A stretch of DNA of 64,000 bases from Trypanosoma brucei (lineage: Eukaryota): positions 2,944,001 through 3,008,000 of the forward strand of contig CM000208.1 in the NCBI GenBank assembly GCA_000002445.1, written 5' to 3'. Each line of letters begins with the position of its first letter. Positions within the stretch are counted from its first letter, which is position 1. Shown here one piece after another: positions 1 to 64,000 of the stretch. Position numbers and translations under genes: made by a program. The notes beneath the pieces were generated by a model. That model was not told where the DNA came from. It ran no database searches and saw nothing but the letters and a program-made list of their open reading frames with translations.

Positions 1-462
1 TCCATCAGGCCCGGCTCGACGCCGAATTAGGCGCCGCTCCCCTTGCGCAAGTAGATCGTGCACATTCTCTCCGTAAACCTCAATCATTGCAACCTCCAAG
101 TAACCATACATGTCAAGCACAGCCCTCGCCGCGAGAGAAAGGAGACCCGCCTCACGCCGTCCTCCGGCGATCGTATGAGTTTTCCCGCTGTTTGTGTGTC
201 CATACGCCAGGAAGCATGAGGTGTCAGGCTGCTCCGCAGAAGAAAGAATGCGGTCGTACACGAGTTTCTCAAAAAGCTCTTCATTGCTGCACCTTTCATC
301 CAAAACCTGGTCCACGCGAAAAATATGAGGGATAGATATCGCATATATACCCGACATATCCGCAACCACAACCTCCTTTCCCTTGTCATCTTTGACGTCT
401 ACACATGTAGGACTGCCTTCACTTGGTCGTAGACGAACAACCACATGTGTCCTTCGTCCCAT
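1..462 (-). CDS. Kinesin-like motor protein, N-terminal 154 codons only (gene continues past the left edge)
   Basis: Manual translation of the minus strand from the ATG at revcomp 460-462 gives MGRRTHVVVRLRPSEG...FLAYGHTNSGKTHTIAGG...YLEVAMIEVYGENVHDLL. This shows the kinesin N-terminal strand (VVVRLRP), a P-loop (GxxxSGKT) and the IEVYNE-like motif. The frame stays open to base 1. It is not in the supplied ORF track because there is no in-window stop. Confidence 0.8.
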   Translation of the reverse strand, partial: MGRRTHVVVRLRPSEGSPTCVDVKDDKGKEVVVADMSGIYAISIPHIFRVDQVLDERCSNEELFEKLVYDRILSSAEQPDTSCFLAYGHTNSGKTHTIAGGRREAGLLSLAARAVLDMYGYLEVAMIEVYGENVHDLLAQGERRLIRRRAGPDG

Positions 463-985
463 TCACTGGAGTGATGACCGCAACTGAGTCTTCCCAGGGG
501 GAGAACCAAAGTAAACAAAAGAGAGAGGAATACAAAAAGGGATTCAACAAAGCAGCTAAATTTCATGAGACAACCCTTAAGTCAGGTGGCAACTCTAATG
601 GACAGATGCTGTAAGGGAACAGTATAAGGGAATAAGAGAAACGGAAACGGCACATTACGGTGGCCACCGAAGAAACGCCCCTCCACCCCCCCCCCCAAAA
701 AAAAAAAAAATATTTCTTGCTTTTTCTGGGTATCTGCGCAACACGTCCTTTAAGTCACCATCCCACAGGGTGGTTGTGAAGTAGGCTCGGAAGCAACCGC
801 TGACGCTTCAGTTGTGTTACTCACTATGGAGGTTAATGAAGTTAAGAGCCATCACACCAACAAGTCCACTTCCCCCACCCCCGTCAAGGCCTGTTTCCCA
901 TAACACGGCCCCTGAATTTCCCACTGTCCCTAGTTTCTACCAAATCAGCCTTCGAAACGGGAAAGTAGGTGTGGTCACCCTGAGT

Positions 986-1606
986 TCAAGCGGAGAGGTA
1001 AAATACGTATACCAAAATGATCAGTATGGCAACCGCTAGAAGACACAAAGTGGCCACCCAAAAAAAATAGTTCCCATCATCTGCCGCACTCGACGGCAGC
1101 GACGACGGTGTTGGCTTGTTTTGAATCCCCGACATAATTTCCTGATAACTCCGCTTGACAGGCATCGGCCGCCCGCTACGTGCTATGTTTAGGCGCGAGG
1201 AACTAGGAGCCGTGAACACCTTCTTCGTACGTAGCAGGTAAAGATCAAATTTAATAAAGCAATAGGGTCTGGTCGCTGCCTCTACCTGCGAACCATATTG
1301 TAGAAGAAACTCTCGTGCCACATCTTCCAAATACGCCTGCGGTATACTTGCCGGTGTAGCCACATCACACATGGTAAGAAACAGCACACCAGACTCGGCA
1401 AGGATGTAGAATAGATAATTTTTCCATGAAACAGTGAGTAATGGTGGCATATCTACAGAGAGTTTTTTACCATCCAGCGTCAACTTACGAAGCAGTCCCT
1501 TAGCCGTAGCTTTACACTGCTCAATTTCCTCACTGCATGTATCAGTGTCAGCTGCTAAAACAAGTGCATTTTGTTGTCGGACAATCAAGGTAAAATACAG
1601 CATCAA
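986..1606 (-). CDS. Longin-domain R-SNARE, Sec22-like vesicle trafficking protein (206 aa) with C-terminal TM anchor
   Basis: The N-terminal ~130 aa align by eye to Sec22 longin domains (AYLEDVAREF vs AFAYLEDLHSEF; RPYCFIKFD vs RPYSFIEFD; LRTKKVF vs IQKTKKLY). There is a C-terminal hydrophobic anchor (YFFWVATLCLLAVAILIILVYVFY). The region where the SNARE heptads should sit is short and proline-containing. Confidence 0.65.
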   Translation of the reverse strand: MMLYFTLIVRQQNALVLAADTDTCSEEIEQCKATAKGLLRKLTLDGKKLSVDMPPLLTVSWKNYLFYILAESGVLFLTMCDVATPASIPQAYLEDVAREFLLQYGSQVEAATRPYCFIKFDLYLLRTKKVFTAPSSSRLNIARSGRPMPVKRSYQEIMSGIQNKPTPSSLPSSAADDGNYFFWVATLCLLAVAILIILVYVFYLSA

Positions 1607-2070
1607 AGTGCTGCGACTGAATTCCCGCCTACACCAACGATGTACTGAAAACTGTGTGGAATTTTTGGTGGTGTACCATGTACCAAAAAAAAAAAAAGAG
1701 AGGGGGCCGAAAAGGAAGAAGAAGAGATGGTGCTATCAAAGATCAATCAGTCAAGAGCATGACAGGCAGAGCAACCTGAAGAGAAAGAAAAAAAAGAGGA
1801 CAAGGGAATAAATTACAAGAAAAAACAACAAGAAGAGAACATGGGAGAACGTGTTGAAGAGGCAGCAGAGAATGCGTGCACTTATAAGCGTGCACATTTT
1901 TTCACTCCTTGCAGCTTAAGAAACAAACAAAGAAAAGAAGAACTTGTTTTAGAGACAATAAAAGGCAAAATGGGGGTGGAAATATAGAAAATTTTTTCTT
2001 TGAGCTCGACAACCCTGCTATATTCGTCAACATGCACACGCAAGATGTGTGGGGGAGGAGGGGGGACTTT

Positions 2071-2517
2071 TCACGAATTGAATGTATGTATCCGCGTGGT
2101 GATGTGGCTTCTACACGTTGGACAACTATTAAGACCGGTGGAGCATGCCCAGCAAACCTGCAGGTGGCGGCACGGTTGCAGTAGTGTATCCCGTCGATTT
2201 TGCAAGCACACAACACACTCTTCCTTTTCGTTTCGCGCTGGCGAAGGTTCGTATGAAGTTGGGGGTGCCGTCCAGTCAGAACCCGTGGGTTCCTCTCTGA
2301 AAGTTCTCAACTTCGTGTATAGAAAGTACAACCCCGCTCCCACAGCAGCTGATGTTCCTAAGATTGCACACAGGTGTGAGAAACGCGAAAGTCGATACAA
2401 CTCGACCTCCTGACGCACAATAGTCTCTTGGAGTATGTTTATCCTTTTTCGCTGCATTAAGTCCATACCTAACCAGCCTCCCGCAATAGCCCCAATCATC
2501 AATAATGTGTCCATCAC
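2071..2517 (-). CDS. Small membrane-anchored C3HC4 RING-finger protein (putative E3 ubiquitin ligase), 148 aa
   Basis: C-terminal CVVCLQNRRDTLLQPCRHLQVCWACSTGLNSCPTCR matches the C3HC4 RING spacing. There are two N-terminal hydrophobic segments. Confidence 0.6.
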   Translation of the reverse strand: MMDTLLMIGAIAGGWLGMDLMQRKRINILQETIVRQEVELYRLSRFSHLCAILGTSAAVGAGLYFLYTKLRTFREEPTGSDWTAPPTSYEPSPARNEKEECVVCLQNRRDTLLQPCRHLQVCWACSTGLNSCPTCRSHITTRIHTFNS

Positions 2518-3500
2518 CGCTGCCTAATCAAAGTGGTCGACAGTATCGTCACACTAACAAGCAAAGCAGGTGAAAAAAGAAAAGAAAAAGGGGGCATTGT
2601 TTGGCCCTACAAGGAAGAATGTGCGGTCTCCACGTTCGAATGGGGGAATCAACTTCACATATCCACGCTGCTGCGATCTACACCTTCCTCAAATTTCATC
2701 GAAAACTTCACAAAACCAGCCGCAAGCTAAAAAAGCGGTTGCAACACACACACAAAAAAAAACACGTGTACATAAACATATATAAAGGAAGAACACACAT
2801 AACATGGCAGACCTTTGAGGGTCTGTGTTGGTCTCCTAACGAGTGGAGAGCGCGTCAACCACACGGAAGCCATGATTTTGCCTTTTGTGGGTTTTCCCCC
2901 AGTAAATCAAGGAAATCATCGTTGCGAGCGTTGCAACAATAAATGCACTCGCGCCGGTCTACATGCCCCGGAAAACTCCTTTTTTGATATTTCCGACAAT
3001 TTACAATATGCTGGAGATATTTCCTTTTCGGTGTCCGCTACCGCCGCTGCCACCGTTCAGCATCCCCAACTTTGTCTGCTGCTTGGTGAAAACCGGATCT
3101 AACTCTCTTTAAAATCCTTTGTTCCCTCCGTAGAGTCTCTTGACGTTTCCTATAATTCCCTCCAAGGTGGAATAAAGGGAGTCGCAACTGCACTCGGTGC
3201 GTCGCGCACTTAGATGCTCAGGTCGGAGCACATCACCTTCAAGTGTGTGTGGACAATATACAAGCAAACCCCCCTCTCGGATACGGTAAAAGGTACCAGT
3301 AAGCGAATGGTGCAAATACACGGTATCTCACACGTATGCATGCGTGTTCCTGGTGGTCACACACGTGCCTCGCCGTCCCCGGTTCAAGCGGTTGTAGCCA
3401 ATGTCATAAAACAAAATCAGACACAGTTTATTTTTTTAAAAGTTTTACACCGGGAGGAGCACGGTCAGACGCGGTGTGGTCGATAGTAGAGTTACAACTA

Positions 3501-5084
3501 TTACGGTTTCGTGTGCATGTTGAAGCAGCGCCAGAGTATCATCGTGAAAACGGAGTCGTCACTACAAGCAGCGGAAATAGAGTTCCAGAAATAAAAAAAA
3601 CGATCATACGCGAATTTTTCTCCGAGGCACGATGACATAACATGGCGCCATTCCTCACCGCTCACAAGTCCCCCCTCGGCATTTCCAGGGTGGAAAGAGG
3701 CCAGCAGATGTTCAGTTGTAACGTTCACAACTCCTCCTGAAGCGTCGCAACCACCTGCCATCCTCCCGAACAGCTGTTTGATCAGTGCTTCTCGCTTTGC
3801 AGAGCACTTGCCGCCCAGCAGCGCTATTAGTTGAGTTTTGTTTCTAGCCTTGAACCGTAACCACTCGACCTCTACATCACTAACAGTATCTGGTACCCCG
3901 GCCTTGCGAAAAGAGGCCACAAATGTTTCAATTGGGAGCTCACCATCGGGGAGGTTGAGATAAAGACGCGGTAGAGCCAGCATACCTCCTTCTTTGACCA
4001 CGTAGCGCCTCACAGCTTCTACGACAATGGCAAAAAGCGACTCACCAACGGGGGCGAAGTGGCACACAAACTCTTGCATGAGGGTTTTTACCGATAATAC
4101 CTCGTGGAAGCCACCCTCTCTACCCCGGAGGTAGCTAAAAAGTTCACGTATATCATCCTTCGTCAGCCCGACACGAATGCCGCTGCATAGCTTTTCAAAA
4201 GAAGAAGCACTCAGGCCACATCTCACCAAATCCTGATCTATGTCAGCGCAGGCTCTCGATAATTCTGTTCCACCCGATGTGTCAAGGGGCTCTAGCGGCA
4301 CCTGCCGCAACTCTGTGATGAGGGCCAGGGTACCAGAGTGGCCTTCCCTGTTTGGGTCACCGACCGCCTCCGCGAAGACAGATAAAATCAACTGATAATG
4401 AAGCTCAGCAGGAAGCGGTCGAAGATATAGCAGCGCATAGAGGTAAGGTGCCTCAATTGCGACCTTCGTCGCCGACGGCGCTGTGTTTGTGGAGCAGTAG
4501 TCAATCAAGAAAAATGCTTCCGAAAGGGTAAGACCATGTGTCTGCGTTAAATGATCTACGAGCATAGCGGAGTCAAGGACGCACATGTCCTCTTTCCCCA
4601 CTTGAGTGTGTGCTGCAAGTTCCCTGCCACAAGGGAACTCCGAAGCATGAGGCCTAGGTGATTTTGCGTCCATCCCACGGAGCGTCTCGTACAACATAGA
4701 AGAACGCATAGGACACATCTGCCGTAAGCACCGAAGTAGTGTCACAGGGCTAACACGAATACATCCCTCCTCCGACGCTGCAGCGCCACTGTACTCGCTT
4801 AGTGGAAGAGCCGCTAGAAGTATAGCCAACTCTCTATCACTGAAAGATTTGACGGGGAATATTTGGCGTAGAATTCCTTTCAGAAGCCAAAGCTCTGTGC
4901 TTTGCTCGCGATCCCGTGCGCGGTATTTCGAGTCGATAGCCGTGAATGCTGTTGACATGGACCTCACGAAAGTTGAGGGGTTACAGTTCCTAAGACACTG
5001 TGCCACACGGTGGTGGAGCTTCAGGAGGTACTGGGGGTCACGAAGCAGGGACTCCGCTGCCGAATCAAGCTCCGGTAAACTCAT
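3501..5084 (-). CDS. Hypothetical protein, 527 aa (no recognisable domain)
   Basis: A long uninterrupted minus-strand ORF of normal complexity, co-oriented with neighbouring genes. I could not assign a family. Confidence 0.55.
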   Translation of the reverse strand: MSLPELDSAAESLLRDPQYLLKLHHRVAQCLRNCNPSTFVRSMSTAFTAIDSKYRARDREQSTELWLLKGILRQIFPVKSFSDRELAILLAALPLSEYSGAAASEEGCIRVSPVTLLRCLRQMCPMRSSMLYETLRGMDAKSPRPHASEFPCGRELAAHTQVGKEDMCVLDSAMLVDHLTQTHGLTLSEAFFLIDYCSTNTAPSATKVAIEAPYLYALLYLRPLPAELHYQLILSVFAEAVGDPNREGHSGTLALITELRQVPLEPLDTSGGTELSRACADIDQDLVRCGLSASSFEKLCSGIRVGLTKDDIRELFSYLRGREGGFHEVLSVKTLMQEFVCHFAPVGESLFAIVVEAVRRYVVKEGGMLALPRLYLNLPDGELPIETFVASFRKAGVPDTVSDVEVEWLRFKARNKTQLIALLGGKCSAKREALIKQLFGRMAGGCDASGGVVNVTTEHLLASFHPGNAEGGLVSGEEWRHVMSSCLGEKFAYDRFFYFWNSISAACSDDSVFTMILWRCFNMHTKP

Positions 5085-6700
5085 CTCCGCTTTTTGGAGT
5101 TTCCTCTTTTGTTTGTTTGCTTGTCCCCCCTTCTGGTGTCCCTGCGCGCCTTCGCGTTGCCCTCAACAACCTCTACACCACAAGCGAAAGTTACTGGTTA
5201 GGGAACGAGGGAGGAAGAAAAAAAAAATGAACAAGGATTAGGACGAGCTAGCAGCCATTTAGTCTCAAAAATGTCCCCATTCCCCTCCGGCATCCTTAGC
5301 TTTCTCATTTCTTCATCGATCAGATGAAACCCCGTGCTAAACCCTCATCTGGGCTCGAGTAACTGGTAAACCATTGACTATAGTTTGGTAAGATAACAAA
5401 TAATAATAATAATAATGTTAGTTTTCAGCGTGTGGCACACGTGACGGCACATCATGCGGTAATGAAGGCCCAAAGAGGAGTATTACTCACGCAGCATAAC
5501 ACCACATTTTAGTTTGCCATTGGTCCCCCATGGAAGTCCCGCAACAAATGATGAGAACAGAACCCCTTTGATGGGTGGCTACGCGGTACACACACGCACA
5601 CACACCCTCCGGGCAAGCCATCAAGTTAAAAAAAAAAAGTAACAGAACTTTCCATCGAGCAAGGTAATCGATCACTGCCTTTTCATGTGCCTGTCATCTT
5701 TCTTGGAAGGAGTTTCCGTCCATGTATCCCAAATACACTAACTTTGAGGTGCACGTATTTTGTAATGGAGAACAAAGACACCCACTTACAGCCACCTCCA
5801 CAATTCAGTTAACAACAAACGAGTTGAACCCCCCCCCTCCCCGAATCTTACAGAACTATCCGCTCTTCCTTGCTTCTTCCACGGGAAATGTTGTGCAGCT
5901 GAACCTCGTCATTGTGGATCGACTCTAGAGCGTCGTGTACGGCCCCAAGTCCATATAAGACAAGGGAAAGATCTCGCCTTCACCAGGAAAGCAGCCCACA
6001 GCTTGACGTAAACACACCCGACCGATGCCGCTTGCCGTTACCAAACTGCTTTCACCCTTGTCCTCATTAAAAAACAAAAACGGTGGCACCTGGTAGTCCT
6101 TTCCCTCCGTCCCCCCCCACACAGATAGCAGATGTGATCCCCTGGAGTTTAGACAGCGTTAATTATCGACATCGGCGGAAGCTATCTTCGGGAAGTTATT
6201 TCTACTCAAGCAAAACAATTTTGATGTTCGCCACCCAGCCTCACTGGGGCCCAAGAGCTAACGACGGTAGCGGCTTAATCCGTCCATCATTTAACCGACC
6301 AAGCCAACATCAACTCAGGTGAACACTGGAACCCTTAGGCAGTTTGATGAGATGTATTTGTCATACGTGGTCTCTCATACCCGTTGTTAGAGTCAGATTT
6401 TCGTTTCCACATACATAAAGACGCAGTTAGTCGAGGAAAGCGGGAGCAATGATGGCCGTTCACACACTCCAAAATGTCAAGCCGGCATCACTCGAAACAG
6501 GACGTTGCAATACGGAAGCGAGGGCAAATAGTGCGGTTCACAACAGTGCCTACGATGCCTCATCCAGGTCGGCAAACAGGCGAAATAACAACAACAAGGT
6601 GGTTAGTGTTAAAGGAAAAAGAGTAAGGAATGCAAAAATATATTTATTAGTATAAATCTGGACCTACTCCCAAACCCTCAGCCACATTTTTGCCACATTC

Positions 6701-7753
6701 CTAAGCCTTTGGTAGAAGAGGGTACAATACGCTTGCTCCTAGCGCTCCAAACATCGCTATCCACTCCGTGGTGTTGAAGTGTCGGTAATGTCCAAAGTAA
6801 ATAACTGAGAGGGTAAATGTGCCCAACTTGCGTAGCGTCAGTATCAGCACTAATGTGAACGCCGATGTTTTGTTGTTCAACACATACACACCCATCACAC
6901 ACATATATTGTGTAACAGCATTCAAAAGAAAGTATACGTAATTTTCCGATGAGACGGAAGCAAACTCAGTAAAAAGTCGACTAGGCTGCGACAAAAAAAG
7001 TGGAATGCCAACGGCATGGGAGAAAAACAGCGCCTCCGCCCACATCGGAGCCGGGGACGTTTCCGTTGCCTCTTCCACGGAACGTGGCATTTTCGGGTTG
7101 TCCGTCTTCTTCGACTCAGTCTCCAGCGCCTTTTCGCGACGCTCAGCTGTCTTGTACATGTGCTCCTGCATGAGGCTAAGAGCAGTTGACAGAACCGTTG
7201 TGAACAAAAGGATCAACATTCCACACAAACACCAGAAGTACTCACTCGTGTCCTGAGTTCCACTACTACCGTCTGTGGTCGACCGCGAAGACCGGCGGGA
7301 CTTCTCCACCGTCAACAGTACAAGTCCTACCGTTATCATGGAAACACATGCCACCTGCAGAAATGTGTACCGTTTATTTAAAAAGAAGAACCCAACCAAC
7401 ATATTCAGAAGAAGGGGCAGTGATCGGAATGTCGAGTGGACGGGGACGGAGACATGCATATTGAAGGCAAGATTGGTGGCTACGCCCATAACCCACGCGG
7501 TCACACCGACTGCCAGCTTGTGTAACGTGGAAAGCCTCCCAGGTCGCATCTGCAACGGAAGCAAGTGCGCTTTCCCAGGCACCTTTCTAAACGTACACAC
7601 GTAAGGAAGTGAAAGTAAGGCAACGGCCACATATTGAGCAAACGTCATGGCATACATAGTATCTCGGTTCTTCGCCACAATAAGTTCTAGCAAAAACATA
7701 TTTGCCTGGCAACCACCAAGTACGAGACACACTGCGGGGGCCGCATCGAGCAT
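6701..7753 (-). CDS. Polytopic membrane protein, possibly a nucleotide-sugar transporter-like (SLC35/UAA-type) carrier, 350 aa
   Basis: About 8-10 hydrophobic helices with one central hydrophilic loop. Size and topology resemble Golgi nucleotide-sugar transporters, but no diagnostic motif was verified. The start is ambiguous: an overlapping in-frame ORF begins at 6902. Confidence 0.4.
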   Translation of the reverse strand: MLDAAPAVCLVLGGCQANMFLLELIVAKNRDTMYAMTFAQYVAVALLSLPYVCTFRKVPGKAHLLPLQMRPGRLSTLHKLAVGVTAWVMGVATNLAFNMHVSVPVHSTFRSLPLLLNMLVGFFFLNKRYTFLQVACVSMITVGLVLLTVEKSRRSSRSTTDGSSGTQDTSEYFWCLCGMLILLFTTVLSTALSLMQEHMYKTAERREKALETESKKTDNPKMPRSVEEATETSPAPMWAEALFFSHAVGIPLFLSQPSRLFTEFASVSSENYVYFLLNAVTQYMCVMGVYVLNNKTSAFTLVLILTLRKLGTFTLSVIYFGHYRHFNTTEWIAMFGALGASVLYPLLPKA

Positions 7754-8357
7754 CTTTCCTACTGATCAACTACTTGTTTACTACCCTCAAACAACAACAC
7801 ACGATTTTCTCAGAGTCCCTCAAAGAAAGCAAAGGAAATGAGTACAGCGGTAAAAAACAAAAAAAGAAAAGAGTAACACTTGCTGTCTAACACACAAAAC
7901 GCAACACTTCAACAGTTTACCTGCTAGATCCCCCACAAGAGGGGGGAAAGTGATCGCCGCCAGAAACTGCCGTATGTCCCCGCCTTCGGAATTAAGGACG
8001 CAAGGGGAAAAAGTGCTCAGTACAGACAAAGCCGCATCAAAACCCCGGACCGGCTAATGTGTTGAGTTTCAAATGAATTGTTTTCCCAATGCTTTTTCGT
8101 TCATCTCAGAAAACAGAGGGACGGACAAGGCGAATCGCAAAACAAAGCGGAGGAGTAACCTTAGCAATAGACGAAACATTTGGAGGGGAGAAGGTTGTGA
8201 CGCCCCCGGGAGCGGCGCTGCCACAGGGGTTCTTACATGGTCGTACGCATGCGTCTCCTAAACGGTCCAGTGGGCAGCTCAGTGCCTTCGCTTTGTCGTC
8301 ACCGGCAACATAAGCAAAGGGTGCGAGAAGGTAAAGAAAAGAGGAATACGGGTTGCA

Positions 8358-8382
8358 CCCCCCCCCCCCCACACACACACAT
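8358..8382. repeat. C13 homopolymer followed by (AC)6
   Basis: Seen directly. Homopolymers of this length often cause assembly or length-variation artefacts. Confidence 0.9.
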
Positions 8383-8479
8383 ATTAAATGTCCTTGAGCA
8401 AACCTAAAGGCAAAAGGAGGTAAACGATGTTCCCTGGTCTTTTTTGTAGATCCGCCAGGTGCGTGCAGCCCTTGACTGC

Positions 8480-11400
8480 TCAGAAGAAAAGAGCGGGCCT
8501 CTCCACCAAGGTCGAGTTTGTGCGTGCAAATTTGCTACGTGCCGGTGCATCACGCTGCTTATTCAGTGAAAAGGTCCGTCGCCGCACATAACCATTCTGG
8601 TTGTTGCTACTGCTTCGGGAATCCCAACGCATCCCTGCAGCAGCATCAACCGACACTGAAGACCTCGACCGCAACAATCCTTTGGGTGCGTCACGCTGCG
8701 GGCGCTGGGAATGTCCTCTCTTTAACGAAGTTTGAAGGGATGTAGCGCGTATCAATTGGGAAGTGGTGATGGGCTGTCCAACCTGACACCGCAGCAACTC
8801 AGGATTCCGTTTCATTGCCTTCCGCCTGACAAGGTCGCTATGGTGCTTGTGGGCTGTTACGGTTGCCGTTACGTGCTGTCGCCGCCGTTCCGCGAGTCCG
8901 AGTCGGCGTGACACCTCATCGGTCGTACGCTGCTTCACCGCCAGTTGGTGCTGAAGCACAGCTAATTTCATGTCCCGTTCCCGAGACTCGTGCTGGTGGC
9001 GGTTTTTCAGTACGTGTTTATTAGCCTCCTGAATGCGTATTTCCTCTTTTGCCTTATTCAGTTTAGCAGTCAGCTCCGCCACTTCACGCTGAGAATTGCA
9101 ATATTCTTCGTTCAACTTTTCCCACTCAATCTGCACTTCACGCAGTTGCCTCTCAGATGTGCGTTGCTTCATATTGTGCTCCTCAATGTATGTGTAGAGG
9201 TGAGCAATTTGTCCTTCCATCTGTTCCCGTTCATCCATATAATCCTGGTCAAGTGCAACGAGGCTCTTGTATTCGTTCTCTCGGTGTAGCAATCGCTCTT
9301 GCAAGAGCCGGTTCTCACACTCCAAGTCCTCAATCCGATAGTCGCGCTCTCTACTGCAAAGGATTTCATCTTCTAGTTGCTTCTTCAGGGTTCGCACCTG
9401 GCTGCGCAACTGCACATTCTCGTGGCCCTGGTGTAGCGATGCGGATCCAGAGTTTTCCACTACGTCACCACCATACCCCACTGACATGAAGCGTGCCTTC
9501 TGTTGTGGAGTTAGCAGAATCCATATACTACGAAATGCCTCGTCTTTTTTCTGCATCTCCTGAAGTAAGGCGCAGTGCTCCTTGTTGCCTCGTTCAAGTT
9601 CCTCCTCTGTACTCGTCAAACGACTTTGCAGTACATCACAGAGATTTCTCTGATCCTCAAAGGCAGTTGTCAATCGTTCACATTCTTCAGCGCGCTCACC
9701 AGACGCCTTGAACCACGCAACTGTCTCTTCACGAATAACACGTTCAGTATATTCATGAAGAAGTTTAAGGTTGAGCTCTTCCAATTGGTCCGTTAATCCC
9801 GTGTTTTCGTTCGTCACCCTCTCTAACCGTTGCCGAAGTTCCTCGCAGCTTTTTTCCGTCTGCACAATATGTTTTCTTGCCTCCAGGAGCTCTGCCATAG
9901 TACGCTTCTGCTCACTGCGCATCGCTTCCACGGTCTTCGCCATTACCTGCTTTTGCTCGCTCATGCTATCAAACTGTTCTTGCATCCACCGAAAAGTGTC
10001 CGTTACCTTATGAAGCAACTCACTAGTTCCTACCTCCAATACGGCCTCTTCAAGAGTTTGTTGCGCTTCATCGCACTGCCGTACTCGTTGCTCCAGTTCC
10101 TGCCGAAGCTCCTCGGCTACGTCCCCACGCGACTCCAGTGAACAGAGATCCCGTTCGCGTTCACGCAAGACACTCTGGAAAATAGCACACTGGCGCTCTA
10201 GAGCCACCACATGGTCCCGAATCACTGGATCTTCGGCGCTGTTGGCGCCAGATGCATTGGCTAGTGAGTTTTCCGTGTTCGTTGCCGCATCACCATTTAC
10301 CTTCTGGGGTTGTTCAGGTTCCTTTCCTTCATGATCCATACCATCGTTTGAATTGGGAGCATGCTTCTCCCTTCGTGTTAGGGATGAAAGTTGCTTTTCA
10401 ATGTTCACCTCTTCTTGAAGTGTGGCGACACGGTGGCGCAAAGTTTCAATTTCCCGCGTAAGATTTCCATAAGCTTCCTCAAAACTACACCCATTCCTCA
10501 TAAGCAAATCTCTTACTCTTTCTTTTGTCTTTGTTAGAACGCACCGTTTTGCCGTTGTAGCAAAGTCAAGCGAACTCTTTGTTTCCGCAGCACTGCGTTT
10601 GTCGAGTGACACAGTCGCGATAAGAAGAAGATAACAGTCAGCGAGAGTCGATGCAAGGTAAAGCGTGAGCATCGACTCTCGGACTGGAAGTACATCCGCC
10701 TCCTCGGCCGTAGCCCTAATTACGGAGTGCAGAACTGAAAGTGACTTGTTTATGGCAATAGCTTCCCCTAGTTCGTCACCCACCACTCCTGTTCGCTTTA
10801 CACGCTCCGACCCTGCCAAATCACCCAAAGTTAAGCGACTCGTAAACACTGGAATACCGCCAACACACTTTGTTACATGTAGGGAAAGCAGTACATGCGA
10901 CCGGGAACTGCGTGCGTTTAACGCGTGGTGACTGACAAAACGCTTTCTCTGCGCTTCAGCGATGCGTGCAATTGCAAGAGTTGCATTCTGCACGAGGTAA
11001 CGGGGCTCGGGAACCGCGGTGCCCAAAGGTTTTTGGAGCAGCATACCGTGTTCTGATTTCCCTCTCCCCAGCAAGTTGTAGGCATTGTTGGTGTATATTT
11101 GTATATACCACAATTCTATAATGTCGTTCTCAGCGTCAAGGTTGTCAAACAAAGCATTGATAAAGGCGGGTGCCAAAACGTTAATTGTGTGCGTCTTCCC
11201 GCTCCCCGTTTGCCCGTAGCAGAGGACACAAGCATTGAAGCCAGCCCTCAGCTGCTCAACTATACCCGGAACTATCGACTCACATATTTCGCTATCACTC
11301 ACTGACGGGCCAAAGACACGACCAAACTCATACGTACGTTGCACCTCTTTTGCCCCATCGGCAGTTGGTGTTATGACTGTAAGCATGTTCCCCTCTTCGG

Positions 11401-11887
11401 TTCCGGCGATGGGTGCGAAACAGGGTACCGGCCGAGTTGCGCCCCTTCCGGTCACCACAGGCCCGCCGTTAATATTGGAACTACTAGAAAGGCTCATGTT
11501 TGAGAGACTACCCCTCTCATCGCCCTGTCCGCCACCACCAATATTTGCTGCCTCTTCGGCACTTTTGGCACATTGGTTGGCACTGCCGAGACGGGCACTT
11601 TCTCGCCGACAACCTGTCCGTGGTGTTGTTGCTAACGTTCCAGTTTCAATAACGTACCTCAGGAGATTGCTATTGTCACTAGAAGGTTTTACACGGACTG
11701 CAACCCTCACAGCATCCTGGCTACTCTGCGACCCCCGCGGTGTCCGCTCAACCTTTCCACGGCAGCGGACAGGCGTACTCCCCTCCCGTTTCACTGTTGA
11801 CTGAGTTGTCACCGGTGTCGTCGCACCGATTTGAGGTATACCCGCCAGTACCTGAGCTGAGGATGAAGAAGACATCATCTGCCTCAC
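8480..11887 (-). CDS. Kinesin-like protein, N-terminal motor domain plus long coiled-coil stalk (1135 aa)
   Basis: P-loop GQTGSGKTHT, switch I NARSSRSHVLLSL and switch II LGDLAGSER are all present. The remainder is E/Q/L/R-rich heptad-like sequence. There is a Gly/Ser low-complexity insertion near the motor N-terminus. Confidence 0.9.
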   Translation of the reverse strand: MRQMMSSSSSAQVLAGIPQIGATTPVTTQSTVKREGSTPVRCRGKVERTPRGSQSSQDAVRVAVRVKPSSDNSNLLRYVIETGTLATTPRTGCRRESARLGSANQCAKSAEEAANIGGGGQGDERGSLSNMSLSSSSNINGGPVVTGRGATRPVPCFAPIAGTEEGNMLTVITPTADGAKEVQRTYEFGRVFGPSVSDSEICESIVPGIVEQLRAGFNACVLCYGQTGSGKTHTINVLAPAFINALFDNLDAENDIIELWYIQIYTNNAYNLLGRGKSEHGMLLQKPLGTAVPEPRYLVQNATLAIARIAEAQRKRFVSHHALNARSSRSHVLLSLHVTKCVGGIPVFTSRLTLGDLAGSERVKRTGVVGDELGEAIAINKSLSVLHSVIRATAEEADVLPVRESMLTLYLASTLADCYLLLIATVSLDKRSAAETKSSLDFATTAKRCVLTKTKERVRDLLMRNGCSFEEAYGNLTREIETLRHRVATLQEEVNIEKQLSSLTRREKHAPNSNDGMDHEGKEPEQPQKVNGDAATNTENSLANASGANSAEDPVIRDHVVALERQCAIFQSVLRERERDLCSLESRGDVAEELRQELEQRVRQCDEAQQTLEEAVLEVGTSELLHKVTDTFRWMQEQFDSMSEQKQVMAKTVEAMRSEQKRTMAELLEARKHIVQTEKSCEELRQRLERVTNENTGLTDQLEELNLKLLHEYTERVIREETVAWFKASGERAEECERLTTAFEDQRNLCDVLQSRLTSTEEELERGNKEHCALLQEMQKKDEAFRSIWILLTPQQKARFMSVGYGGDVVENSGSASLHQGHENVQLRSQVRTLKKQLEDEILCSRERDYRIEDLECENRLLQERLLHRENEYKSLVALDQDYMDEREQMEGQIAHLYTYIEEHNMKQRTSERQLREVQIEWEKLNEEYCNSQREVAELTAKLNKAKEEIRIQEANKHVLKNRHQHESRERDMKLAVLQHQLAVKQRTTDEVSRRLGLAERRRQHVTATVTAHKHHSDLVRRKAMKRNPELLRCQVGQPITTSQLIRATSLQTSLKRGHSQRPQRDAPKGLLRSRSSVSVDAAAGMRWDSRSSSNNQNGYVRRRTFSLNKQRDAPARSKFARTNSTLVERPALFF

Positions 11888-12345
11888 CTAGCAGGCAGGT
11901 GTACACTATTGTCACACTTCTTCCGTCTGATTCCCTCACCCCTTACGGTTCCAAGTAATGTCACGGGATTCCAAACCCTTATTTACTAAAAACAGGGTCA
12001 GATCTGTTGAGCGGTTCACCAAGTAGGTCCCAACCGCCTTTCGGAGCCCAGTGCGTCTTACCTACTTTATCCCTTGGGCGTTAAACCAATATAATTGACG
12101 TAGATCTTTGCCTGAAGCTAACTCTACAGAGTAATACAGCTCTCCAGCTACACCTAAAAAGAAGTGAGTTGCCCAACCAATTTAACTCTCTTCGTTTCTT
12201 CCATTTAATAAAGCAGAAATACATGTGAAAACAACATTTGGAAAGAGAGTTGCACAACCAAGTACATAAGCAGTCTCCACAGTAAAGCAAAATTAAAAGC
12301 GCATGCCCGTGAGCTTAGAGCATAGGAGGGCAATGGCCGTCGCCT

Positions 12346-12655
12346 CAACTTCACCACGTACGACATTCGACCCCATCTTCGGCATGTGATCCGTTCCCAT
12401 CGTCACAGGAAGTGACTCACCGGTCAGTGCTGCTTCGTCAACGTCAATCACACCTTCGTTAATCGTGCAGTCAGCGGGAACGGCGGAACCAGACCCAAGC
12501 TTCACAAGGTCACCGGGAACCAGTAATGCGGCGTCTATCTGCTGCCAGGTACCGTCACGGTAAGCGGTCGCAATAGGTTTCAAAGAGTTCTTCAGTGCAG
12601 CGACCGCATCACCAGCTTTTATCGTCTCATACCACCCAATGAGAGCGTTAGCGAG
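12346..12655 (-). pseudogene. Internal fragment (about codons 119-222) of the P-type H+-ATPase gene; relic copy
   Basis: About 310 bp nearly identical to 21229-21540 of the full gene (ORF 12293..12583 translates KPIATAYRDGTWQQIDAALLVPGDLVKLGSGSAVPADCTINEGVIDVDEAALTGESLPVTMGT...). Homology stops abruptly at both ends. There is no start and no P-type catalytic motifs. Confidence 0.85.
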
Positions 12656-14630
12656 TAATGTTAGAACACCGAACCACCATGTTCTGGCTATTTTTTTGTA
12701 CTACTAATACTCCTTTCCACCCCTTTGTTCGTGTGTGTGGAGGGAGTATTAAAACCAGAGCACGAACACTGCGTGCACTGCAGAGAACATATGTGGAAAT
12801 TCAAATATTAACTGTGACGAGATTGAACATTTGGTGCGGTTCCTTCTTGACATAACCGCGTATCAGAAGGAACACGTTAGGGAATTTCCTAACCGACCAT
12901 AGTTTTTCGCCACATGCACACGTGGCTTATTCCTTTGCTACCTCCTTCATGCGGCAATTGCCGCCGCGCACCGTAACGGTAAACCCAGTGTATGACCTCT
13001 CAAGAAATACAATGGTATGCATTTTCGCAGGATGACAAAAGAAGAGGACCTATATCATCTTTGTCCCTTCGCAATTTGCTCCGCTCCCCTTGAAAAAAAA
13101 AAAATCACATGACCGTACCGCCAAGAAACTTTCACCGCGAGAAGAAAAAAGAGAAGAATAAAATGAGCTTCGAGGGTCAGAAGCAGTTTGAAGGTAACAG
13201 GTGAGCGTAGCGAAAGGAACAACGGCCTAAATAGAGTGATATTCTCCCACAATAACCTTTTCCTCTTCGCTTATTTGGCGTTCCCTTACTGATAGCACTT
13301 TTACCGGTAAACAAACTACCACGCATGCGACCGACCACAGGTTTTGAAAAAAAAAAGCTTTAGATTTTATTTAACAATCTCATTTTCCCCTCTGACTACG
13401 TCCGCACGGAAAAAAAATCAGAAAATAATTTAAGAGAAAGGTACAAAAAAATAAAGGAAAAACGTGCCAACACATTGCCCTCGTTTCTACTGGTTTTGTT
13501 TTATTTGATACCTTCGATACTGCGCCCCAAAACGACGGAAACCGCGAGTCAGTTCAGTAAAAGATTTGTGCACGATCCAAGGTTTGTAAGATTTCTTTTT
13601 CATCCTTTACCGTTTCTTTGGGAAGGATGGATGGAAATGCGACCGTCATCTCCCTTTTTTCTGTCTCCACGCGCTCCCGCTCAAATTTCCCTTTACTCCT
13701 CCTCTTTTTTCTTCGAAAGGGTGGGGCATTCGCATACGCGTACGTGCAGAAATACACTTACGGATATTTGCAATAATGTGCAAAGGGAGATGATCGGCAC
13801 GTTAAAGGAGAAAACGAAAAATATTGCATCACAACCGAATTACTCCCGCGGCGCCACTCGCCCCTTTTTTTTCTCCCAAGTACCCAATACCACAAACCAC
13901 CCACTTTGAAAAGTTCCCCCCCTTTTTTTCCTTAGCCTCTGCTTTTTCCTAACCTCACTCCCCTGGCAATAATGTAGTTCCTCTTCTCCATTTCTCTTTC
14001 TCTCCCCATAAATGCCCGGGTTACACTGAGCACCAAAATATTTCACACAATGGTGCGGTGCTACTACGATGAAGCGAAGGAAAAAAAAAAGATGGATAAC
14101 CTCACAAATTTCACTCGTGTTTTCTTCTCAATTTCTCATTGATTGCATTCGTAAGCTTTCCCCCTTTTACATATATCTTAAAATCTTTTTACAATAAACA
14201 CTACTCGCTTCCCTCCTCTTTCCGCTATCATCAATGTAAGTACAACAAAATTACGCAAGCACCCAAGCTGTAAACGCGTGCTTCGTTCATAAGAAAATGA
14301 CGCTCTATCTTTTTTTTCCTTTACCTTTCATTACATTATCAATCTTTCGCAGTGTGTCAGTCCTATCGTTTGCCCTCCCACACACACACTTACACACACA
14401 CCATCATTACCAACTACTAAAAGTTCAAAACAAATAAACAATAACAACGATAATAAAGTCACCTCGTCATCTCTCCACTTTACGAGAGGGAATCATGACC
14501 GGTCCATCGAAATAATGCCGAGGCACATCGGAGGTTGCGAAATGGCCAGTTTTTTTCTCATTACACTTCGTCCCGTGTTTAGGAATTTTTTTAAACTGAA
14601 GGCTCTAATTACAGAGTCGACCGCGCGAGA

Positions 14631-14693
14631 ACCACCACCACCACCACTACCACCACCACCACCACCACCAAAAAAACAAACAAACAAACAAAG
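14631..14693. repeat. (ACC)13 followed by (CAAA)n microsatellite
   Basis: accaccacca... at 14631-14670, then aaaaaaacaaacaaacaaacaaag. Confidence 0.9.
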
Positions 14694-15444
14694 CGTTTAC
14701 GATAAAAAAAAAAAAGAATTAAGGAAAAGATCTTTTATTTCTCAGCATACACTCATGCTACTGCTGAAGCGTGCGACTGGGGTGACAAAATTAGAGGTTT
14801 ACGCTGCCGCTAATGGACAGGAGAACATCAGGCAACTGTTGAAATGCATATGGATGAGAACAATACCACACGCATGCAGCTCGCTACGTCCACGGTTGCG
14901 AGGGGAAATTGAATTATAACGACGGAACAATACCAAAAAAATCCGCTTTCCCACAAGTTAATGCACTGAAACATCGCAAAAAAAAGATGCATGAAAAGAA
15001 TATCCTCTCCAACAACAATACCCCACCTCTAGAGTTACCGATCACAGCCATGTCGCACACATAAAATACTCACAATAAAGACCGTTATATGTCTTTTCAT
15101 TAAAGAAAAGAAAAAAAATTAATAAAGCCAACATATAAGGGAAATAATGAGGATGAGGCAACAACGGAAGCGCACTGTTCAACCCCACAACAGCTTCGTG
15201 ATTCCCCACCTTCACCCACCCACCTTCACGCTCATTCAAAGAAAAAAAACATACACAAAAACTTACTAAGCATCCCTGATTAAAATGAAGGCCAACAGAT
15301 ACCACATTTCTAACCCCAATTCGCGAAAAGGAAAATAACACACGCACGCGCCTCCATATTAGCACAAACCAAACGAGAAAAGCGCAGCTTTATAAAAAAA
15401 AATCAATGTGATTGTTCCGAAAGGAGAAAAAAAATATAATATTT

Positions 15445-18183
15445 TTAAATAGGTTCCTTAGACGACTTAGCATTATAAACAATTTCTTTCCCACCGCTTG
15501 CACGAGACACACAGCCAAATATGTCGAAGGCCTCCATTAGCATGTGAGTCAAAACCTTCACGACATCTTGGACGATCCACCACAAAATGCAATATATCCA
15601 AACCCAAAGTGGATACAATCTATCCGCAACAGTTTCACCTCGTGCAAGACCCTCGACAGGAACACCATCAGAACTTGATTTCTTCCAAACCGAGGCGGCG
15701 ATCGTCGAGATTACCAGTGAGATCACCGCACCGACCAGCAGTATAGTGCCCGGAGCCATCGAGAAAAAGAACCTTCCACCAGTACGTGAGGAGAATAGAG
15801 TCAAGAAGTCAGAAATCGATATCTTGAGGTACAGGAGAGTAACTATTTTGCCCTCCTTCAAGGAAGGAATGTTGAGTTTGCCAAACCAAGAGTTGGGGTA
15901 CCTTTTCTCATCATAAGCATCAAGAGCCATCCACAGCAGTAGTAGAGACGAGGCACAGGCAACAACAGACATAATTATAGCGCTTGTGAACACAACAGGA
16001 ATGTTCCAACGCTGCGGAAGCTTCGAGGGCACCACACGGTCATATCCAATGGTCATCAGGCACCCGTCGTTCAGGAGCGTGATCAGCATGAACATCATCA
16101 CTGGGAGGTAGAAAACCTGGAATTCGGGGTTCTCAATTCCATAGTCGTGAGGTGTCAACGAGAAGCAGGCGATAAAAAAGAAGCACACCAACTGCATTGT
16201 GGCGGAAATACGGTATGTTAGAAAAGACAACATACGTTGGAACACCTGGCGCGATACAAACATCGCATCAACAACAACACTCAAACCAGGGTCTGTCAGC
16301 ACCATGTCTGCCGCGGCACGAGCGGCGTCTGTCGCGCCCTGTACAGCAATACCGACGTCCGCACGTTTCAGGGCAGGCGCGTCGTTCACACCATCACCAG
16401 TCATCGCGCACGTGTACCCGCGCTGCCGAAGCGCCTCAACGATCAAAAACTTGTGCTCGGGGAAGACCTGTGCGAACCCGCCGACACTCAGCATCATGTC
16501 ACCGTACTTCTCGCCAAGGTCGCTGGGCATATCGTTGACATCCACCTTGGGAAGCTTCTCGGCGGTTAGGATGTTCGGATCAAGGTCCAGCATGCGGCAC
16601 ATTTCCTTCGCAATGAGCACATGGTCACCAGTGATCATCTTTACATCCACGCCATACTGCCTACTACGGCGAATTGTCTCCTTCGTGTCCGGGCGCGGGG
16701 GATCGAGGAACGTCAGGATTCCACAGAGATGCCAACGACCCGCGGAGTCTGTTTTCGCCACAGAGAGGCATCGGATACCGCGCGACGCCAATTTGTCAAT
16801 GATATCGACCACAGAGTCATTGATCTCATCTTGATTGTGCACCATCTCTATAATAACGTGTGGTGCGCCTTTCGTCACACTGAACTTCTCACCACTTCGC
16901 TTATCAACCAATGTAGCGGCCGTTCGTTTCGTCGTTGGATCAAATGGCACGAACTCAAGCTGCTCGTAGTTGTCGCACTCGTCCAGATCTGCAGCACCAA
17001 GTACCATCGTGTCCAGTGCATCACGGGGAGGCTCACGCCACTTTGCTGCAAGCGCGGAAAGTACAAGCAGTGAACGCAGATCGTGACCCTTCTCAAATGT
17101 GAAGCACTGTTCCTGAATCTCCATCTTGTTCAACGTCAGAGTACCGGTTTTGTCAGAGCAAAGCATGTTCACACCAGACATTGTCTCAATGGCTGTCAGT
17201 CTCGTCACAATGATTTTGTGCTTCGACAGCTTCTTTGAACCCACAGCGAGAGTGGTCGTCACAACAATCTCCAAAGCAATAGGAATGGATACCACAAGCA
17301 CTACAACAGCGAACTGCAAGGCATCACGGAACTTTTGCTTGAAATTTACCATCAGATAGATGAAGCAAATCAAGCAAAGTACGAACGAGAAACTCGACAA
17401 GATGACCATCACGCGCATGAGAATTATACGGATACTGCCAATGTCAGCCTCCACAGACTGAAGTAGCGTTGCCGTCTTGCCAAAAAAGGTGCTCTGACCT
17501 GTGTATTGCACCGTCGCATCAACTTCACCACGTACGACATTCGACCCCATCTTCGGCATGTGTTCCGTTCCCATCGTCACAGGAAGTGACTCACCGGTCA
17601 GTGCTGCTTCGTCAACGTCAATCACACCTTCGTTAATCGTGCAGTCAGCGGGAACGGCGGAACCAGACCCAAGCTTCACAAGGTCACCGGGAACCAGTAA
17701 TGCGGCGTCTATCTGCTGCCAGGTACCGTCACGGTAAGCGGTCGCAATAGGTTTCAAAGAGTTCTTCAGTGCAGCGACCGCATCACCAGCTTTTATCGTC
17801 TCATACCACCCAATGAGAGCGTTAGCGAGCTGAATGCCGAGCAGGACGGCACCATCAGCAAAGTGCTGTAACGCAAACTGGATTATTATGACAATCCACA
17901 AAACAATCGGCATAGGGCCCCATAGATTCCGCAAAAATATCAGCCAACTGGGTGTTTTCTTTTCCGGCAGCTCGTTACGACCGTATTTAAGCAACAACTC
18001 CTCTGCTTCCGCGGATGTCAATCCCTTCGAGGGCGGCACCAGTGGTACACTGCCATCATCACCCTCACGGTGCTCACTGATAGCCTTTGATAGCACAGAT
18101 TGGCGGCGTTGCGGTTTCTGTGGCTTGTGCACTTCACCGGCGTCGTTGGTTCCCGGAACACCCTTTGGTCCAGTATCCCCCAT
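15445..18183 (-). CDS. P-type (type IIIA-like) plasma-membrane H+-ATPase, copy B, 912 aa
   Basis: Phosphorylation motif CSDKTGTLT, hinge MITGDHV and GDGVNDAPALKRADVGIAV are present, with about 10 TM helices. It resembles trypanosomatid H+-ATPases (TbHA / TcHA / LDH1 family). It is about 99% identical to copy A except for the last ~60 codons. Confidence 0.95.
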   Translation of the reverse strand: MGDTGPKGVPGTNDAGEVHKPQKPQRRQSVLSKAISEHREGDDGSVPLVPPSKGLTSAEAEELLLKYGRNELPEKKTPSWLIFLRNLWGPMPIVLWIVIIIQFALQHFADGAVLLGIQLANALIGWYETIKAGDAVAALKNSLKPIATAYRDGTWQQIDAALLVPGDLVKLGSGSAVPADCTINEGVIDVDEAALTGESLPVTMGTEHMPKMGSNVVRGEVDATVQYTGQSTFFGKTATLLQSVEADIGSIRIILMRVMVILSSFSFVLCLICFIYLMVNFKQKFRDALQFAVVVLVVSIPIALEIVVTTTLAVGSKKLSKHKIIVTRLTAIETMSGVNMLCSDKTGTLTLNKMEIQEQCFTFEKGHDLRSLLVLSALAAKWREPPRDALDTMVLGAADLDECDNYEQLEFVPFDPTTKRTAATLVDKRSGEKFSVTKGAPHVIIEMVHNQDEINDSVVDIIDKLASRGIRCLSVAKTDSAGRWHLCGILTFLDPPRPDTKETIRRSRQYGVDVKMITGDHVLIAKEMCRMLDLDPNILTAEKLPKVDVNDMPSDLGEKYGDMMLSVGGFAQVFPEHKFLIVEALRQRGYTCAMTGDGVNDAPALKRADVGIAVQGATDAARAAADMVLTDPGLSVVVDAMFVSRQVFQRMLSFLTYRISATMQLVCFFFIACFSLTPHDYGIENPEFQVFYLPVMMFMLITLLNDGCLMTIGYDRVVPSKLPQRWNIPVVFTSAIIMSVVACASSLLLLWMALDAYDEKRYPNSWFGKLNIPSLKEGKIVTLLYLKISISDFLTLFSSRTGGRFFFSMAPGTILLVGAVISLVISTIAASVWKKSSSDGVPVEGLARGETVADRLYPLWVWIYCILWWIVQDVVKVLTHMLMEAFDIFGCVSRASGGKEIVYNAKSSKEPI

Positions 18184-18290
18184 TTGTATATTCCTTTGGC
18201 CTTTACTACCTTAGATGTTACAAGTCTTCGGGAAGGGAAGAAACGAGTGCACAAGTCAGTGTTTCAGCAGTTGCACGACACCGGTTAATT
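15505..18290. repeat. Tandem duplication unit (copy B) of the H+-ATPase locus; period about 3712 bp
   Basis: Near-identical to 19217..22002. Homology includes about 105 nt upstream of the ATG and ends inside the last ~20 codons. Confidence 0.9.
18230..18247 (-). promoter_or_regulatory. Candidate polypyrimidine tract (coding-strand CTCGTTTCTTCCCTTCCC) with downstream AG; putative SL trans-splice acceptor region for ATPase copy B
   Basis: A purine run on the + strand 45-65 nt upstream of the ATG, conserved identically upstream of copy A. The kinetoplastid trans-splicing model needs a poly(Y) tract followed by AG. No experimental support. Confidence 0.35.
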
Positions 18291-19132
18291 CGCGACACGG
18301 AACGTCGAAAGAAAGGACGCAAAATCCCCCAGGATACGTTGTTGGGCCAAGTGACCTCAATGGTTATCAAAGGTATTAATGAACTATAGGTCCGGAAGTT
18401 GTTGGTAAACTCGACCCTCCCGCATTGAAAGTGTACATACAAGTAGCCACATGCACATTAGAGCTGCAATGAGCAACATCACAAAAACGCCTTTACACTC
18501 TCCATCCAATTCCCTTTCTTTTCAGTATTTTTCTTACTTTTGCTTGCAATTATTCTCTTATTAATGTTGGATACATTATTCGGTGTTGGTGGCACCAATA
18601 CCCTGCCCCCCCTTACTGCACTTTCCCATACTTTCCCCCCACCCATCATGCAAAGTTATACATCACTTATGCGATGTTGTTTACATTACCCCGTACACAT
18701 CCACTTCTTGTGTCCCTCCATCCCCCCACAGGCCATTCGTCGCGGGTTCTCCACCAAATGTCCCTGCTGCGTTGCGGGTCCCTCTGCACACACGCTGAGT
18801 TGTCGCACAGCATCCAATCACCCAACTCAAACAACCGGAGAAGAGGGAAGGTAAAGAGTTAAACGCTCTGCAGTACGCAACGCATCAAAAGCACATCTGA
18901 AATGAGAAACACATGGACGTGTAATTGACTGAATCCATGACACGGCCTATAAACTCGGTAAAGCATCCACTTTGCGTGCCACACAAGTGCAGCACGCGAA
19001 GTTCTTCCTTTCCCACTCCAGTCCGTTGCTACCGAGATCGCAGAGGAACATTCCACTCACAACGAGCAGGAAACAAACTAGGGCACGTCAGACGGAGGAA
19101 CATCATTGTCACGTCATGTTACTTTAGATTCA

Positions 19133-21895
19133 TTATAGCGTAGGTTCTTTAGGTGCACCACCCTCACCATCTTTACACACGCTGCCACACTCAACATCGG
19201 CCCCTCTCCCAGAACGCGACACACAGCCAAATATGTCGAAGGCCTCCATTAGCATGTGAGCAAGAACCTTCACGACATCTTGGACGATCCACCACAAAAT
19301 GCAATATATCCAAACCCAAAGCGGCAACAGCTTCGCTGCGGTATCTCCTCCAACCGCAAGACCCTCCGTCGGCACACCATCAGAACTTGATTTCTTCCAA
19401 ACCGAGGCGGCGATCGTCGAGATTACCAGTGAGATCACCGCACCGACCAGCAGTATAGTGCCCGGAGCCATCGAGAAAAAGAACCTTCCACCAGTACGTG
19501 AGGAGAATAGAGTCAAGAAGTCAGAAATCGATATCTTGAGGTACAGGAGAGTAACTATTTTGCCCTCCTTCAAGGAAGGAATGTTGAGTTTGCCAAACCA
19601 AGAGTTGGGGTACCTTTTCTCATCATAAGCATCAAGAGCCATCCACAGCAGTAGTAGAGACGAGGCACAGGCAACAACAGACATAATTATAGCGCTTGTG
19701 AACACAACAGGAATGTTCCAACGCTGCGGAAGCTTCGAGGGCACCACACGGTCATATCCAATGGTCATCAGGCACCCGTCGTTCAGGAGCGTGATCAGCA
19801 TGAACATCATCACTGGGAGGTAGAAAACCTGGAATTTGGGGTCCTCAATTCCATAGTCGTGAGGTGTCAACGAGAAGCAGGCGATAAAAAAGAAGCACAC
19901 CAACTGCAGCGTGGCGGAAATACGGTATGTTAGAAAAGACAACATACGTTGGAACACCTGGCGCGATACAAACATCGCATCAACAACAACACTCAAACCA
20001 GGGTCTGTCAGCACCATGTCTGCCGCGGCACGAGCGGCGTCTGTCGCGCCGTGTACAGCAATACCGACGTCCGCACGTTTCAGGGCAGGCGCGTCGTTCA
20101 CACCATCACCAGTCATCGCGCACGTGTACCCGCGCTGCCGAAGCGCCTCAACGATCAAAAACTTGTGCTCGGGGAAGACCTGTGCGAACCCGCCGACACT
20201 CAGCATCATGTCACCGTACTTCTCGCCAAGGTCGCTGGGCATATTATTGACATCCACCTTGGGAAGCTTCTCAACGGTTAGGATGTTCGGATCAAGGTCC
20301 AGCATGCGGCACATTTCCTTCGCAATGAGCACATGGTCACCAGTGATCATCTTTACATCCACGCCATACTGCCTACTACGGCGAATTGTCTCCTTCGTGT
20401 CCGGGCGCGGGGGATCGAGGAACGTCAGGATTCCACAGAGATGCCAACGACCCGCGGAGTCTGTTTTCGCCACAGAGAGGCATCGGATACCGCGCGACGC
20501 CAATTTGTCAATGATATCGACCACAGAGTCATTGATCTCATCTTGATTGTACACCATTTGTAGTATCACGTGTGGTGCGCCTTTCGTCACACTGAACTTC
20601 TCACCACTTCGCTTATCAACCAATGTAGCGGCCGTTCGTTTCGTCGTTGGATCAAATGGCACGAACTCAAGCTGCTCGTAGTTGTCGCACTCGTCCAGAT
20701 CTGCAGCACCAAGTACCATCGTGTCCAGTGCATCACGGGGAGGCTCACGCCACTTTGCTGCAAGCGCGGAAAGTACAAGCAGTGAACGCAGATCGTGACC
20801 CTTCTCAAATGTGAAGCACTGTTCCTGAATCTCCATCTTGTTCAACGTCAGAGTACCGGTTTTGTCAGAGCAAAGCATGTTCACACCAGACATTGTCTCA
20901 ATGGCTGTCAGTCTCGTCACAATGATTTTGTGCTTCGACAGCTTCTTTGAACCCACAGCGAGAGTGGTCGTCACAACAATCTCCAAAGCAATAGGAATGG
21001 ATACCACAAGCACTACAACAGCGAACTGCAAGGCATCACGGAACTTTTGCTTGAAATTTACCATCAGATAGATGAAGCAAGCCAAGCAAAGTACGAACGA
21101 GAAACTCGACAAGATGACCATCACGCGCATGAGAATTATACGGATACTGCCAATGTCAGCCTCCACAGACTGAAGTAGCGTTGCCGTCTTGCCAAAAAAG
21201 GTGCTCTGACCTGTGTATTGCACCGTCGCCTCAACTTCACCACGTACGACATTCGACCCCATCTTCGGCATGTGTTCCGTTCCCATCGTCACAGGAAGTG
21301 ACTCACCGGTCAGTGCTGCTTCGTCAACGTCAATCACACCTTCGTTAATCGTGCAGTCAGCGGGAACGGCGGAACCAGACCCAAGCTTCACAAGGTCACC
21401 GGGAACCAGTAATGCGGCGTCTATCTGCTGCCAGGTACCGTCACGGTAAGCGGTCGCAATAGGTTTCAAAGAGTTCTTCAGTGCAGCGACCGCATCACCA
21501 GCTTTTATCGTCTCATACCACCCAATGAGAGCGTTAGCGAGCTGAATGCCGAGCAGGACGGCACCATCAGCAAAGTGCTGTAACGCAAACTGGATTATTA
21601 TGACAATCCACAAAACAATCGGCATAGGGCCCCATAGATTCCGCAAAAATATCAGCCAACTGGGTGTTTTCTTTTCCGGCAGCTCGTTACGACCGTATTT
21701 AAGCAACAACTCCTCTGCTTCCGCGGATGTCAATCCCTTCGAGGGCGGAAGCAGCGGTACACTGCCATCATCACCCTCACGGTGCTCACTGATAGCCTTT
21801 GATAGCACAGATTGGCGGCGTTGCGGTTTCTGTGGCTTGTGCACTTCACCGGCGTCGTTGGTTCCCGGAACACCCTTTGGTCCAGTATCCCCCAT
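19133..21895 (-). CDS. P-type (type IIIA-like) plasma-membrane H+-ATPase, copy A, 920 aa, distinct C-terminal tail
   Basis: Same motifs as copy B. The C-terminus differs: ...SRSGRGADVECGSVCKDGEGGAPKEPTL versus ...SRASGGKEIVYNAKSSKEPI in copy B. Confidence 0.95.
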   Translation of the reverse strand: MGDTGPKGVPGTNDAGEVHKPQKPQRRQSVLSKAISEHREGDDGSVPLLPPSKGLTSAEAEELLLKYGRNELPEKKTPSWLIFLRNLWGPMPIVLWIVIIIQFALQHFADGAVLLGIQLANALIGWYETIKAGDAVAALKNSLKPIATAYRDGTWQQIDAALLVPGDLVKLGSGSAVPADCTINEGVIDVDEAALTGESLPVTMGTEHMPKMGSNVVRGEVEATVQYTGQSTFFGKTATLLQSVEADIGSIRIILMRVMVILSSFSFVLCLACFIYLMVNFKQKFRDALQFAVVVLVVSIPIALEIVVTTTLAVGSKKLSKHKIIVTRLTAIETMSGVNMLCSDKTGTLTLNKMEIQEQCFTFEKGHDLRSLLVLSALAAKWREPPRDALDTMVLGAADLDECDNYEQLEFVPFDPTTKRTAATLVDKRSGEKFSVTKGAPHVILQMVYNQDEINDSVVDIIDKLASRGIRCLSVAKTDSAGRWHLCGILTFLDPPRPDTKETIRRSRQYGVDVKMITGDHVLIAKEMCRMLDLDPNILTVEKLPKVDVNNMPSDLGEKYGDMMLSVGGFAQVFPEHKFLIVEALRQRGYTCAMTGDGVNDAPALKRADVGIAVHGATDAARAAADMVLTDPGLSVVVDAMFVSRQVFQRMLSFLTYRISATLQLVCFFFIACFSLTPHDYGIEDPKFQVFYLPVMMFMLITLLNDGCLMTIGYDRVVPSKLPQRWNIPVVFTSAIIMSVVACASSLLLLWMALDAYDEKRYPNSWFGKLNIPSLKEGKIVTLLYLKISISDFLTLFSSRTGGRFFFSMAPGTILLVGAVISLVISTIAASVWKKSSSDGVPTEGLAVGGDTAAKLLPLWVWIYCILWWIVQDVVKVLAHMLMEAFDIFGCVSRSGRGADVECGSVCKDGEGGAPKEPTL

Positions 21896-31700: not shown

Positions 31701-34700
31701 CAACAGAACCTCAACAAAACGGAGCTTAGTCAGGGGGCTGCCGCTTTCAGCAGAAAATTCCCGCTTTAGAGACAGTGGGATGACGCCACGGAAAACAGCG
31801 GGAAACTTTTATAGTTATTAAAGCTGGTCCACCTTCGATACAGCATAAAGAACAATTTATAGGGGGTGCACACTGAAAACCCCCGCAGGTTTTTGCTTTC
31901 AAAAAAAAGAGAAAAAAACGGGTTGTCTACGCTTTCGGAAACTATGCGCAGTTCAACCTCGCCTACGGGTAAAAGGATGTGTTGATGGTGGCTGAAAAAG
32001 CGAATGTTGCTGTAACATCTGTTGTTTGCCTGGTGCGCATGAAAACGACCCATAGTGGAAACGGCTGTTTTTCATTCATCGCAGAAAGGAGGGTGTTAAA
32101 TAAAACAGCTGTGAGAGCGTGCGGGAAGATACACTTCAAAACTGCTAATGGATGGGACAAAGAAAAGCTCCGTGCTTTACTGAGGTAATTATTTGTAGCG
32201 CGCCCATTATCGATCCCTGTCCCAATATCATAAGGGGCGCCCGCCAGAAAAAAAGGAAGAAACCGCAGGGTTTTGAGGATACGTATGTGCAGTGTACCGC
32301 CAAGAATCCAACAGCCGCAAGGATGCTCATTCATAGACCCGGAAAACTCCCTATTTAGACGTTTTGCGAGCGCCAAACCGGCAAAATCAAAAGAATAATA
32401 AAGCAGATAAAACGGTAGCGAGGGAGAGATTGACTGCGAGAGGTTAAGGGTGACATTTACCGTCGCTTTAAAATTGCCTCCAAAGATGAGGCAGAGTTTT
32501 CTGAGATGTGGAGGAGATGGGCCACCATACAAGCCCTTGAATAAAACAAACCCACGGAGGACATGAGGTCACTTTTTACGATCACACAGGGCGCTGCAAC
32601 GTACAAGCTCACGGGCGAATGGCATTTGGGACGTCTCGAGGCTGTGCGCAGGAGGAGGCGTAGCTGCAACGACCAGGCCCACAACCATCGGGGACGCACT
32701 ACTAACTCCTTTGAAGGGGTGGAAACCGCAATGGAAGCAGAGGAAAACTATGCCCGCAGCGCGGCAGCGCTTGTAGAGCGCGCAAGAACATTTGATCCGG
32801 TGGACGAAAGCTCTACCACTAGTGAGCTGGAAAAAAAAGTTTCACAGCCAACTGAGCAGCAAAGGCCAGCAAACAGCATGTTGTCAGGGTGTGTGGTTTG
32901 GTGCGCCGCGTTCCTCAGGCATTGACGTTATACCCCATTTTCTATCGCAGCGGCAAATAAGCCGAGCATAGAACCCGAGAAGAACCTGAGATTCATGCAT
33001 GGTTTATTCGGTGATGATATGAACGGTACAGCAATGAGTTCAGGCAATGCAAAACCGAGGGATGCGGTACAGCAAGGAATGGAGCGTGTTGATCAACGGC
33101 CTTCGGAACAATACATTATACGTCTGGGGAAAAGACGGGGCACACGGCACTTGGATTGGGCACTTCGAACCCACCAAGCCTTACAGTGGCGAGAAAACAT
33201 GGCAAACGATGCCAAGACCCAAAAGCCATTGACTCTCATGCTGCAGCCGTTGAAAGAAGTATTGAAGCATGCTTAACAAACGACAAGATTAGGAAGGACA
33301 AGATTACGGACGCTCAATGCCGTAGTGTTAGCTGAACGGTGCTCCACGGAAGAAAGCGTTTACAGCCTTCCACTCTGGACTTATCCACGCAAGGATGAAC
33401 TACGACGTTGCTTTTAAGTGATTTTCAGTCTCCACTTCAAGCGGGGAGAGGGTGGAAAGCATGCAACCCCGGCAACGCATGCGATTGCCGAGATTTCGTA
33501 GCACGCAAAACAAGGTGTGCCCAAATAAACTCGACTGATATTTGTTTGGAAGGCGGCAAACACGAGGGCGACGGAACACCGCCCCATGTCAAACGCTAAA
33601 AGAGGATGCTTTTCAGACATAATAAACCGGCAATATCCTAGAAGTCATCCAATACCTGAATGGCTGAATTCAGTGGAGGGATGGTGCTCCGAAACCGAAA
33701 ATCAGGGTGCACTCCATACTTAAAGCTCCTTGGACGTTGGCTCCGGAAAATAAATTTCCCTTCCGTGGGAGGGTATGAAAGCAAACGCAACAGACGAATG
33801 GAGGAGGGTTCCTGCGCTGCAAAAAATAGGGATATTCAGTAAGAAGGACTGAAAAGTTTCAACAAATGAACTGGTGAGTTTAGGCAGTTAGTCCACTGCA
33901 GAAACGATAATCTTCGGCAACACGGAAAAACACAGAATTAAAGGGATACCGGAAGATGGGCATGCGGCCATCGTGCGGAAGCAGCTCCAATGGAAATGGG
34001 GTTGAATAAAGTACTGGAAACAATGAAAGACCGAGTCGCGCGGAGGATGGAATCCCGAGCCGCGTATGGAAGGGTGATTTTCACAGCCAGTAAAAAGAAT
34101 GAGGTGATTTCTATGCAGCTTATTTTCTCCCACCGTGTTGTTTGGAAAGAGAGTGCAATAGCAGATGAGATTGCAGTGAAAGAAGCAACTGCAGAAAGAC
34201 ACACCTAATATATAAAGTTGATACATTGGTGGGAAAAATAATGCAGAAGCACAAAGAGGAATACGCTACATTCGAAATTGGATTAGGGCGAAACGCGCAT
34301 CGAAGCGATCTTCTCGCCCGTATTCTGCCGGTACCCATGACGGCTCAACTCACTAAAGTGGAGAAAATCATCTTTTCATCATTCCGTGCCTACACACCCC
34401 TAAGCATCTTCGGTGATACCGAAGGAGGATCACCCATAATAAGCGCGGTCGTGAGTGCAAAGCCGCGGCAATCAACAGGAAGAGGCGGGAGGAAGACACC
34501 CTCCCCCCCAAATATATTTGAAAGAGTTGGGCACAACGTGGCCACACTTCCCGAACTTGTAGAAGAGAGGGTCTGTAACTCGGACACCTTCTGTGCATGC
34601 ACTAAACCCTTTTAATACAAGGCACGGTGGCACACCACATGGGAAGAACTGAAAAGACGTTTTGAGGTCCCTCGTGAATGCACCCGGCGCCATATACGGT

Positions 34701-34934
34701 GTCTCGTTCGCATAGCAGTCCTCAGAAGCGTGACCGGGGATTGTGTGCAGAGATGGGGGTGAGTGGGCAAAGATTGCAGAATAGAGGGGTAGAAAAAAAA
34801 ATCGAAGCAGGCGATAAGGATTCATCACTTAGAATTTACTGGGTCACGGTTAGACCAAATGTTTACCGACCAAGACTATGATCAAAGCAACATACGACCA
34901 ACAAACACCTGGATAAAACTGCTGGAGCCACGAA

Positions 34935-34970
34935 ACACACACACACACACACACACACACAGAGAGAGAG
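34935..34970. repeat. (AC)13(AG)5 compound microsatellite
   Basis: Seen directly. Confidence 0.9.
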
Positions 34971-35850
34971 GTGCGTGGCTACTAGAGATATAGGCTTGTC
35001 GAAATTAAACTGGCCACCAATGCGGACGCCGGCAGAAGCATGTCGAGGCCCCCCAAGTCCAGCAAATTAATATTCTTGTTCAAGCACCGGATTACCGCTA
35101 GGCGCCGCCAGGGGTTCGAAGAGAAGCGTGCTTGATCTCGACGTTGGTAACTGCAAATTTCAAATGCGTTGCAGAGAATGCAGTTGAAGGGTTGGCACCC
35201 GGTGTCTGGAGGACCATCACCCCCGCCACCAATCTGCGGCGATTGCCCAACTGATCCCGTGCCCCGGCTGCCAACCAATCCCTGCAGCTTCCCTCTCCAC
35301 TTATGATAGTACATTTCGCAACTCACATACGATCGGGTTGTGCGTTCCCTACTTTCAAGGTCCCTACTGCACAGTTTTTTGCGTACAGCTACCAACTGGC
35401 CTGAATAGAGTCTCTGGATATTGACATTGAAATACAAAAACTGCCTACCCTTTATTATGGTAAACTCACCGACCCGTGATATTCGGGCGTCGAACATTCA
35501 CTGCGGAATCAAAAGTCACTTTACCACTAAGCACCACATCCATTGAGCCTTTTTAAAGGGGGGATGCCGACCTCCCCGCGGGTGCAGACGCCCACGGCAC
35601 CGCAATGATCATTTTGTTGACACCAGAGAATAATGTCACTACGTAAAAAGGCAAGGGTGTAGAATGTAGCACGAGTATTAAGCGATAAAAATAATTTCAG
35701 AACCAATTTCCATTCACTTCCCTCCCTTTGTCCGCAACCAAAAAAATTATAGGCAATATATATATTTCTTCATAACTACACATATGTCGCCCCCCTCCCC
35801 CCAAGCAGTGGTCTCTCAGGCACGTGCTCATCGGTTGATCTATTTATCTG

Positions 35851-38652
35851 CTACAACCAGAGTTCGTTCCTATCTGGGTTTAGCGAGTGAGTGAGATCAT
35901 TCAATGTGTGAAGCTGAACCTCACCCTTCTCGAACCCAAATACCACCATACGGCTTTCCGCCTTTGCCTCTGGTGGCGTGTCAAAGCAAGTGCAAATACC
36001 GGCGTTCGTCTGGGAAAGGGATTGCGAAAAAACGGGCAGTTCCCTTTCCCCCTTCGCCAAATCAAGCAAATAAAACATACCACCTGCGTCCAAAACCCAG
36101 TACAGCCACTTGTCCATTAGACTGCAGCGAATTTCAGTAACACGATGAGTGCTAAGGGGAATAGATATCTGTGGACTACCCTCGGTGTGCAGATACACCC
36201 TAACACTGCCATCATCGTACCCGACCATAAGGATTCTGTTATCCACAGGATTGTATTGCACACACGACGGCACAACAATGGGTTGATTAAAAAATCGCGA
36301 GGAGGGCCCGTAAACTGATGGCGCGGCCACACTACCGAAACGGCTAATGTGACGCACCCCCTCGGCGCACGCCACGACGTAATGAGACGGATCGGACGGC
36401 ACAAAATCAATGGCAAATGCTTCCTGCGATAGCGATGCTGAGTTTGCACGATCGCTGCCTTTGGACGCCGCCAATAGCAGTCGAACGGTGGAGAACATGT
36501 TCAATCCATTTTCATTATCAATGATGGCGCCCTTCGCCTGATCCTTTTCATTCACGACCCAAAAGTGTGTCTCACCGAAGGCATCGAGTGAAACTAGTTG
36601 TTCAGCTTCATCTTTCCGTATGCCCGTTGCTGTGTTGTACCCTGCAACAGTAACCGAAACCAACGGTGCCAAGTGATTACCTGCTTGCCACGATGTTGAG
36701 AAGGAGGGAAGACGGAATCTATGTCCTTCATAACGGCCGGCTGTCGTATGATTTCTCTCCGGCTCGCGGGTGTCCCATAAAAAAACAGAACCGTCTTCAG
36801 ACCCACCATAAATCAAGTAGGGTTTTCGCGGACTTGCGGATATACACGTGATCACTGATGGTGAGACAAGTACCTTCTCTGGTGCAGTGTTGTCATATAT
36901 ACTCCAGAGGAGAATCACTGACATGTAACGATCCATCTCCTTGGAGGGCCCTTCCTCCACACACGATCCATGAAGCGCCACTATATAGGTTGGATTGCAG
37001 GGATTAAAGAGGACCTTGAGCACAGGCCTGTTCCGCGCGGCAGAAAAGCAGAAGGAGACACACGATGACGAGAACTGCGTCTCACTTTTTGCCTTTGTTG
37101 CATCCGAACCCACTCCCTCGTTCTCATCCATAGCAGCGCGGATGATGGGAAAGACGCGGTTCAGAAATCCCGCCAACAGCGCCCCGTCAGCAAACTGCTG
37201 TTGTTGGGTATTTTCTGTCACAGTGCCCCCGTCCGTTCCTCCCTTTCCCGTGGTAAATTGTGCCACGTTATTTGTATGCAACTCTGGGCATAATCCCAGG
37301 TCCCGGGGCACTTCCACCCCGCGGCTTTTTACCCGCACACGCTCCGCTTGCACTCCGACGTCCGTACGATCCTCCTCTGCGGGATTTTGTACGCCTACTT
37401 GTTTACGACCCGACTCCCCAAAGCTTCGGATGTACATGTCATATTGAGATTGCGGCGGCGCATCAACCAGGGCAGCCGCAACATCATCCATATCTACCAA
37501 CCGTCGCAGTGCTGTCGCACGCTGTAAATCTTTGTCAAACTGGGTGACATACCCCTGCCGCTGGAGGTCTTCCGCGGCGAACGCGCTTGTGCCCAGAGGC
37601 CCCGTCGTCGCTTTGGAGTCATTTCCCCGCTTGTTTCGCTTCTCCTCCCGCTCTTTTCTCCGCAGTTCACGGCGTTCAAGTGCTTCTCGTTCTCTCTCTT
37701 CTTCAGCACGGCGTCTCTCATTCTGTTGAGCTGCTTCCTTTGCTTCGTGCGCCGCCTGGCGAATAGCATGATTCTCAGCCGCCATCGCTGCTGCCAGTTC
37801 TTCTGTTTTCTGCCCAGCTACTAGCGCAGTTGTGCGTCCTCGTCTACTTTCCGGTGACACACCTTGCTCATTCCTGGGGGACGCCTGCTTGGCTCCCTTT
37901 TTGTTACTAAGAATATCTTGAAGGTCATCCCCGTCCTCGTCAATGGTCTCCTCCTTTTCCTTTTCCATTTCCTTCTTTCCTTTCTCTTTTTTCTCTTCCT
38001 TTTCCTTGGCCTTGCGCTCAGCACGTTCCTTTTCTTTACGTGCTCGACGTTCTTCCTCTGTCTCGTCACGCTTTGACTTTCGCTCCTTCTCCCCATCATT
38101 CCCAACCTCTTTTTCCTCCTTTTCTTTTTTCTCTTCCTTTTCCTTGGCCTTGCGCTCGGCACGTTCCTTTTCTTTACGTGCTCGACGTTCTTCCTCTGTC
38201 TCGTCACGCTTTGACTTTCGCTCCTTCTCCCCATCATTCCCAACCTCTTTTTCCTCCTTTTCTTTTTTCTCTTCCTTTTCCTTGGCCTTGCGCTCGGCAC
38301 GTTCCTTCTCCTTACGTGCCCGGCGCTCTTCCTCTGTCTCGTCACGCTTTGACTTTCGCTCCTTCTCCCCATCATTCCCAACCTCTTTTTCCTCCTTTTC
38401 TTTTTTCTCTTCCTTTTCCTTGGCCTTGCGCTCGGCACGTTCCTTCTCCTTACGTGCTCGACGTTCTTCCTCTGTCTCGTCACGCTTTGACTTTCGCTCC
38501 TTCTCCCCATCATTCCCAACCTCTTTTTCCTCCTTTTCTTTTTTCTCTTCCTTTTCCTTGGCCTTGCGCTCGGCACGTTCCTTCTCCTTACGTGCCCGGC
38601 GTTCTTCCTCTGTCTCGTCACGTTTCGACTTCGTGGTCGTGTCGTCACCCAT
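35851..38652 (-). CDS. WD40-repeat protein with an N-terminal array of five 46-aa K/E/R-rich tandem repeats, 933 aa
   Basis: The N-terminus is 5 copies of KERKSKRDETEEERRARKEKERAERKAKEKEEKKEKEEKEVGNDGE. The C-terminal half carries WD-like units (GGSEDGSVFLWD, VGYDDGSVRVYL). Confidence 0.8.
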   Translation of the reverse strand: MGDDTTTKSKRDETEEERRARKEKERAERKAKEKEEKKEKEEKEVGNDGEKERKSKRDETEEERRARKEKERAERKAKEKEEKKEKEEKEVGNDGEKERKSKRDETEEERRARKEKERAERKAKEKEEKKEKEEKEVGNDGEKERKSKRDETEEERRARKEKERAERKAKEKEEKKEKEEKEVGNDGEKERKSKRDETEEERRARKEKERAERKAKEKEEKKEKGKKEMEKEKEETIDEDGDDLQDILSNKKGAKQASPRNEQGVSPESRRGRTTALVAGQKTEELAAAMAAENHAIRQAAHEAKEAAQQNERRRAEEEREREALERRELRRKEREEKRNKRGNDSKATTGPLGTSAFAAEDLQRQGYVTQFDKDLQRATALRRLVDMDDVAAALVDAPPQSQYDMYIRSFGESGRKQVGVQNPAEEDRTDVGVQAERVRVKSRGVEVPRDLGLCPELHTNNVAQFTTGKGGTDGGTVTENTQQQQFADGALLAGFLNRVFPIIRAAMDENEGVGSDATKAKSETQFSSSCVSFCFSAARNRPVLKVLFNPCNPTYIVALHGSCVEEGPSKEMDRYMSVILLWSIYDNTAPEKVLVSPSVITCISASPRKPYLIYGGSEDGSVFLWDTREPERNHTTAGRYEGHRFRLPSFSTSWQAGNHLAPLVSVTVAGYNTATGIRKDEAEQLVSLDAFGETHFWVVNEKDQAKGAIIDNENGLNMFSTVRLLLAASKGSDRANSASLSQEAFAIDFVPSDPSHYVVACAEGVRHISRFGSVAAPSVYGPSSRFFNQPIVVPSCVQYNPVDNRILMVGYDDGSVRVYLHTEGSPQISIPLSTHRVTEIRCSLMDKWLYWVLDAGGMFYLLDLAKGERELPVFSQSLSQTNAGICTCFDTPPEAKAESRMVVFGFEKGEVQLHTLNDLTHSLNPDRNELWL
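37950..38640. repeat. 138-bp coding tandem repeat, about 5 copies, near-identical
   Basis: The unit begins TGCTCGACGTTCTTCCTCTGTCTCGTCACGCTTTGACTTTCG... at 38041, 38179, 38317, 38455 and 38593. It generates spurious long ORFs in other frames (37821..38648 -, 37943..38695 +, 38040..38654 +). Confidence 0.9.
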
Positions 38653-38875
38653 AGTTACGTTTTATTTGTCTTCCTTTTTAAGTACCCTTGTGTGAGAATG
38701 CAAATAGGGGAGGGGGAATGATTGTGAGGAAGAAGACAAATAAATGTACACGTGCCCATGTATGCATGAGGTGAAAGTAAAATCCGTAAAAAAGCGCAGC
38801 AAGCAAGCCAAGGGTTACGCCCTTCCCCCGCGGTTATTCACTTTGCACCACACAGCAGTTAAATGATCTCATACG

Positions 38876-40663
38876 CTACGCCACATTATTCCAGCAACTC
38901 GCGATGTGACGTGCACTAACGCCGTGCTGGAAAAGAGCGTAGGAAAGCCATCGGATCTTTTCCCGGTTAGCCTTGTCAATCTCAGAACTGCAACCTGATG
39001 TTGCACTCGCTGCTCGCCTGTTGCCTCCAACCCCTCTTCGCCTACCGCTACCTGTAAGCAAACGTCCTCGATGAAGCACGCTCCGGAGGTGGTGCACAGA
39101 GCCTGGAAAAAATCCCAAAGAGGATAAAAACAACAGCACTTTCATTTCATCACTTGATAGAGTACGACGCGCGGACCCATAAGAGTCGTCTCCCACGCCT
39201 CGTTTAAGGGCATCTACGCCCCAGCAGTCGTAAAGAATCCACGCTAGGACAAGACGCACGTAACCCGAGGCGGATTCGGAACACCTGACGAGAGGACGTG
39301 CTGGACGATCGTTTGGGTTCCAAATTCCATTTCGCCGGTGCACTTTCCTCAGCATACACGATATTAGCGCGCAAAGACTCGCGTTGAACGGAGCAAAAAA
39401 TCGATAGTGGTAATTGACGCTCACATCCGCAAATGACAAATAACTGTCATGCTCCTGCACGACCTCATCCTCACTCGCAGCAGCGGCGAAGGCACCGCGT
39501 ACAGCTTCCCCCATCCGGTTCCATAGCGGTTTATATGGCATTTCGACGGGAGGTAGGCTACAGTAAGGAGAGGTCGTCCTGATGCAGCACAACATGTCTT
39601 CGTCTGGTCGCGTTGACAGTTCACCAAAGACTTCCTCCCATGGGAAAAGACGACCCCGAGCAAGCATATCATGTGTCCAATTGATCTCACTCCCTCCTGC
39701 GTCGGACGGCGTTAATGGGGGGACACCCGACAGCTGGGAGAGGGGGAATCGTGTCTCTTTTAACGCATCAAGCGTGACAGGTAAGGATGGCAGTACCTTC
39801 TGGCGACGCACTGCGACACGATCAGGACCTGCATGAAAAATTGAACCCTGTGTAAACATCTCCCCAACTCCAAACAGTGTGTAAGATACCCAGCGTGGAT
39901 GATACGCTTCTATGACGTAATCACAGTATCGTCGGAACTGCGCCGCCGTCATTTCAAACTTGTGGTCTTCGTGTCTCACGTTGTACGGTAAACCTGGCAA
40001 AGAGTGAGGAGCACCGTTCAACCGCGGTTGAATGCTACCTCCTAACTGACCGGTCACATTACTCTTGGCATTACCAATACCATTTCTATCACGATTGGGT
40101 GTTGTAATGACTACAACCCGCGCACCGCAAGCCGCGGCAAGGTGGGCAAAAAGGACCTCGGTGAAGAGGGGAACATCACTAACATTTATGTGTTCTAACA
40201 CTTCAATGGAGATAACGGCATCATATTGGTGTGATAACTGGGTGCGAGGAACCGCTTCTCCCAGTTGTGTAGCCTCTTTCCCGATTTCCCGTTCCCTTTC
40301 CTTGTCTTCTTCAAACGGAGTGAAGACCGGTGGTTTCGTGAGGTCCCCTTGAACGAACTCAACGTGCATGGGGTGCAGAAGTGCAACGGGGGATGAGAAT
40401 CCTAGTGCTGTTATCGCTTCTTTGGCTTCATGCAACGCCACTTTGTCCAAATCGATCGCGAGCGCGCGACTGAAAGAATGTTCTTGTAACTGGGAGGTCA
40501 GTATATGGCGTAGCAGTCCGCCACTCGAACAACCGGCATCAATGAACGAGCTACACCCATTCTCCCGTAGTAAAGTTTGCACTTTCTGCGCCCGCTGTAC
40601 GTATAATGGCGGGGAAAACGATGGAGTCCACTCGTGGTCACCGCCGTTCCCATATACGGACAT
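38876..40663 (-). CDS. HEN1-like small-RNA 3'-terminal 2'-O-methyltransferase (about 595 aa from the internal Met; ORF extends to 40834)
   Basis: SAM-binding motif I (FIDAGCSSGG). HEN1 metal-binding motifs ISIEVLEHI (compare EVIEHM) and VVITTPNRDRN (compare TPNxExN). The first 57 codons of the ORF are hydrophobic low-complexity and probably untranslated. The start MSVYGNGGDHEW lies at revcomp 40661-40663. Confidence 0.65.
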   Translation of the reverse strand: MSVYGNGGDHEWTPSFSPPLYVQRAQKVQTLLRENGCSSFIDAGCSSGGLLRHILTSQLQEHSFSRALAIDLDKVALHEAKEAITALGFSSPVALLHPMHVEFVQGDLTKPPVFTPFEEDKEREREIGKEATQLGEAVPRTQLSHQYDAVISIEVLEHINVSDVPLFTEVLFAHLAAACGARVVVITTPNRDRNGIGNAKSNVTGQLGGSIQPRLNGAPHSLPGLPYNVRHEDHKFEMTAAQFRRYCDYVIEAYHPRWVSYTLFGVGEMFTQGSIFHAGPDRVAVRRQKVLPSLPVTLDALKETRFPLSQLSGVPPLTPSDAGGSEINWTHDMLARGRLFPWEEVFGELSTRPDEDMLCCIRTTSPYCSLPPVEMPYKPLWNRMGEAVRGAFAAAASEDEVVQEHDSYLSFADVSVNYHYRFFAPFNASLCALISCMLRKVHRRNGIWNPNDRPARPLVRCSESASGYVRLVLAWILYDCWGVDALKRGVGDDSYGSARRTLSSDEMKVLLFLSSLGFFPGSVHHLRSVLHRGRLLTGSGRRRGVGGNRRAASATSGCSSEIDKANREKIRWLSYALFQHGVSARHIASCWNNVA

Positions 40664-42171
40664 TTGAGCGCCTGCATGAAGCGCAGGGGCCGTCAACACG
40701 AACGAGAAGATGATTGAGGAAAGGTGGGGGCGGGAGAACAAAAGTAAATGAGGGCCAACTAAAAAAATATTAATATTGACAGAGAATGCCGCAATAAGTG
40801 AGAGGGAATACAATAATGCATACAGGACGAACAAATAAAGCGAACGGTGCTGTCAGTTAGCAGTGATGGGAGCCCATTCTCACCATCAGCTAGGGAGAAA
40901 TAATGCCGCCCTGGACCGCCGGACGGAGACAAGACTGAACGAAAACAAAAACACATACAAGGGGGCGCTAATGTAAAACGATACACATGCAAAAACCGAA
41001 GGGGAGGAATCCCCCATTAGGATGATTTGGCGTGATGACGGGAGGCGCGTTTGTCCGAAAGACGCACGACCCCCAGAAAAAGAGGGTGAGAAAGAAGACA
41101 ACAACGACAAAATTGAATAGCGTTAAAGCAGAAAGGTGTGTTTTTGTGTTTTTTTTGTGTGCGATGATGGACTAAAGTATTGAAGTGAAAAATTTACAAG
41201 CAGGAGTTTGACCGGCATGCCACATCCCGTCTCATATCCCGTCGGTGTTACTTCACCCCTCGCGTGCTGAACACAAAAACAAAAGCTGTTGGGGTGCACA
41301 ACCAATCACCTTGACAAATATATATATGTATATAAAATATCCAACTAAAGCAACACACCATACAAACTGATAAAAGTGGAAAGATAACATAAATAAGCGT
41401 ATTAATAATTTCATTGCCGCCGAATACGGAAGGTCGATGAGGAAAGGACGGAGTGACGCGAAACGTTGACTGGATTCATTTTTATTCACCACAACTTGAC
41501 CATTCCGGTGGAAAGATCTTAACAAACAGGCAAACTGCTCCATACTCCAAAAGGTCACCCGCCGAGCCCCAATGATGCACCGCGCCATCCCCGCTAAAAC
41601 CCATAAGTGAGCCTCGGCGTCACACGCTCAAGGGAGTTATAAACCAAACAAACATACGCCACCACCCTCACAAAGTTATTTGGAGGCATCAATGAAGCGA
41701 AGACCTGAATTGTTTACCAAGTGCAAACAATCGACATTTCCTTATTCGCCGTGTCCCGCTCACGGCACGCGAGAGGTGGTGAATCTCCGAAAACAAAAAA
41801 AAAACAAAAAAGGAAAAACAAAACAAAAACGTCGCCAAGATCAGTAGCAAAAAACGATGGGTCTCAATCACTCACTGGAAAAGTAGCAGCAAGATAATTT
41901 CAGCAGTTGCACACACAGGAGCGTCCTGACATCCGCATAGACCTACCTTGTACTTTTATTCCCTACCCATGTTTTTTTTTCATCTGTTCTCCCTCCTTTC
42001 CCATGTCAGCAACGATGTTGAACGTAATAGTTTCACCGATGGAGGATCCTTCCCCGACATCAATAGTGATGTGCCACCGCTGTATTGGCATGATGGACGC
42101 GTGCACACACAGACACACACACACACACACACATCATTAGTGATGTAGACACTGCACATCCCCAAAAAGGT

Positions 42172-45100
42172 TTACATACCTCCTTGACCCAAGGGTGCTA
42201 TCGGGTCGTAGAAGCGTTGGCCACGCGAAAGATATGGAGGCACAAAATTCATCATGAACCCCTCATCCTCCCTTAGCTTTTTTGTCGAGTAATGTGCTCC
42301 TTCTGGAGCTCTCCCAGGTCCTGTGGGGTAACACGGGAAGGGAGAAACATCATGCATGTACGGAAAGGTTCCCCCCAAAGGCATTGCGGGTGGCGCTGTG
42401 CAATGGTTTCGCAGAGTGCCTACATTCCTAAAACCAACCCGCATAAGCGGAGTTCCACGTAATAACTGGTTCCGTGTTGACATTGAATTCGCTGTGGGTT
42501 TTCCGTGGACTTGACTCCCCGCTCCTCCCAGCCATGCACCCCCATCTGTGCAATTGGTATGTTGCAAAGGATTTGCGGGAGCTGCGGGTGACAGGGATGT
42601 AGTGGGAGGAGGGCAACTCACAGGGAGTGGACCGGGCACAGTCTTCACCGAATGATAGGAAGGGTGCTGCTGCCTTGGCTGCTGGTTCTTCAGAACTCCA
42701 AGACCAGGATGGGAGATATAAGCATTGTCAGATGGAGTCGACAGTTGGCTGCTTCTCCCTTCAAATTCGTCATTGCTTCCGAGTACCCTTTCCTGGGAGT
42801 CGAAAAGAAACTGTGGTTCCAATACTTGTTGTACATTGGGAACGCAGAAAAATGTTGGTTGCGAACACTGTTTGCAGCTTGTTAGAGCCACACGTGGTCT
42901 TACCGGCAAATGTTCCGGACAGTAACGCTGCACATAGTACAAAGTCTGGCCGAAGAGTTCATGGAGAATGCTGTGCCCCGTCATGTCTACACATCTGTTG
43001 TACGCTGCGGCATCCACCAAATAGTGGCCCAGTGCCCCAGAGAATTGCGGTTCGCGTGTTACACTGCCCGTGACACCGCTACCAAGCCCGCTGCTCGGGC
43101 CCCGAGAAGTCGGCAGAGATTGCGCAAGCTTCGCCGATCCCATTTTAAAAAGAACGAGACCCTCCCGAAAAGCACGATAAATACGCTGAAGGTGGTTGCG
43201 GCAAACGCCCCGACACACACTTGAACCCCACCGCAGCGGATCCATGACATTCATAGTTCGAAGGGGAAAGTTAACTGTGGTTGTCACGGGGCCCGATGCT
43301 CGTCCGCCATCGTCCGCGTGGCCGCGGCTGACGGCATGTTCCTTTCTCGCTTCAGGCGTGAAGCTCTCCGGAGTGTTGCTGCTGGGGTGCGATTTGTTAG
43401 CCTGGGCGCAGGGTGGGAAGTGCCCCGCCTTTCCCCGTTGAGGACGGTGACTTTCCTGTGATAGCATCCTCTTTAATTCCCTGGGAGTTATGAGCTGCTT
43501 AGCACGTCGGCGAAGGCAATGCCCCAACGCCTCCTGACCTTCGGCTGTTAGACCAAACACAGCTGAGCCGCCAGGTTGTTGGAAGTGCTCCACCTGTGAC
43601 TCAACAAGATCGAGGTCTAATGGCACATTATTTATTTTGTCGCACGGAACAGGACCAAACAACGTGAGGCAGTAACTTTCAAAGTCAAAATAACTGAAAT
43701 ATTTGAGGAAGCGCGCAAATAACTGAAGCGGCGAGATGTGTTGATATTCTCCACGCTGCCTCTCCTCCAGATGTTTTCCGTCGCCTTCACCGCCTCGCTC
43801 TTCCCGTTCCACATCTTCAAGAAACTCAACAGTGTTTATCATAGAAATAATCATCACAGTAGCCGCGTAGGAGGATATGTACCCTCCCTGGCCACTGAGA
43901 ACATGCGCCTCGTAGCAGCACCACGCTTTCATCAGCAGCAGAGTTCGCTTCAAAAGGTGGTTACATCCGATCTTCATGTCCATCTCGTGCAAAAAACGTA
44001 TGCAACTGACACCCCCAAGTTGCCCTACCGTTATATCGTAGCTGCTTCCGTCCATTACAAGCTTTAAGACACGAACTTCAGCAACAACAACAGTGTCGAC
44101 ATACACAGACTTGTTGTTTTCCCGAAGGTAGTCCGCCACGCTCGAGAGCAATTCACCACCCGCAACAGTGGTCGCTTGAGACGATGTGCCGCTGATGCTA
44201 CTGCTGCAACTACTTCCAGCTGCGCCATCAGAAGAATCAGCATGGGCTTCGCTTTGCGTCTCAATCTTGGTTGGATTCAAAAGCCCGTCCACCTCAATCG
44301 TCATATCGTTATCACCGTCGGGCAGCACAGTCCCTGATGCCAGACTACCAAAAACATAGTACCGTTTTTCCCCATAATTTACCCCCTTTCCCCATGCTAC
44401 ATTATTGATGGCATCATTGAGGTACCCCGCGAGACGGTTCAGTTGCATTCGACGGTGCAGAGCCATCTCCTCAACATTTTTCGACAGGGGCGCAATAACA
44501 TTACTGTCGATCAGCTGGCAGAGCGCCAGCGACACCTCAGGAGTGAAGGTGTAGCTACTAGAATGACTACTAGGAGGGTCGCAGTGTTTCGTTGCTATTT
44601 GTAAACTATCGGCACCGGGACAAAGAAGATCCTTCTGACTCTGGAGGTCGTTTTCCTTCTTTGTTGTGGCGGTAGCACAAGTTTCTCCTACGGGCAATGG
44701 TTTCAAACGCTCCCTCGCCGGACACGGCTGGACTTCACACATTCCTTGCGTTTGAAAATGTATGTCCCCACGTTGCCTTGACTCAACAACTGCACCCCTG
44801 TCCGCCCTTTCCCCGTCCCCCTCCGACGTGCCTCTGCACTTCCCTGGAGGGAGTGGAGGAGATGAGGCAAATGCATGTTCTTCCGTTGGGAGTGATTGTT
44901 TTCCTCCTTCGCCATGGGGTGATGTGCTTGCTGAGCAGTCTGTGGCCGGTGCGGCCAAAGTGGTGCCAAAGTTGCGTGGAGTGGCCTGTGGGTCACCTTT
45001 TGTATCATCTGAGCGGTCACAGTACTGCTCAATGTGGGGTTCCCCCTCCTGAGACAGTGCCATACGCTCGTTTGAGTGTATTGTAGCCGTATCGTCCACT

Positions 45101-45627
45101 TGGCTGTCGTTTTGAGCTTGTCCATATGAACTTAACGTATCTCCACAGGTTGTGGAGCTGTGTTTAGGGGTATCGTCCTCCGTCACCTCCAGGCCTTCCT
45201 TTCGGGACCCAGGAAGTAGTGAAACGTGTAACCTCCCTTCTTTATCCTCCTTACTATGTCGTACACCTACCCCAAGGGGTGGGACGGTGACACAAACACC
45301 CTTTTGGTTTGCACTCACCTCGCTGGGCTGTTGCTGGTTGGAAGTGTGCTCATGTTCGTTCACACTGTTACCTGCAACGTTGGAAACTGTCTCTCCTTCA
45401 CAACGGGTTGCATCTGTGGCAGCCGATCCCCCAGCTGTTTGCTGCCCAGGTTTTTTATCGCTGACAGAGACGATTGCGCCTTTCCCCTTCAAAGACCGTC
45501 GGTTTTGTGTCTGGGTGTTCCTTTTCACGGACATAACAATACTACAGTACAACAATAACAACAACAATACAGACGAATTCTGTAGAAACAAGCGTAAAAG
45601 AAACAACAAAACCGTACTCGTGATCAC
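42172..45627 (-). CDS. Cid1-family non-canonical poly(A) polymerase / terminal uridylyltransferase-like nucleotidyltransferase, about 1120-1151 aa
   Basis: Pol-beta nucleotidyltransferase signature YVFGSLASGTVLPDGDNDMTIEVD (GS...DxD). PAP/OAS1-associated segment GGYISSYAATVMIISMI (compare Cid1 GTLSSYGYVLMVLYYL). Long low-complexity flanks. The true start may be the Met at about 45534. Confidence 0.8.
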   Translation of the reverse strand: MITSTVLLFLLRLFLQNSSVLLLLLLYCSIVMSVKRNTQTQNRRSLKGKGAIVSVSDKKPGQQTAGGSAATDATRCEGETVSNVAGNSVNEHEHTSNQQQPSEVSANQKGVCVTVPPLGVGVRHSKEDKEGRLHVSLLPGSRKEGLEVTEDDTPKHSSTTCGDTLSSYGQAQNDSQVDDTATIHSNERMALSQEGEPHIEQYCDRSDDTKGDPQATPRNFGTTLAAPATDCSASTSPHGEGGKQSLPTEEHAFASSPPLPPGKCRGTSEGDGERADRGAVVESRQRGDIHFQTQGMCEVQPCPARERLKPLPVGETCATATTKKENDLQSQKDLLCPGADSLQIATKHCDPPSSHSSSYTFTPEVSLALCQLIDSNVIAPLSKNVEEMALHRRMQLNRLAGYLNDAINNVAWGKGVNYGEKRYYVFGSLASGTVLPDGDNDMTIEVDGLLNPTKIETQSEAHADSSDGAAGSSCSSSISGTSSQATTVAGGELLSSVADYLRENNKSVYVDTVVVAEVRVLKLVMDGSSYDITVGQLGGVSCIRFLHEMDMKIGCNHLLKRTLLLMKAWCCYEAHVLSGQGGYISSYAATVMIISMINTVEFLEDVEREERGGEGDGKHLEERQRGEYQHISPLQLFARFLKYFSYFDFESYCLTLFGPVPCDKINNVPLDLDLVESQVEHFQQPGGSAVFGLTAEGQEALGHCLRRRAKQLITPRELKRMLSQESHRPQRGKAGHFPPCAQANKSHPSSNTPESFTPEARKEHAVSRGHADDGGRASGPVTTTVNFPLRTMNVMDPLRWGSSVCRGVCRNHLQRIYRAFREGLVLFKMGSAKLAQSLPTSRGPSSGLGSGVTGSVTREPQFSGALGHYLVDAAAYNRCVDMTGHSILHELFGQTLYYVQRYCPEHLPVRPRVALTSCKQCSQPTFFCVPNVQQVLEPQFLFDSQERVLGSNDEFEGRSSQLSTPSDNAYISHPGLGVLKNQQPRQQHPSYHSVKTVPGPLPVSCPPPTTSLSPAAPANPLQHTNCTDGGAWLGGAGSQVHGKPTANSMSTRNQLLRGTPLMRVGFRNVGTLRNHCTAPPAMPLGGTFPYMHDVSPFPCYPTGPGRAPEGAHYSTKKLREDEGFMMNFVPPYLSRGQRFYDPIAPLGQGGM

Positions 45628-46107
45628 TTAAGGAGTGTGGGTGCAGATGAAATAGCTATTTGCCCCAAGAAACTAAGTCTCTTTTTTATAGTATTCTTTC
45701 CCCTATGCGCGTCCTTCTTTGGATGGTGTCTGGCACCCTCCTCTTCTCTTTTCAATGTCTCTGTTTCTCCAGTGCTACAAAAAAAACAAGGCAGCGGAAA
45801 AGTAAGTAAAGGAAACTGGAGCGAATACCCGCACACATGCTAATATGCGGTGTACATGAACGATAACAAAGGGCATTTGCGCATCCGCTAGTGGACACAC
45901 GGCGACAACGGCCGAGGGTGGTTGAAAGAGGGACAAACACTGTTCAAACAGTGGACGGAATTGACACCCCTTAAACTGAAGGATATATAAAAAATTAAGA
46001 CCCAGCGGAAGGGATATTCATATGGGCGCTGCGAACAATGAGAAGGGGAAGCCTGCATGGTGCCTCAGCACCAATCTATGCGCAGGATGCACAACACAAC
46101 TGCTAAA

Positions 46108-46764
46108 CTACATCAAATTCTTCATCTTCTCCAGCACCTCCGGATGCTTTTGCGTGATTAGTCTCATATCCTCTGGCCGAATGCGTCCATCCTTCCGGAC
46201 ATCTAGAAACATCATAAGCCGTTGTGCTTCCTCGTTTATGACACGCTTCACCTCCGGATCATCTATATCACAGTCACCAACATACTTCGTTGCTGCGGTG
46301 ATGGTAGTGACAATATCGTTTAGGGAAAGAAACCCATCCTGATCAGCATCGTAGGCATTGAACACAACCACAAAAAGTTCCTCCGTACTGTAAATAACTG
46401 CCAAGTGATACAGAAGGAACTCGCTAAAGGATATAACCCCATCACAATCACGGTCATAACCCCTGAAAAGATGCTCGTACATCTCCGAACTCGATGACCC
46501 TATTCTTTCCCCACCTCCCCCTCCATCCTCTTCTTCACTGTCTTCATCTACATTTTTGAGATACGACTTCGAATGGGTGTGCTTGTATGTTTTAAACACT
46601 TCCGTGCTCTCAATGTAGTGTTTGAAATCCACCGGTGTCATGATACCGTTGGGTGCTGCACGATGGAACTTAAGGAAAAGAAACTCAATCGCGCCGTCAG
46701 AGAAACGACCCTTCACAAGTTCCTTATAATCCTCCATCTGTGCACGCGAGAACGTATAGCCCAT
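46108..46764 (-). CDS. EF-hand calcium-binding protein of the neuronal-calcium-sensor / calcineurin-B-like type, N-myristoylation consensus, 218 aa
   Basis: MGYTFS N-terminus (Gly2, Ser6). EF loops DRDCDGVISFSEF, DADQDGFLSLNDI and DVRKDGRIRPEDM. An acidic/Gly insertion (DEDSEEEDGGGGGE) is present. Confidence 0.85.
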   Translation of the reverse strand: MGYTFSRAQMEDYKELVKGRFSDGAIEFLFLKFHRAAPNGIMTPVDFKHYIESTEVFKTYKHTHSKSYLKNVDEDSEEEDGGGGGERIGSSSSEMYEHLFRGYDRDCDGVISFSEFLLYHLAVIYSTEELFVVVFNAYDADQDGFLSLNDIVTTITAATKYVGDCDIDDPEVKRVINEEAQRLMMFLDVRKDGRIRPEDMRLITQKHPEVLEKMKNLM

Positions 46765-47954
46765 GGTTTACTCTAACAAAGAAACTCGTCAGTAATTCCT
46801 GATGTTGCGAGGTCTTCCCTGCTGTCGCTCTAGCACACACACACACAAAAAAAAAACAACAACACCCGTACAGGAGCAATACGGCCACCAACAATTTCAC
46901 TAAGAAAAAAAAAATAAAGGAAATAAAAGAACCGAGTAGTGCACGTGTGAATTGTGGTTATCAAAGTCGCCTTTTTGGCGAAGGTGGCTCGGGCCTCCCT
47001 TTGGGGCCTTTTCGTGGTGTTAACAACACAGTACCGCCCACATATATAAGTAAATTCATTTGTACAGTTTCGTGAACCTCCCGGCCTCCTTTCGGTTAGT
47101 CGGAACCAATTTGTCGAAGGAAAGGTAAACGCTACTCACACTCAAGTGCAACACCAACATTAAAGGTTACAGATATCTGCCTTTTCAACCCTACACATAA
47201 CTCGTTTCTCAGGTGTTTGTGCGTTCCTACACGCCAAAGACAGCGGTGGAGTCAACGGCGCGGACAAGAGAAAGATAATATGATGCACACCCGCGGATGC
47301 TCTAGTCAGCCGAACCACCACTTAGACATTAACTAAACCAATTAGTACCACTTCATCTAATTTAGGAACCCCAAAAGCAAAAAATACACAACATGCGCAT
47401 GCAATAAACATCCCTCCCCCCATTTGCGCATGCTCATGAGAACATCACGTGGCGCGCCGTTGCTATGAGGGATGCATTACCTGCTGCTTGTATCACCAGA
47501 GCTACTGATATGGAAAGGACCACCCTCTCTTACCTCCTCCCCCAACTGTTGGTGCGGTTTACTATCGTTAATGTATAAAAAGTAAGGAATATGTGTGTGG
47601 GGAGGAGGAGAGAGAAAACAAACAAACAAACAAGCACCAAGTTGAACAATTACTCACAATTACAGCAATGACATTCGAGAACTTGCCATAATCCGCTGCA
47701 ATGTACAAAGATGACCTTGATGCCCAGGTTCTTGTTGCAAGTCACATGCGGCACTGCTCACAAAACCGCACTGCTGCTGTCCCACAAATGTACAAAGTGC
47801 CCCCAACAAAATAGAGAAAAAGAAAATCATGACACACGAAAAAAAAAAACCCAGTATCCATATGGTATGTCTCGAGAACAACGAGGGACAAATCTAAAAA
47901 GCTTGTGAGAAATACAACAAAACCAAGGATAGCACAATCATGGACAAAACCTCC

Positions 47955-49988
47955 TCAACCCTGTGGTTTCCTCAGCTGCTGTGCGAGAGCAGCACGTTCC
48001 CGTCTGACTGCACAACCTGGAGAGCTTCCCCTTTTGGCAGTTGCTGACAACTTGACATTGAAATTGCTTCCATCACCAACGCTACTCACTCTGCGATGGA
48101 AGGTTTTTTGTGGGTCGCGCTGCGCACCGCTTGCTTCACTACGTGTCTGCACGGTAACGCCGCACGGAGGCACTACCGAGATGTCAGGTTTAGCTTCGTT
48201 TACATTGACTGCTGCACGTGCAGAGATGTCAGAAATAAAGCGTAATTCTCTTTCATAAGGAAGTTGCACTGCCAACGACTTGAGGGCATGCTGGAGGCGC
48301 TCAACTTCCTTCTGCAGTGAAGCAGTGATAACCGCATTCGACTTACGCTCTGCTAACCTTGCTTGTTCTCCATACTTCATATATACAATATGTCGCTCGT
48401 TCGCTCTCCGCCTTATCAGCTGCGTCACCTCGTCTTTTTCGGCCTCTTGCAATTGATGTCGGGCTCCACACTCGTGCATAGATACATACAACATGTTTCG
48501 AAACAACCTTTCCTCCTCCTCAATGCGTCCCCGTTGTCTTCTTAATAACTTGTTCATCACTAGTTTCCTTTGGAAAAGGCTTAGCATACAACGATAACTG
48601 AGCAGCGTACTCTCATATTCCTGCTTTATGCTCAACCTCCTTGTACTTTCGCGCTCCTGTAGAACAATTGTAGCAAAGCTAATTGCTTCATCTGTGTACA
48701 GCATTTTGTACTGTCTATTACACATACTTATGAAGAAGCCCGGGTTGTTCGCAAACATTGGATACCTCCTTTCTTCTTCCAACAGGTGTAGGACCTCCCG
48801 CGCGAGGTGGTTTTCTTCAACATACACAGCCCGCTGCCACAACTCTTTCGTCTGTAAGTACAGGAGTTTCATACGAAGTCCTGCGGCAGCCTCAATAGCC
48901 CTACGAACCGTATTCTCACTTTCTATCAATGCTGCCCCGCGAGGTCGCAGTCCTGTTGGTCGAATTCGCTGCTCTGATTCTCGCCCCACCCTTCGGTGCA
49001 GCACCGTCTCGGACTCGTTGTTTACAACCGATCGGTTTCTAGTTCCCATTCGTTTACTCAAACCGTCTGTGGAGGCGCAGCGGGTTCTCGGCGAGGGCGT
49101 GAACATGCTACTGCTGATGCTGGTGCTCATCCGGGGATGCTGCGCGGCAGAGGAACGGACTGTGGGTCTACCATTATCTGCAGAAATATGGGCTGATGTA
49201 CCGCGCTGCACCCGTGATGAATTCGTACGCCTGGCACTATTAACAGCCCTATGTAACTGGAAAATGTGCTGCGTCTCCTCTCGCCTCATCTGTTGCTTGC
49301 GAAGGGCCTCCCGCTCCCGTTCCCATTGCTCACGCTTTTCCTGCTCCCATCGCTTGCGGAGTTCCGCCTGGTGTTCTTTCTCGCGCTTCCTGAAAAACAT
49401 CCGCTGCTCTTTCGTATAGAGTGATGGTCGTACTCCCCGTGGTGTGCTAACGGAGGGCGCGCGTCGACCTGGCCGCTCTGCCTTCCGTAGTGCATATGTG
49501 TTGAGCTCTTCATAGATGCTGGTGGTTGCACAATGTGTGGGTACTTTACCTCCTTTCGCAACCGAACGGGGTGTGGTACTACCGCATCTGACCGAGCCCA
49601 CACCAAGCGGCTGACGCACTCGCAACGCCGTGTCGTATTTCCTCTTTTTCTCTTCGTTGGAAAGAATCTCATACGCTAGGGTAACGCATCTAAACCTCTC
49701 TGCTGCCGTCGGGTCGTGTAGATTTTTGTCCGGATGATACTTAAGGACGAGGGTTTTGTAAGCCTGTCTCACCTCCTCAATGCTACTGAAATCTGGAAGG
49801 TGGAGTGTCTGATAAAGTCGCCTTGATCGCTCAAGGTCATTGTTCATAACGCTCAAAGACACCGCCTTCCCCTCCCCTCCCAGTTTAGAGTTTCGACAGA
49901 TGCTTCTGATCCCTGTGATGGGGATAAGCACGGGAAGATGGAATAAAACAACAACAAAAACAAACGAAGCAACGAAGTCAAATGCCAA
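47955..49988 (-). CDS. DnaJ (J-domain) protein, 630-677 aa, with long basic/coiled C-terminal region
   Basis: J domain with HPD: LYQTLHLPDFSSIEEVRQAYKTLVLKYHPDKN...YEILSNEEKKRKYD. The first 47 codons are hydrophobic. Translation may start at the Met at about 49847. Confidence 0.8.
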   Translation of the reverse strand: MAFDFVASFVFVVVLFHLPVLIPITGIRSICRNSKLGGEGKAVSLSVMNNDLERSRRLYQTLHLPDFSSIEEVRQAYKTLVLKYHPDKNLHDPTAAERFRCVTLAYEILSNEEKKRKYDTALRVRQPLGVGSVRCGSTTPRSVAKGGKVPTHCATTSIYEELNTYALRKAERPGRRAPSVSTPRGVRPSLYTKEQRMFFRKREKEHQAELRKRWEQEKREQWEREREALRKQQMRREETQHIFQLHRAVNSARRTNSSRVQRGTSAHISADNGRPTVRSSAAQHPRMSTSISSSMFTPSPRTRCASTDGLSKRMGTRNRSVVNNESETVLHRRVGRESEQRIRPTGLRPRGAALIESENTVRRAIEAAAGLRMKLLYLQTKELWQRAVYVEENHLAREVLHLLEEERRYPMFANNPGFFISMCNRQYKMLYTDEAISFATIVLQERESTRRLSIKQEYESTLLSYRCMLSLFQRKLVMNKLLRRQRGRIEEEERLFRNMLYVSMHECGARHQLQEAEKDEVTQLIRRRANERHIVYMKYGEQARLAERKSNAVITASLQKEVERLQHALKSLAVQLPYERELRFISDISARAAVNVNEAKPDISVVPPCGVTVQTRSEASGAQRDPQKTFHRRVSSVGDGSNFNVKLSATAKRGSSPGCAVRRERAALAQQLRKPQG

Positions 49989-52507
49989 TTGAAAGCCGAC
50001 TCGACGTTATCACTGGTGTTGGCTGCAGCCCTCTCTTTCTCTTTTTTTAAAAATTTTGTTTTCTTCTGCTCACGACCCCCAACTTTCGCGATGCCTTCTT
50101 GTCTCTACTGAGTCTTCGACTCCGCTTCCCTAGCTCCCGTCTTACGAGATGTGGCGTGTCTCCCCAACTCAGTTTTCTTTTACCACAACCATAAGTAATG
50201 TTCATACATTGGAACAAGAAGAGATACAACGAGAAGGGGGAAAGAAATGAATTAGAGAAAGAGAGATTTTCACGGGCAGTAAATACAACAAAGAATTTAA
50301 GAGTAAAACACTGTAAAGGATGGGTGAAAACGAGAATACCCCTCCCAAAACAACAACAACAAATATAATCTAATGGAACGCAAACGACAAACCGATGCCT
50401 TTCCCCCCACTGCTTATTTGTTCAACTGTTTGGTGGCTTCTTCATATCCTACGATTAAGCAAAACTAATGACAAAAAACGGATTGAAGAAAAAGTAAAAG
50501 GAGGAGGAGGAGGGAAATGATTCAAACGGGTTCCACCAAAAATATGCACAGGTCAACGTAGAGTCAATTTACAAAAGATGATAACAGGGGCAGCATATAC
50601 ATAATATTTATAATATATAGTATATATTATAGCTTATTTATTTATAAACGTAATTATATTTGCATAAATCTGCGACGGTTGCTGCACGCCTCACATGCGG
50701 TCAAAGGAACACAACAACACATCAACAAGACGCAACACAGCACGGGTACGTGAGAAGCGATAGGAAAAAAGTAAAACAAAAAAAAGGAAATAAAAACAGA
50801 ATGAAGTAAATTTTTTTTTTTAAAAAAAAAAAGAAGCCGAAAACTAAACAAAACAATGATGGAGAGACATATGCAGATAGACACAGTGATTGATGGAGCG
50901 ATGGACGGAGTCAAGTTACAGTTGTAAGGGAGATACAGAGTTCACTGTGTAAACATAAATATATACATATTTAAAGTATTTTTCCTTTTTTTTTTTTGCG
51001 ACACGTGCCTACACTATATGCTGCTGTCCGTCATATATAGGTGTTGTACCGAAGAAGAGAGTGAGCATTGGATGAAATATATATATATATATATAAAGAA
51101 GCAAAAACAAAAAAAAGTCTCAAACAAACATTGGGGGGGGGGAGGAGGGAGGGAAACCGTAAAGGAAAATATAACGAAAAAGATAAAACTGCTAAAAAAC
51201 GAAAGGGTATTTAAACCCCTTTTATTTACATACGACCGCGGCGGGGGCACCACAAAAAAAAAAACACTTTTTCCACCTTCAGCTTTCAGGTTATCATTAT
51301 CTTGTATTGCTATCGTTTTTATTATCTTTTGATTGCTGCTGCTGATGCAACCGCCCAACTTGGTAAAGGGGCGGGGTGTTTATCTGAATGCGTGTTTAGA
51401 ATGAAAAGAAACAGAAAGAAGGAAAAAAAAAAGAAGGGAAGGGAAAAGGTAAAGGTTTGGTGGTTATTACAACTCCGTTTTGGCACATGAAGGAAGTTGT
51501 GCACACTCAACTCGCCATCTCTTCCTCTTCTGTTATAAACAATACCAAAACAAAACAAGAAATATCAACACCAGTGAATATTAAAACGAAAAAAAAAAAG
51601 AGCAAACAGATAAAAGCAATAATTGAAAAGAAATCTATCCCACACAAATTAATGGAAAAAAAAACAAATCGCACTTGCCAATTCTTTGTTTTCTTTTGTT
51701 TTTTAAAAGAAAAGGCACAAGAGTTCAGGAGGAGTATGCAGACCAAAAGAAAAAAAAAACAACAAAAAGTATTGGCATACAACTCACCACACCATCATCA
51801 TCACCATTACAAGTTGGTAAGGGACTTCAAACAACTTCACATACCAAACTCTTCTTCCCATCCAATTTAATTCCATCGCGGTCACATCGTCACCGTTTTT
51901 TTTTTCTTTCGTTCTTATTATTTTCTTTTTTTCTTTTTTTGATATATATATATATATATTAAATTATTACTGCTATCATCATCCCACAGTTTGATGCTGT
52001 CACGGCCACCTGCGACGGCCTGACCATTTCGGTTCATAATACCCAAAACCAACAAAAAGCGTTATCATCATCGTTATTGTGCGAAGGGATTTGTGTGTGT
52101 GTCCTTTTTGCACGTGGGCTTCCTTTATTTTCCTCCTTCCACTCGCTACTTCTTCTTTCCAACTACTCATAAAAAAGGAGGAAGTAGTGCCTTCATGAGG
52201 AATAACGACAAGAATCGGCTAAAAACAAAAACAAAAACAAAAACAATAATAAAAACGAAAACAACAAAACAGAAAAAGGTCCGTAACGGACACAACACAA
52301 CGAAACGAAAAAAGGTCAGCATGAAGGCGCTTGTGCAAAGAGAGAAAAAAAAAAAGGAGGATCTGATAATAAAACTACGGGTAAAAGTCAATGTTCGAGT
52401 TCACAATATCAGCTTTCAGAAGCCGTATTTAACGACGTTTTTTTTTCCCCCCTCCTCTCTTTCTTTCTTTCTTTCCTTCTTTTTTTGGTTTTAGGTTTAT
52501 GAAAAAA

Positions 52508-52510
<3 letters not shown>

Positions 52511-52548
<38 letters not shown>
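52511..52548. repeat. (AT)19 microsatellite
   Basis: Seen directly. Similar (AT)n runs occur at 53063-53082, 60695-60718, 62836-62858, 51073-51090, 51941-51960 and 54179-54196. Confidence 0.95.
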
Positions 52549-52553
<5 letters not shown>

Positions 52554-55500
52554 TAAAAAAGTATGTAAATGACTGCTTGATATTCCCTGATCCATCTCGC
52601 GACTACTTCCCCCCTTCCTCTTTACCATTTTCGTCCTTTTTTTTTCTATTCGTTTTACACAACTTATTTTTTAAAAAAATTTTTTTTTAAAAATTAAGAG
52701 TCGTAAAGAAGACAAGCGAATATTAAAAGCACGAACATAACAACAGACGATTCACAAAATATTTTCTCCCTCCCGTTTTCGAAAAGTTGGGACACGAGGC
52801 CTAAACAACAACAACAAAAAAAAACATCATCGTTACAACGATGTTCCATGTGGCAAAAGGAAAACAAAAAAAAGAAGACAAAAACAAAAACAAAAAACAC
52901 AACCGCAACAATACCATGCGGAAGGGAAGATAGGAAAGTTCTTTTTTTTGAAATAATAGTAATAATAATAATTATTATTACTACTACTACTGCTACCATG
53001 GTGTCATCTCTGACATTTCTTGGCTTCCACATGGTATTGTTATAGTTGTTGTTGCAGTTGTGATATATATATATATATATATGTACCCATCTCAATTTAT
53101 TAAAATACAAGTCTAAAAAAAAATTATTATCGTTACTTCGTTTTGAACCTCACCCGTAATAAACCCTCCCCCACCACATTCTTTTCCGAGACGTACACCA
53201 CACCAAAACAAAAAACAAAAGACAAAAAACAAGAAGAAGAAGAGCATATCCACCCAACACTTACAAAATAAGAGAAGGGAGAAAAAAGAAGAAAGAAAAC
53301 AAAACAAAACAGAAGGAAAAAAATTCCCTTCGTAAAAATATGGAGTTATATTTATGTGCTTAAGGATGACCTTACGCAATTTCATTATAAAACAAATGCA
53401 ACAACGCATCCCTTTTTTTTTTTTTTTGCACTCTTTCTTCCACTTTGCTTTTTTAATTTTTTTACCGTACCACCTCTTTTACTACTTTTCCTGCAAATCC
53501 TATCTTTCTTTCTTTTCTTTTTTTTTTTAAATAAAAAACTTTTTGAAAACCTTTTCGCTTTCTCTTTCTCTTTCAATTTTATTTTTCTGTTTGCCACTGC
53601 TCCCATCACTTTTTTCTTTTTTACTTTTCTTTTCCCACGTTTGTATTTTCATCTTCTCACTTGAATGGAAACGGTTGCAAAAAAACATACACACGAACAT
53701 ATATATTATATTATATATATTATATATATAATTATATACTCAAAAAGTACAAATGTGTGTATATAGTATATATATATATATATTTATTTATTTATATATT
53801 GAAAGCGCAGCTCCCGCTATTGTAATTAAGGTAACGTCATGAGCTTATAGACAAGTGGAAAAGAGTTAATAAACGAATGAAGAGAACATAATTTTAGGAG
53901 ATGGAAACCATCATGCAGAAAATGACAAAACAGATAAAGAAAGAAAGAAAGAAAAGTAAGTAAAAAAAAAAGAGATGGTATGGATGGGGTGGTGGTGGTG
54001 AGAAATAAAACAACAGGAAGTAAAAGCAAAAAAAAAAAAATCAGGAGAAAATGAAGCGGTGGATGATCACAGGCGTGACTTGAGATCACACCCAAAATGA
54101 CACCGCCATATATACTTTCAACGACTGAATGGAGAAAAATAAAAAAGAAAATCAAGAAAAATAAAACCAATGCACAAATATATATATATATATATTTGCA
54201 TCACTCTTTTGTTTTGTTTACATCTGTCTCATGTGTACTTAAATACCCCAGCACGGTCTCTCGCACTTAATCAAACCTCCGACACGAATATGAAATATGT
54301 CAATAGATAATATCAGTTCTTCTTTTTGCTACACATCCGATTTCCACCTTCCCTTTTTCTCTTTTTTTTCTTTCTTTCTTTCTTTCTCTCTCTCTCTCGT
54401 TACACCAAACCCTCACATAATCCAAAACCACACAATAAAATAGAAAAAAGAAGAAGAAGGGAGAAACTAAAAAAAAAAAACAACAACCGAACAACAACAA
54501 CACCAACAAATAGAGGGTGCGTGTGTGGAAGAGAGAAAAGAGGGAGAGAGGAAATGGGGGAAAAAAAAGATTAACCATCAACGTTTCCAGATATATCTCT
54601 CTCTTTTTTTTTTTCCTTCTCCCTTTTTATTTTGATTTTTGTGCGCGTAGTCACTTAATATATGGTTTTCAGAAAAGCAAAAAAAAACAAAACAAAAAAC
54701 AACAACAACAGCAGACAACAAAAGAAGAAGAAAAATAAAAAAACAAAATCAAAAGGCACACATATCGTGCAAAAAAAAAAAAGAAACCCTTATAGAACAT
54801 CATATTCCCTTTCCTTATGCCACCACACCGTCACCTTCCCCCATCTGCATCTGCCTCCACCTCCGCCAATTAAAAAAAAAAAAGCAAAAACCAAAACCAA
54901 AACCAAAAACAACAAAAGACCATAAACGAAAAGTAAAATGAAATAAAGACTATAAATAAGACGAGACAAGAATAAAACAACAGGAGTGGCACCGGCAGCA
55001 TTACAAGTAAATATGAAATGGAGGGAAGGGGAGAGGGGTAAAATAAAAAAAAAAAAGGAAGGGACGCTCACGAAGGAGGGTTGGAGTTTGGATCTGGGAA
55101 TGATGTACTCTACAAACCAAAAACAACAACAACAACAACAACAACAACACACCACACGGAAATCATATGTGTAGTCGTCTCCACGTATTTAAACAGACGT
55201 GAAGAAGAAGAAGAGGGATTGAGGGATTGGTAAGAAGGGTTGCCCTCCCATCGACGCGCTGTTAAAATTAGAAGGACTTTAAAATCTCTCTTTTCTTTTC
55301 TTTTCTTTTCCTTTCTCTCTCTCTCTCTCTTTTGTTCTTATTTATTTATTTTTGCTTATTGTTCTGCTCCTACATATTAGCTCAATCACACACAGATATG
55401 TAAATAAATAAACGAATACACTAGTACATATATACATTCATATATATATGAATGTATATATGTATACCCTGCTCATTTCATTTTATTTTCTTTAAACCGT

Positions 55501-57635
55501 CAGCTTCAGCATTCTCAGTTACTCACGCATTCTTTATTTACTTCTCCTTGTTTTCATTGCGCTTGCGTTTGTATGTGGGATGAAAAGAATATAACAACAA
55601 TAACAATATTAATGGTAATAACACGTCCCAATAAACCACAACCAAAAACCAGTAAGCAAAATACAAATGGGAAAGGGGTGGAAAGAAAAAAAAGAAAACA
55701 CATTCGTTACAACAAACAGACGCACAAACTCGGAGTGTATGCACACCAAATGAAGCAAACTCAACGTAAAAGTCATACCGACCGAACAGCTGAAATAACA
55801 AACAAATCATCACACATTTGAAGTCAAATCAAAAACTAACGGCATCCATGAGCTTTTTTGCCCTTCCGCTCACAGTGTAGTGAGGAAACAAAAAAAAAAC
55901 AGGTAAGGGCACAACTGCATCATAGAAGTGAAGTGAAGTGAAGTGATGAGAGAAAGTTATAAAATATCTCTGCACTTCCCTCTCTGCCTACGTTCGTGAT
56001 CGGTGCAAGCGGAGTTTCGCAAACAAAATCAAAAAAAAACATAAAGTCAAAACAACACATTCAAAATGCACTCCCCTCCACTTTTTCTCTTTATTTCCTC
56101 CGGTTTTTATTTCATTCTGGTCACACATCCCAGTCTGTCACATCACATCACATTTCATTTGCCCCTTCGCTTATTATTTTTATTATATTTCCTCACCTAC
56201 ATTTTCCTCTTCTTTTTTTCTCATTAGTTATGTTTCTTTTTTTTTTTTCCTTGCTGTCTTCTACTTTTTCCATTCGCAGTGAAAGTAGTTTCCCCACTGA
56301 CGTATTTTTATTTTCTTTTCTTAATATAAGTATACCTATCATTAGGTATTTTGTCTGAACAAATATATATATATATATAACCGTACATATCCATACATAT
56401 ATATATATATATTTATTTATAAATTTTCTCTTACTTACATTTAGACAAAGTGGAAAATATCCCTCCCTCTCTCTTTTCTTATATTTGTTTTTGAGGTTCA
56501 CTCTTCGCCTATTATAATCACTGTTATATTTTTTGTTTTGTTTTTACCTACGTATCATGCGTGCCGACGGCAATGTGTAAAAAGGAAGGAAGTGAAAGGG
56601 GGGGGGGAATGATGGGCTTGAAAAATTTTTAGTTTTTCTTCTCATTTATTTATTTTTATCTTATTTATTTTTGTATTTTCCGGCTCACAGTTTCTTTTCC
56701 TTTGTAATTTTTCTTGAGCATGTGGCAGTAGTAGACATCGACCACGGGTTAAGTTTGTTCACACAATCACAAATGAAAGAAACTAAAAGAAACAGGAAAA
56801 AAAAACACCAATAATAATAATAATGGTAATAGTAATAACAAGCGAAAGACATAACTCGATTCTTTTGTAATTTCTTTTCCTTTTTTGCTTTTTCTCCACA
56901 CAGACACAGAACAACAGCTGCAACGACAATCATATCCACACACACACACACAAACAAACAAACACATAATATAAACAGTTGAAAGCAGGCACCAATGCCA
57001 TGCAGAAGGATGGAAAATGAAGATGGAATTGGGGTAATTAACTAAATAAGGATCACAAAACAAACAAAGACGCACACACAAACACATAAAGAAAGGAAAA
57101 AAAACAAAAGGAATATAACGGAGGTGTGGGAAGGAAAACATTAACGGGGTGGAGAGCCAAAAGTACATATAAATGAATGGACCCATATTCCTCTTTCTGT
57201 TTCTCCTTCCTTTCCCTCCGAGTTCAAAATGAGATTTTGGTGACTCATATATATATATATATATATTCTTTACATTTTTACCTTCATTTTCATCATGATG
57301 CGCGGAAAATAACATTAAAGGAAAACGGAAAGAAATGTATATACTCACACGCAAACTCATCTGGACGTAAACGTACGTGAAGGCGTCTTTTTTTTCCTTT
57401 TTCTTTTTTTAAATAAAGGAGGGGGCCCTTAGTTGGAAGTTTGTCTTCTCCCTTCTAATACCTGAAAACTTTACCTTTAAAGCCAACGTGCATTTCGAAA
57501 ACAGCTATCACAGCAATATTAAAGGGAGAAAAAAAAACAAATGAAGCAACGACAACAATAACAACACGTCCCCCCACTAACAAACAAACATCCGCGTAGA
57601 TAAACGCTAACACCTGCATGACGCTCCTCTACCGC

Positions 57636-60203
57636 CTACAGCGTTGGCATGCAGGAGTAAAAACTCTGAGCCCCACCTCGGTAGAAAACCCTTGGGGCTA
57701 AAGTTGCGGGATACGCCTGAAACGGATGTGCAAAACCATCAGAAGGTGTGGGACTCATAATTTCCCCACGACCCCGCGTGTACACGAGCCCTGCCGAGTA
57801 CATGTCCCGCCCATCCGACATTGAGCGTTGAGGTGGAGACATCATGCCTGGGAAACATGCCTGACTACTGATTGCCAGGCCGGGTGTGCCCATGGGAAGT
57901 TGTTGTGGTTGCTGCGGCGGCGGCGGCGGCGCACGCGTCATAATCATCGTGTCGGTTGGGGAACCGATATAACCGTAACCGCAGTGTGCACCACCAGTTG
58001 TTGCAAGTGGGAGCATAGGTTGACCACCAAGCGCAACAGCACCTGGAGAAGGTTGCGGATATGTATTGCCAGGGATCATCGAGTGTTCTACCAAACTCAT
58101 GGAGTTACTGTGTATCCCCTGCGTGTTACTCATGCTGCTGTGGCCCGTCGAACTTTGTCTTGGTTTCCGACTTCCTCCGCGACCCATACTACTCGGAGAA
58201 TGTGAACCATTAAAGTCACAGGGGAAACTTCCACCATACACAGCACCCGCCTCTCCCCACAGTGGCATGCCCATGCACTCCATTTTCTGTACAAGGTGCT
58301 GTCCATATACAGAGCAACGTATGGTGTGGAGGTGCGGCCTTATCTGCTCCGCAATGTGCTGCTGCTGTGCCTTTGTCACTTGCTGGAGTAAACGTTGGAC
58401 GACATAGTTTGCGTACTGATCCTGCATCATAAGCACGAGGTAGTTGCCATCTTCTGAAGCACCTAAAGGATGGGTGAGCGTCTCTACAACTTGCTGCAGT
58501 TCTTCTGCATTTGCCTTGATAATAGTTTTTTCGGCAACATTAGACGCAAATTTGCTACACGAAAGGGCATATACGTGCGGTATTAACTGAGTCACGAAGC
58601 GTTGTCGTAATTCCTCAGGCGCATTCAAAAGAGCATACTGCACAACATAATTTCCATACTGGTCCATCACGTACTCATGTACATTCTCGAGCACGGCTTC
58701 TAACATGGGGCGAATGTTCACTCCATGTGCTGTAGAACACCTCTCGAAAACGCACTGCAACACACGGCAACCGTACGGGTGACGCGAAAGCGCCTTTAAG
58801 TGCGGCATGAAGGAGTCCACCAACAGCTGCGTCTTCTCTGGGATGACTTCAATGAGTTTCTGGGCTACGTGGTTAGCGTTTTGGTCAAATATACATTCTA
58901 CAAGGCAATCCTTTAGCTCGAAGAGCACCTCCTCCCGCTTCTCCGGTGAGGCCTTTTCCAACATCTTCTGGATTACGCGGCAGCCGTACATCTGAAACGA
59001 GTACTCCTTTAACCTTCCGCTAACTTGCTTTATGAGTCGTTTGCACATGTCACTCTCAGTAGGTAGCATGTCCAACAACTTCTGTAAAACATAATTTCCA
59101 AATACGTCAATGATCAATTCATGTGTACGTGGAAACACCTCGTTGAAGATCGGTTCGATGTTCTCCGGATTATTTAGGAGACGTTGTACACAGCGGCTTC
59201 CGTCCTGATCCTTGCAAAGGGAAACAACCTGCAACCTGAATTCGTCAGAGACAGCAAGGGCATGATTCGATTCAAGATTATCGCGTGCTGTTGTCGGTTC
59301 TTCGTTTGTGAACCTGTCACCACCAACTTCACCGTTACTAGGCTGCTTAAATGCACCGTTCTTTTGTCCATAGTTTGACGTAGAACGGTTCCTGCTGCTG
59401 CCTGGTGCCCGTCGTGAGAGTGTATCAACTTGCTGAGGCTGCTGCCCACTGGATGTGTCCTGTTGCGTCAACGAGCCGTTTTGCATTCCTTCGCCGTTGG
59501 CTTTCATATTCGCGAGGTCAACAGCACCAACGTTTACACTAAAAGAACCGCTACTACCGGGTGCTGCGGAGGGTGGCTCGAGGGAGCCCATGGCCGAATG
59601 AAGCCGCTTGAAACCTTCCGTCTCCCCTCCTGTGGGAGCGGCGTCCCGCGACCCCCTCCGCGGCGGTGAGGCGCTCCCGCTGTTCAGCCTCGCCACTTCG
59701 CCGCAGAGGTCATGCCTTGGCGTGCGCTCTCCTACTGAAGTTCCTACTGCTGTGGAGCCCGTCACTTTAGTTGTGCCGCTGTCACCGACAACTCCGACAC
59801 CGTCTTGCGGTTGTGTGTTGGTGGCGGAGGTGCCACGTCTTCCTGCACCACTGCCACGTCTTCCGAAGTTATTGGAGCGTAGCGGAACAAGCATGCGCGG
59901 GTCACGGGGGTATTTGGAGTAATATTCCCGGTGATATTCCTCTGCATATCGGTACTCCTCCTCCGGGGGAACGTCCGCCTCAAGGCTACCAATACAAAGC
60001 GTCCCATCGGATGAAAACATGGTGAGAACCATAGGCGCCGTTTCAGCCCGCCGCACGTCACGCGGGTCGGCAAGTAAAGCCCCGCTGCCACTGAATATAT
60101 CGTCGGCTCCAGCAAGCCAATCTGCTTCACCGCTGCCTGGTGGCGTGTTTGATGAGACGGGTTCGTCCCAACCAGACATGTTTCGTGCTGCAATCCGTTT
60201 CAA
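57636..60203 (-). CDS. Pumilio/PUF-family RNA-binding protein, 855 aa
   Basis: Eight consecutive PUF repeats recognisable by the aromatic-x-x-Q cores: FGNYVLQKLL, YGCRVIQKML, NHVAQKLIEV, YGCRVLQCVF, GNYVVQYAL, ASNVAEKTI, ANYVVQRLL and YGQHLVQKM. Low-complexity S/G/Q/P-rich N- and C-terminal extensions. Confidence 0.9.
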   Translation of the reverse strand: MKRIAARNMSGWDEPVSSNTPPGSGEADWLAGADDIFSGSGALLADPRDVRRAETAPMVLTMFSSDGTLCIGSLEADVPPEEEYRYAEEYHREYYSKYPRDPRMLVPLRSNNFGRRGSGAGRRGTSATNTQPQDGVGVVGDSGTTKVTGSTAVGTSVGERTPRHDLCGEVARLNSGSASPPRRGSRDAAPTGGETEGFKRLHSAMGSLEPPSAAPGSSGSFSVNVGAVDLANMKANGEGMQNGSLTQQDTSSGQQPQQVDTLSRRAPGSSRNRSTSNYGQKNGAFKQPSNGEVGGDRFTNEEPTTARDNLESNHALAVSDEFRLQVVSLCKDQDGSRCVQRLLNNPENIEPIFNEVFPRTHELIIDVFGNYVLQKLLDMLPTESDMCKRLIKQVSGRLKEYSFQMYGCRVIQKMLEKASPEKREEVLFELKDCLVECIFDQNANHVAQKLIEVIPEKTQLLVDSFMPHLKALSRHPYGCRVLQCVFERCSTAHGVNIRPMLEAVLENVHEYVMDQYGNYVVQYALLNAPEELRQRFVTQLIPHVYALSCSKFASNVAEKTIIKANAEELQQVVETLTHPLGASEDGNYLVLMMQDQYANYVVQRLLQQVTKAQQQHIAEQIRPHLHTIRCSVYGQHLVQKMECMGMPLWGEAGAVYGGSFPCDFNGSHSPSSMGRGGSRKPRQSSTGHSSMSNTQGIHSNSMSLVEHSMIPGNTYPQPSPGAVALGGQPMLPLATTGGAHCGYGYIGSPTDTMIMTRAPPPPPQQPQQLPMGTPGLAISSQACFPGMMSPPQRSMSDGRDMYSAGLVYTRGRGEIMSPTPSDGFAHPFQAYPATLAPRVFYRGGAQSFYSCMPTL

Positions 60204-61033
60204 ACGTTCGTATCACTTTACGTAATCTCCCCACTTCGGTATTTCGTAAGATGTTTTTCTTTAGGTACCCCCTCCCCTTCCAATATCGTCTTGTTATGCG
60301 TTATAGGAACAGTTTCCGTCTCGGTGTTTGTTCTCACCTTTTCCCTTCTTTTGTTTCCCACCCTTTAATTTTCTAGGCGTTGGCTCCCCTCTGCCCCTTT
60401 CCCCCTTCGCTTTCGTTCGCCCGCTTCTCCTATATATACCCTGCACCCGAAGGAGTAACAACGGGGTCTTTGTCCCTCAACCTGCCTTTCGTCCCCCCCT
60501 CCTTTACTGTGTGGTAGCAACGCTAACGTACTTTTGTCGACTATTAATAATTATTTTTGCTTTGCCTGTTTTCTTTTCCCCTTCTCCCTCCTATGCACCT
60601 ATTTGAACGGCTCGCTGTATGTTTAATCGAGCGCGCACGAAGAGAAGGATGAGATAATAGCGATAGTAGTAAACAAGATCCAAGCCAATGCAGCATATAT
60701 ATATATATATATATATATAAAGAGGCGTTTACGACACTGCAATCCCCTCCCTTTCGCCATTTTTTTTTTGCATTCAGGATAGGCTGAAACTCCCATTGAA
60801 TTCACGCATGCACGCGACACACACACGAAAAAAAAAAATGAAATAAAAAAGAAAAGATTACTGGATCGCATGTATAATTAAAGAAATTACAGATCTCACA
60901 TCCTTTCTCGCTCACACACTCTCACATTGCTCTTTTCACTTCATCAACGGAGAGAACCGAACATCCGCATTCTGAGTTGTATTCCACCATTCACTGTTGC
61001 GATTGTAAGTGGGTGACGGTGGCACGCTTTCTC

Positions 61034-61090
61034 AAAAAAAAAAAATAATAATAATAAAATAATAATAATAATAATAATAATAAATAATAG
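61034..61090. repeat. Poly(A) then (AAT)n microsatellite in the region upstream of the PUF gene
   Basis: aaaaaaaaaaaataataataataaaataataataataataataataaataatag. Confidence 0.9.
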
Positions 61091-62982
61091 CAACAACAAA
61101 GAAGTTGGAATTCCGTCTCCCCCCAAAAAAAATTCTTCCTCACTACCCCCTTGCCTCCGGTATAGAAAATTTCACACTCTCAAAAGATTATGGACAAATG
61201 AACACAATACAAGAGCACCTCTTCCTGTTAGTTCTCGCTTGGTTTCTACATGCAGTATTTTTTTTTTAAAAAAAAAAATGGGACGCCGCTATCGGTCACA
61301 GCAACAGGTGTAGACACAAGATGCGATTCGATATGCGGAAGGGTGAATCATGGTTTCTCATTTATCTTTTCATATCTTCTCGCGTGGCATGTTGTTAAAT
61401 AGTTTTTCCGTATTCGTCTTCACCATCCTTCAAAGTTATTCGCGAGAGAAAGCGAAACCTCTCAAAGAGAATAAGGAAAGACAGTGAATAGAAAGTTAAT
61501 ATAACAACACGCTATGTGTGTATGTGTGTGTGTGTGGGAGGGTGATACGAGGTAAAAACAAAAATGGTAAGGGCCATTTGTGAAGTGGCAACACGTTTTG
61601 GATTGCGTGCTTACACCGTATCCTCTCATTTTTACCACACAGCGATGTTAGCAACTCATGAACAGGAAGCAACAGCAACGAAGAAAAAAAAAAGTTACAA
61701 AAAAAAAAGGAAATTTCCCGCCCACCCCACCCTCTGCACTTCAGTTTTGCGACATCCCGCTTACATCCATCGGATCTCAGATGTACTGAAATGCTCAACG
61801 AACACCACCGGCTCTTGATTTGAATGGGAAGGTGCGGCAAGGCTGAAAAAGCAAACAAACAAACAACAGAAACTCAAGAAAGAAAAATGATAAACACACA
61901 CCTTCTGCCTTTCTTCACATACTGGTTTCAACATTCCTCAACTTACTCTTTTTTAAACCGGCAACGTGTATCAGCGACAAGAACAGGAAACCGGGACTTG
62001 AACAAAACACGGTAATGCCTGATTCGTAATGGTGTGGTTGATTATTCGTATATATGGATGCCTTCTTTTTTTTTTTTTTGAGGGGGATCCACAGTTTTCC
62101 CTTTTTGTGTTTTAGTATACCGAAATCCCACTTTCCTTCGAAATATTTTATTCTTTTAATATAATAAAGGTACAATAATGATGACATAACCAAAAATCAT
62201 GCCATCATCGTTTTACTCCCGGTTGCCCGCCATCCCAGAAGGGGGAAAAAGCGGTGAATGACCGACGTGAAGACTGTTTAAGTGAATCTACCGAAGATCA
62301 GCACGGGAGGAGATGTTCGACAATCCCAAAAAAAGCAGTTCCTCCTCTCCTCCCATTTCCCAATTTCTTATTTATTCCCTTCTAATTTTTCTCCTCATTC
62401 CCTTTCCTGACAGTTACGAGTCTCTAATGTTTATACACATAACATTCTGCTTAAAAAAGCTTCCGAATTTACAACAACCCACGTGACAGGCGTCTGCTTG
62501 GTAGATTTGGCGAGCATTATTCATTTCATTTTTTAAAAAAAACTCCTGAACGCATGAAAAGTCGTTTTCGCATTTGTGACACATGCTAAGACACCAGAGA
62601 AGAAAAACAAACAAACAAGCGCGCGCACACATACATACATACATACATACACAAACAAACAGACATCGCTCCCAAATATATCTGAGTGTGTGTGTGTGCT
62701 GGGTGCGCAAGCCGTGTCCAGCGCAAAACCAGCCACAACGAAACAAGGGCAGAAATAACGAGAACGAAAAATAAAGAAATCCTGTTAAGTGCGCGCTTAA
62801 AAAAGAAGAGGAAGGAAGAACAACAAGGCATGTTCATATATATATATATATATATATATTTACAGATATCGCACATCAACGCCCTTCTAAATTTATCATG
62901 TTCTCATTCTTGCCCACTTCCTACAGTGTTATGCGCTTCCCTCCCCTTCCTTCGGAAGCGGATTTTGGTAGCAATGTGCTGC

Positions 62983-64000
62983 CTATATGGACGGACGGAC
63001 GACCTGACCGGTGTGCAGCTCACTTCGTGGTTTGCGCATTTGTGTATAAAAACTCTGGAAATAACGCTGCCGTTGAGTTCGGTACCTGCTGTCTATTGCA
63101 CTTTGCGTACGCTGCAGCCGCAACGCACTCCCATAGTGGGAAAACCGCGTTTCCGAAGTGACTCGTTCCACCGGGTGTCTCTCGCTCGCAGACTCCTCAT
63201 GGACTGAGTCACACAATCTCATGCACGGAGAGTTAAGAGGTGACAAACCACCCCAAATATTGGATGTACTCGCGCGACTGCGCTCTGTAGCCGCGTACGA
63301 CTGGGGCTGATATTTTGAGGCGGAAAATAAGCGTGCAAAGACGTTTTCCTTCCCGGAGGGGCTCTTTGGTGCGGCAGTGGCCGCATCTCTGGTAATTGCC
63401 TGCTGCTCTTGATGCCCCGACTCCGACACGCCCTTTGCAGTTTTCTTCGATTCTCTTTGCCTTTGCTGGGGTTGTTTTTCATCGTTTCCAAATCCACGGT
63501 TGTGTTGTTCATCATGACCCATCTGTAACGGTGCGACCAGTTCACCATTACGGGTGCTTATTGGCTTCTGTGCACATTGGCGTGCAGCCGCTATGCCGCC
63601 GACTGGGGAGTGCGTTCGCCCTTCTCTCGTTAGGCGCCTCAAAGCGGCACCACCGCCGCGGCGGACTGCATCCGGCGATGTTCTCATTTTCTCTAATTCT
63701 CCCACGCATCTCAATTGATTTGGATGCACAATATAAGTTTGAAGACGTTCATCCCAAGCGGAGCAAGTGGATTGGTTGAATTGCTTCGATGGTCCTTGCG
63801 CCGTAACCGTTGGAACGGTGGTCACTGACATTGTAAGGGGGGAGCCTGTGGCATTGAGTTGCGTGTAGTGGTCACCCATGGCTTTGCTCGTTACATGTGT
63901 GTTGCTCATTGTGTTGACGGCCACTTCGGTGAGTGGTTGCTTGGCGATTTGATGCCCATGGGACTTTGGTGACGGCATTCGAATAGAGGGCGAAACAGAG
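62983..64000 (-). CDS. Hypothetical protein, at least 339 aa; frame is open to the right edge so the N-terminus may lie outside the window
   Basis: A minus-strand ORF with no stop between 63979 and 64000. S/T/Q/R-rich, no recognisable domain. Confidence 0.45.
   Translation of the reverse strand, partial: SVSPSIRMPSPKSHGHQIAKQPLTEVAVNTMSNTHVTSKAMGDHYTQLNATGSPLTMSVTTVPTVTAQGPSKQFNQSTCSAWDERLQTYIVHPNQLRCVGELEKMRTSPDAVRRGGGAALRRLTREGRTHSPVGGIAAARQCAQKPISTRNGELVAPLQMGHDEQHNRGFGNDEKQPQQRQRESKKTAKGVSESGHQEQQAITRDAATAAPKSPSGKENVFARLFSASKYQPQSYAATERSRASTSNIWGGLSPLNSPCMRLCDSVHEESASERHPVERVTSETRFSHYGSALRLQRTQSAIDSRYRTQRQRYFQSFYTQMRKPRSELHTGQVVRPSI

What the first reader, a model, noticed from the sequence alone, without database searches (positions are those of the whole stretch)
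12346..12655. Orphan internal fragment of the H+-ATPase gene 2.8 kb downstream of the array, abutting the kinesin gene
A ~310-bp block, in frame as ORF 12293..12583, reproduces codons ~119-222 of the ATPase almost exactly (one E to D change) with no start, stop context or catalytic motifs. Near-identity to the live copies indicates either a very recent origin or ongoing gene conversion from the functional genes.
Basis: seen in the sequence. Interest (0 to 1): 0.55.

Follow-up and report, generated by a model that had tools for sequence, protein, structure and literature searches.

The report
Relic fragments flanking proton-pump genes
A 319-base piece of the trypanosome proton-pump (H+-ATPase) gene stranded next to a kinesin gene is real but non-coding: it is one of two leftover gene scraps that bracket the pump gene pair, most likely kept almost identical to the working genes by copy-correction, so it is an ordinary evolutionary relic rather than a new kind of element.

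Summary
Window 12337-12655 (- strand) is 99.7% and 99.4% identical to CDS nt 355-673 (aa 119-224) of the two H+-ATPase genes, TbHA3 (19133-21895) and TbHA1 (15445-18183). The kinesin here is identical to that of T. brucei TREU927, so the window matches chromosome 10.

The fragment has no start codon. It contains the TGES motif but not DKTGT.

It is not unique. A second orphan piece (22034-22187, nt 228-381) lies just upstream of the array, and the two cores overlap by 27 bp.

Both fragments, with the same junctions, are present in T. b. gambiense. The downstream one is also present in T. equiperdum. T. vivax and T. grayi have none. T. cruzi has a 1.5-kb truncated copy at the same kinesin-proximal position, and T. 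melophagium has a full divergent copy there.

Flanking non-coding DNA differs by 1.8-2.5% between 927 and gambiense, yet the fragment differs from a resident ATPase gene by 0-1 nt. This favours an old relic homogenised by gene conversion over recent origin.

The upstream fragment encodes the N-terminal part of the published chimeric "TbHA2".

Verdict: a new member of a known kind, of low to moderate interest.

The parts
12337..12655 (-). FragB: the orphan ATPase fragment of the finding. It equals TbHA CDS nt 355-673 (aa 119-224: end of TM2 plus the first half of the actuator domain, including TGES).
   Evidence: 99.7% and 99.4% to the two genes; PF00122, E=2e-26; translation, E207D.
12656..12688 (-). 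Possible degenerate 5' extension of FragB. It resembles CDS nt ~322-354 but has a 7-nt deletion, a 6-nt insertion and several mismatches.
   Evidence: MAFFT alignment. The anchored shuffle test is marginal (257/5000, p~0.05). The sequence is the same, bar one SNP, in gambiense and equiperdum.
11888..12336 (-). Unique 449-nt spacer between FragB and the kinesin ORF. Homology to the ATPase stops abruptly at 12337/12336.
   Evidence: no similarity above shuffles. The junction is conserved in gambiense and equiperdum. Transcript-like Logan contigs of the kinesin begin at 12168-12199, which is 3' of FragB.
12656..15444 (-). Unique 2.8-kb region downstream of the TbHA1 stop (3'UTR/intergenic) that separates the array from FragB.
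   Evidence: no ATPase homology, no repeats of note, no convincing ORF.
15445..18183 (-). TbHA1, the 912-aa P-type H+-ATPase and a possible donor for conversion of FragB.
   Evidence: (cluster with Q86DE0 and XP_823455.1). (Pfam).
19133..21895 (-). TbHA3, the 920-aa P-type H+-ATPase. It is the closest match to FragB in this genome (1 mismatch).
   Evidence: XP_823456.1 / AAP86973.1.
22034..22187 (-). FragA: a second orphan ATPase fragment equal to CDS nt 228-381 (aa 77-127, TM1-TM2), 98% identical to both genes. Its last 27 nt (22034-22060) duplicate the first 27 nt of FragB (12629-12655).
   Evidence: (variant 283A is shared with gambiense). (it encodes aa 62-112 of the published TbHA2).
22188..22242 (-). 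A11(CAA)6 microsatellite (22188-22207) followed by 35 nt (22208-22242) that are 71% identical to CDS nt 193-227. This is the decayed 5' edge of FragA.
   Evidence: alignment. (the unanchored best hit lands exactly at nt 193-227). (anchored shuffle, 33/5000).
21997..22033 (-). A 37-nt unique joint between FragA (CDS nt 381) and the ~101-nt 5' flank shared by both ATPase genes.
   Evidence: It is also present in gambiense.
8480..11878 (-). Kinesin gene abutting FragB. It is identical to T. brucei TREU927 XP_823454.1 and was used as the synteny anchor.
22322..24874 (-). Upstream neighbour 'gene X', an 850-aa hypothetical protein with no Pfam hit. The ATG of the published TbHA2 ORF (22366-22368) lies inside its 3' end, in another frame.

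Best explanation
FragB is a dead relic of a former or partial H+-ATPase copy at the kinesin-proximal end of the TbHA array on T. brucei chromosome 10. It is one of a pair: FragA sits at the opposite, gene-X-proximal end.

Shown:
- It cannot encode a pump or any plausible protein.
- It has the same orientation as the array.
- It is bounded on the 3' side by a clean rearrangement breakpoint.
- It is shared, junctions included, by 927, gambiense and equiperdum, so it predates their split.

Inferred:
- Its 319-bp core stays within 0-1 nt of the live genes because non-reciprocal recombination (gene conversion) from TbHA1/TbHA3 keeps overwriting it.
- Conversion tracts cannot spread past the 3' breakpoint or past the indel-disrupted 5' edge, and that produces the sharp-looking block.
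- Its only 'activity' is as a substrate for ectopic recombination. The partner FragA recombined with TbHA3 gives exactly the published chimeric TbHA2. FragB recombined with a live copy would give a 5.2-kb deletion or duplication, and it confuses assemblers.

How the pair arose is unresolved. It was either one complex event or separate truncations.
For: - Identity and boundaries.
- No coding capacity.
- Identical junctions in T. b. gambiense DAL972 (L002) and T. equiperdum OVI (L001), each assembly carrying its own SNPs.
- Age versus identity. Adjacent non-coding DNA differs by 1.81% (50/2756) and 2.45% (11/449) between 927 and gambiense. FragB differs from a resident ATPase gene by 1 nt (927), 1 nt (gambiense, and that change is in the gene) and 0 nt (equiperdum). 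With at least 3.8 differences expected per lineage without conversion, Poisson P(<=2 | 7.6) = 0.019.
- The only site inside FragB that distinguishes TbHA1 from TbHA3 (nt 666) is G in 927 and equiperdum but T in gambiense, whose single assembled gene has T.
- Old edge next to a young core. In FragA, 35 nt at 71% identity lie directly beside 154 nt at 98%. FragB shows a marginal equivalent.
- A decay series at the same position in other trypanosomes: full divergent copy in T. melophagium, 1.49-kb 3'-truncated copy at 98.7% identity in T. cruzi, and nothing in T. vivax or T. grayi.
- Frequent partial gene conversion and chimaeric copies in T. brucei tandem arrays are documented (PMC1855330; PMC2854126).
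- TbHA2 (AAM55480.1) equals the FragA region plus the TbHA3 body.
Against: - The conversion argument rests on few sites: 319 bp, one diagnostic site, and p about 0.02-0.06.
- Lower divergence could partly reflect chance or a locally low mutation rate.
- No decayed remainder of a full copy is detectable around FragB. 'Former full copy' is therefore an inference from other species, and orthology with the T. cruzi and T. melophagium copies is unproven. T. vivax and T. grayi lack any copy, so independent origins are equally parsimonious.
- The 27-bp overlap of the two cores is unexpected under independent truncations (about 2-4% by chance) and hints at a more specific single event.
- T. congolense, the key outgroup, could not be retrieved.
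Confidence: 0.62

Rival explanations
1. The two fragments come from a single event. On this view FragA and FragB are the two halves of one ~450-480-bp ATPase piece (nt ~193-673), or of one ancestral gene. That piece was split when a copy of the whole gene block (37-nt joint through the 2.8-kb 3' region, now ~9.4 kb) was placed inside it, with nt 355-381 duplicated. Possible mechanisms are two backward template switches during replication (FoSTeS/MMBIR-like) or re-integration of an excised segment. Later deletions trimmed the outer parts. Gene conversion would still maintain the identity.
For: - The 3' end of the FragA core (nt 381) and the 5' end of the FragB core (nt 355) overlap by exactly 27 bp, and the two fragments bracket the array in direct orientation.
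- The chance that two independent breakpoints fall within +/-27 nt of each other in a 2.76-kb gene is about 2-4%.
- This model needs fewer events (about 3) than independent duplications plus deletions (about 4).
Against: - No microhomology or other mechanistic signature was found at the joints.
- The predicted second copies of the 5' flank and of the 2.8-kb 3' region are absent, so extra deletions are still required.
- The degenerate 5' edges suggest the original fragments were longer than the cores, which makes the exact figure of 27 bp less meaningful.
- A recombination-prone spot at nt ~355-381 would explain the overlap equally well.
Confidence: 0.2
2. The fragment is of very recent origin. 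A piece of a live ATPase gene was copied into the spacer shortly before the present, for example as filler DNA captured during break repair, and is near-identical simply because it is young.
For: The block is 99.4-99.7% identical to the live genes, has a sharp 3' boundary, and has no detectable decayed remainder.
Against: - The identical insertion, with identical junctions, is present in three Trypanozoon taxa whose flanking DNA has diverged by 0.5-2.5%.
- The nt 666 state differs between taxa in step with the resident genes.
- The partner fragment has a 29%-diverged edge.
Confidence: 0.08
3. The fragment is an assembly artefact: a mis-joined read or contig in a collapsed repeat region produced a fragment that does not exist in the genome.
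For: - Tandem arrays are often mis-assembled (PMC2854126).
- The T. equiperdum scaffold runs from FragB into the gene body and then hits a 10-N gap.
- gambiense shows one gene where 927 shows two.
Against: - All four junctions are reproduced in gambiense, and both FragB junctions in equiperdum, with assembly-specific SNPs.
- FragA-specific variants (R89, M95) appear independently in a GenBank clone from strain 427.
Confidence: 0.03
4. The fragment is functional. It could be retained by selection as a regulatory part of the TbHA1 3'UTR or of the kinesin upstream region, as a small ORF, or as a deliberate 'homology anchor' that modulates array copy number or generates isoforms.
For: - It is conserved across Trypanozoon with fewer changes than its flanks.
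- The partner FragA does generate an alternative N-terminus in the published TbHA2, which complemented yeast (PMC6884021 citing Luo et al. 2006).
Against: - There is no start codon and no ATG-initiated ORF.
- There is no Rfam hit in the window.
- It is in sense orientation, so no dsRNA would form.
- It lies outside the transcript-like kinesin contigs.
- Recombination of FragB with a live copy would truncate the pump at aa 224.
- The low divergence is explained more simply by conversion.
Confidence: 0.07

Closest known systems
TbHA2 of T. brucei Lister 427 29-13 (AAM55480.1 / Q7Z1X2; Luo, Fang & Docampo 2006, as tabulated in PMC6884021)
   Same: Its first 112 residues are encoded by the sequence just 3' of gene X plus FragA, including the FragA-specific R89 and M95 (window 22368->22034). 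The rest is the TbHA3 body and tail (99.8%). It shows that the orphan fragments flanking this array recombine with the live genes, or are joined to them by PCR.
   Different: It concerns the upstream partner, not FragB. In the window FragA is not fused to a gene: it stops at nt 381 and is followed by 37 unique nt. The TbHA2 ATG is inside gene X and is out of frame with FragA in 927. No equivalent product is known for FragB.
Truncated terminal members of trypanosomatid H+-ATPase arrays (T. cruzi partial ATPase ORFs; 'gene fragments and pseudogenes' noted at these loci in PMC6884021)
   Same: T. cruzi (L004) has a partial ATPase copy (aa 19-513) at the same position. It lies between the last full ATPase gene and the orthologous kinesin, about 2.9 kb after the full copy, and is 98.7% identical to it. 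So it shares orientation, position and near-identity with FragB, and it is also a 5'-proximal gene part.
   Different: The T. cruzi copy is 1.49 kb, keeps the N-terminus and is called as a 501-aa ORF. FragB is 319 bp, internal, and has neither start nor end. Orthology is unproven, because T. vivax and T. grayi have nothing there.
Concerted evolution and partial gene conversion in T. brucei tandem gene arrays (Jackson 2007, PMC1855330; Jackson et al. 2010, PMC2854126)
   Same: Sequence mosaics and subspecies-specific chimaeras are reported there. Here TbHA1 and TbHA3 differ at only 21 clustered sites in 2,490 nt, the gambiense gene is a mosaic of both, and FragB tracks the resident genes.
   Different: Those studies treat whole gene copies within arrays. 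Here the converted target is a short non-coding scrap lying 2.8 kb outside the array.
Processed pseudogenes or retrocopies, and retroelement-mediated insertions (ingi/RIME/SIDER)
   Same: Both are intronless fragments of a transcribed gene found in an intergenic region.
   Different: FragB has no poly(A) tract at its 3' end, does not include the gene's 3' end, has no flanking target-site duplication, and has no retroelement sequence nearby.

Membership tests
Functional P3A-type H+-ATPase gene | Complete ORF with a start codon and about 10 transmembrane segments (about 900 aa). | tested here: not met
   Only aa 119-224 are present. There is no in-frame Met upstream, and stops lie on both sides.
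Functional P3A-type H+-ATPase gene | DKTGT phosphorylation motif and the P/N domains (PF00702). | tested here: not met
   DKTGT is at aa 344 of the genes, outside the fragment. Pfam finds only PF00122 positions 3-83 of 181.
Functional P3A-type H+-ATPase gene | Actuator-domain TGES motif. | tested here: met
TGES at aa 196 is inside the fragment.
Decayed full-length third gene copy (ordinary pseudogene) | Degraded homology extending over the rest of the gene on both sides. | tested here: not met
   tblastn, relaxed blastn, and local, anchored and global shuffle tests find nothing beyond about 30 nt at the 5' edge.
Relic or truncated terminal member of a tandem array | Same strand and locus as the array, at its end, with a partial unit. 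| tested here: met
   FragB lies 2.8 kb 3' of the last gene on the same strand, and FragA lies about 140 nt 5' of the first gene. Analogous terminal copies occur in T. cruzi and T. melophagium.
Relic or truncated terminal member of a tandem array | Presence at the orthologous position in related genomes, so that it is older than the strain. | tested here: met
   Present in gambiense and equiperdum with identical junctions. T. congolense could not be retrieved.
Sequence maintained by gene conversion (concerted evolution) | Paralog identity higher than expected from the age of the duplication, with variants tracking the resident donors. | tested here: inconclusive
   There are 0-1 differences to the resident genes against 1.8-2.5% flank divergence, P about 0.02-0.06. 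One diagnostic site (nt 666) co-varies with the resident genes. The direction is right but the number of sites is small.
Processed pseudogene / retrocopy | 3' poly(A) tract, inclusion of the mRNA 3' end, and a target-site duplication. | tested here: not met
   None of these is present at 12337 or in the flanks.
Split fragment with target-site-like duplication (insertion footprint) | Two halves in direct orientation sharing a short duplicated segment at the inner ends. | tested here: met
   nt 355-381 is present at the inner end of both cores. The feature is met, but it is not sufficient to prove a single insertion event.

The most novel reading that the evidence does not exclude
The two orphan fragments could be the two halves of a single ATPase segment that was split when the whole ~9.4-kb gene block was copied or re-inserted into it, duplicating 27 bp. 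That would be a preserved footprint of a replication-template-switch (FoSTeS/MMBIR-like) or excision/re-integration event in the transcribed core of a T. brucei chromosome. On this reading the flanking scraps would still act as recombination anchors that generate isoforms such as TbHA2 and copy-number variants.
Probability: 0.18. Interest if true: 0.5.

Novelty: new member of a known kind. Interest (0 to 1): 0.3.

Why it matters
The significance is mainly practical and local.

- The fragments explain an oddity in the literature. The third cloned pump gene 'TbHA2' has an unrelated N-terminus because it begins in the upstream orphan fragment and in the 3' end of the neighbouring gene. It is therefore a recombinant (natural allele or PCR product), not an independent ancient paralog.
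- The two near-identical scraps are traps for assembly, read mapping, copy-number calling, RNAi or CRISPR targeting, and PCR at this locus. The T. equiperdum scaffold and the differing gene counts between strains illustrate this.
- They give a small, clean example of gene conversion acting on a non-coding target outside an array in T. brucei.
- The 27-bp overlap offers a testable clue to how the array was built.

None of this changes understanding of the pump or of trypanosome genome biology in a major way.

Tried and rejected
- Exact-protein look-ups of the window's kinesin and both ATPases found nothing. The species was instead identified through the kinesin cluster.
- I searched for degraded ATPase homology around both fragments with tblastn (word 2, E<=50), relaxed blastn, and local, anchored and global alignments against shuffles. 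Only the 35 nt 5' of FragA is significant. The 5' edge of FragB is marginal. A 15-nt match to the gene's 5' flank at 12927-12943 is not above chance.
- The apparent long third copy in T. equiperdum (FragB continuing to CDS nt 2490) was rejected as evidence. That piece is an exact circular permutation of the cycle '3' region -> FragB -> gene body'. It ends at the TbHA1/TbHA3 divergence point and is followed by a 10-N scaffold gap. A real duplication cannot be excluded.
- Intergenic alignment to T. vivax, intended to polarise insertion versus deletion, failed because the regions are too diverged. Using T. vivax to polarise the decayed FragA edge gave only one informative site.
- T. congolense proteins are in the protein database without contigs, so the key outgroup locus could not be fetched.
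- The Luo et al. 2006 paper is not held.
- The Rfam scan, tandem-repeat search and inverted-repeat search found nothing relevant, and there is no plausible small ORF in the 3.5-kb spacer.
- The Logan contigs for the kinesin stop about 140-170 nt short of FragB. They say nothing about its junctions. They only suggest that FragB is outside the kinesin mRNA.

Full report
**What is there.** The window's kinesin (8480-11878, - strand) is residue-for-residue identical to T. brucei brucei TREU927 XP_823454.1. The two large ORFs upstream of it on the same strand are the 912-aa and 920-aa P-type H+-ATPases XP_823455.1 and XP_823456.1, that is TbHA1 and TbHA3 (names per PMC6884021).

Self-BLASTN confirms the finding. 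Window 12337-12655 is 99.69% identical to 21223-21541 and 99.37% identical to 17511-17829. That is CDS nt 355-673, or aa 119-224.

Translated in the ATPase frame, the block differs from TbHA3 only by E207D. It matches Pfam PF00122 and contains the TGES motif, but not DKTGT (aa 344). It has no upstream Met and is closed by stops on both sides. The listed 96-aa ORF is only a mechanical TTG ORF.

**Boundaries.** Nothing resembling the rest of the gene is detectable in the 3.5-kb spacer. I tested this with tblastn at E<=50, relaxed blastn, and local, anchored or global alignment compared with shuffles.

- The 3' boundary (12337/12336) is abrupt.
- At the 5' boundary about 30 nt align to CDS nt 322-354, with a 7-nt deletion, a 6-nt insertion and a few mismatches. 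This is only marginally better than shuffles (p~0.05).

**A partner fragment.** The same self-comparison shows a second orphan piece, 22034-22187. It equals CDS nt 228-381 at 98% identity. It lies between the stop of the upstream 850-aa gene and the 5' flank of TbHA3.

Its 5' side continues, after an A11(CAA)6 microsatellite, into 35 nt that are 71% identical to nt 193-227. The unanchored best alignment lands exactly there, and the anchored shuffle test gives 33/5000. Its 3' side stops at nt 381 and is followed by 37 unique nt.

The two cores overlap by 27 bp (nt 355-381) and bracket the whole array in direct orientation.

The array itself consists of two units that are 98% identical from about -101 to CDS nt 2490. 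They are 88% identical for the next 190 nt, and then unalignable, with different C-termini and 3'UTRs.

**Related genomes.**
- T. b. gambiense DAL972 (L002) has both fragments with the same four junctions, around a single assembled ATPase gene.
- T. equiperdum OVI (L001) has both FragB junctions. Its scaffold also runs from FragB into the gene body up to nt 2490. However, that piece is an exact circular permutation ending at the TbHA1/TbHA3 divergence point and is followed by ten Ns. I treat it as threading through the repeat and leave a real duplication open.
- T. vivax has the syntenic order DnaJ - gene X - one ATPase - kinesin, with no fragments.
- T. grayi has none between its ATPase and the kinesin.
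- T. cruzi has a 1.49-kb 3'-truncated copy (aa 19-513, 98.7% identical to the full copy) next to the kinesin, about 2.9 kb after the last full gene.
- T. melophagium has a full but diverged copy (86.5%) there.

So the kinesin-proximal end of this array holds anything from a full gene to a scrap in different lineages. Orthology of these copies is not proven.

**Young or converted?** Non-coding DNA on either side of FragB differs between 927 and gambiense by 1.81% and 2.45%, plus indels. The fragment, junctions included, is older than that split. Yet it differs from a resident ATPase gene by 1 nt in 927, 1 nt in gambiense (a change in the gene, not the fragment) and 0 nt in equiperdum.

Without conversion I expect at least 3.8 differences per lineage, and P(<=2 | 7.6) = 0.019. 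The 927-versus-gambiense comparison of FragB itself gives 2/319, P = 0.058.

The only TbHA1/TbHA3 diagnostic site within the block, nt 666, is G in 927 and equiperdum and T in gambiense, matching the resident genes.

FragA carries one variant shared by 927, gambiense and the strain-427 clone (283A). That shows it is an independent, inherited locus. Its 29%-diverged edge next to a 98% core is what a conversion boundary looks like.

Gene conversion and chimaeric copies are well documented for T. brucei arrays (PMC1855330, PMC2854126). The evidence therefore favours an old relic that is repeatedly overwritten, but it rests on few sites.

**Link to the literature.** The published TbHA2 (905 aa, AAM55480.1) has an N-terminus unlike TbHA1 or TbHA3.

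- Its aa 1-24 match window 22368-22297.
- Its aa 23-112 match 22303-22034, which is FragA plus the sequence 5' of it, including the FragA-specific R89 and M95.
- Its aa 62-905 match TbHA3 at 99.8%.

Its ATG lies inside the neighbouring gene's coding region, in another frame. In 927 that ATG is out of frame with FragA.

TbHA2 is thus what homologous recombination (a 514-bp deletion) or PCR template switching between FragA and TbHA3 would produce. PMC6884021 reports three genes for 427 29-13 but two for the TREU927 and Lister 427 genome assemblies.

By analogy, FragB recombining with a live copy would give a 5.2-kb deletion (pump truncated at aa 224) or a duplication.

**Function.** I find no sign of one.

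- There is no Rfam hit in the window.
- There are no repeats or hairpins of note.
- The fragment is in sense orientation.
- Transcript-like Logan contigs of the kinesin begin at 12168-12199, about 140-170 nt 3' of FragB.

**Origin.** Two models remain.

- (a) Independent truncations of outer array members. The overlap would then be chance (about 2-4%) or reflect a fragile spot.
- (b) One complex event that placed a copy of the gene block inside an ATPase segment with a 27-bp duplication, followed by trimming.

I could not discriminate between them. T. congolense contigs were not retrievable, and the intergenic DNA is unalignable to T. vivax.

**Verdict.** This is a relic gene fragment of a known kind, newly described for this locus as far as the held literature shows. 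It has a useful side result in explaining TbHA2. Interest is low to moderate.

Noticed in passing
window 22297-22368 (- strand): The ATG of the published TbHA2 ORF (MTYGLPRNHSLEKK...) lies inside the 3' end of the upstream 850-aa gene, in a different frame. In this genome it is out of frame with FragA because of an indel in an A/C run. The TbHA2 N-terminal 61 residues are low-complexity sequence translated from that gene's 3' end and the intergenic DNA that follows it.
   Followed up: yes
L001 1-5171 (T. equiperdum CZPT02000209.1): The first 5,161 bp of this scaffold end are an exact circular permutation. They start at the equivalent of window 15693 and end at 15694, and are followed by a 10-N gap. 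The ATPase part carries all 19 TbHA3-type variants but joins a TbHA1-type tail. This is a likely mis-threading through the 319-bp repeat, or else a real 5.2-kb tandem duplication.
   Followed up: partly
L002 3692-6430 (T. b. gambiense): The single assembled gambiense ATPase is a mosaic. It is TbHA3-like at nt 141-147, TbHA1-like from nt 666 onward, and has the TbHA1 tail. It is either the product of unequal crossover or a collapsed assembly.
   Followed up: partly
window 15445-18183 vs 19133-21895: The 21 differences between TbHA1 and TbHA3 in the first 2,490 nt are strongly clustered (for example six within nt 1329-1345, and pairs at 814/815, 1622/1623, 1650/1651 and 1986/1987). This suggests patchy conversion tracts or multi-nucleotide changes.
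   Followed up: no
L009 1-16 (Logan ERR7929159 contig): The contig begins with 16 nt that are the exact reverse complement of the 3' part of the T. brucei spliced leader. These are joined at an AG dinucleotide at window ~12199, upstream of the kinesin. The orientation is wrong for a normal trans-spliced mRNA, so it may be a library or assembly artefact. The three sister contigs shown start at 12168-12197.
   Followed up: partly
window 12927-12943 (- strand): The 15-mer GGTAGCAAAGGAATA about 290 nt 5' of FragB equals the ATPase 5' flank just before the ATG with a 7-nt deletion, and it is roughly collinear with FragB. A global alignment of the intervening 305 nt to the gene is not better than shuffles (z=0.84).
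   Followed up: yes
window 37978-38631: There are about 4.7 tandem copies of a 138-bp unit (92-97% identical) inside the 933-aa ORF 35851-38652 (- strand), which makes it a repeat-containing protein gene.
   Followed up: no
window ~50000-57600: This is a 7.6-kb AT-rich stretch (GC 30-37%) without any ORF >=250 aa, within an otherwise single-strand gene cluster. It contains a ~40-bp TA dinucleotide run (about 20 TA units) at 52510-52549, a 40-nt perfect palindrome at 55425-55464, and (TTG)n/(CAA)n tracts at 54470-55150.
   Followed up: no
L003 18949-23390 (T. vivax): T. vivax carries three tandem Longin-domain genes where T. brucei, T. cruzi and T. melophagium show one. This is another lineage-specific tandem expansion in the same syntenic block.
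   Followed up: no

What the first reader, a model, noticed from the sequence alone, without database searches (positions are those of the whole stretch)
37950..38640. Near-perfect 46-aa x 5 charged tandem repeat at the N-terminus of a WD40 protein
The 138-bp units differ by only a few bases, implying recent expansion or concerted evolution. K/E/R-rich tandem-repeat proteins of trypanosomes are frequently immunodominant B-cell antigens and microtubule or flagellum-associated. Repeat number is probably variable between strains and easily collapsed in assemblies. The repeat also creates three spurious long ORFs in other frames.
Basis: partly seen in the sequence, partly recalled or inferred. Interest (0 to 1): 0.5.

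Follow-up and report, generated by a model that had tools for sequence, protein, structure and literature searches.

The report
Repeated charged helix in IFT-dynein subunit
The five-fold charged repeat is real and forms the start of the trypanosome version of WDR60, a subunit of the motor that returns cargo along the flagellum; each copy carries an ancient, strongly conserved ~18-residue helix-starting motif, so it is a selected part of the motor's flexible tether rather than recent filler.

Summary
Observation confirmed. A 138-bp unit occurs 4.7 times (97% match, no indels) on the minus strand. It encodes aa 9-238 of a 933-aa ORF (35851..38652). That ORF is the Trypanosoma brucei-group orthologue of WDR60/DYNC2I1, intermediate chain 1 of the intraflagellar-transport dynein. 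The human WDR60 match is E=5.8e-40 by sequence and is the top hit by fold. The array lies in the N-terminal extension, which in human cells tethers dynein-2 to IFT-B trains.

Each unit has three parts: a core ETEEERRARKEKERAERK, extra E/K-rich helix, and a VGNDGE hinge. The core recurs in tandem (2-14 copies, periods 19-69 aa) in every kinetoplastid orthologue examined. It also occurs in an acoel (5-6 copies) and once in crinoid and nemertean DYNC2I1. All 10 nucleotide differences between T. brucei units are synonymous, and the same holds for the core in two other species. AlphaFold2 predicts five isolated ~30-residue helices, each starting right after the invariant Thr, separated by low-confidence hinges.

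The same motif forms arrays in copepod topoisomerase I, so its partner may not be IFT-specific. Antigenicity and strain copy-number variation remain untested. Two short-read assemblies fail at the array.

The parts
35851..38652 (-). Complete CDS (933 aa plus stop) of the T. brucei-group orthologue of WDR60/DYNC2I1/FAP163, dynein-2 (IFT dynein) intermediate chain 1
   Evidence: ORF. Human WDR60 6rlb_C matches at E=5.8e-40 over query aa 26-914, against 1.9e-3 for WDR34. Metazoan DYNC2I1 hits at 1e-43 to 1e-32, and Trypanosoma orthologues named 'WDdomain 60'. The Foldseek top hit is 8rgh_C DYNC2I1, E=1.9e-29, TMt 0.76. The start MGDDTTTKSKRDETEEER is conserved in T. theileri and T. cruzi.
37981..38628 (-). 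Tandem array: four full 138-nt/46-aa units (38491..38628, 38353..38490, 38215..38352, 38077..38214) plus the first 96 nt of a fifth (37981..38076); aa 9-224
   Evidence: TRF; unit register and nucleotide comparison. All 10 variable columns are third-position, synonymous transitions.
38563..38616 (-). Core motif copy 1, ETEEERRARKEKERAERK (aa 13-30). Further copies lie at aa 59-76, 105-122, 151-168 and 197-214, that is 138, 276, 414 and 552 nt lower in window coordinates
   Evidence: Motif census over 105 distinct units from about 40 orthologues. Motif HMM gives 26-27.5 bits per T. brucei copy. In both AF2 models each helix starts at the residue after Thr14/60/106/152/198.
38476..38523 (-). Hinge 1 (aa 44-59, EVGNDGEKERKSKRDE): predicted non-helical, low-confidence linker; equivalents at aa 91-105, 138-152 and 182-198
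   Evidence: AF2 with MSA gives pLDDT below 50 for 44-59, 91-105, 138-152 and 182-198; the single-sequence model gives 46-52, 93-98, 139-144 and 185-191. Linker sequence and length are species-specific: periods of 46, 39 and 43 aa in Trypanosoma, down to 19-24 aa in bodonid-like orthologues.
37939..37980 (-). Diverged tail of unit 5 (aa 225-238, GKKEMEKEKEETID) leading into an acidic patch (DEDGDDLQDIL, aa 238-248); it also gives the small period-6 TRF hit
   Evidence: Bodonid-like orthologues have DDDFEDGFE at the equivalent place. The resemblance to the human IFT54-binding EDDFEDYEDDFE (residues 375-388, read from the alignment; PMC10987677) is my inference.
37630..37815 (-). Long confident helix aa 280-341 containing the nearly invariant A289, E293 and N294 (AAMAAENHAIRQ). 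It aligns with human WDR60 about 420-433, inside the 407-433 patch predicted to bind the IFT80 TPR
   Evidence: AF2 helix H280-341, pLDDT about 86-89; phmmer alignment to 6rlb_C; nearly invariant columns; human patch from PMC10987677.
37378..37569 (-). Conserved segment aa 362-425 (DLQRQGY...LRRLVDMDD...PPQSQYDMYIRSFG..KQVGVQ), aligned with human about 470-535, the light-chain-binding region
   Evidence: human region boundaries (470-630) from PMC10987677.
35893..37095 (-). C-terminal WD40 beta-propeller (about aa 520-920), which binds the dynein-2 heavy chain in the human complex
   Evidence: AF2 strands with pLDDT mostly above 90; Pfam WD40; Foldseek to 8rgh_C/6rlb_C.
37821..38695 (.). Three non-coding 'shadow' ORFs produced by the repeat in other frames: 37821..38648 (-), 37943..38695 (+), 38040..38654 (+)
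   Evidence: Their translations are themselves periodic (RKRKRKKKRRKK...; SFSFFSSFSLALRSARS...) and have no independent support.

Best explanation
The repeat is the distal part of the N-terminal tether of the trypanosome IFT-dynein intermediate chain WDR60.

Each 46-aa unit has three parts:
- An ancient ~18-residue core, E-T-E-E-E-R-[RA]-[AIVLM]-R-K-E-[RK]-E-R-A-E-R. Its Thr and acidic start cap an alpha-helix.
- About 12 more E/K residues that lengthen the helix to about 30 residues (about 4.5 nm).
- A Gly/Asn/Asp hinge of about 16 residues.

Five units therefore give a jointed chain of five isolated charged helices ahead of the conserved IFT-B-binding and light-chain-binding segments and the heavy-chain-binding propeller.

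Most likely function (inferred): the chain extends the reach of dynein-2 and presents five identical copies of a conserved helical face. It then makes weak, additive contacts that help load the inactive motor onto anterograde trains at the flagellar base. Copy number and spacer length would tune reach and avidity.

Shown: gene identity; repeat anatomy; motif conservation and purifying selection; position within the N-terminal extension. Predicted only: the helices. Inferred: tethering, by homology with human WDR60. Unknown: the binding partner of the motif.
For: Identity. Human WDR60 matches at E=5.8e-40 and is the best structural match.

Position. The array lies N-terminal to the AEN helix and the light-chain region, in the region corresponding to human residues 1-470. 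That extension is needed for dynein-2 function. [quoted passage not shown] Deleting the human 'non-conserved' residues 1-374 gives moderate retrograde-IFT defects with no partner found (PMC10110421).

Motif conservation. There are 2-14 tandem copies in every kinetoplastid orthologue examined, 5-6 in the acoel Symsagittifera, and one each in crinoids and a nemertean. Columns not fixed by my search pattern are near-invariant: E-1 105/105, R7 104/105 (0 Lys), K8 104/105. The motif profile finds only 34 proteins at E<=1e-3 among 1.84 billion representatives, and 13 of them are WDR60.

Selection. In T. brucei 10/10 inter-unit differences are synonymous. In T. theileri (3/3) and T. melophagium (11/11) all core differences are synonymous, while linkers change mostly non-synonymously.

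Structure. The array is 80% charged and 2.6% hydrophobic with no heptad pattern. AF2 with and without an MSA gives helices 15-43, 61-90, 107-137, 153-182 and 199-239 (block-mean pLDDT about 72-88). The hinges have pLDDT below 50 and there is no packing (single-sequence pTM 0.27).

Precedent. [quoted passage not shown]
Against: No partner of the motif is known, and none could be tested here because no multimer prediction was available.

The same motif forms 5-10-copy arrays in copepod DNA topoisomerase I: 106 of the 119 best TOP1 hits carry it, including Tigriopus. It also occurs in a zinc-finger-like protein. This argues against an IFT-specific docking site. It fits a generic physical module or a shared regulator.

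Vertebrate and amphioxus WDR60 lack a recognisable copy, so the motif is dispensable in some lineages.

AF2 tends to draw helices for E/K/R-rich sequence, so helicity is not demonstrated.

Trypanosome WDR60 has not been studied experimentally in the papers I found; Blisnick 2014 covers DIC5/WDR34 only.
Confidence: 0.5

Rival explanations
1. Composition-only spacer. The array is an ER/K-type single-alpha-helix or polyampholyte spacer. Only its length, stiffness and charge matter, and it has no binding partner. The motif recurs because it is close to a physical optimum for a stable isolated helix: Thr N-cap with Glu at N3, acidic N-terminus, basic C-terminus, and i/i+4 salt bridges.
For: Composition and lack of a heptad pattern. 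Isolated helices starting exactly after the Thr. Independent appearance of the same motif in copepod TOP1 N-terminal domains and in a zinc-finger-like protein, consistent with convergence on a physical optimum. Spacer length and copy number vary freely between species.
Against: Known ER/K helices are usually conserved in composition, not residue by residue (my knowledge). Here Arg and Lys are not interchangeable at adjacent positions: R7 104/105 and K8 104/105. Thr is preferred about 16:1 over Ser. The core is 89-100% identical among Trypanosoma species whose C-terminal regions are about 62-66% identical. Only 34 proteins in 1.84 billion match, although E/K/R-rich helices are common.
Confidence: 0.27
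2. Shared regulatory or targeting module. The unit is a recognition site for a general cellular factor used by both WDR60 and copepod TOP1. Candidates are casein kinase 2 phosphorylation of the invariant Thr (T-x-x-E in an acidic context), possibly read by a phospho-Thr-specific domain, or an importin-type receptor, since each unit fits KR-x10-[KR]3of5 like a bipartite nuclear or ciliary localisation signal.
For: Invariant E-T-E-E-E, Thr far more frequent than Ser, and a basic pair at -4/-3 in most units. Occurrence in a nuclear enzyme's N-terminal targeting and regulatory domain. [quoted passage not shown] The CK2 and NLS consensus patterns are from my own knowledge.
Against: This rests on pattern matching only. 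Pfam finds no IBB or other domain in the repeat. Importin-alpha binds extended peptides, whereas the unit is predicted helical. No phosphorylation data were retrieved. Highly charged sequence matches such loose consensus patterns easily.
Confidence: 0.13
3. The array is a recently expanded, strain-variable repeat whose main significance is as an immunodominant B-cell antigen, like other K/E-rich trypanosome repeat proteins. Otherwise it is a dispensable structural spacer.
For: Near-identical units. High charge and repetitiveness, features typical of tandem-repeat antigens in trypanosomatids (general knowledge; this gene was not found in the literature). Assemblies fail at the array, so copy number could easily be mis-stated.
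Against: The array type predates the trypanosomatids and is under purifying selection. Free-living relatives carry it too: the Bodo saltans genome encodes it, as does P0021, which from memory of EukProt strain names I take to be a prokinetoplastid. So host immunity cannot explain it. The protein is an intracellular motor subunit. Antibody reactivity may still occur but would be a by-product.
Confidence: 0.05

Closest known systems
Human WDR60/DYNC2I1 N-terminal extension (residues 1-470), the flexible tether of dynein-2 to IFT-B (Mukhopadhyay et al. 2024, PMC10987677; Hiyamizu et al. 2023, PMC10110421; Patel-King et al. 2013, PMC3756919)
   Same: It is the orthologous protein. It has the same order of parts: charged repetitive N-terminal region, then acidic patch, then AEN helix, then light-chain sites, then propeller. 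Human residues 24-328 were already described as repetitive, charged and predicted helical.
   Different: The human region is called 'non-conserved' and disordered and has no recognisable copy of the motif; its closest relic, read by eye from the alignment, is QETRDRQLLERAERK. The trypanosome region is a crisp tandem array of one conserved motif with defined hinges. That motif is shared with other protists, acoels, crinoids and a nemertean.
[quoted passage not shown] 2022, PMC9771362)
   Same: It belongs to a paralogous dynein intermediate chain. It is a charged, isolated N-terminal helix followed by disordered linkers and light-chain sites, used as a docking element and subject to multivalency.
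   Different: It is a single copy, not an array. The motif HMM does not hit a dynein-1 IC. The partners p150 and NudE are not part of dynein-2 biology.
ER/K single alpha-helix domains (e.g. myosin VI/X, caldesmon; my own knowledge)
   Same: About 80% E/K/R, almost no hydrophobic residues, no heptad pattern, and predicted isolated helices.
   Different: The helix is interrupted every 46 residues by a Gly/Asn/Asp hinge, and the core is conserved residue by residue rather than by composition.
Tandem-repeat B-cell antigens of trypanosomatids (e.g. GM6 and the T. cruzi and Leishmania repeat antigens; general knowledge, and PMC4363025 for GM6 use)
   Same: A near-perfect charged tandem repeat in a flagellum-related protein of a trypanosome.
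   Different: No serological evidence exists for this gene. The repeat is ancient, selected and present in free-living relatives and animals.
N-terminal charged domain of copepod DNA topoisomerase I (found here: P0126 Tigriopus californicus, P0124, P0066 and others)
   Same: It carries the same motif, KETEEER[RKA]IRKEKE[RK], in 5-10 tandem copies at the N-terminus, followed by an acidic-aromatic patch.
   Different: It is an unrelated nuclear enzyme. TOP1 from Trichinella and a moth lack the motif. Whether the sharing reflects convergence or a common partner is unknown.

Membership tests
WDR60 / DYNC2I1 / FAP163 (dynein-2 intermediate chain 1) | C-terminal beta-propeller closer to WDR60 than to WDR34 or other dynein intermediate chains | tested here: met
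   phmmer against PDB: WDR60 6rlb_C 5.8e-40 versus WDR34 1.9e-3 and axonemal ICs 1e-6 or weaker. Foldseek top hit 8rgh_C DYNC2I1, E=1.9e-29, TMt 0.76, rmsd 4.4.
WDR60 / DYNC2I1 / FAP163 (dynein-2 intermediate chain 1) | Conserved light-chain-binding segment and AEN helix N-terminal to the propeller | tested here: met
   LRRLVDMDD..PPQSQYDMYIRSFG..KQVGVQ aligns with human about 495-535, and AAENHAI with human AINAEN. Nearly invariant columns A289, E293, N294, L382, D397, Y404, D405 and G412 across 34 orthologues.
WDR60 / DYNC2I1 / FAP163 (dynein-2 intermediate chain 1) | Long, highly charged N-terminal extension that WDR34 lacks | tested here: met
   aa 1-279 precede the AEN helix, and the repeat part is 80% charged. 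The feature is described for the family in PMC10886578 and PMC3756919.
WDR60 / DYNC2I1 / FAP163 (dynein-2 intermediate chain 1) | Physical association with the dynein-2 heavy chains, and movement with IFT trains | not testable with these tools
   Needs tagging or immunoprecipitation in T. brucei. Blisnick 2014 did this for DIC5, not for this protein.
ER/K single alpha-helix (SAH) | E/K/R-dominated sequence with i/i+4 opposite charges and no hydrophobic heptad | tested here: met
   E 35%, K 27%, R 15%, hydrophobic 2.6%. My simple salt-bridge score is 0.27 in the array versus 0.02 in the rest of the protein. No register enriches hydrophobic residues.
ER/K single alpha-helix (SAH) | Stable monomeric helix in solution | not testable with these tools
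   There are only AF2 predictions of isolated helices. CD or NMR is needed.
ER/K single alpha-helix (SAH) | One long uninterrupted helix acting as a rigid rod | tested here: not met
   Helices of 29-41 residues are broken by hinges with pLDDT below 50 at every unit boundary. The array is jointed, not a rod.
Two-stranded coiled coil | Hydrophobic residues at heptad a/d positions | tested here: not met
   No heptad register places hydrophobic residues at a/d. The only candidates are Ala20, Ala27 and Ala31.
Dynein-1 intermediate-chain N-terminal SAH (p150Glued/NudE site) | Sequence relationship to that helix | tested here: not met
   The motif HMM built from 38 units gives no hit on a dynein-1 IC (P0051) even with filters off.
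Trypanosomatid tandem-repeat B-cell antigens | High-scoring tandem repeat inside a coding sequence | tested here: met
   TRF score 1215, 4.7 copies.
Trypanosomatid tandem-repeat B-cell antigens | Recognition by sera of infected hosts | not testable with these tools
   Two literature searches returned nothing on this gene. The key screening papers are not in the searchable library.
Importin-beta-binding (IBB) / classical NLS module | Match to the IBB family profile, or demonstrated importin binding | tested here: not met
   Pfam scan of the whole protein at E<=0.1 lists only WD40/propeller families. The KR-x10-[KR]3of5 pattern is seen by eye only.

The most novel reading that the evidence does not exclude
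E-T-E-E-E-R-x-[AIVLM]-R-K-E-[RK]-E-R may be an unrecognised helical linear motif old enough to predate the split between kinetoplastids and animals. It sits in the part of WDR60 that the literature calls 'non-conserved'. It would mediate a specific interaction or modification that matters for loading dynein-2 onto IFT trains, with tandem copy number (1 to about 14) setting avidity. Copepod topoisomerase I would have recruited the same motif, and hence the same partner or enzyme.
Probability: 0.3. Interest if true: 0.7.

Novelty: new variant of a known kind. Interest (0 to 1): 0.45.

Why it matters
How the inactive IFT dynein is captured by anterograde trains is an open question. The WDR60 N-terminal extension is the element shown to matter in human cells, yet no partner is known for its first ~374 residues, and those residues are regarded as non-conserved. 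Trypanosomatid WDR60 presents this region in an unusually clean form: a countable number of identical units, each with a conserved core and a variable spacer. The idea can therefore be tested directly in T. brucei, an established IFT model, by changing copy number, spacer length or single core residues.

Practical points:
- The array breaks or mis-joins short-read assemblies.
- It has produced at least one out-of-frame deposited protein (Bodo saltans) and N-terminally truncated models (T. equiperdum).
- Annotated N-termini of this gene should be treated with caution.

Tried and rejected
- Coiled coil: rejected, because there is no hydrophobic heptad.
- Homology of the motif to the dynein-1 IC SAH: rejected, because the HMM gives no hit.
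- Generic low-complexity explanation: tested with a motif profile against 1.84 billion representatives. Only 34 hits reached E<=1e-3, so the motif is specific. It is not exclusive to WDR60, however.
- Strain copy-number variation: the exact 933-aa protein is not in the 15-billion-protein collection. The only T. brucei-group entries are truncated at the array. The genome and metagenome DNA collections offered do not cover trypanosomes, so this was not tested.
- Broadening the orthologue set with a C-terminal-only profile: the word index limited it to about 10 new sequences, with no Chlamydomonas or ciliate sequences. The distribution of the motif outside Kinetoplastea and a few animals therefore remains patchy knowledge.
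- Literature: I found no TriTrypDB gene identifier, no work on trypanosome WDR60 and no tandem-repeat antigen list including it.
- Pfam gives nothing for the repeat itself.
- Taxon names for most metagenomic hits could not be obtained.
Full report
OBSERVATION. Tandem Repeats Finder reports one strong array at 37978..38631: period 138, 4.7 copies, 97% matches, no indels, score 1215. It lies on the minus strand inside a 933-aa ORF, 35851..38652. In protein register the units begin at aa 9, 55, 101, 147 and 193. Units 1-4 are identical in protein. Unit 5 is identical for 32 residues and then diverges.

WHAT THE PROTEIN IS. The best database relatives are Trypanosoma proteins named 'WDdomain 60'. 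[quoted passage not shown] Against solved structures, human WDR60 (6rlb_C) scores E=5.8e-40 across query aa 26-914, whereas WDR34 scores 1.9e-3. An AlphaFold2 model built with 34 orthologues has a confident propeller. Its best Foldseek match in the PDB is 8rgh_C, DYNC2I1 bound to the dynein-2 heavy chain (E=1.9e-29, TMt 0.76). The window is 99.85% identical to a T. equiperdum contig, so it comes from the T. brucei group. All ORFs of at least 250 aa outside the repeat shadow, except one that overlaps a longer minus-strand ORF, are on the minus strand, as expected for a trypanosome polycistron. The upstream methyltransferase-like neighbour is syntenic in T. theileri and T. melophagium.

WHERE THE REPEAT SITS. 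The phmmer alignment to human WDR60 places T. brucei AAENHAI (aa 291-297) on human AINAEN, about residue 424. That is inside the 407-433 patch predicted to bind the IFT80 TPR. It places aa 362-425 on human about 470-535, the start of the light-chain-binding region (PMC10987677). The array (aa 9-238) therefore lies in the 'N-terminal extension'. In human cells this extension is required for dynein-2 function. [quoted passage not shown] Its first 374 residues are described as non-conserved and have no known partner, yet their deletion causes moderate retrograde-IFT defects (PMC10110421). A repetitive, charged, predicted-helical N-terminal region was already noted for human WD60 in 2013 (PMC3756919). 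Trypanosome WDR60 itself was not studied in the IFT-dynein paper on T. brucei, which covers DIC5/WDR34 (PMC4148251).

THE KEY RESULT: AN ANCIENT CORE MOTIF.
- Every orthologue retrieved carries tandem copies of the same core. T. vivax has 6, T. theileri and T. melophagium 4, T. rangeli 4, T. conorhini and T. cruzi 3, and T. grayi, Leishmania and Phytomonas 2.
- Bodonid-like and other unnamed protist sequences carry 5-14 copies, with periods as short as 19-24 aa.
- The acoel Symsagittifera roscoffensis DYNC2I1-like protein has 5-6 copies. Crinoid and nemertean DYNC2I1 have one copy each, RDETEEERRKRKEKER and RDETEEERERWKEKER, against T. brucei RDETEEERRARKEKER.
- Over 105 distinct units the consensus is E-T-E-E-E-R-[RA]-[AIVLM]-R-K-E-[RK]-E-R-A-E-R.
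- Columns that my search pattern did not fix are almost invariant: Glu-1 105/105; position 7 Arg 104/105 with no Lys; position 8 Lys 104/105. Thr outnumbers Ser 99:6.
- The shortest period, 19 aa, bounds the functional unit. The T. brucei 46-mer is therefore the core plus extra E/K helix (KAKEKEEKKEKEEKE) plus a hinge (VGNDGEKERKSKRD). Spacers differ completely between species but always contain Gly, Pro or Asp.

SELECTION.
- Among the T. brucei units all 10 variable nucleotide columns are third-position synonymous transitions. With 19% of all possible substitutions synonymous (33% of transitions), the chance of 10/10 is 6e-8 (1.7e-5 for transitions only).
- In T. theileri and T. melophagium every inter-unit difference within the core is synonymous (3/3 and 11/11), while the linkers differ mostly non-synonymously.
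- Units are more alike within a species than between species. For example, Val at position 6 occurs in all T. theileri units, and Ile or Met in the internal units of T. rangeli and T. conorhini. The first unit of the T. cruzi-clade species remains orthologous (KL[QR]EQNEAE).
- Concerted evolution therefore acts on an old array whose core is held by purifying selection. 'Recent expansion' alone does not describe it.

STRUCTURE. The array is 80% charged and 2.6% hydrophobic, and no heptad register places hydrophobic residues at a/d, so it is not a coiled coil. AF2 on the single sequence (aa 1-351) and on the full length with an MSA gives the same picture. There are five isolated helices: 15-43, 61-90, 107-137, 153-182 and 199-239 (block-mean pLDDT about 72-88). 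In the MSA model every helix begins at the residue after the conserved Thr (in the single-sequence model, units 1 and 5). The helices are separated by hinges with pLDDT below 50 and do not pack against anything (single-sequence pTM 0.27). The T-x-x-E start fits a helix capping box, which is my own knowledge. Helicity is predicted, not shown.

SPECIFICITY TEST AND A SURPRISE.
- A profile of 38 units was searched against 1.84 billion representative proteins. It found only 34 hits at E<=1e-3, so this is not generic charged sequence.
- A local search with a profile of the C-terminal region shows that 13 of the hits are WDR60.
- A second group is DNA topoisomerase I (Pfam Topoisom_I_N, 1.5e-98).
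- Searching with one of these TOP1 proteins shows that 106 of the 119 best TOP1 relatives carry 5-10 tandem KETEEER[RKA]IRKEKE[RK] units in their N-terminal domain. The closest named relatives are the copepods Tigriopus californicus and, by the 'Tk' tag of its EukProt record, T. kingsejongensis. Trichinella and moth TOP1 have none.
- A zinc-finger-like protein carries three copies.
- The motif is therefore rare but not exclusive to WDR60. This weakens the idea of an IFT-specific docking site. It keeps open a physically optimal capped helix, or a shared modifier or receptor.

MECHANISM.
- Best supported (confidence about 0.5): the array is the distal, jointed part of the WDR60 tether. It has five helices of about 4.5 nm joined by hinges of about 16 residues. 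It extends reach and presents five identical conserved faces for weak additive contacts that help load dynein-2 onto anterograde trains.
- Gene identity, repeat anatomy, motif conservation and selection are shown. The helices are predicted. Tethering is inferred from the human orthologue. The partner is unknown.
- The rivals are a composition-only spacer (0.27), a shared regulatory or targeting site such as CK2/phospho-Thr or an NLS-like signal (0.13), and the antigen-centred reading (0.05 as an explanation of why the array exists).

- Assembly fragility is supported. The T. equiperdum contig ends at window 38016, inside unit 5, and its protein model starts at Met229. A Logan short-read contig matches the window only from 37997 downward and is joined to unrelated sequence upstream.
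- The 'spurious ORF' problem is real elsewhere. The deposited Bodo saltans protein runs out of frame through the homologous repeat, while frame 3 of the locus encodes the true RETDEQRAARKEKERRERD... units.
- Strain polymorphism and antibody reactivity could not be tested.

VERDICT. This is a real, selected feature of a known protein family. The charged repetitive N-terminus of WDR60 is known, whereas the discrete conserved motif, its tandem amplification across kinetoplastids and some animals, and its reuse in copepod TOP1 did not appear in the papers I could read. Interest is moderate (0.45): ordinary as 'a repeat in a WD40 protein', but a usable handle on an open question about IFT-dynein loading.

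Noticed in passing
L005:601-1500 (Bodo saltans CYKH01001973.1): The deposited B. saltans WDR60 protein (P0046) is translated out of frame through its repeat: KPRRNERNGRPVKRSVTV repeated. Frame 3 of the same DNA reads four proper units, RETDEQRAARKEKERRERDAETPAQREERKAREAERD, and continues into the conserved AVQEENAA / DLQRQKYRQQFEKD region. The start MPERRETDEERA is in frame 1, so there is a frameshift or assembly indel near the 5' end.
   Followed up: yes
P0126 (Tigriopus californicus TOP1), P0124, P0066, P0138 and about 100 related TOP1 proteins: Copepod-type DNA topoisomerase I carries 5-10 tandem copies of the same ETEEER..RKEKE motif in its N-terminal charged domain, followed by an acidic-aromatic patch (ELGDDYF). 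TOP1 from Trichinella and Tuta absoluta lacks it.
   Followed up: partly
L001 (T. equiperdum CZPT02001323.1) and L004 (Logan ERR7929162 contig): Both short-read assemblies fail at the array. L001 ends at window 38016 and gives a 705-aa model that starts at Met229. L004 is chimeric: nt 1-741 are unrelated and carry a DUF543 gene, and they are joined at window 37997. L004 also differs by one residue in the propeller (GSVCLWD versus GSVFLWD).
   Followed up: yes
window 38876..40834 (-): The upstream neighbour is a methyltransferase-like protein (Methyltransf_12/23) and is syntenic in T. theileri and T. melophagium (592 and 588 aa). The listed 652-aa ORF starts at TTG. The real start is probably the Met of MSVYGNGGDHEW, at about window 40663, which would give about 595 aa.
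   Followed up: partly
window 37630..37752 (-), aa 300-341: A second charged helix, NERRRAEEEREREALERRELRRKEREEKRNKR (pLDDT about 86-89), lies between the AEN patch and the light-chain region. Its Leishmania counterpart (ESAEERAERKRAEREERR) matched the motif pattern, so it may be a degenerate extra copy.
   Followed up: no
P0063 (EukProt, 4051 aa) and P0080 (417 aa, ENA): P0063 is a fused gene model whose C-terminal part is a WDR60 with 5 motif copies around aa 3100-3300. P0080 is a C2H2 zinc-finger-like protein with three motif copies near its C-terminus.
   Followed up: no
window 1..64000: Apart from two ORFs generated in the repeat's shadow frames (one on each strand) and one plus-strand ORF overlapping a longer minus-strand ORF, all ORFs of at least 250 aa lie on the minus strand. 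This is consistent with one trypanosomatid polycistronic transcription unit spanning the window.
   Followed up: no

What the first reader, a model, noticed from the sequence alone, without database searches (positions are those of the whole stretch)
38876..45627. HEN1-like methyltransferase immediately next to a Cid1-family TUTase/ncPAP
HEN1 2'-O-methylates small-RNA 3' ends specifically to block 3' tailing by terminal nucleotidyltransferases. Here a HEN1-type methyltransferase (motifs FIDAGCSSGG, SIEVLEHI, TPNRDRN) and a 1151-aa Cid1-type nucleotidyltransferase (GS...DGDND, PAP-associated core) are adjacent and co-directional, with a PUF protein in the same unit. Adjacency is not regulatory evidence in a polycistronic genome. 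The pairing does nominate this nucleotidyltransferase as a candidate siRNA-tailing enzyme antagonised by HEN1 in an RNAi-competent trypanosome.
Basis: partly seen in the sequence, partly recalled or inferred. Interest (0 to 1): 0.5.

Follow-up and report, generated by a model that had tools for sequence, protein, structure and literature searches.

The report
Trypanosome HEN1 beside an uncharacterised RNA-tailing enzyme
The two genes are real: one is the already known Trypanosoma brucei small-RNA methyltransferase HEN1, the other an unstudied but apparently active RNA 3'-tailing enzyme. They sit side by side because the whole gene block is conserved, and nothing found here shows that they work against each other.

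Summary
The window is T. brucei chromosome 10. HEN1 is at 38876-40663(-), 595 aa. It has the AdoMet motif and all four HEN1 metal ligands, and its only matches among solved structures are HEN1 enzymes. It is the TbHEN1 already reported as needed for siRNA 3' modification. The neighbour, 42172-45534(-), 1120 aa, is annotated 'hypothetical, conserved'. It has an invariant GS/DxD/D catalytic triad and a predicted fold like GLD-2, TUT7, Cid1 and TbTUT4. It is not a canonical Cid1/PAP-associated protein or a known editing TUTase. It belongs to the PAP-OAS1 family (PF26180) plus DUF3648, shared with Leishmania, Bodo and plants. It lacks the Cid1 UTP-selecting histidine.

Synteny gave a clear result. 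The order DnaJ, EF-hand, NTase, [HEN1], WD40 holds in T. theileri, T. conorhini, T. cruzi and Phytomonas. In RNAi-negative T. cruzi, HEN1 is a decayed pseudogene at the same site, while the NTase remains intact. So the NTase does not depend on HEN1 or RNAi, and the adjacency is inherited gene order inside one 64-kb same-strand cluster.

The idea that this NTase tails siRNAs is neither supported nor excluded; I put it at about 0.12. Interest is low to moderate.

The parts
38876..40663 (-). TbHEN1 coding sequence (595 aa plus stop): small-RNA 3'-terminal 2'-O-methyltransferase
   Evidence: 99% identical to the T. b. gambiense protein that UniRef names 'Small RNA 2'-O-methyltransferase'. A profile of the trypanosome orthologues hits only HEN1 enzymes among solved structures (4xcx 1.6e-14, 3jwh 1.2e-13, 3htx 8e-9). 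Start codon corrected.
39824..40624 (-). HEN1 methyltransferase domain (about aa 14-280). It includes the FSPPLYVQR motif, AdoMet motif I FIDAGCSSGG (40517-40546), metal ligands E154/E157/H158 in EVLEH (40190-40204) and H234 in RHEDHKFEM (39962-39964)
   Evidence: Residue-by-residue alignments to human HENMT1 and bacterial Hen1. These residues are invariant in the 8 aligned sequences, i.e. 7 Trypanosoma species or subspecies. Coordinates verified.
38879..39823 (-). HEN1 C-terminal extension (about aa 281-595). It is found only in the Trypanosoma orthologues recovered, with no known domain
   Evidence: No Pfam hit. Conserved only among Trypanosoma orthologues. The structure model was unusable (pLDDT 35).
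40664..42171 (-). Intergenic region: NTase 3'UTR and HEN1 splice-acceptor/5'UTR with polypyrimidine tracts
   Evidence: No ORF longer than 111 aa. Pyrimidine tract and AG just upstream of ATG 40663.
42172..45534 (-). Coding sequence of the 1120-aa nucleotidyltransferase (XP_823467.1, 'hypothetical protein, conserved')
   Evidence: Exact match. Orthologues across Kinetoplastea.
43135..44547 (-). Conserved NTase core (about aa 330-800): palm plus PAP/OAS1-like substrate-binding lobe. Includes GS 396-397 and DGDND 406-410 (44305-44349), the third Asp D500 (44035-44037), and MDPLRWGSSVCRG 764-776, where S771 occupies the position of Cid1 His336
   Evidence: Residues invariant in alignments A1 and A2. 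AlphaFold model pLDDT 75, pTM 0.78. Foldseek top hits are GLD-2, TUT7, TUT1, CutA, Tailor, TbTUT4, MEAT1, URT1 and Cid1. Profile hits to Trf4 (1.3e-9), TUT4, GLD2 and Cid1.
42745..43044 (-). DUF3648 domain (aa 831-930) with a conserved CxxCx6C motif (aa 887-897)
   Evidence: Pfam PF12364, E = 1.4e-22. Cysteines invariant.
44548..45534 (-). Poorly conserved N-terminal region of the NTase (aa 1-329)
   Evidence: Alignment A1 shows almost no conservation before F330.
57636..60203 (-). It is not part of any unit specific to the pair
   Evidence: Pfam PUF 1e-47. The PUF2 gene ID comes from PMC4545788. Identifying this ORF as PUF2 rests on my recollection of neighbouring gene IDs.

Best explanation
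These are two independent genes that happen to be neighbours in a conserved polycistronic block of T. brucei chromosome 10. Gene 1 is TbHEN1. It is an animal-type HEN1, with an N-terminal methyltransferase domain and a metal-dependent active site. It 2'-O-methylates the 3' end of siRNAs and so protects them from tailing and trimming; the function comes from the literature, and the sequence here fits it. Gene 2 is an uncharacterised terminal RNA nucleotidyltransferase found throughout the kinetoplastids. It belongs to the PAP-OAS1 family (PF26180 plus DUF3648), the family that includes the plant NTP2/6/7/8-type enzymes. Its Pol-beta catalytic triad is intact, so it most likely adds untemplated nucleotides to RNA 3' ends (inferred). 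Its substrates and nucleotide preference are unknown. It is kept wherever HEN1 and RNAi are absent, so its main role is a general one, not specific to siRNAs. The adjacency is inherited gene order, not functional coupling.
For: HEN1 identity. The metal ligands E154/E157/H158/H234 align with those of human HENMT1, and only HEN1 enzymes are hit in the PDB. Barnes et al. 2012 (PMC3359990) state that the T. brucei HEN1 homologue is required for siRNA 3' modification, is dispensable for RNAi, and is absent from L. braziliensis. NTase: the triad G396-S397, D408/D410 and D500 is invariant in 30 sequences from kinetoplastids to plants. The predicted fold matches ncPAPs and TUTases. The profile matches Trf4, TUT4, GLD2, Cid1 and URT1. 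Distribution: 763 relatives at E <= 1e-3. They include Leishmania (Viannia), Leptomonas, Bodo, Phytomonas, Angomonas, Chlorella and land plants. Synteny: T. theileri has DnaJ, EF-hand, NTase, HEN1, WD40. T. conorhini has EF-hand, NTase, HEN1. T. cruzi has DnaJ, EF-hand, an intact NTase, a decayed HEN1 relic, then WD40; the relic has stops, a frameshift and deletions, with E = 8e-22 against T. conorhini HEN1. Phytomonas has PUF, EF-hand, NTase, an empty gap, then the next genes. All the ORFs of 200 aa or more with family or orthologue support are on one strand; the few plus-strand ORFs lie inside them.
Against: A HEN1 gene directly next to a terminal nucleotidyltransferase is unlikely a priori (about 0.3% nominal), and the order holds across the genus. 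Barnes et al. found no NTase among the genes that co-segregate with RNAi. Whichever enzyme tails unmethylated siRNAs must therefore be a general one, so retention of this NTase in T. cruzi does not exclude it. Plant enzymes that I assign to the same family (NTP6/NTP7) are reported to tail pre-miRNAs (PMC13030794). No activity, localisation or knockout data for the T. brucei protein could be found.
Confidence: 0.75

Rival explanations
1. One reading: this NTase is the enzyme that tails (uridylates) unmethylated siRNAs in T. brucei and is antagonised by HEN1, as HESO1 and URT1 are by HEN1 in plants.
For: The catalytic triad is intact and the fold is TUTase/ncPAP-like. Relatives in plants appear to be the NTP2/6/7/8 clade, of which NTP6 and NTP7 cytidylate pre-miRNAs (my assignment of that clade to PF26180 is inferred from names and from memory). 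The adjacency with HEN1 is conserved in Trypanosoma. No NTase co-segregates with RNAi, so a general enzyme must do the tailing. From memory, Shi et al. 2014 (Eukaryot Cell 13:77) reported shortened siRNAs, some with a non-templated U, in hen1-/- cells; no responsible enzyme was named. That paper could not be retrieved here.
Against: The adjacency is explained by block synteny that also exists without HEN1. The NTase is kept intact where HEN1 has decayed. The Cid1/TUT4/TUT7 UTP-selecting His is replaced by Ser or Ala in Trypanosoma and by Asn in the family consensus, and the best-scoring Cid1 chain has Asn at that position, where I recall wild-type Cid1 has His336. T. brucei has proven cytosolic U-specific enzymes, TUT3 and TUT4 (established knowledge; the TUT4 structure 2ikf appears). 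Those are more obvious candidates. Polycistronic transcription makes co-direction uninformative.
Confidence: 0.12
2. The NTase is a catalytically dead scaffold (pseudo-enzyme) retained for protein or RNA binding.
For: Long disordered, poorly conserved N- and C-terminal regions. Weak Pfam scores for NTP_transf_2 and MTPAP-like_central.
Against: G-S, D-x-D and the third Asp are invariant from Bodo to angiosperms, and they align exactly with the Trf4 active site. The catalytic strands are modelled at pLDDT about 87-97.
Confidence: 0.05
3. The NTase is a mitochondrial RNA-processing enzyme, unrelated to cytoplasmic or nuclear small RNAs.
For: The first 25 residues are basic with no acidic residue. 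Kinetoplastids have several mitochondrial NTases (established knowledge).
Against: The N-terminus is not conserved among orthologues, and acidic residues appear early in T. congolense and T. cruzi. There is no sequence match to RET1, RET2 or MEAT1. One plant relative, NTP8, is reported in P-bodies. No targeting predictor was available, so this is untested.
Confidence: 0.07

Closest known systems
HEN1 / HENMT1 small-RNA 3'-terminal 2'-O-methyltransferases (human HENMT1 4xcx, bacterial Hen1 3jwh, Arabidopsis HEN1 3htx); specifically TbHEN1 of T. brucei
   Same: AdoMet motif I, the FxPPLYxQR motif, and the four metal ligands (E-x-x-E-H and the His of DHKFE). The methyltransferase domain is N-terminal, as in animal HENMT1. 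The T. brucei homologue is reported as required for siRNA 3' modification (PMC3359990).
   Different: There is a roughly 315-aa C-terminal extension with no known domain, seen only in the Trypanosoma orthologues recovered. There are no dsRNA-binding or La-like domains as in plant HEN1. Several public annotations misname it ('T. brucei spp.-specific protein', 'methyltransferase type 12').
Cid1 / Trf4 / GLD-2 / TUT4-7 non-canonical poly(A)/poly(U) polymerases (TENTs)
   Same: Pol-beta palm with hGS, DxD and a third Asp. Two-lobe fold with a PAP/OAS1-type substrate-binding domain. Also shares the conserved DP...R motif of the nucleotide-recognition region.
   Different: Only 12-18% identity. No Pfam PAP_assoc hit. 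The Cid1 His336 position is Ser or Ala. There is an extra DUF3648 domain and about 330 aa of disordered N-terminus.
Plant PAP-OAS1 family nucleotidyltransferases (PF26180 + PF22600; I take these to be the Arabidopsis NTP2/NTP6/NTP7/NTP8 clade)
   Same: Closest relatives outside the kinetoplastids (E about 1e-20 to 1e-25). They share the same family-specific motifs (AEVxVLK, QxGG, KAWCxYE, DPLR) and long disordered tails.
   Different: Plants lack DUF3648. The equivalence with the named Arabidopsis genes was not tested directly. Reported activities (pre-miRNA cytidylation by NTP6/7, P-body location of NTP8) are from a review and may not transfer.
Characterised T. brucei TUTases (RET1, RET2, MEAT1, TUT3, TUT4)
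   Same: Same superfamily and overall fold (2ikf and 3hj1 appear among the Foldseek hits).
   Different: No significant direct sequence match, so this protein is none of those four solved enzymes; TUT3 has no solved structure and was not compared.

Membership tests
HEN1 small-RNA 2'-O-methyltransferase | Rossmann-type AdoMet-binding motif I (hhDhGCG-like) | tested here: met
   FIDAGCSSGG (aa 40-49) aligns with VADLGCGDTS of human HENMT1 and VIDLGCGQGN of bacterial Hen1. Pfam Methyltransf_23 scores 27.0 bits, at its cut-off.
HEN1 small-RNA 2'-O-methyltransferase | Four HEN1-specific metal ligands: Glu, Glu and His in IE(V/L)IEH, and His in (D)HKFEW | tested here: met
   E154, E157 and H158 (SIEVLEHI) and H234 (RHEDHKFEM) align column for column with CIELIEHL and SDHKFEW of 4xcx. 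They are invariant in all 8 aligned sequences, i.e. 7 Trypanosoma species or subspecies. Mapping onto HENMT1 E132/E135/H136/H181 uses my recollection of the published numbering.
HEN1 small-RNA 2'-O-methyltransferase | Closest solved relatives are HEN1 enzymes rather than generic class-I methyltransferases | tested here: met
   The profile search returns only HENMT1, bacterial Hen1 and Arabidopsis HEN1 at E <= 0.01.
HEN1 small-RNA 2'-O-methyltransferase | Methylates the 3'-terminal ribose of small RNAs in vivo | not testable with these tools
   Literature only: PMC3359990 reports the requirement for siRNA 3' modification as an unpublished observation. Shi et al. 2014 is recalled from memory and was not retrievable.
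Cid1/Trf4/GLD-2-type non-canonical terminal nucleotidyltransferase superfamily | hG[GS]...[DE]h[DE]h plus a third carboxylate on the palm | tested here: met
   FGS 395-397, DGDND 406-410 and D500. Invariant in A1 and A2. Aligned to Trf4 VFGS...SDID.
Cid1/Trf4/GLD-2-type non-canonical terminal nucleotidyltransferase superfamily | Two-lobe fold (catalytic palm plus PAP/OAS1 substrate-binding lobe) | tested here: met
   The AF2 model (pTM 0.78) matches GLD-2, TUT7, TUT1, CutA, Tailor, TbTUT4, MEAT1, URT1 and Cid1 at E about 1e-7 to 1e-6, probability 1.0, target TM 0.45-0.6.
Cid1 family in the narrow sense (Pfam PAP_assoc, PF03828; U-selective) | PAP-associated domain detectable by Pfam | tested here: not met
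   No PAP_assoc hit at E <= 1. Only DUF3648 and sub-threshold MTPAP-like_central and NTP_transf_2. Precomputed annotation gives PF26180 PAP-OAS1.
Cid1 family in the narrow sense (Pfam PAP_assoc, PF03828; U-selective) | UTP-selecting histidine (Cid1 His336; the His of DPFDLNHN in TUT4) | tested here: not met
   The equivalent residue is S771 in T. brucei and Ala in the other Trypanosoma orthologues. It is Asn in the family consensus DPLrpsNNLgR, and the best-scoring Cid1 chain (4fhx) has Asn there (DPFEISNNVGR), where I recall wild-type Cid1 has His336. Kinetoplastid TUTases select UTP by other means, so this does not exclude U addition.
Characterised kinetoplastid TUTases with solved structures (RET1, RET2, MEAT1, TUT4) | Significant direct sequence similarity to one of these enzymes | tested here: not met
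   phmmer of the full protein against all PDB sequences finds none of 5i49, 2b4v, 3hj1 or 2ikf even at E <= 10.
PAP-OAS1 family (PF26180; plant NTP2/6/7/8-type) | Significant sequence similarity across the palm and PAP-OAS1 lobe, with shared family motifs | tested here: met
   386 relatives at E <= 1e-10. Plant members carry PF26180 + PF22600. Shared invariant residues.
PAP-OAS1 family (PF26180; plant NTP2/6/7/8-type) | Orthology or co-clustering with Arabidopsis NTP6/NTP7 (AT3G51620, AT3G56320) specifically | not tested
   No Arabidopsis sequence was retrieved and the afdb50 library was unavailable. The link rests on transferred TAIR-style names and on memory.

The most novel reading that the evidence does not exclude
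The PAP-OAS1/DUF3648 nucleotidyltransferase next to TbHEN1 is the so far unidentified enzyme that adds non-templated nucleotides to unmethylated, AGO1-loaded siRNAs in T. brucei. If so, an ancient plant-and-kinetoplastid TENT family distinct from HESO1/URT1/Cid1 would be a small-RNA tailing family. The HEN1-NTase neighbourhood would then be a rare functionally meaningful gene pair in a trypanosome polycistron.
Probability: 0.12. Interest if true: 0.55.

Novelty: new member of a known kind. Interest (0 to 1): 0.3.

Why it matters
TbHEN1 is already known, so that half adds nothing new. The neighbour matters modestly. It is a conserved, apparently active terminal nucleotidyltransferase with no published function in any kinetoplastid. 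Its family has only hints of function in plants. The enzyme that tails unprotected siRNAs in trypanosomes has, to my knowledge, not been identified. This gene is one of a handful of candidates and can be tested directly by knockout plus small-RNA sequencing. The comparative result is a clean natural experiment: HEN1 decayed in place in RNAi-negative T. cruzi while the NTase was kept. It shows the NTase has a function independent of RNAi, and it dates HEN1 loss relative to the conserved gene order.

Tried and rejected
1. My first exact-sequence lookup of HEN1 failed because my start was one codon too long (40666 instead of 40663).
2. Retrieval of Shi et al. 2014 (TbHEN1 paper) by DOI and by a guessed PMC id failed. 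Searches for 'TbHEN1', 'HEN1 family methyltransferase' and HEN1+Tb927 returned only Barnes 2012.
3. Searches for gene IDs Tb927.10.1255x-1266x found nothing on the two genes. 'DUF3648' returned only an irrelevant virus paper. The exact gene IDs therefore remain unconfirmed.
4. The AlphaFold model of HEN1 from 8 sequences was unusable (pLDDT 35), so no fold search was run on it.
5. The afdb50 fold library was unavailable, so Arabidopsis NTP6/7/8 could not be tied in directly.
6. phmmer of the NTase against PDB gave only noise, such as BAFF/TNF ligands. The link to TENTs needed a family profile and a fold search.
7. No HEN1 relic was detected in the Phytomonas syntenic gap. Ancient loss and a Trypanosoma-specific insertion cannot be told apart.
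8. Rfam, tRNA and tandem-repeat scans found nothing relevant to the pair.
9. I considered and rejected an operon-like regulatory unit with the PUF gene. It is 12 kb away, with unrelated genes between, in a strand-uniform cluster.

Full report
**What is there**

The window is Trypanosoma brucei chromosome 10. The 1120-aa product of 42172-45534(-) is identical to XP_823467.1/EAN78639.1 of strain TREU927, on a contig of about 4.05 Mb. Their 5' extensions, from TTG and GTG, are pyrimidine-rich splice-acceptor or 5'UTR sequence. The true coding sequences are:
- 38876-40663(-), 595 aa
- 42172-45534(-), 1120 aa

All quoted motifs are present. The 1.5-kb spacer holds no credible ORF. All the ORFs of 200 aa or more with family or orthologue support are on the minus strand; the few plus-strand ORFs lie inside them. 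They encode a SNARE, a sugar-nucleotide transporter, a kinesin, two P-type ATPases, an NADH-dehydrogenase Fe-S subunit, a WD40 protein, an EF-hand protein, a DnaJ protein and a PUF protein. The PUF gene is at 57636-60203, 12 kb upstream of the NTase. It is probably PUF2, Tb927.10.12660. The gene ID comes from PMC4545788; assigning it to this ORF is my inference.

**The methyltransferase is HEN1, and it is already known**

The closest proteins are Trypanosoma orthologues that UniRef names 'Small RNA 2'-O-methyltransferase'. A single-sequence search of all solved structures finds human HENMT1, bacterial Hen1 and Arabidopsis HEN1 as its only hits below E = 0.01. A profile of the trypanosome orthologues returns nothing but those enzymes (1.6e-14, 1.2e-13 and 8e-9). 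The printed alignments show these matches:
- FSPPLYVQR with FKPPLYRQR of HENMT1
- motif I, FIDAGCSSGG
- SIEVLEH with CIELIEH
- RHEDHKFEM with SDHKFEW

E154, E157, H158 and H234 therefore occupy the four metal-ligand positions. These correspond to HENMT1 E132/E135/H136/H181 by my recollection of the published numbering. They are invariant in all 8 aligned sequences, i.e. 7 Trypanosoma species or subspecies.

Barnes et al. 2012 (PMC3359990) state three things about the T. brucei HEN1 homologue. [quoted passage not shown] Its deletion is compatible with robust RNAi. It is absent from L. braziliensis. From memory, Shi et al. 2014 (Eukaryot Cell 13:77) characterised TbHEN1 and found shortened siRNAs, some with a non-templated U, in hen1-/- cells. 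I could not retrieve that paper, so this point is unverified.

The C-terminal 315 aa or so are conserved only within Trypanosoma and have no known domain. A structure model was too poor to use.

**The neighbour is a real terminal nucleotidyltransferase, but not a canonical Cid1**

Pfam gives DUF3648 (1.4e-22) and only sub-threshold MTPAP-like_central and NTP_transf_2. There is no PAP_assoc hit. Precomputed annotation adds PF26180, 'PAP-OAS1'. The full protein has no significant direct match to any solved structure.

An exhaustive search found 763 relatives at E <= 1e-3 and 386 at E <= 1e-10. They fall into two groups:
- Orthologues with DUF3648 occur in T. congolense, T. grayi, T. cruzi, T. 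conorhini, Phytomonas, Angomonas, Leishmania (Viannia) species, Leptomonas and Bodo saltans.
- More distant members occur in Chlorella, ferns and angiosperms. These carry PF26180 + PF22600.

Across 30 of these sequences G396, S397, D408, D410, K491 and D500 are invariant. The family profile matches Trf4 (1.3e-9), TUT4, GLD-2, CutA, Cid1 and URT1, and FGS...DxD aligns exactly with the Trf4 active site. An AlphaFold model of residues 320-930 (pLDDT 75, pTM 0.78; catalytic strands at pLDDT about 87-97) retrieves GLD-2, TUT7, TUT1, CutA, Tailor, TbTUT4, MEAT1, URT1 and Cid1. These hits are at E about 1e-7 to 1e-6 with 12-18% identity.

The protein is therefore a divergent member of the non-canonical poly(A)/poly(U) polymerase superfamily, and its active site looks competent. 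At the position of the Cid1 UTP-selecting His336, T. brucei has Ser and the other Trypanosoma orthologues have Ala. The family consensus has Asn. The best-scoring Cid1 chain (4fhx) also has Asn there (DPFEISNNVGR), where I recall wild-type Cid1 has His336. Nucleotide preference cannot be read from the sequence, and the Cid1-style determinant for U is absent.

**Link to plants**

The plant relatives carry names transferred from the TAIR descriptions 'PAP/OAS1 substrate-binding domain superfamily' and 'nucleotidyltransferases'. From memory, those names belong to AT3G51620, AT3G56320 and AT3G61690. A 2026 review groups NTP2, NTP6, NTP7 and NTP8 in one clade. It reports that NTP6 and NTP7 cytidylate pre-miRNAs and that NTP8 is in P-bodies (PMC13030794; also PMC11518768). 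This makes a small-RNA-related activity plausible for the family. I did not show directly that those Arabidopsis genes are the relatives found here.

| Species | Gene order at the locus |
|---|---|
| T. theileri | DnaJ, EF-hand, NTase (1320 aa, 43% identical), HEN1, WD40, then the Fe-S subunit further on |
| T. conorhini | EF-hand, NTase, HEN1 |
| T. cruzi (RNAi-negative) | DnaJ, EF-hand, intact NTase (1230 aa, 42% identical, all catalytic residues kept), 2.7-kb gap, WD40 |
| Phytomonas | Same block, with a 2.1-kb gap and no detectable HEN1 remnant |

The T. cruzi gap holds a decayed HEN1 at L001 15023-15732:
- It has two reading frames, several stop codons and an internal deletion.
- EVLEH is degraded to EEYLAH, TPNRDRN to THTLPYN, and RHxDHKFEM to RLVGHNFEM.
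- The C-terminal half is missing.
- It scores E = 8e-22 against T. conorhini HEN1 and 4e-6 against TbHEN1.

L. (Viannia) species, which have RNAi but lack HEN1, keep the NTase.

Three conclusions follow:
- The HEN1-NTase adjacency is part of a long conserved block and predates the split between the T. brucei and T. cruzi lineages.
- The NTase is retained regardless of HEN1 or RNAi.

**What this means for the hypothesis**

Retention of the NTase shows that it has a role independent of RNAi. That alone does not exclude it as the siRNA-tailing enzyme. Barnes et al. found only AGO1, DCL1, DCL2, RIF4 and RIF5 co-segregating with RNAi, so the tailing enzyme must be a general-purpose one. The adjacency itself carries little weight. 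It reflects one historical arrangement, kept by general synteny, in a genome where neighbours are co-transcribed regardless of function.

Known cytosolic U-specific enzymes (TUT3 and TUT4; established knowledge) are more obvious candidates. The Cid1-type U determinant is missing here. The 'independent neighbours' reading stands at about 0.75. The remainder goes to a pseudo-enzyme or mitochondrial role.

**Novelty and interest**

HEN1 is already known. The NTase is a new, unstudied member of a known superfamily. The pairing is a lead that can be tested, not a discovery. The T. cruzi HEN1 relic is a tidy minor observation that I could not find reported. Overall interest is about 0.3.

Noticed in passing
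L001 15023-15732 (T. cruzi contig MKKV01000205, between the NTase and the WD40 gene): A decayed HEN1 pseudogene at the syntenic site. It has stops, a frameshift and an internal deletion, and the C-terminal half is gone. E = 8e-22 against T. conorhini HEN1. I found no report of it in the papers I could search.
   Followed up: yes
L002 8135-9133 and 9132-9953 (T. conorhini contig MKKU01000647): HEN1 is split over two reading frames and annotated as a 332-aa protein plus a 138-aa ORF. It carries RHVGHKFEM instead of RHxDHKFEM. The same 'VGH' is seen in the T. cruzi relic, which suggests that inactivation began before these lineages split. The frameshift could also be an assembly error.
   Followed up: partly
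window 37978-38631: A 138-bp tandem repeat, 4.7 copies at 97% identity, inside the 5' part of the WD40 gene (35851-38652, minus strand). It encodes a 46-aa Lys/Glu/Arg-rich unit. The T. cruzi orthologue is about 100 aa shorter.
   Followed up: no
window 50000-57600: A 7.6-kb AT-rich stretch (GC 0.32-0.38, against about 0.5 elsewhere) with no credible ORF, no tandem repeat and no Rfam hit. It lies between the PUF gene and the DnaJ gene. It may be a very long 3'UTR or intergenic region.
   Followed up: no
window 30400-35850: An ORF-poor 5.4-kb stretch where GC skew turns positive (32-34 kb). T. theileri and T. cruzi have an extra gene of about 264-270 aa in this interval, and it has no detectable counterpart in the T. 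brucei window.
   Followed up: partly
window 15445-18183 and 19133-21895: Two tandem P-type cation ATPase genes with near-identical Pfam profiles on the minus strand. Each has an internal 211-aa antisense ORF that is presumably spurious.
   Followed up: no
window 42745-43044 (NTase aa 831-930, DUF3648): DUF3648 contains an invariant CxxCx2Px2FC motif (aa 887-897). It might be half of a zinc-binding site. This domain was seen only in the kinetoplastid members and is absent from the plant members examined.
   Followed up: no
Public annotations of the orthologues: Apparent misannotations. T. b. gambiense HEN1 is labelled 'T. brucei spp.-specific protein'. The T. cruzi and T. conorhini NTase orthologues are labelled 'DNA primase small subunit'.
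   Followed up: no
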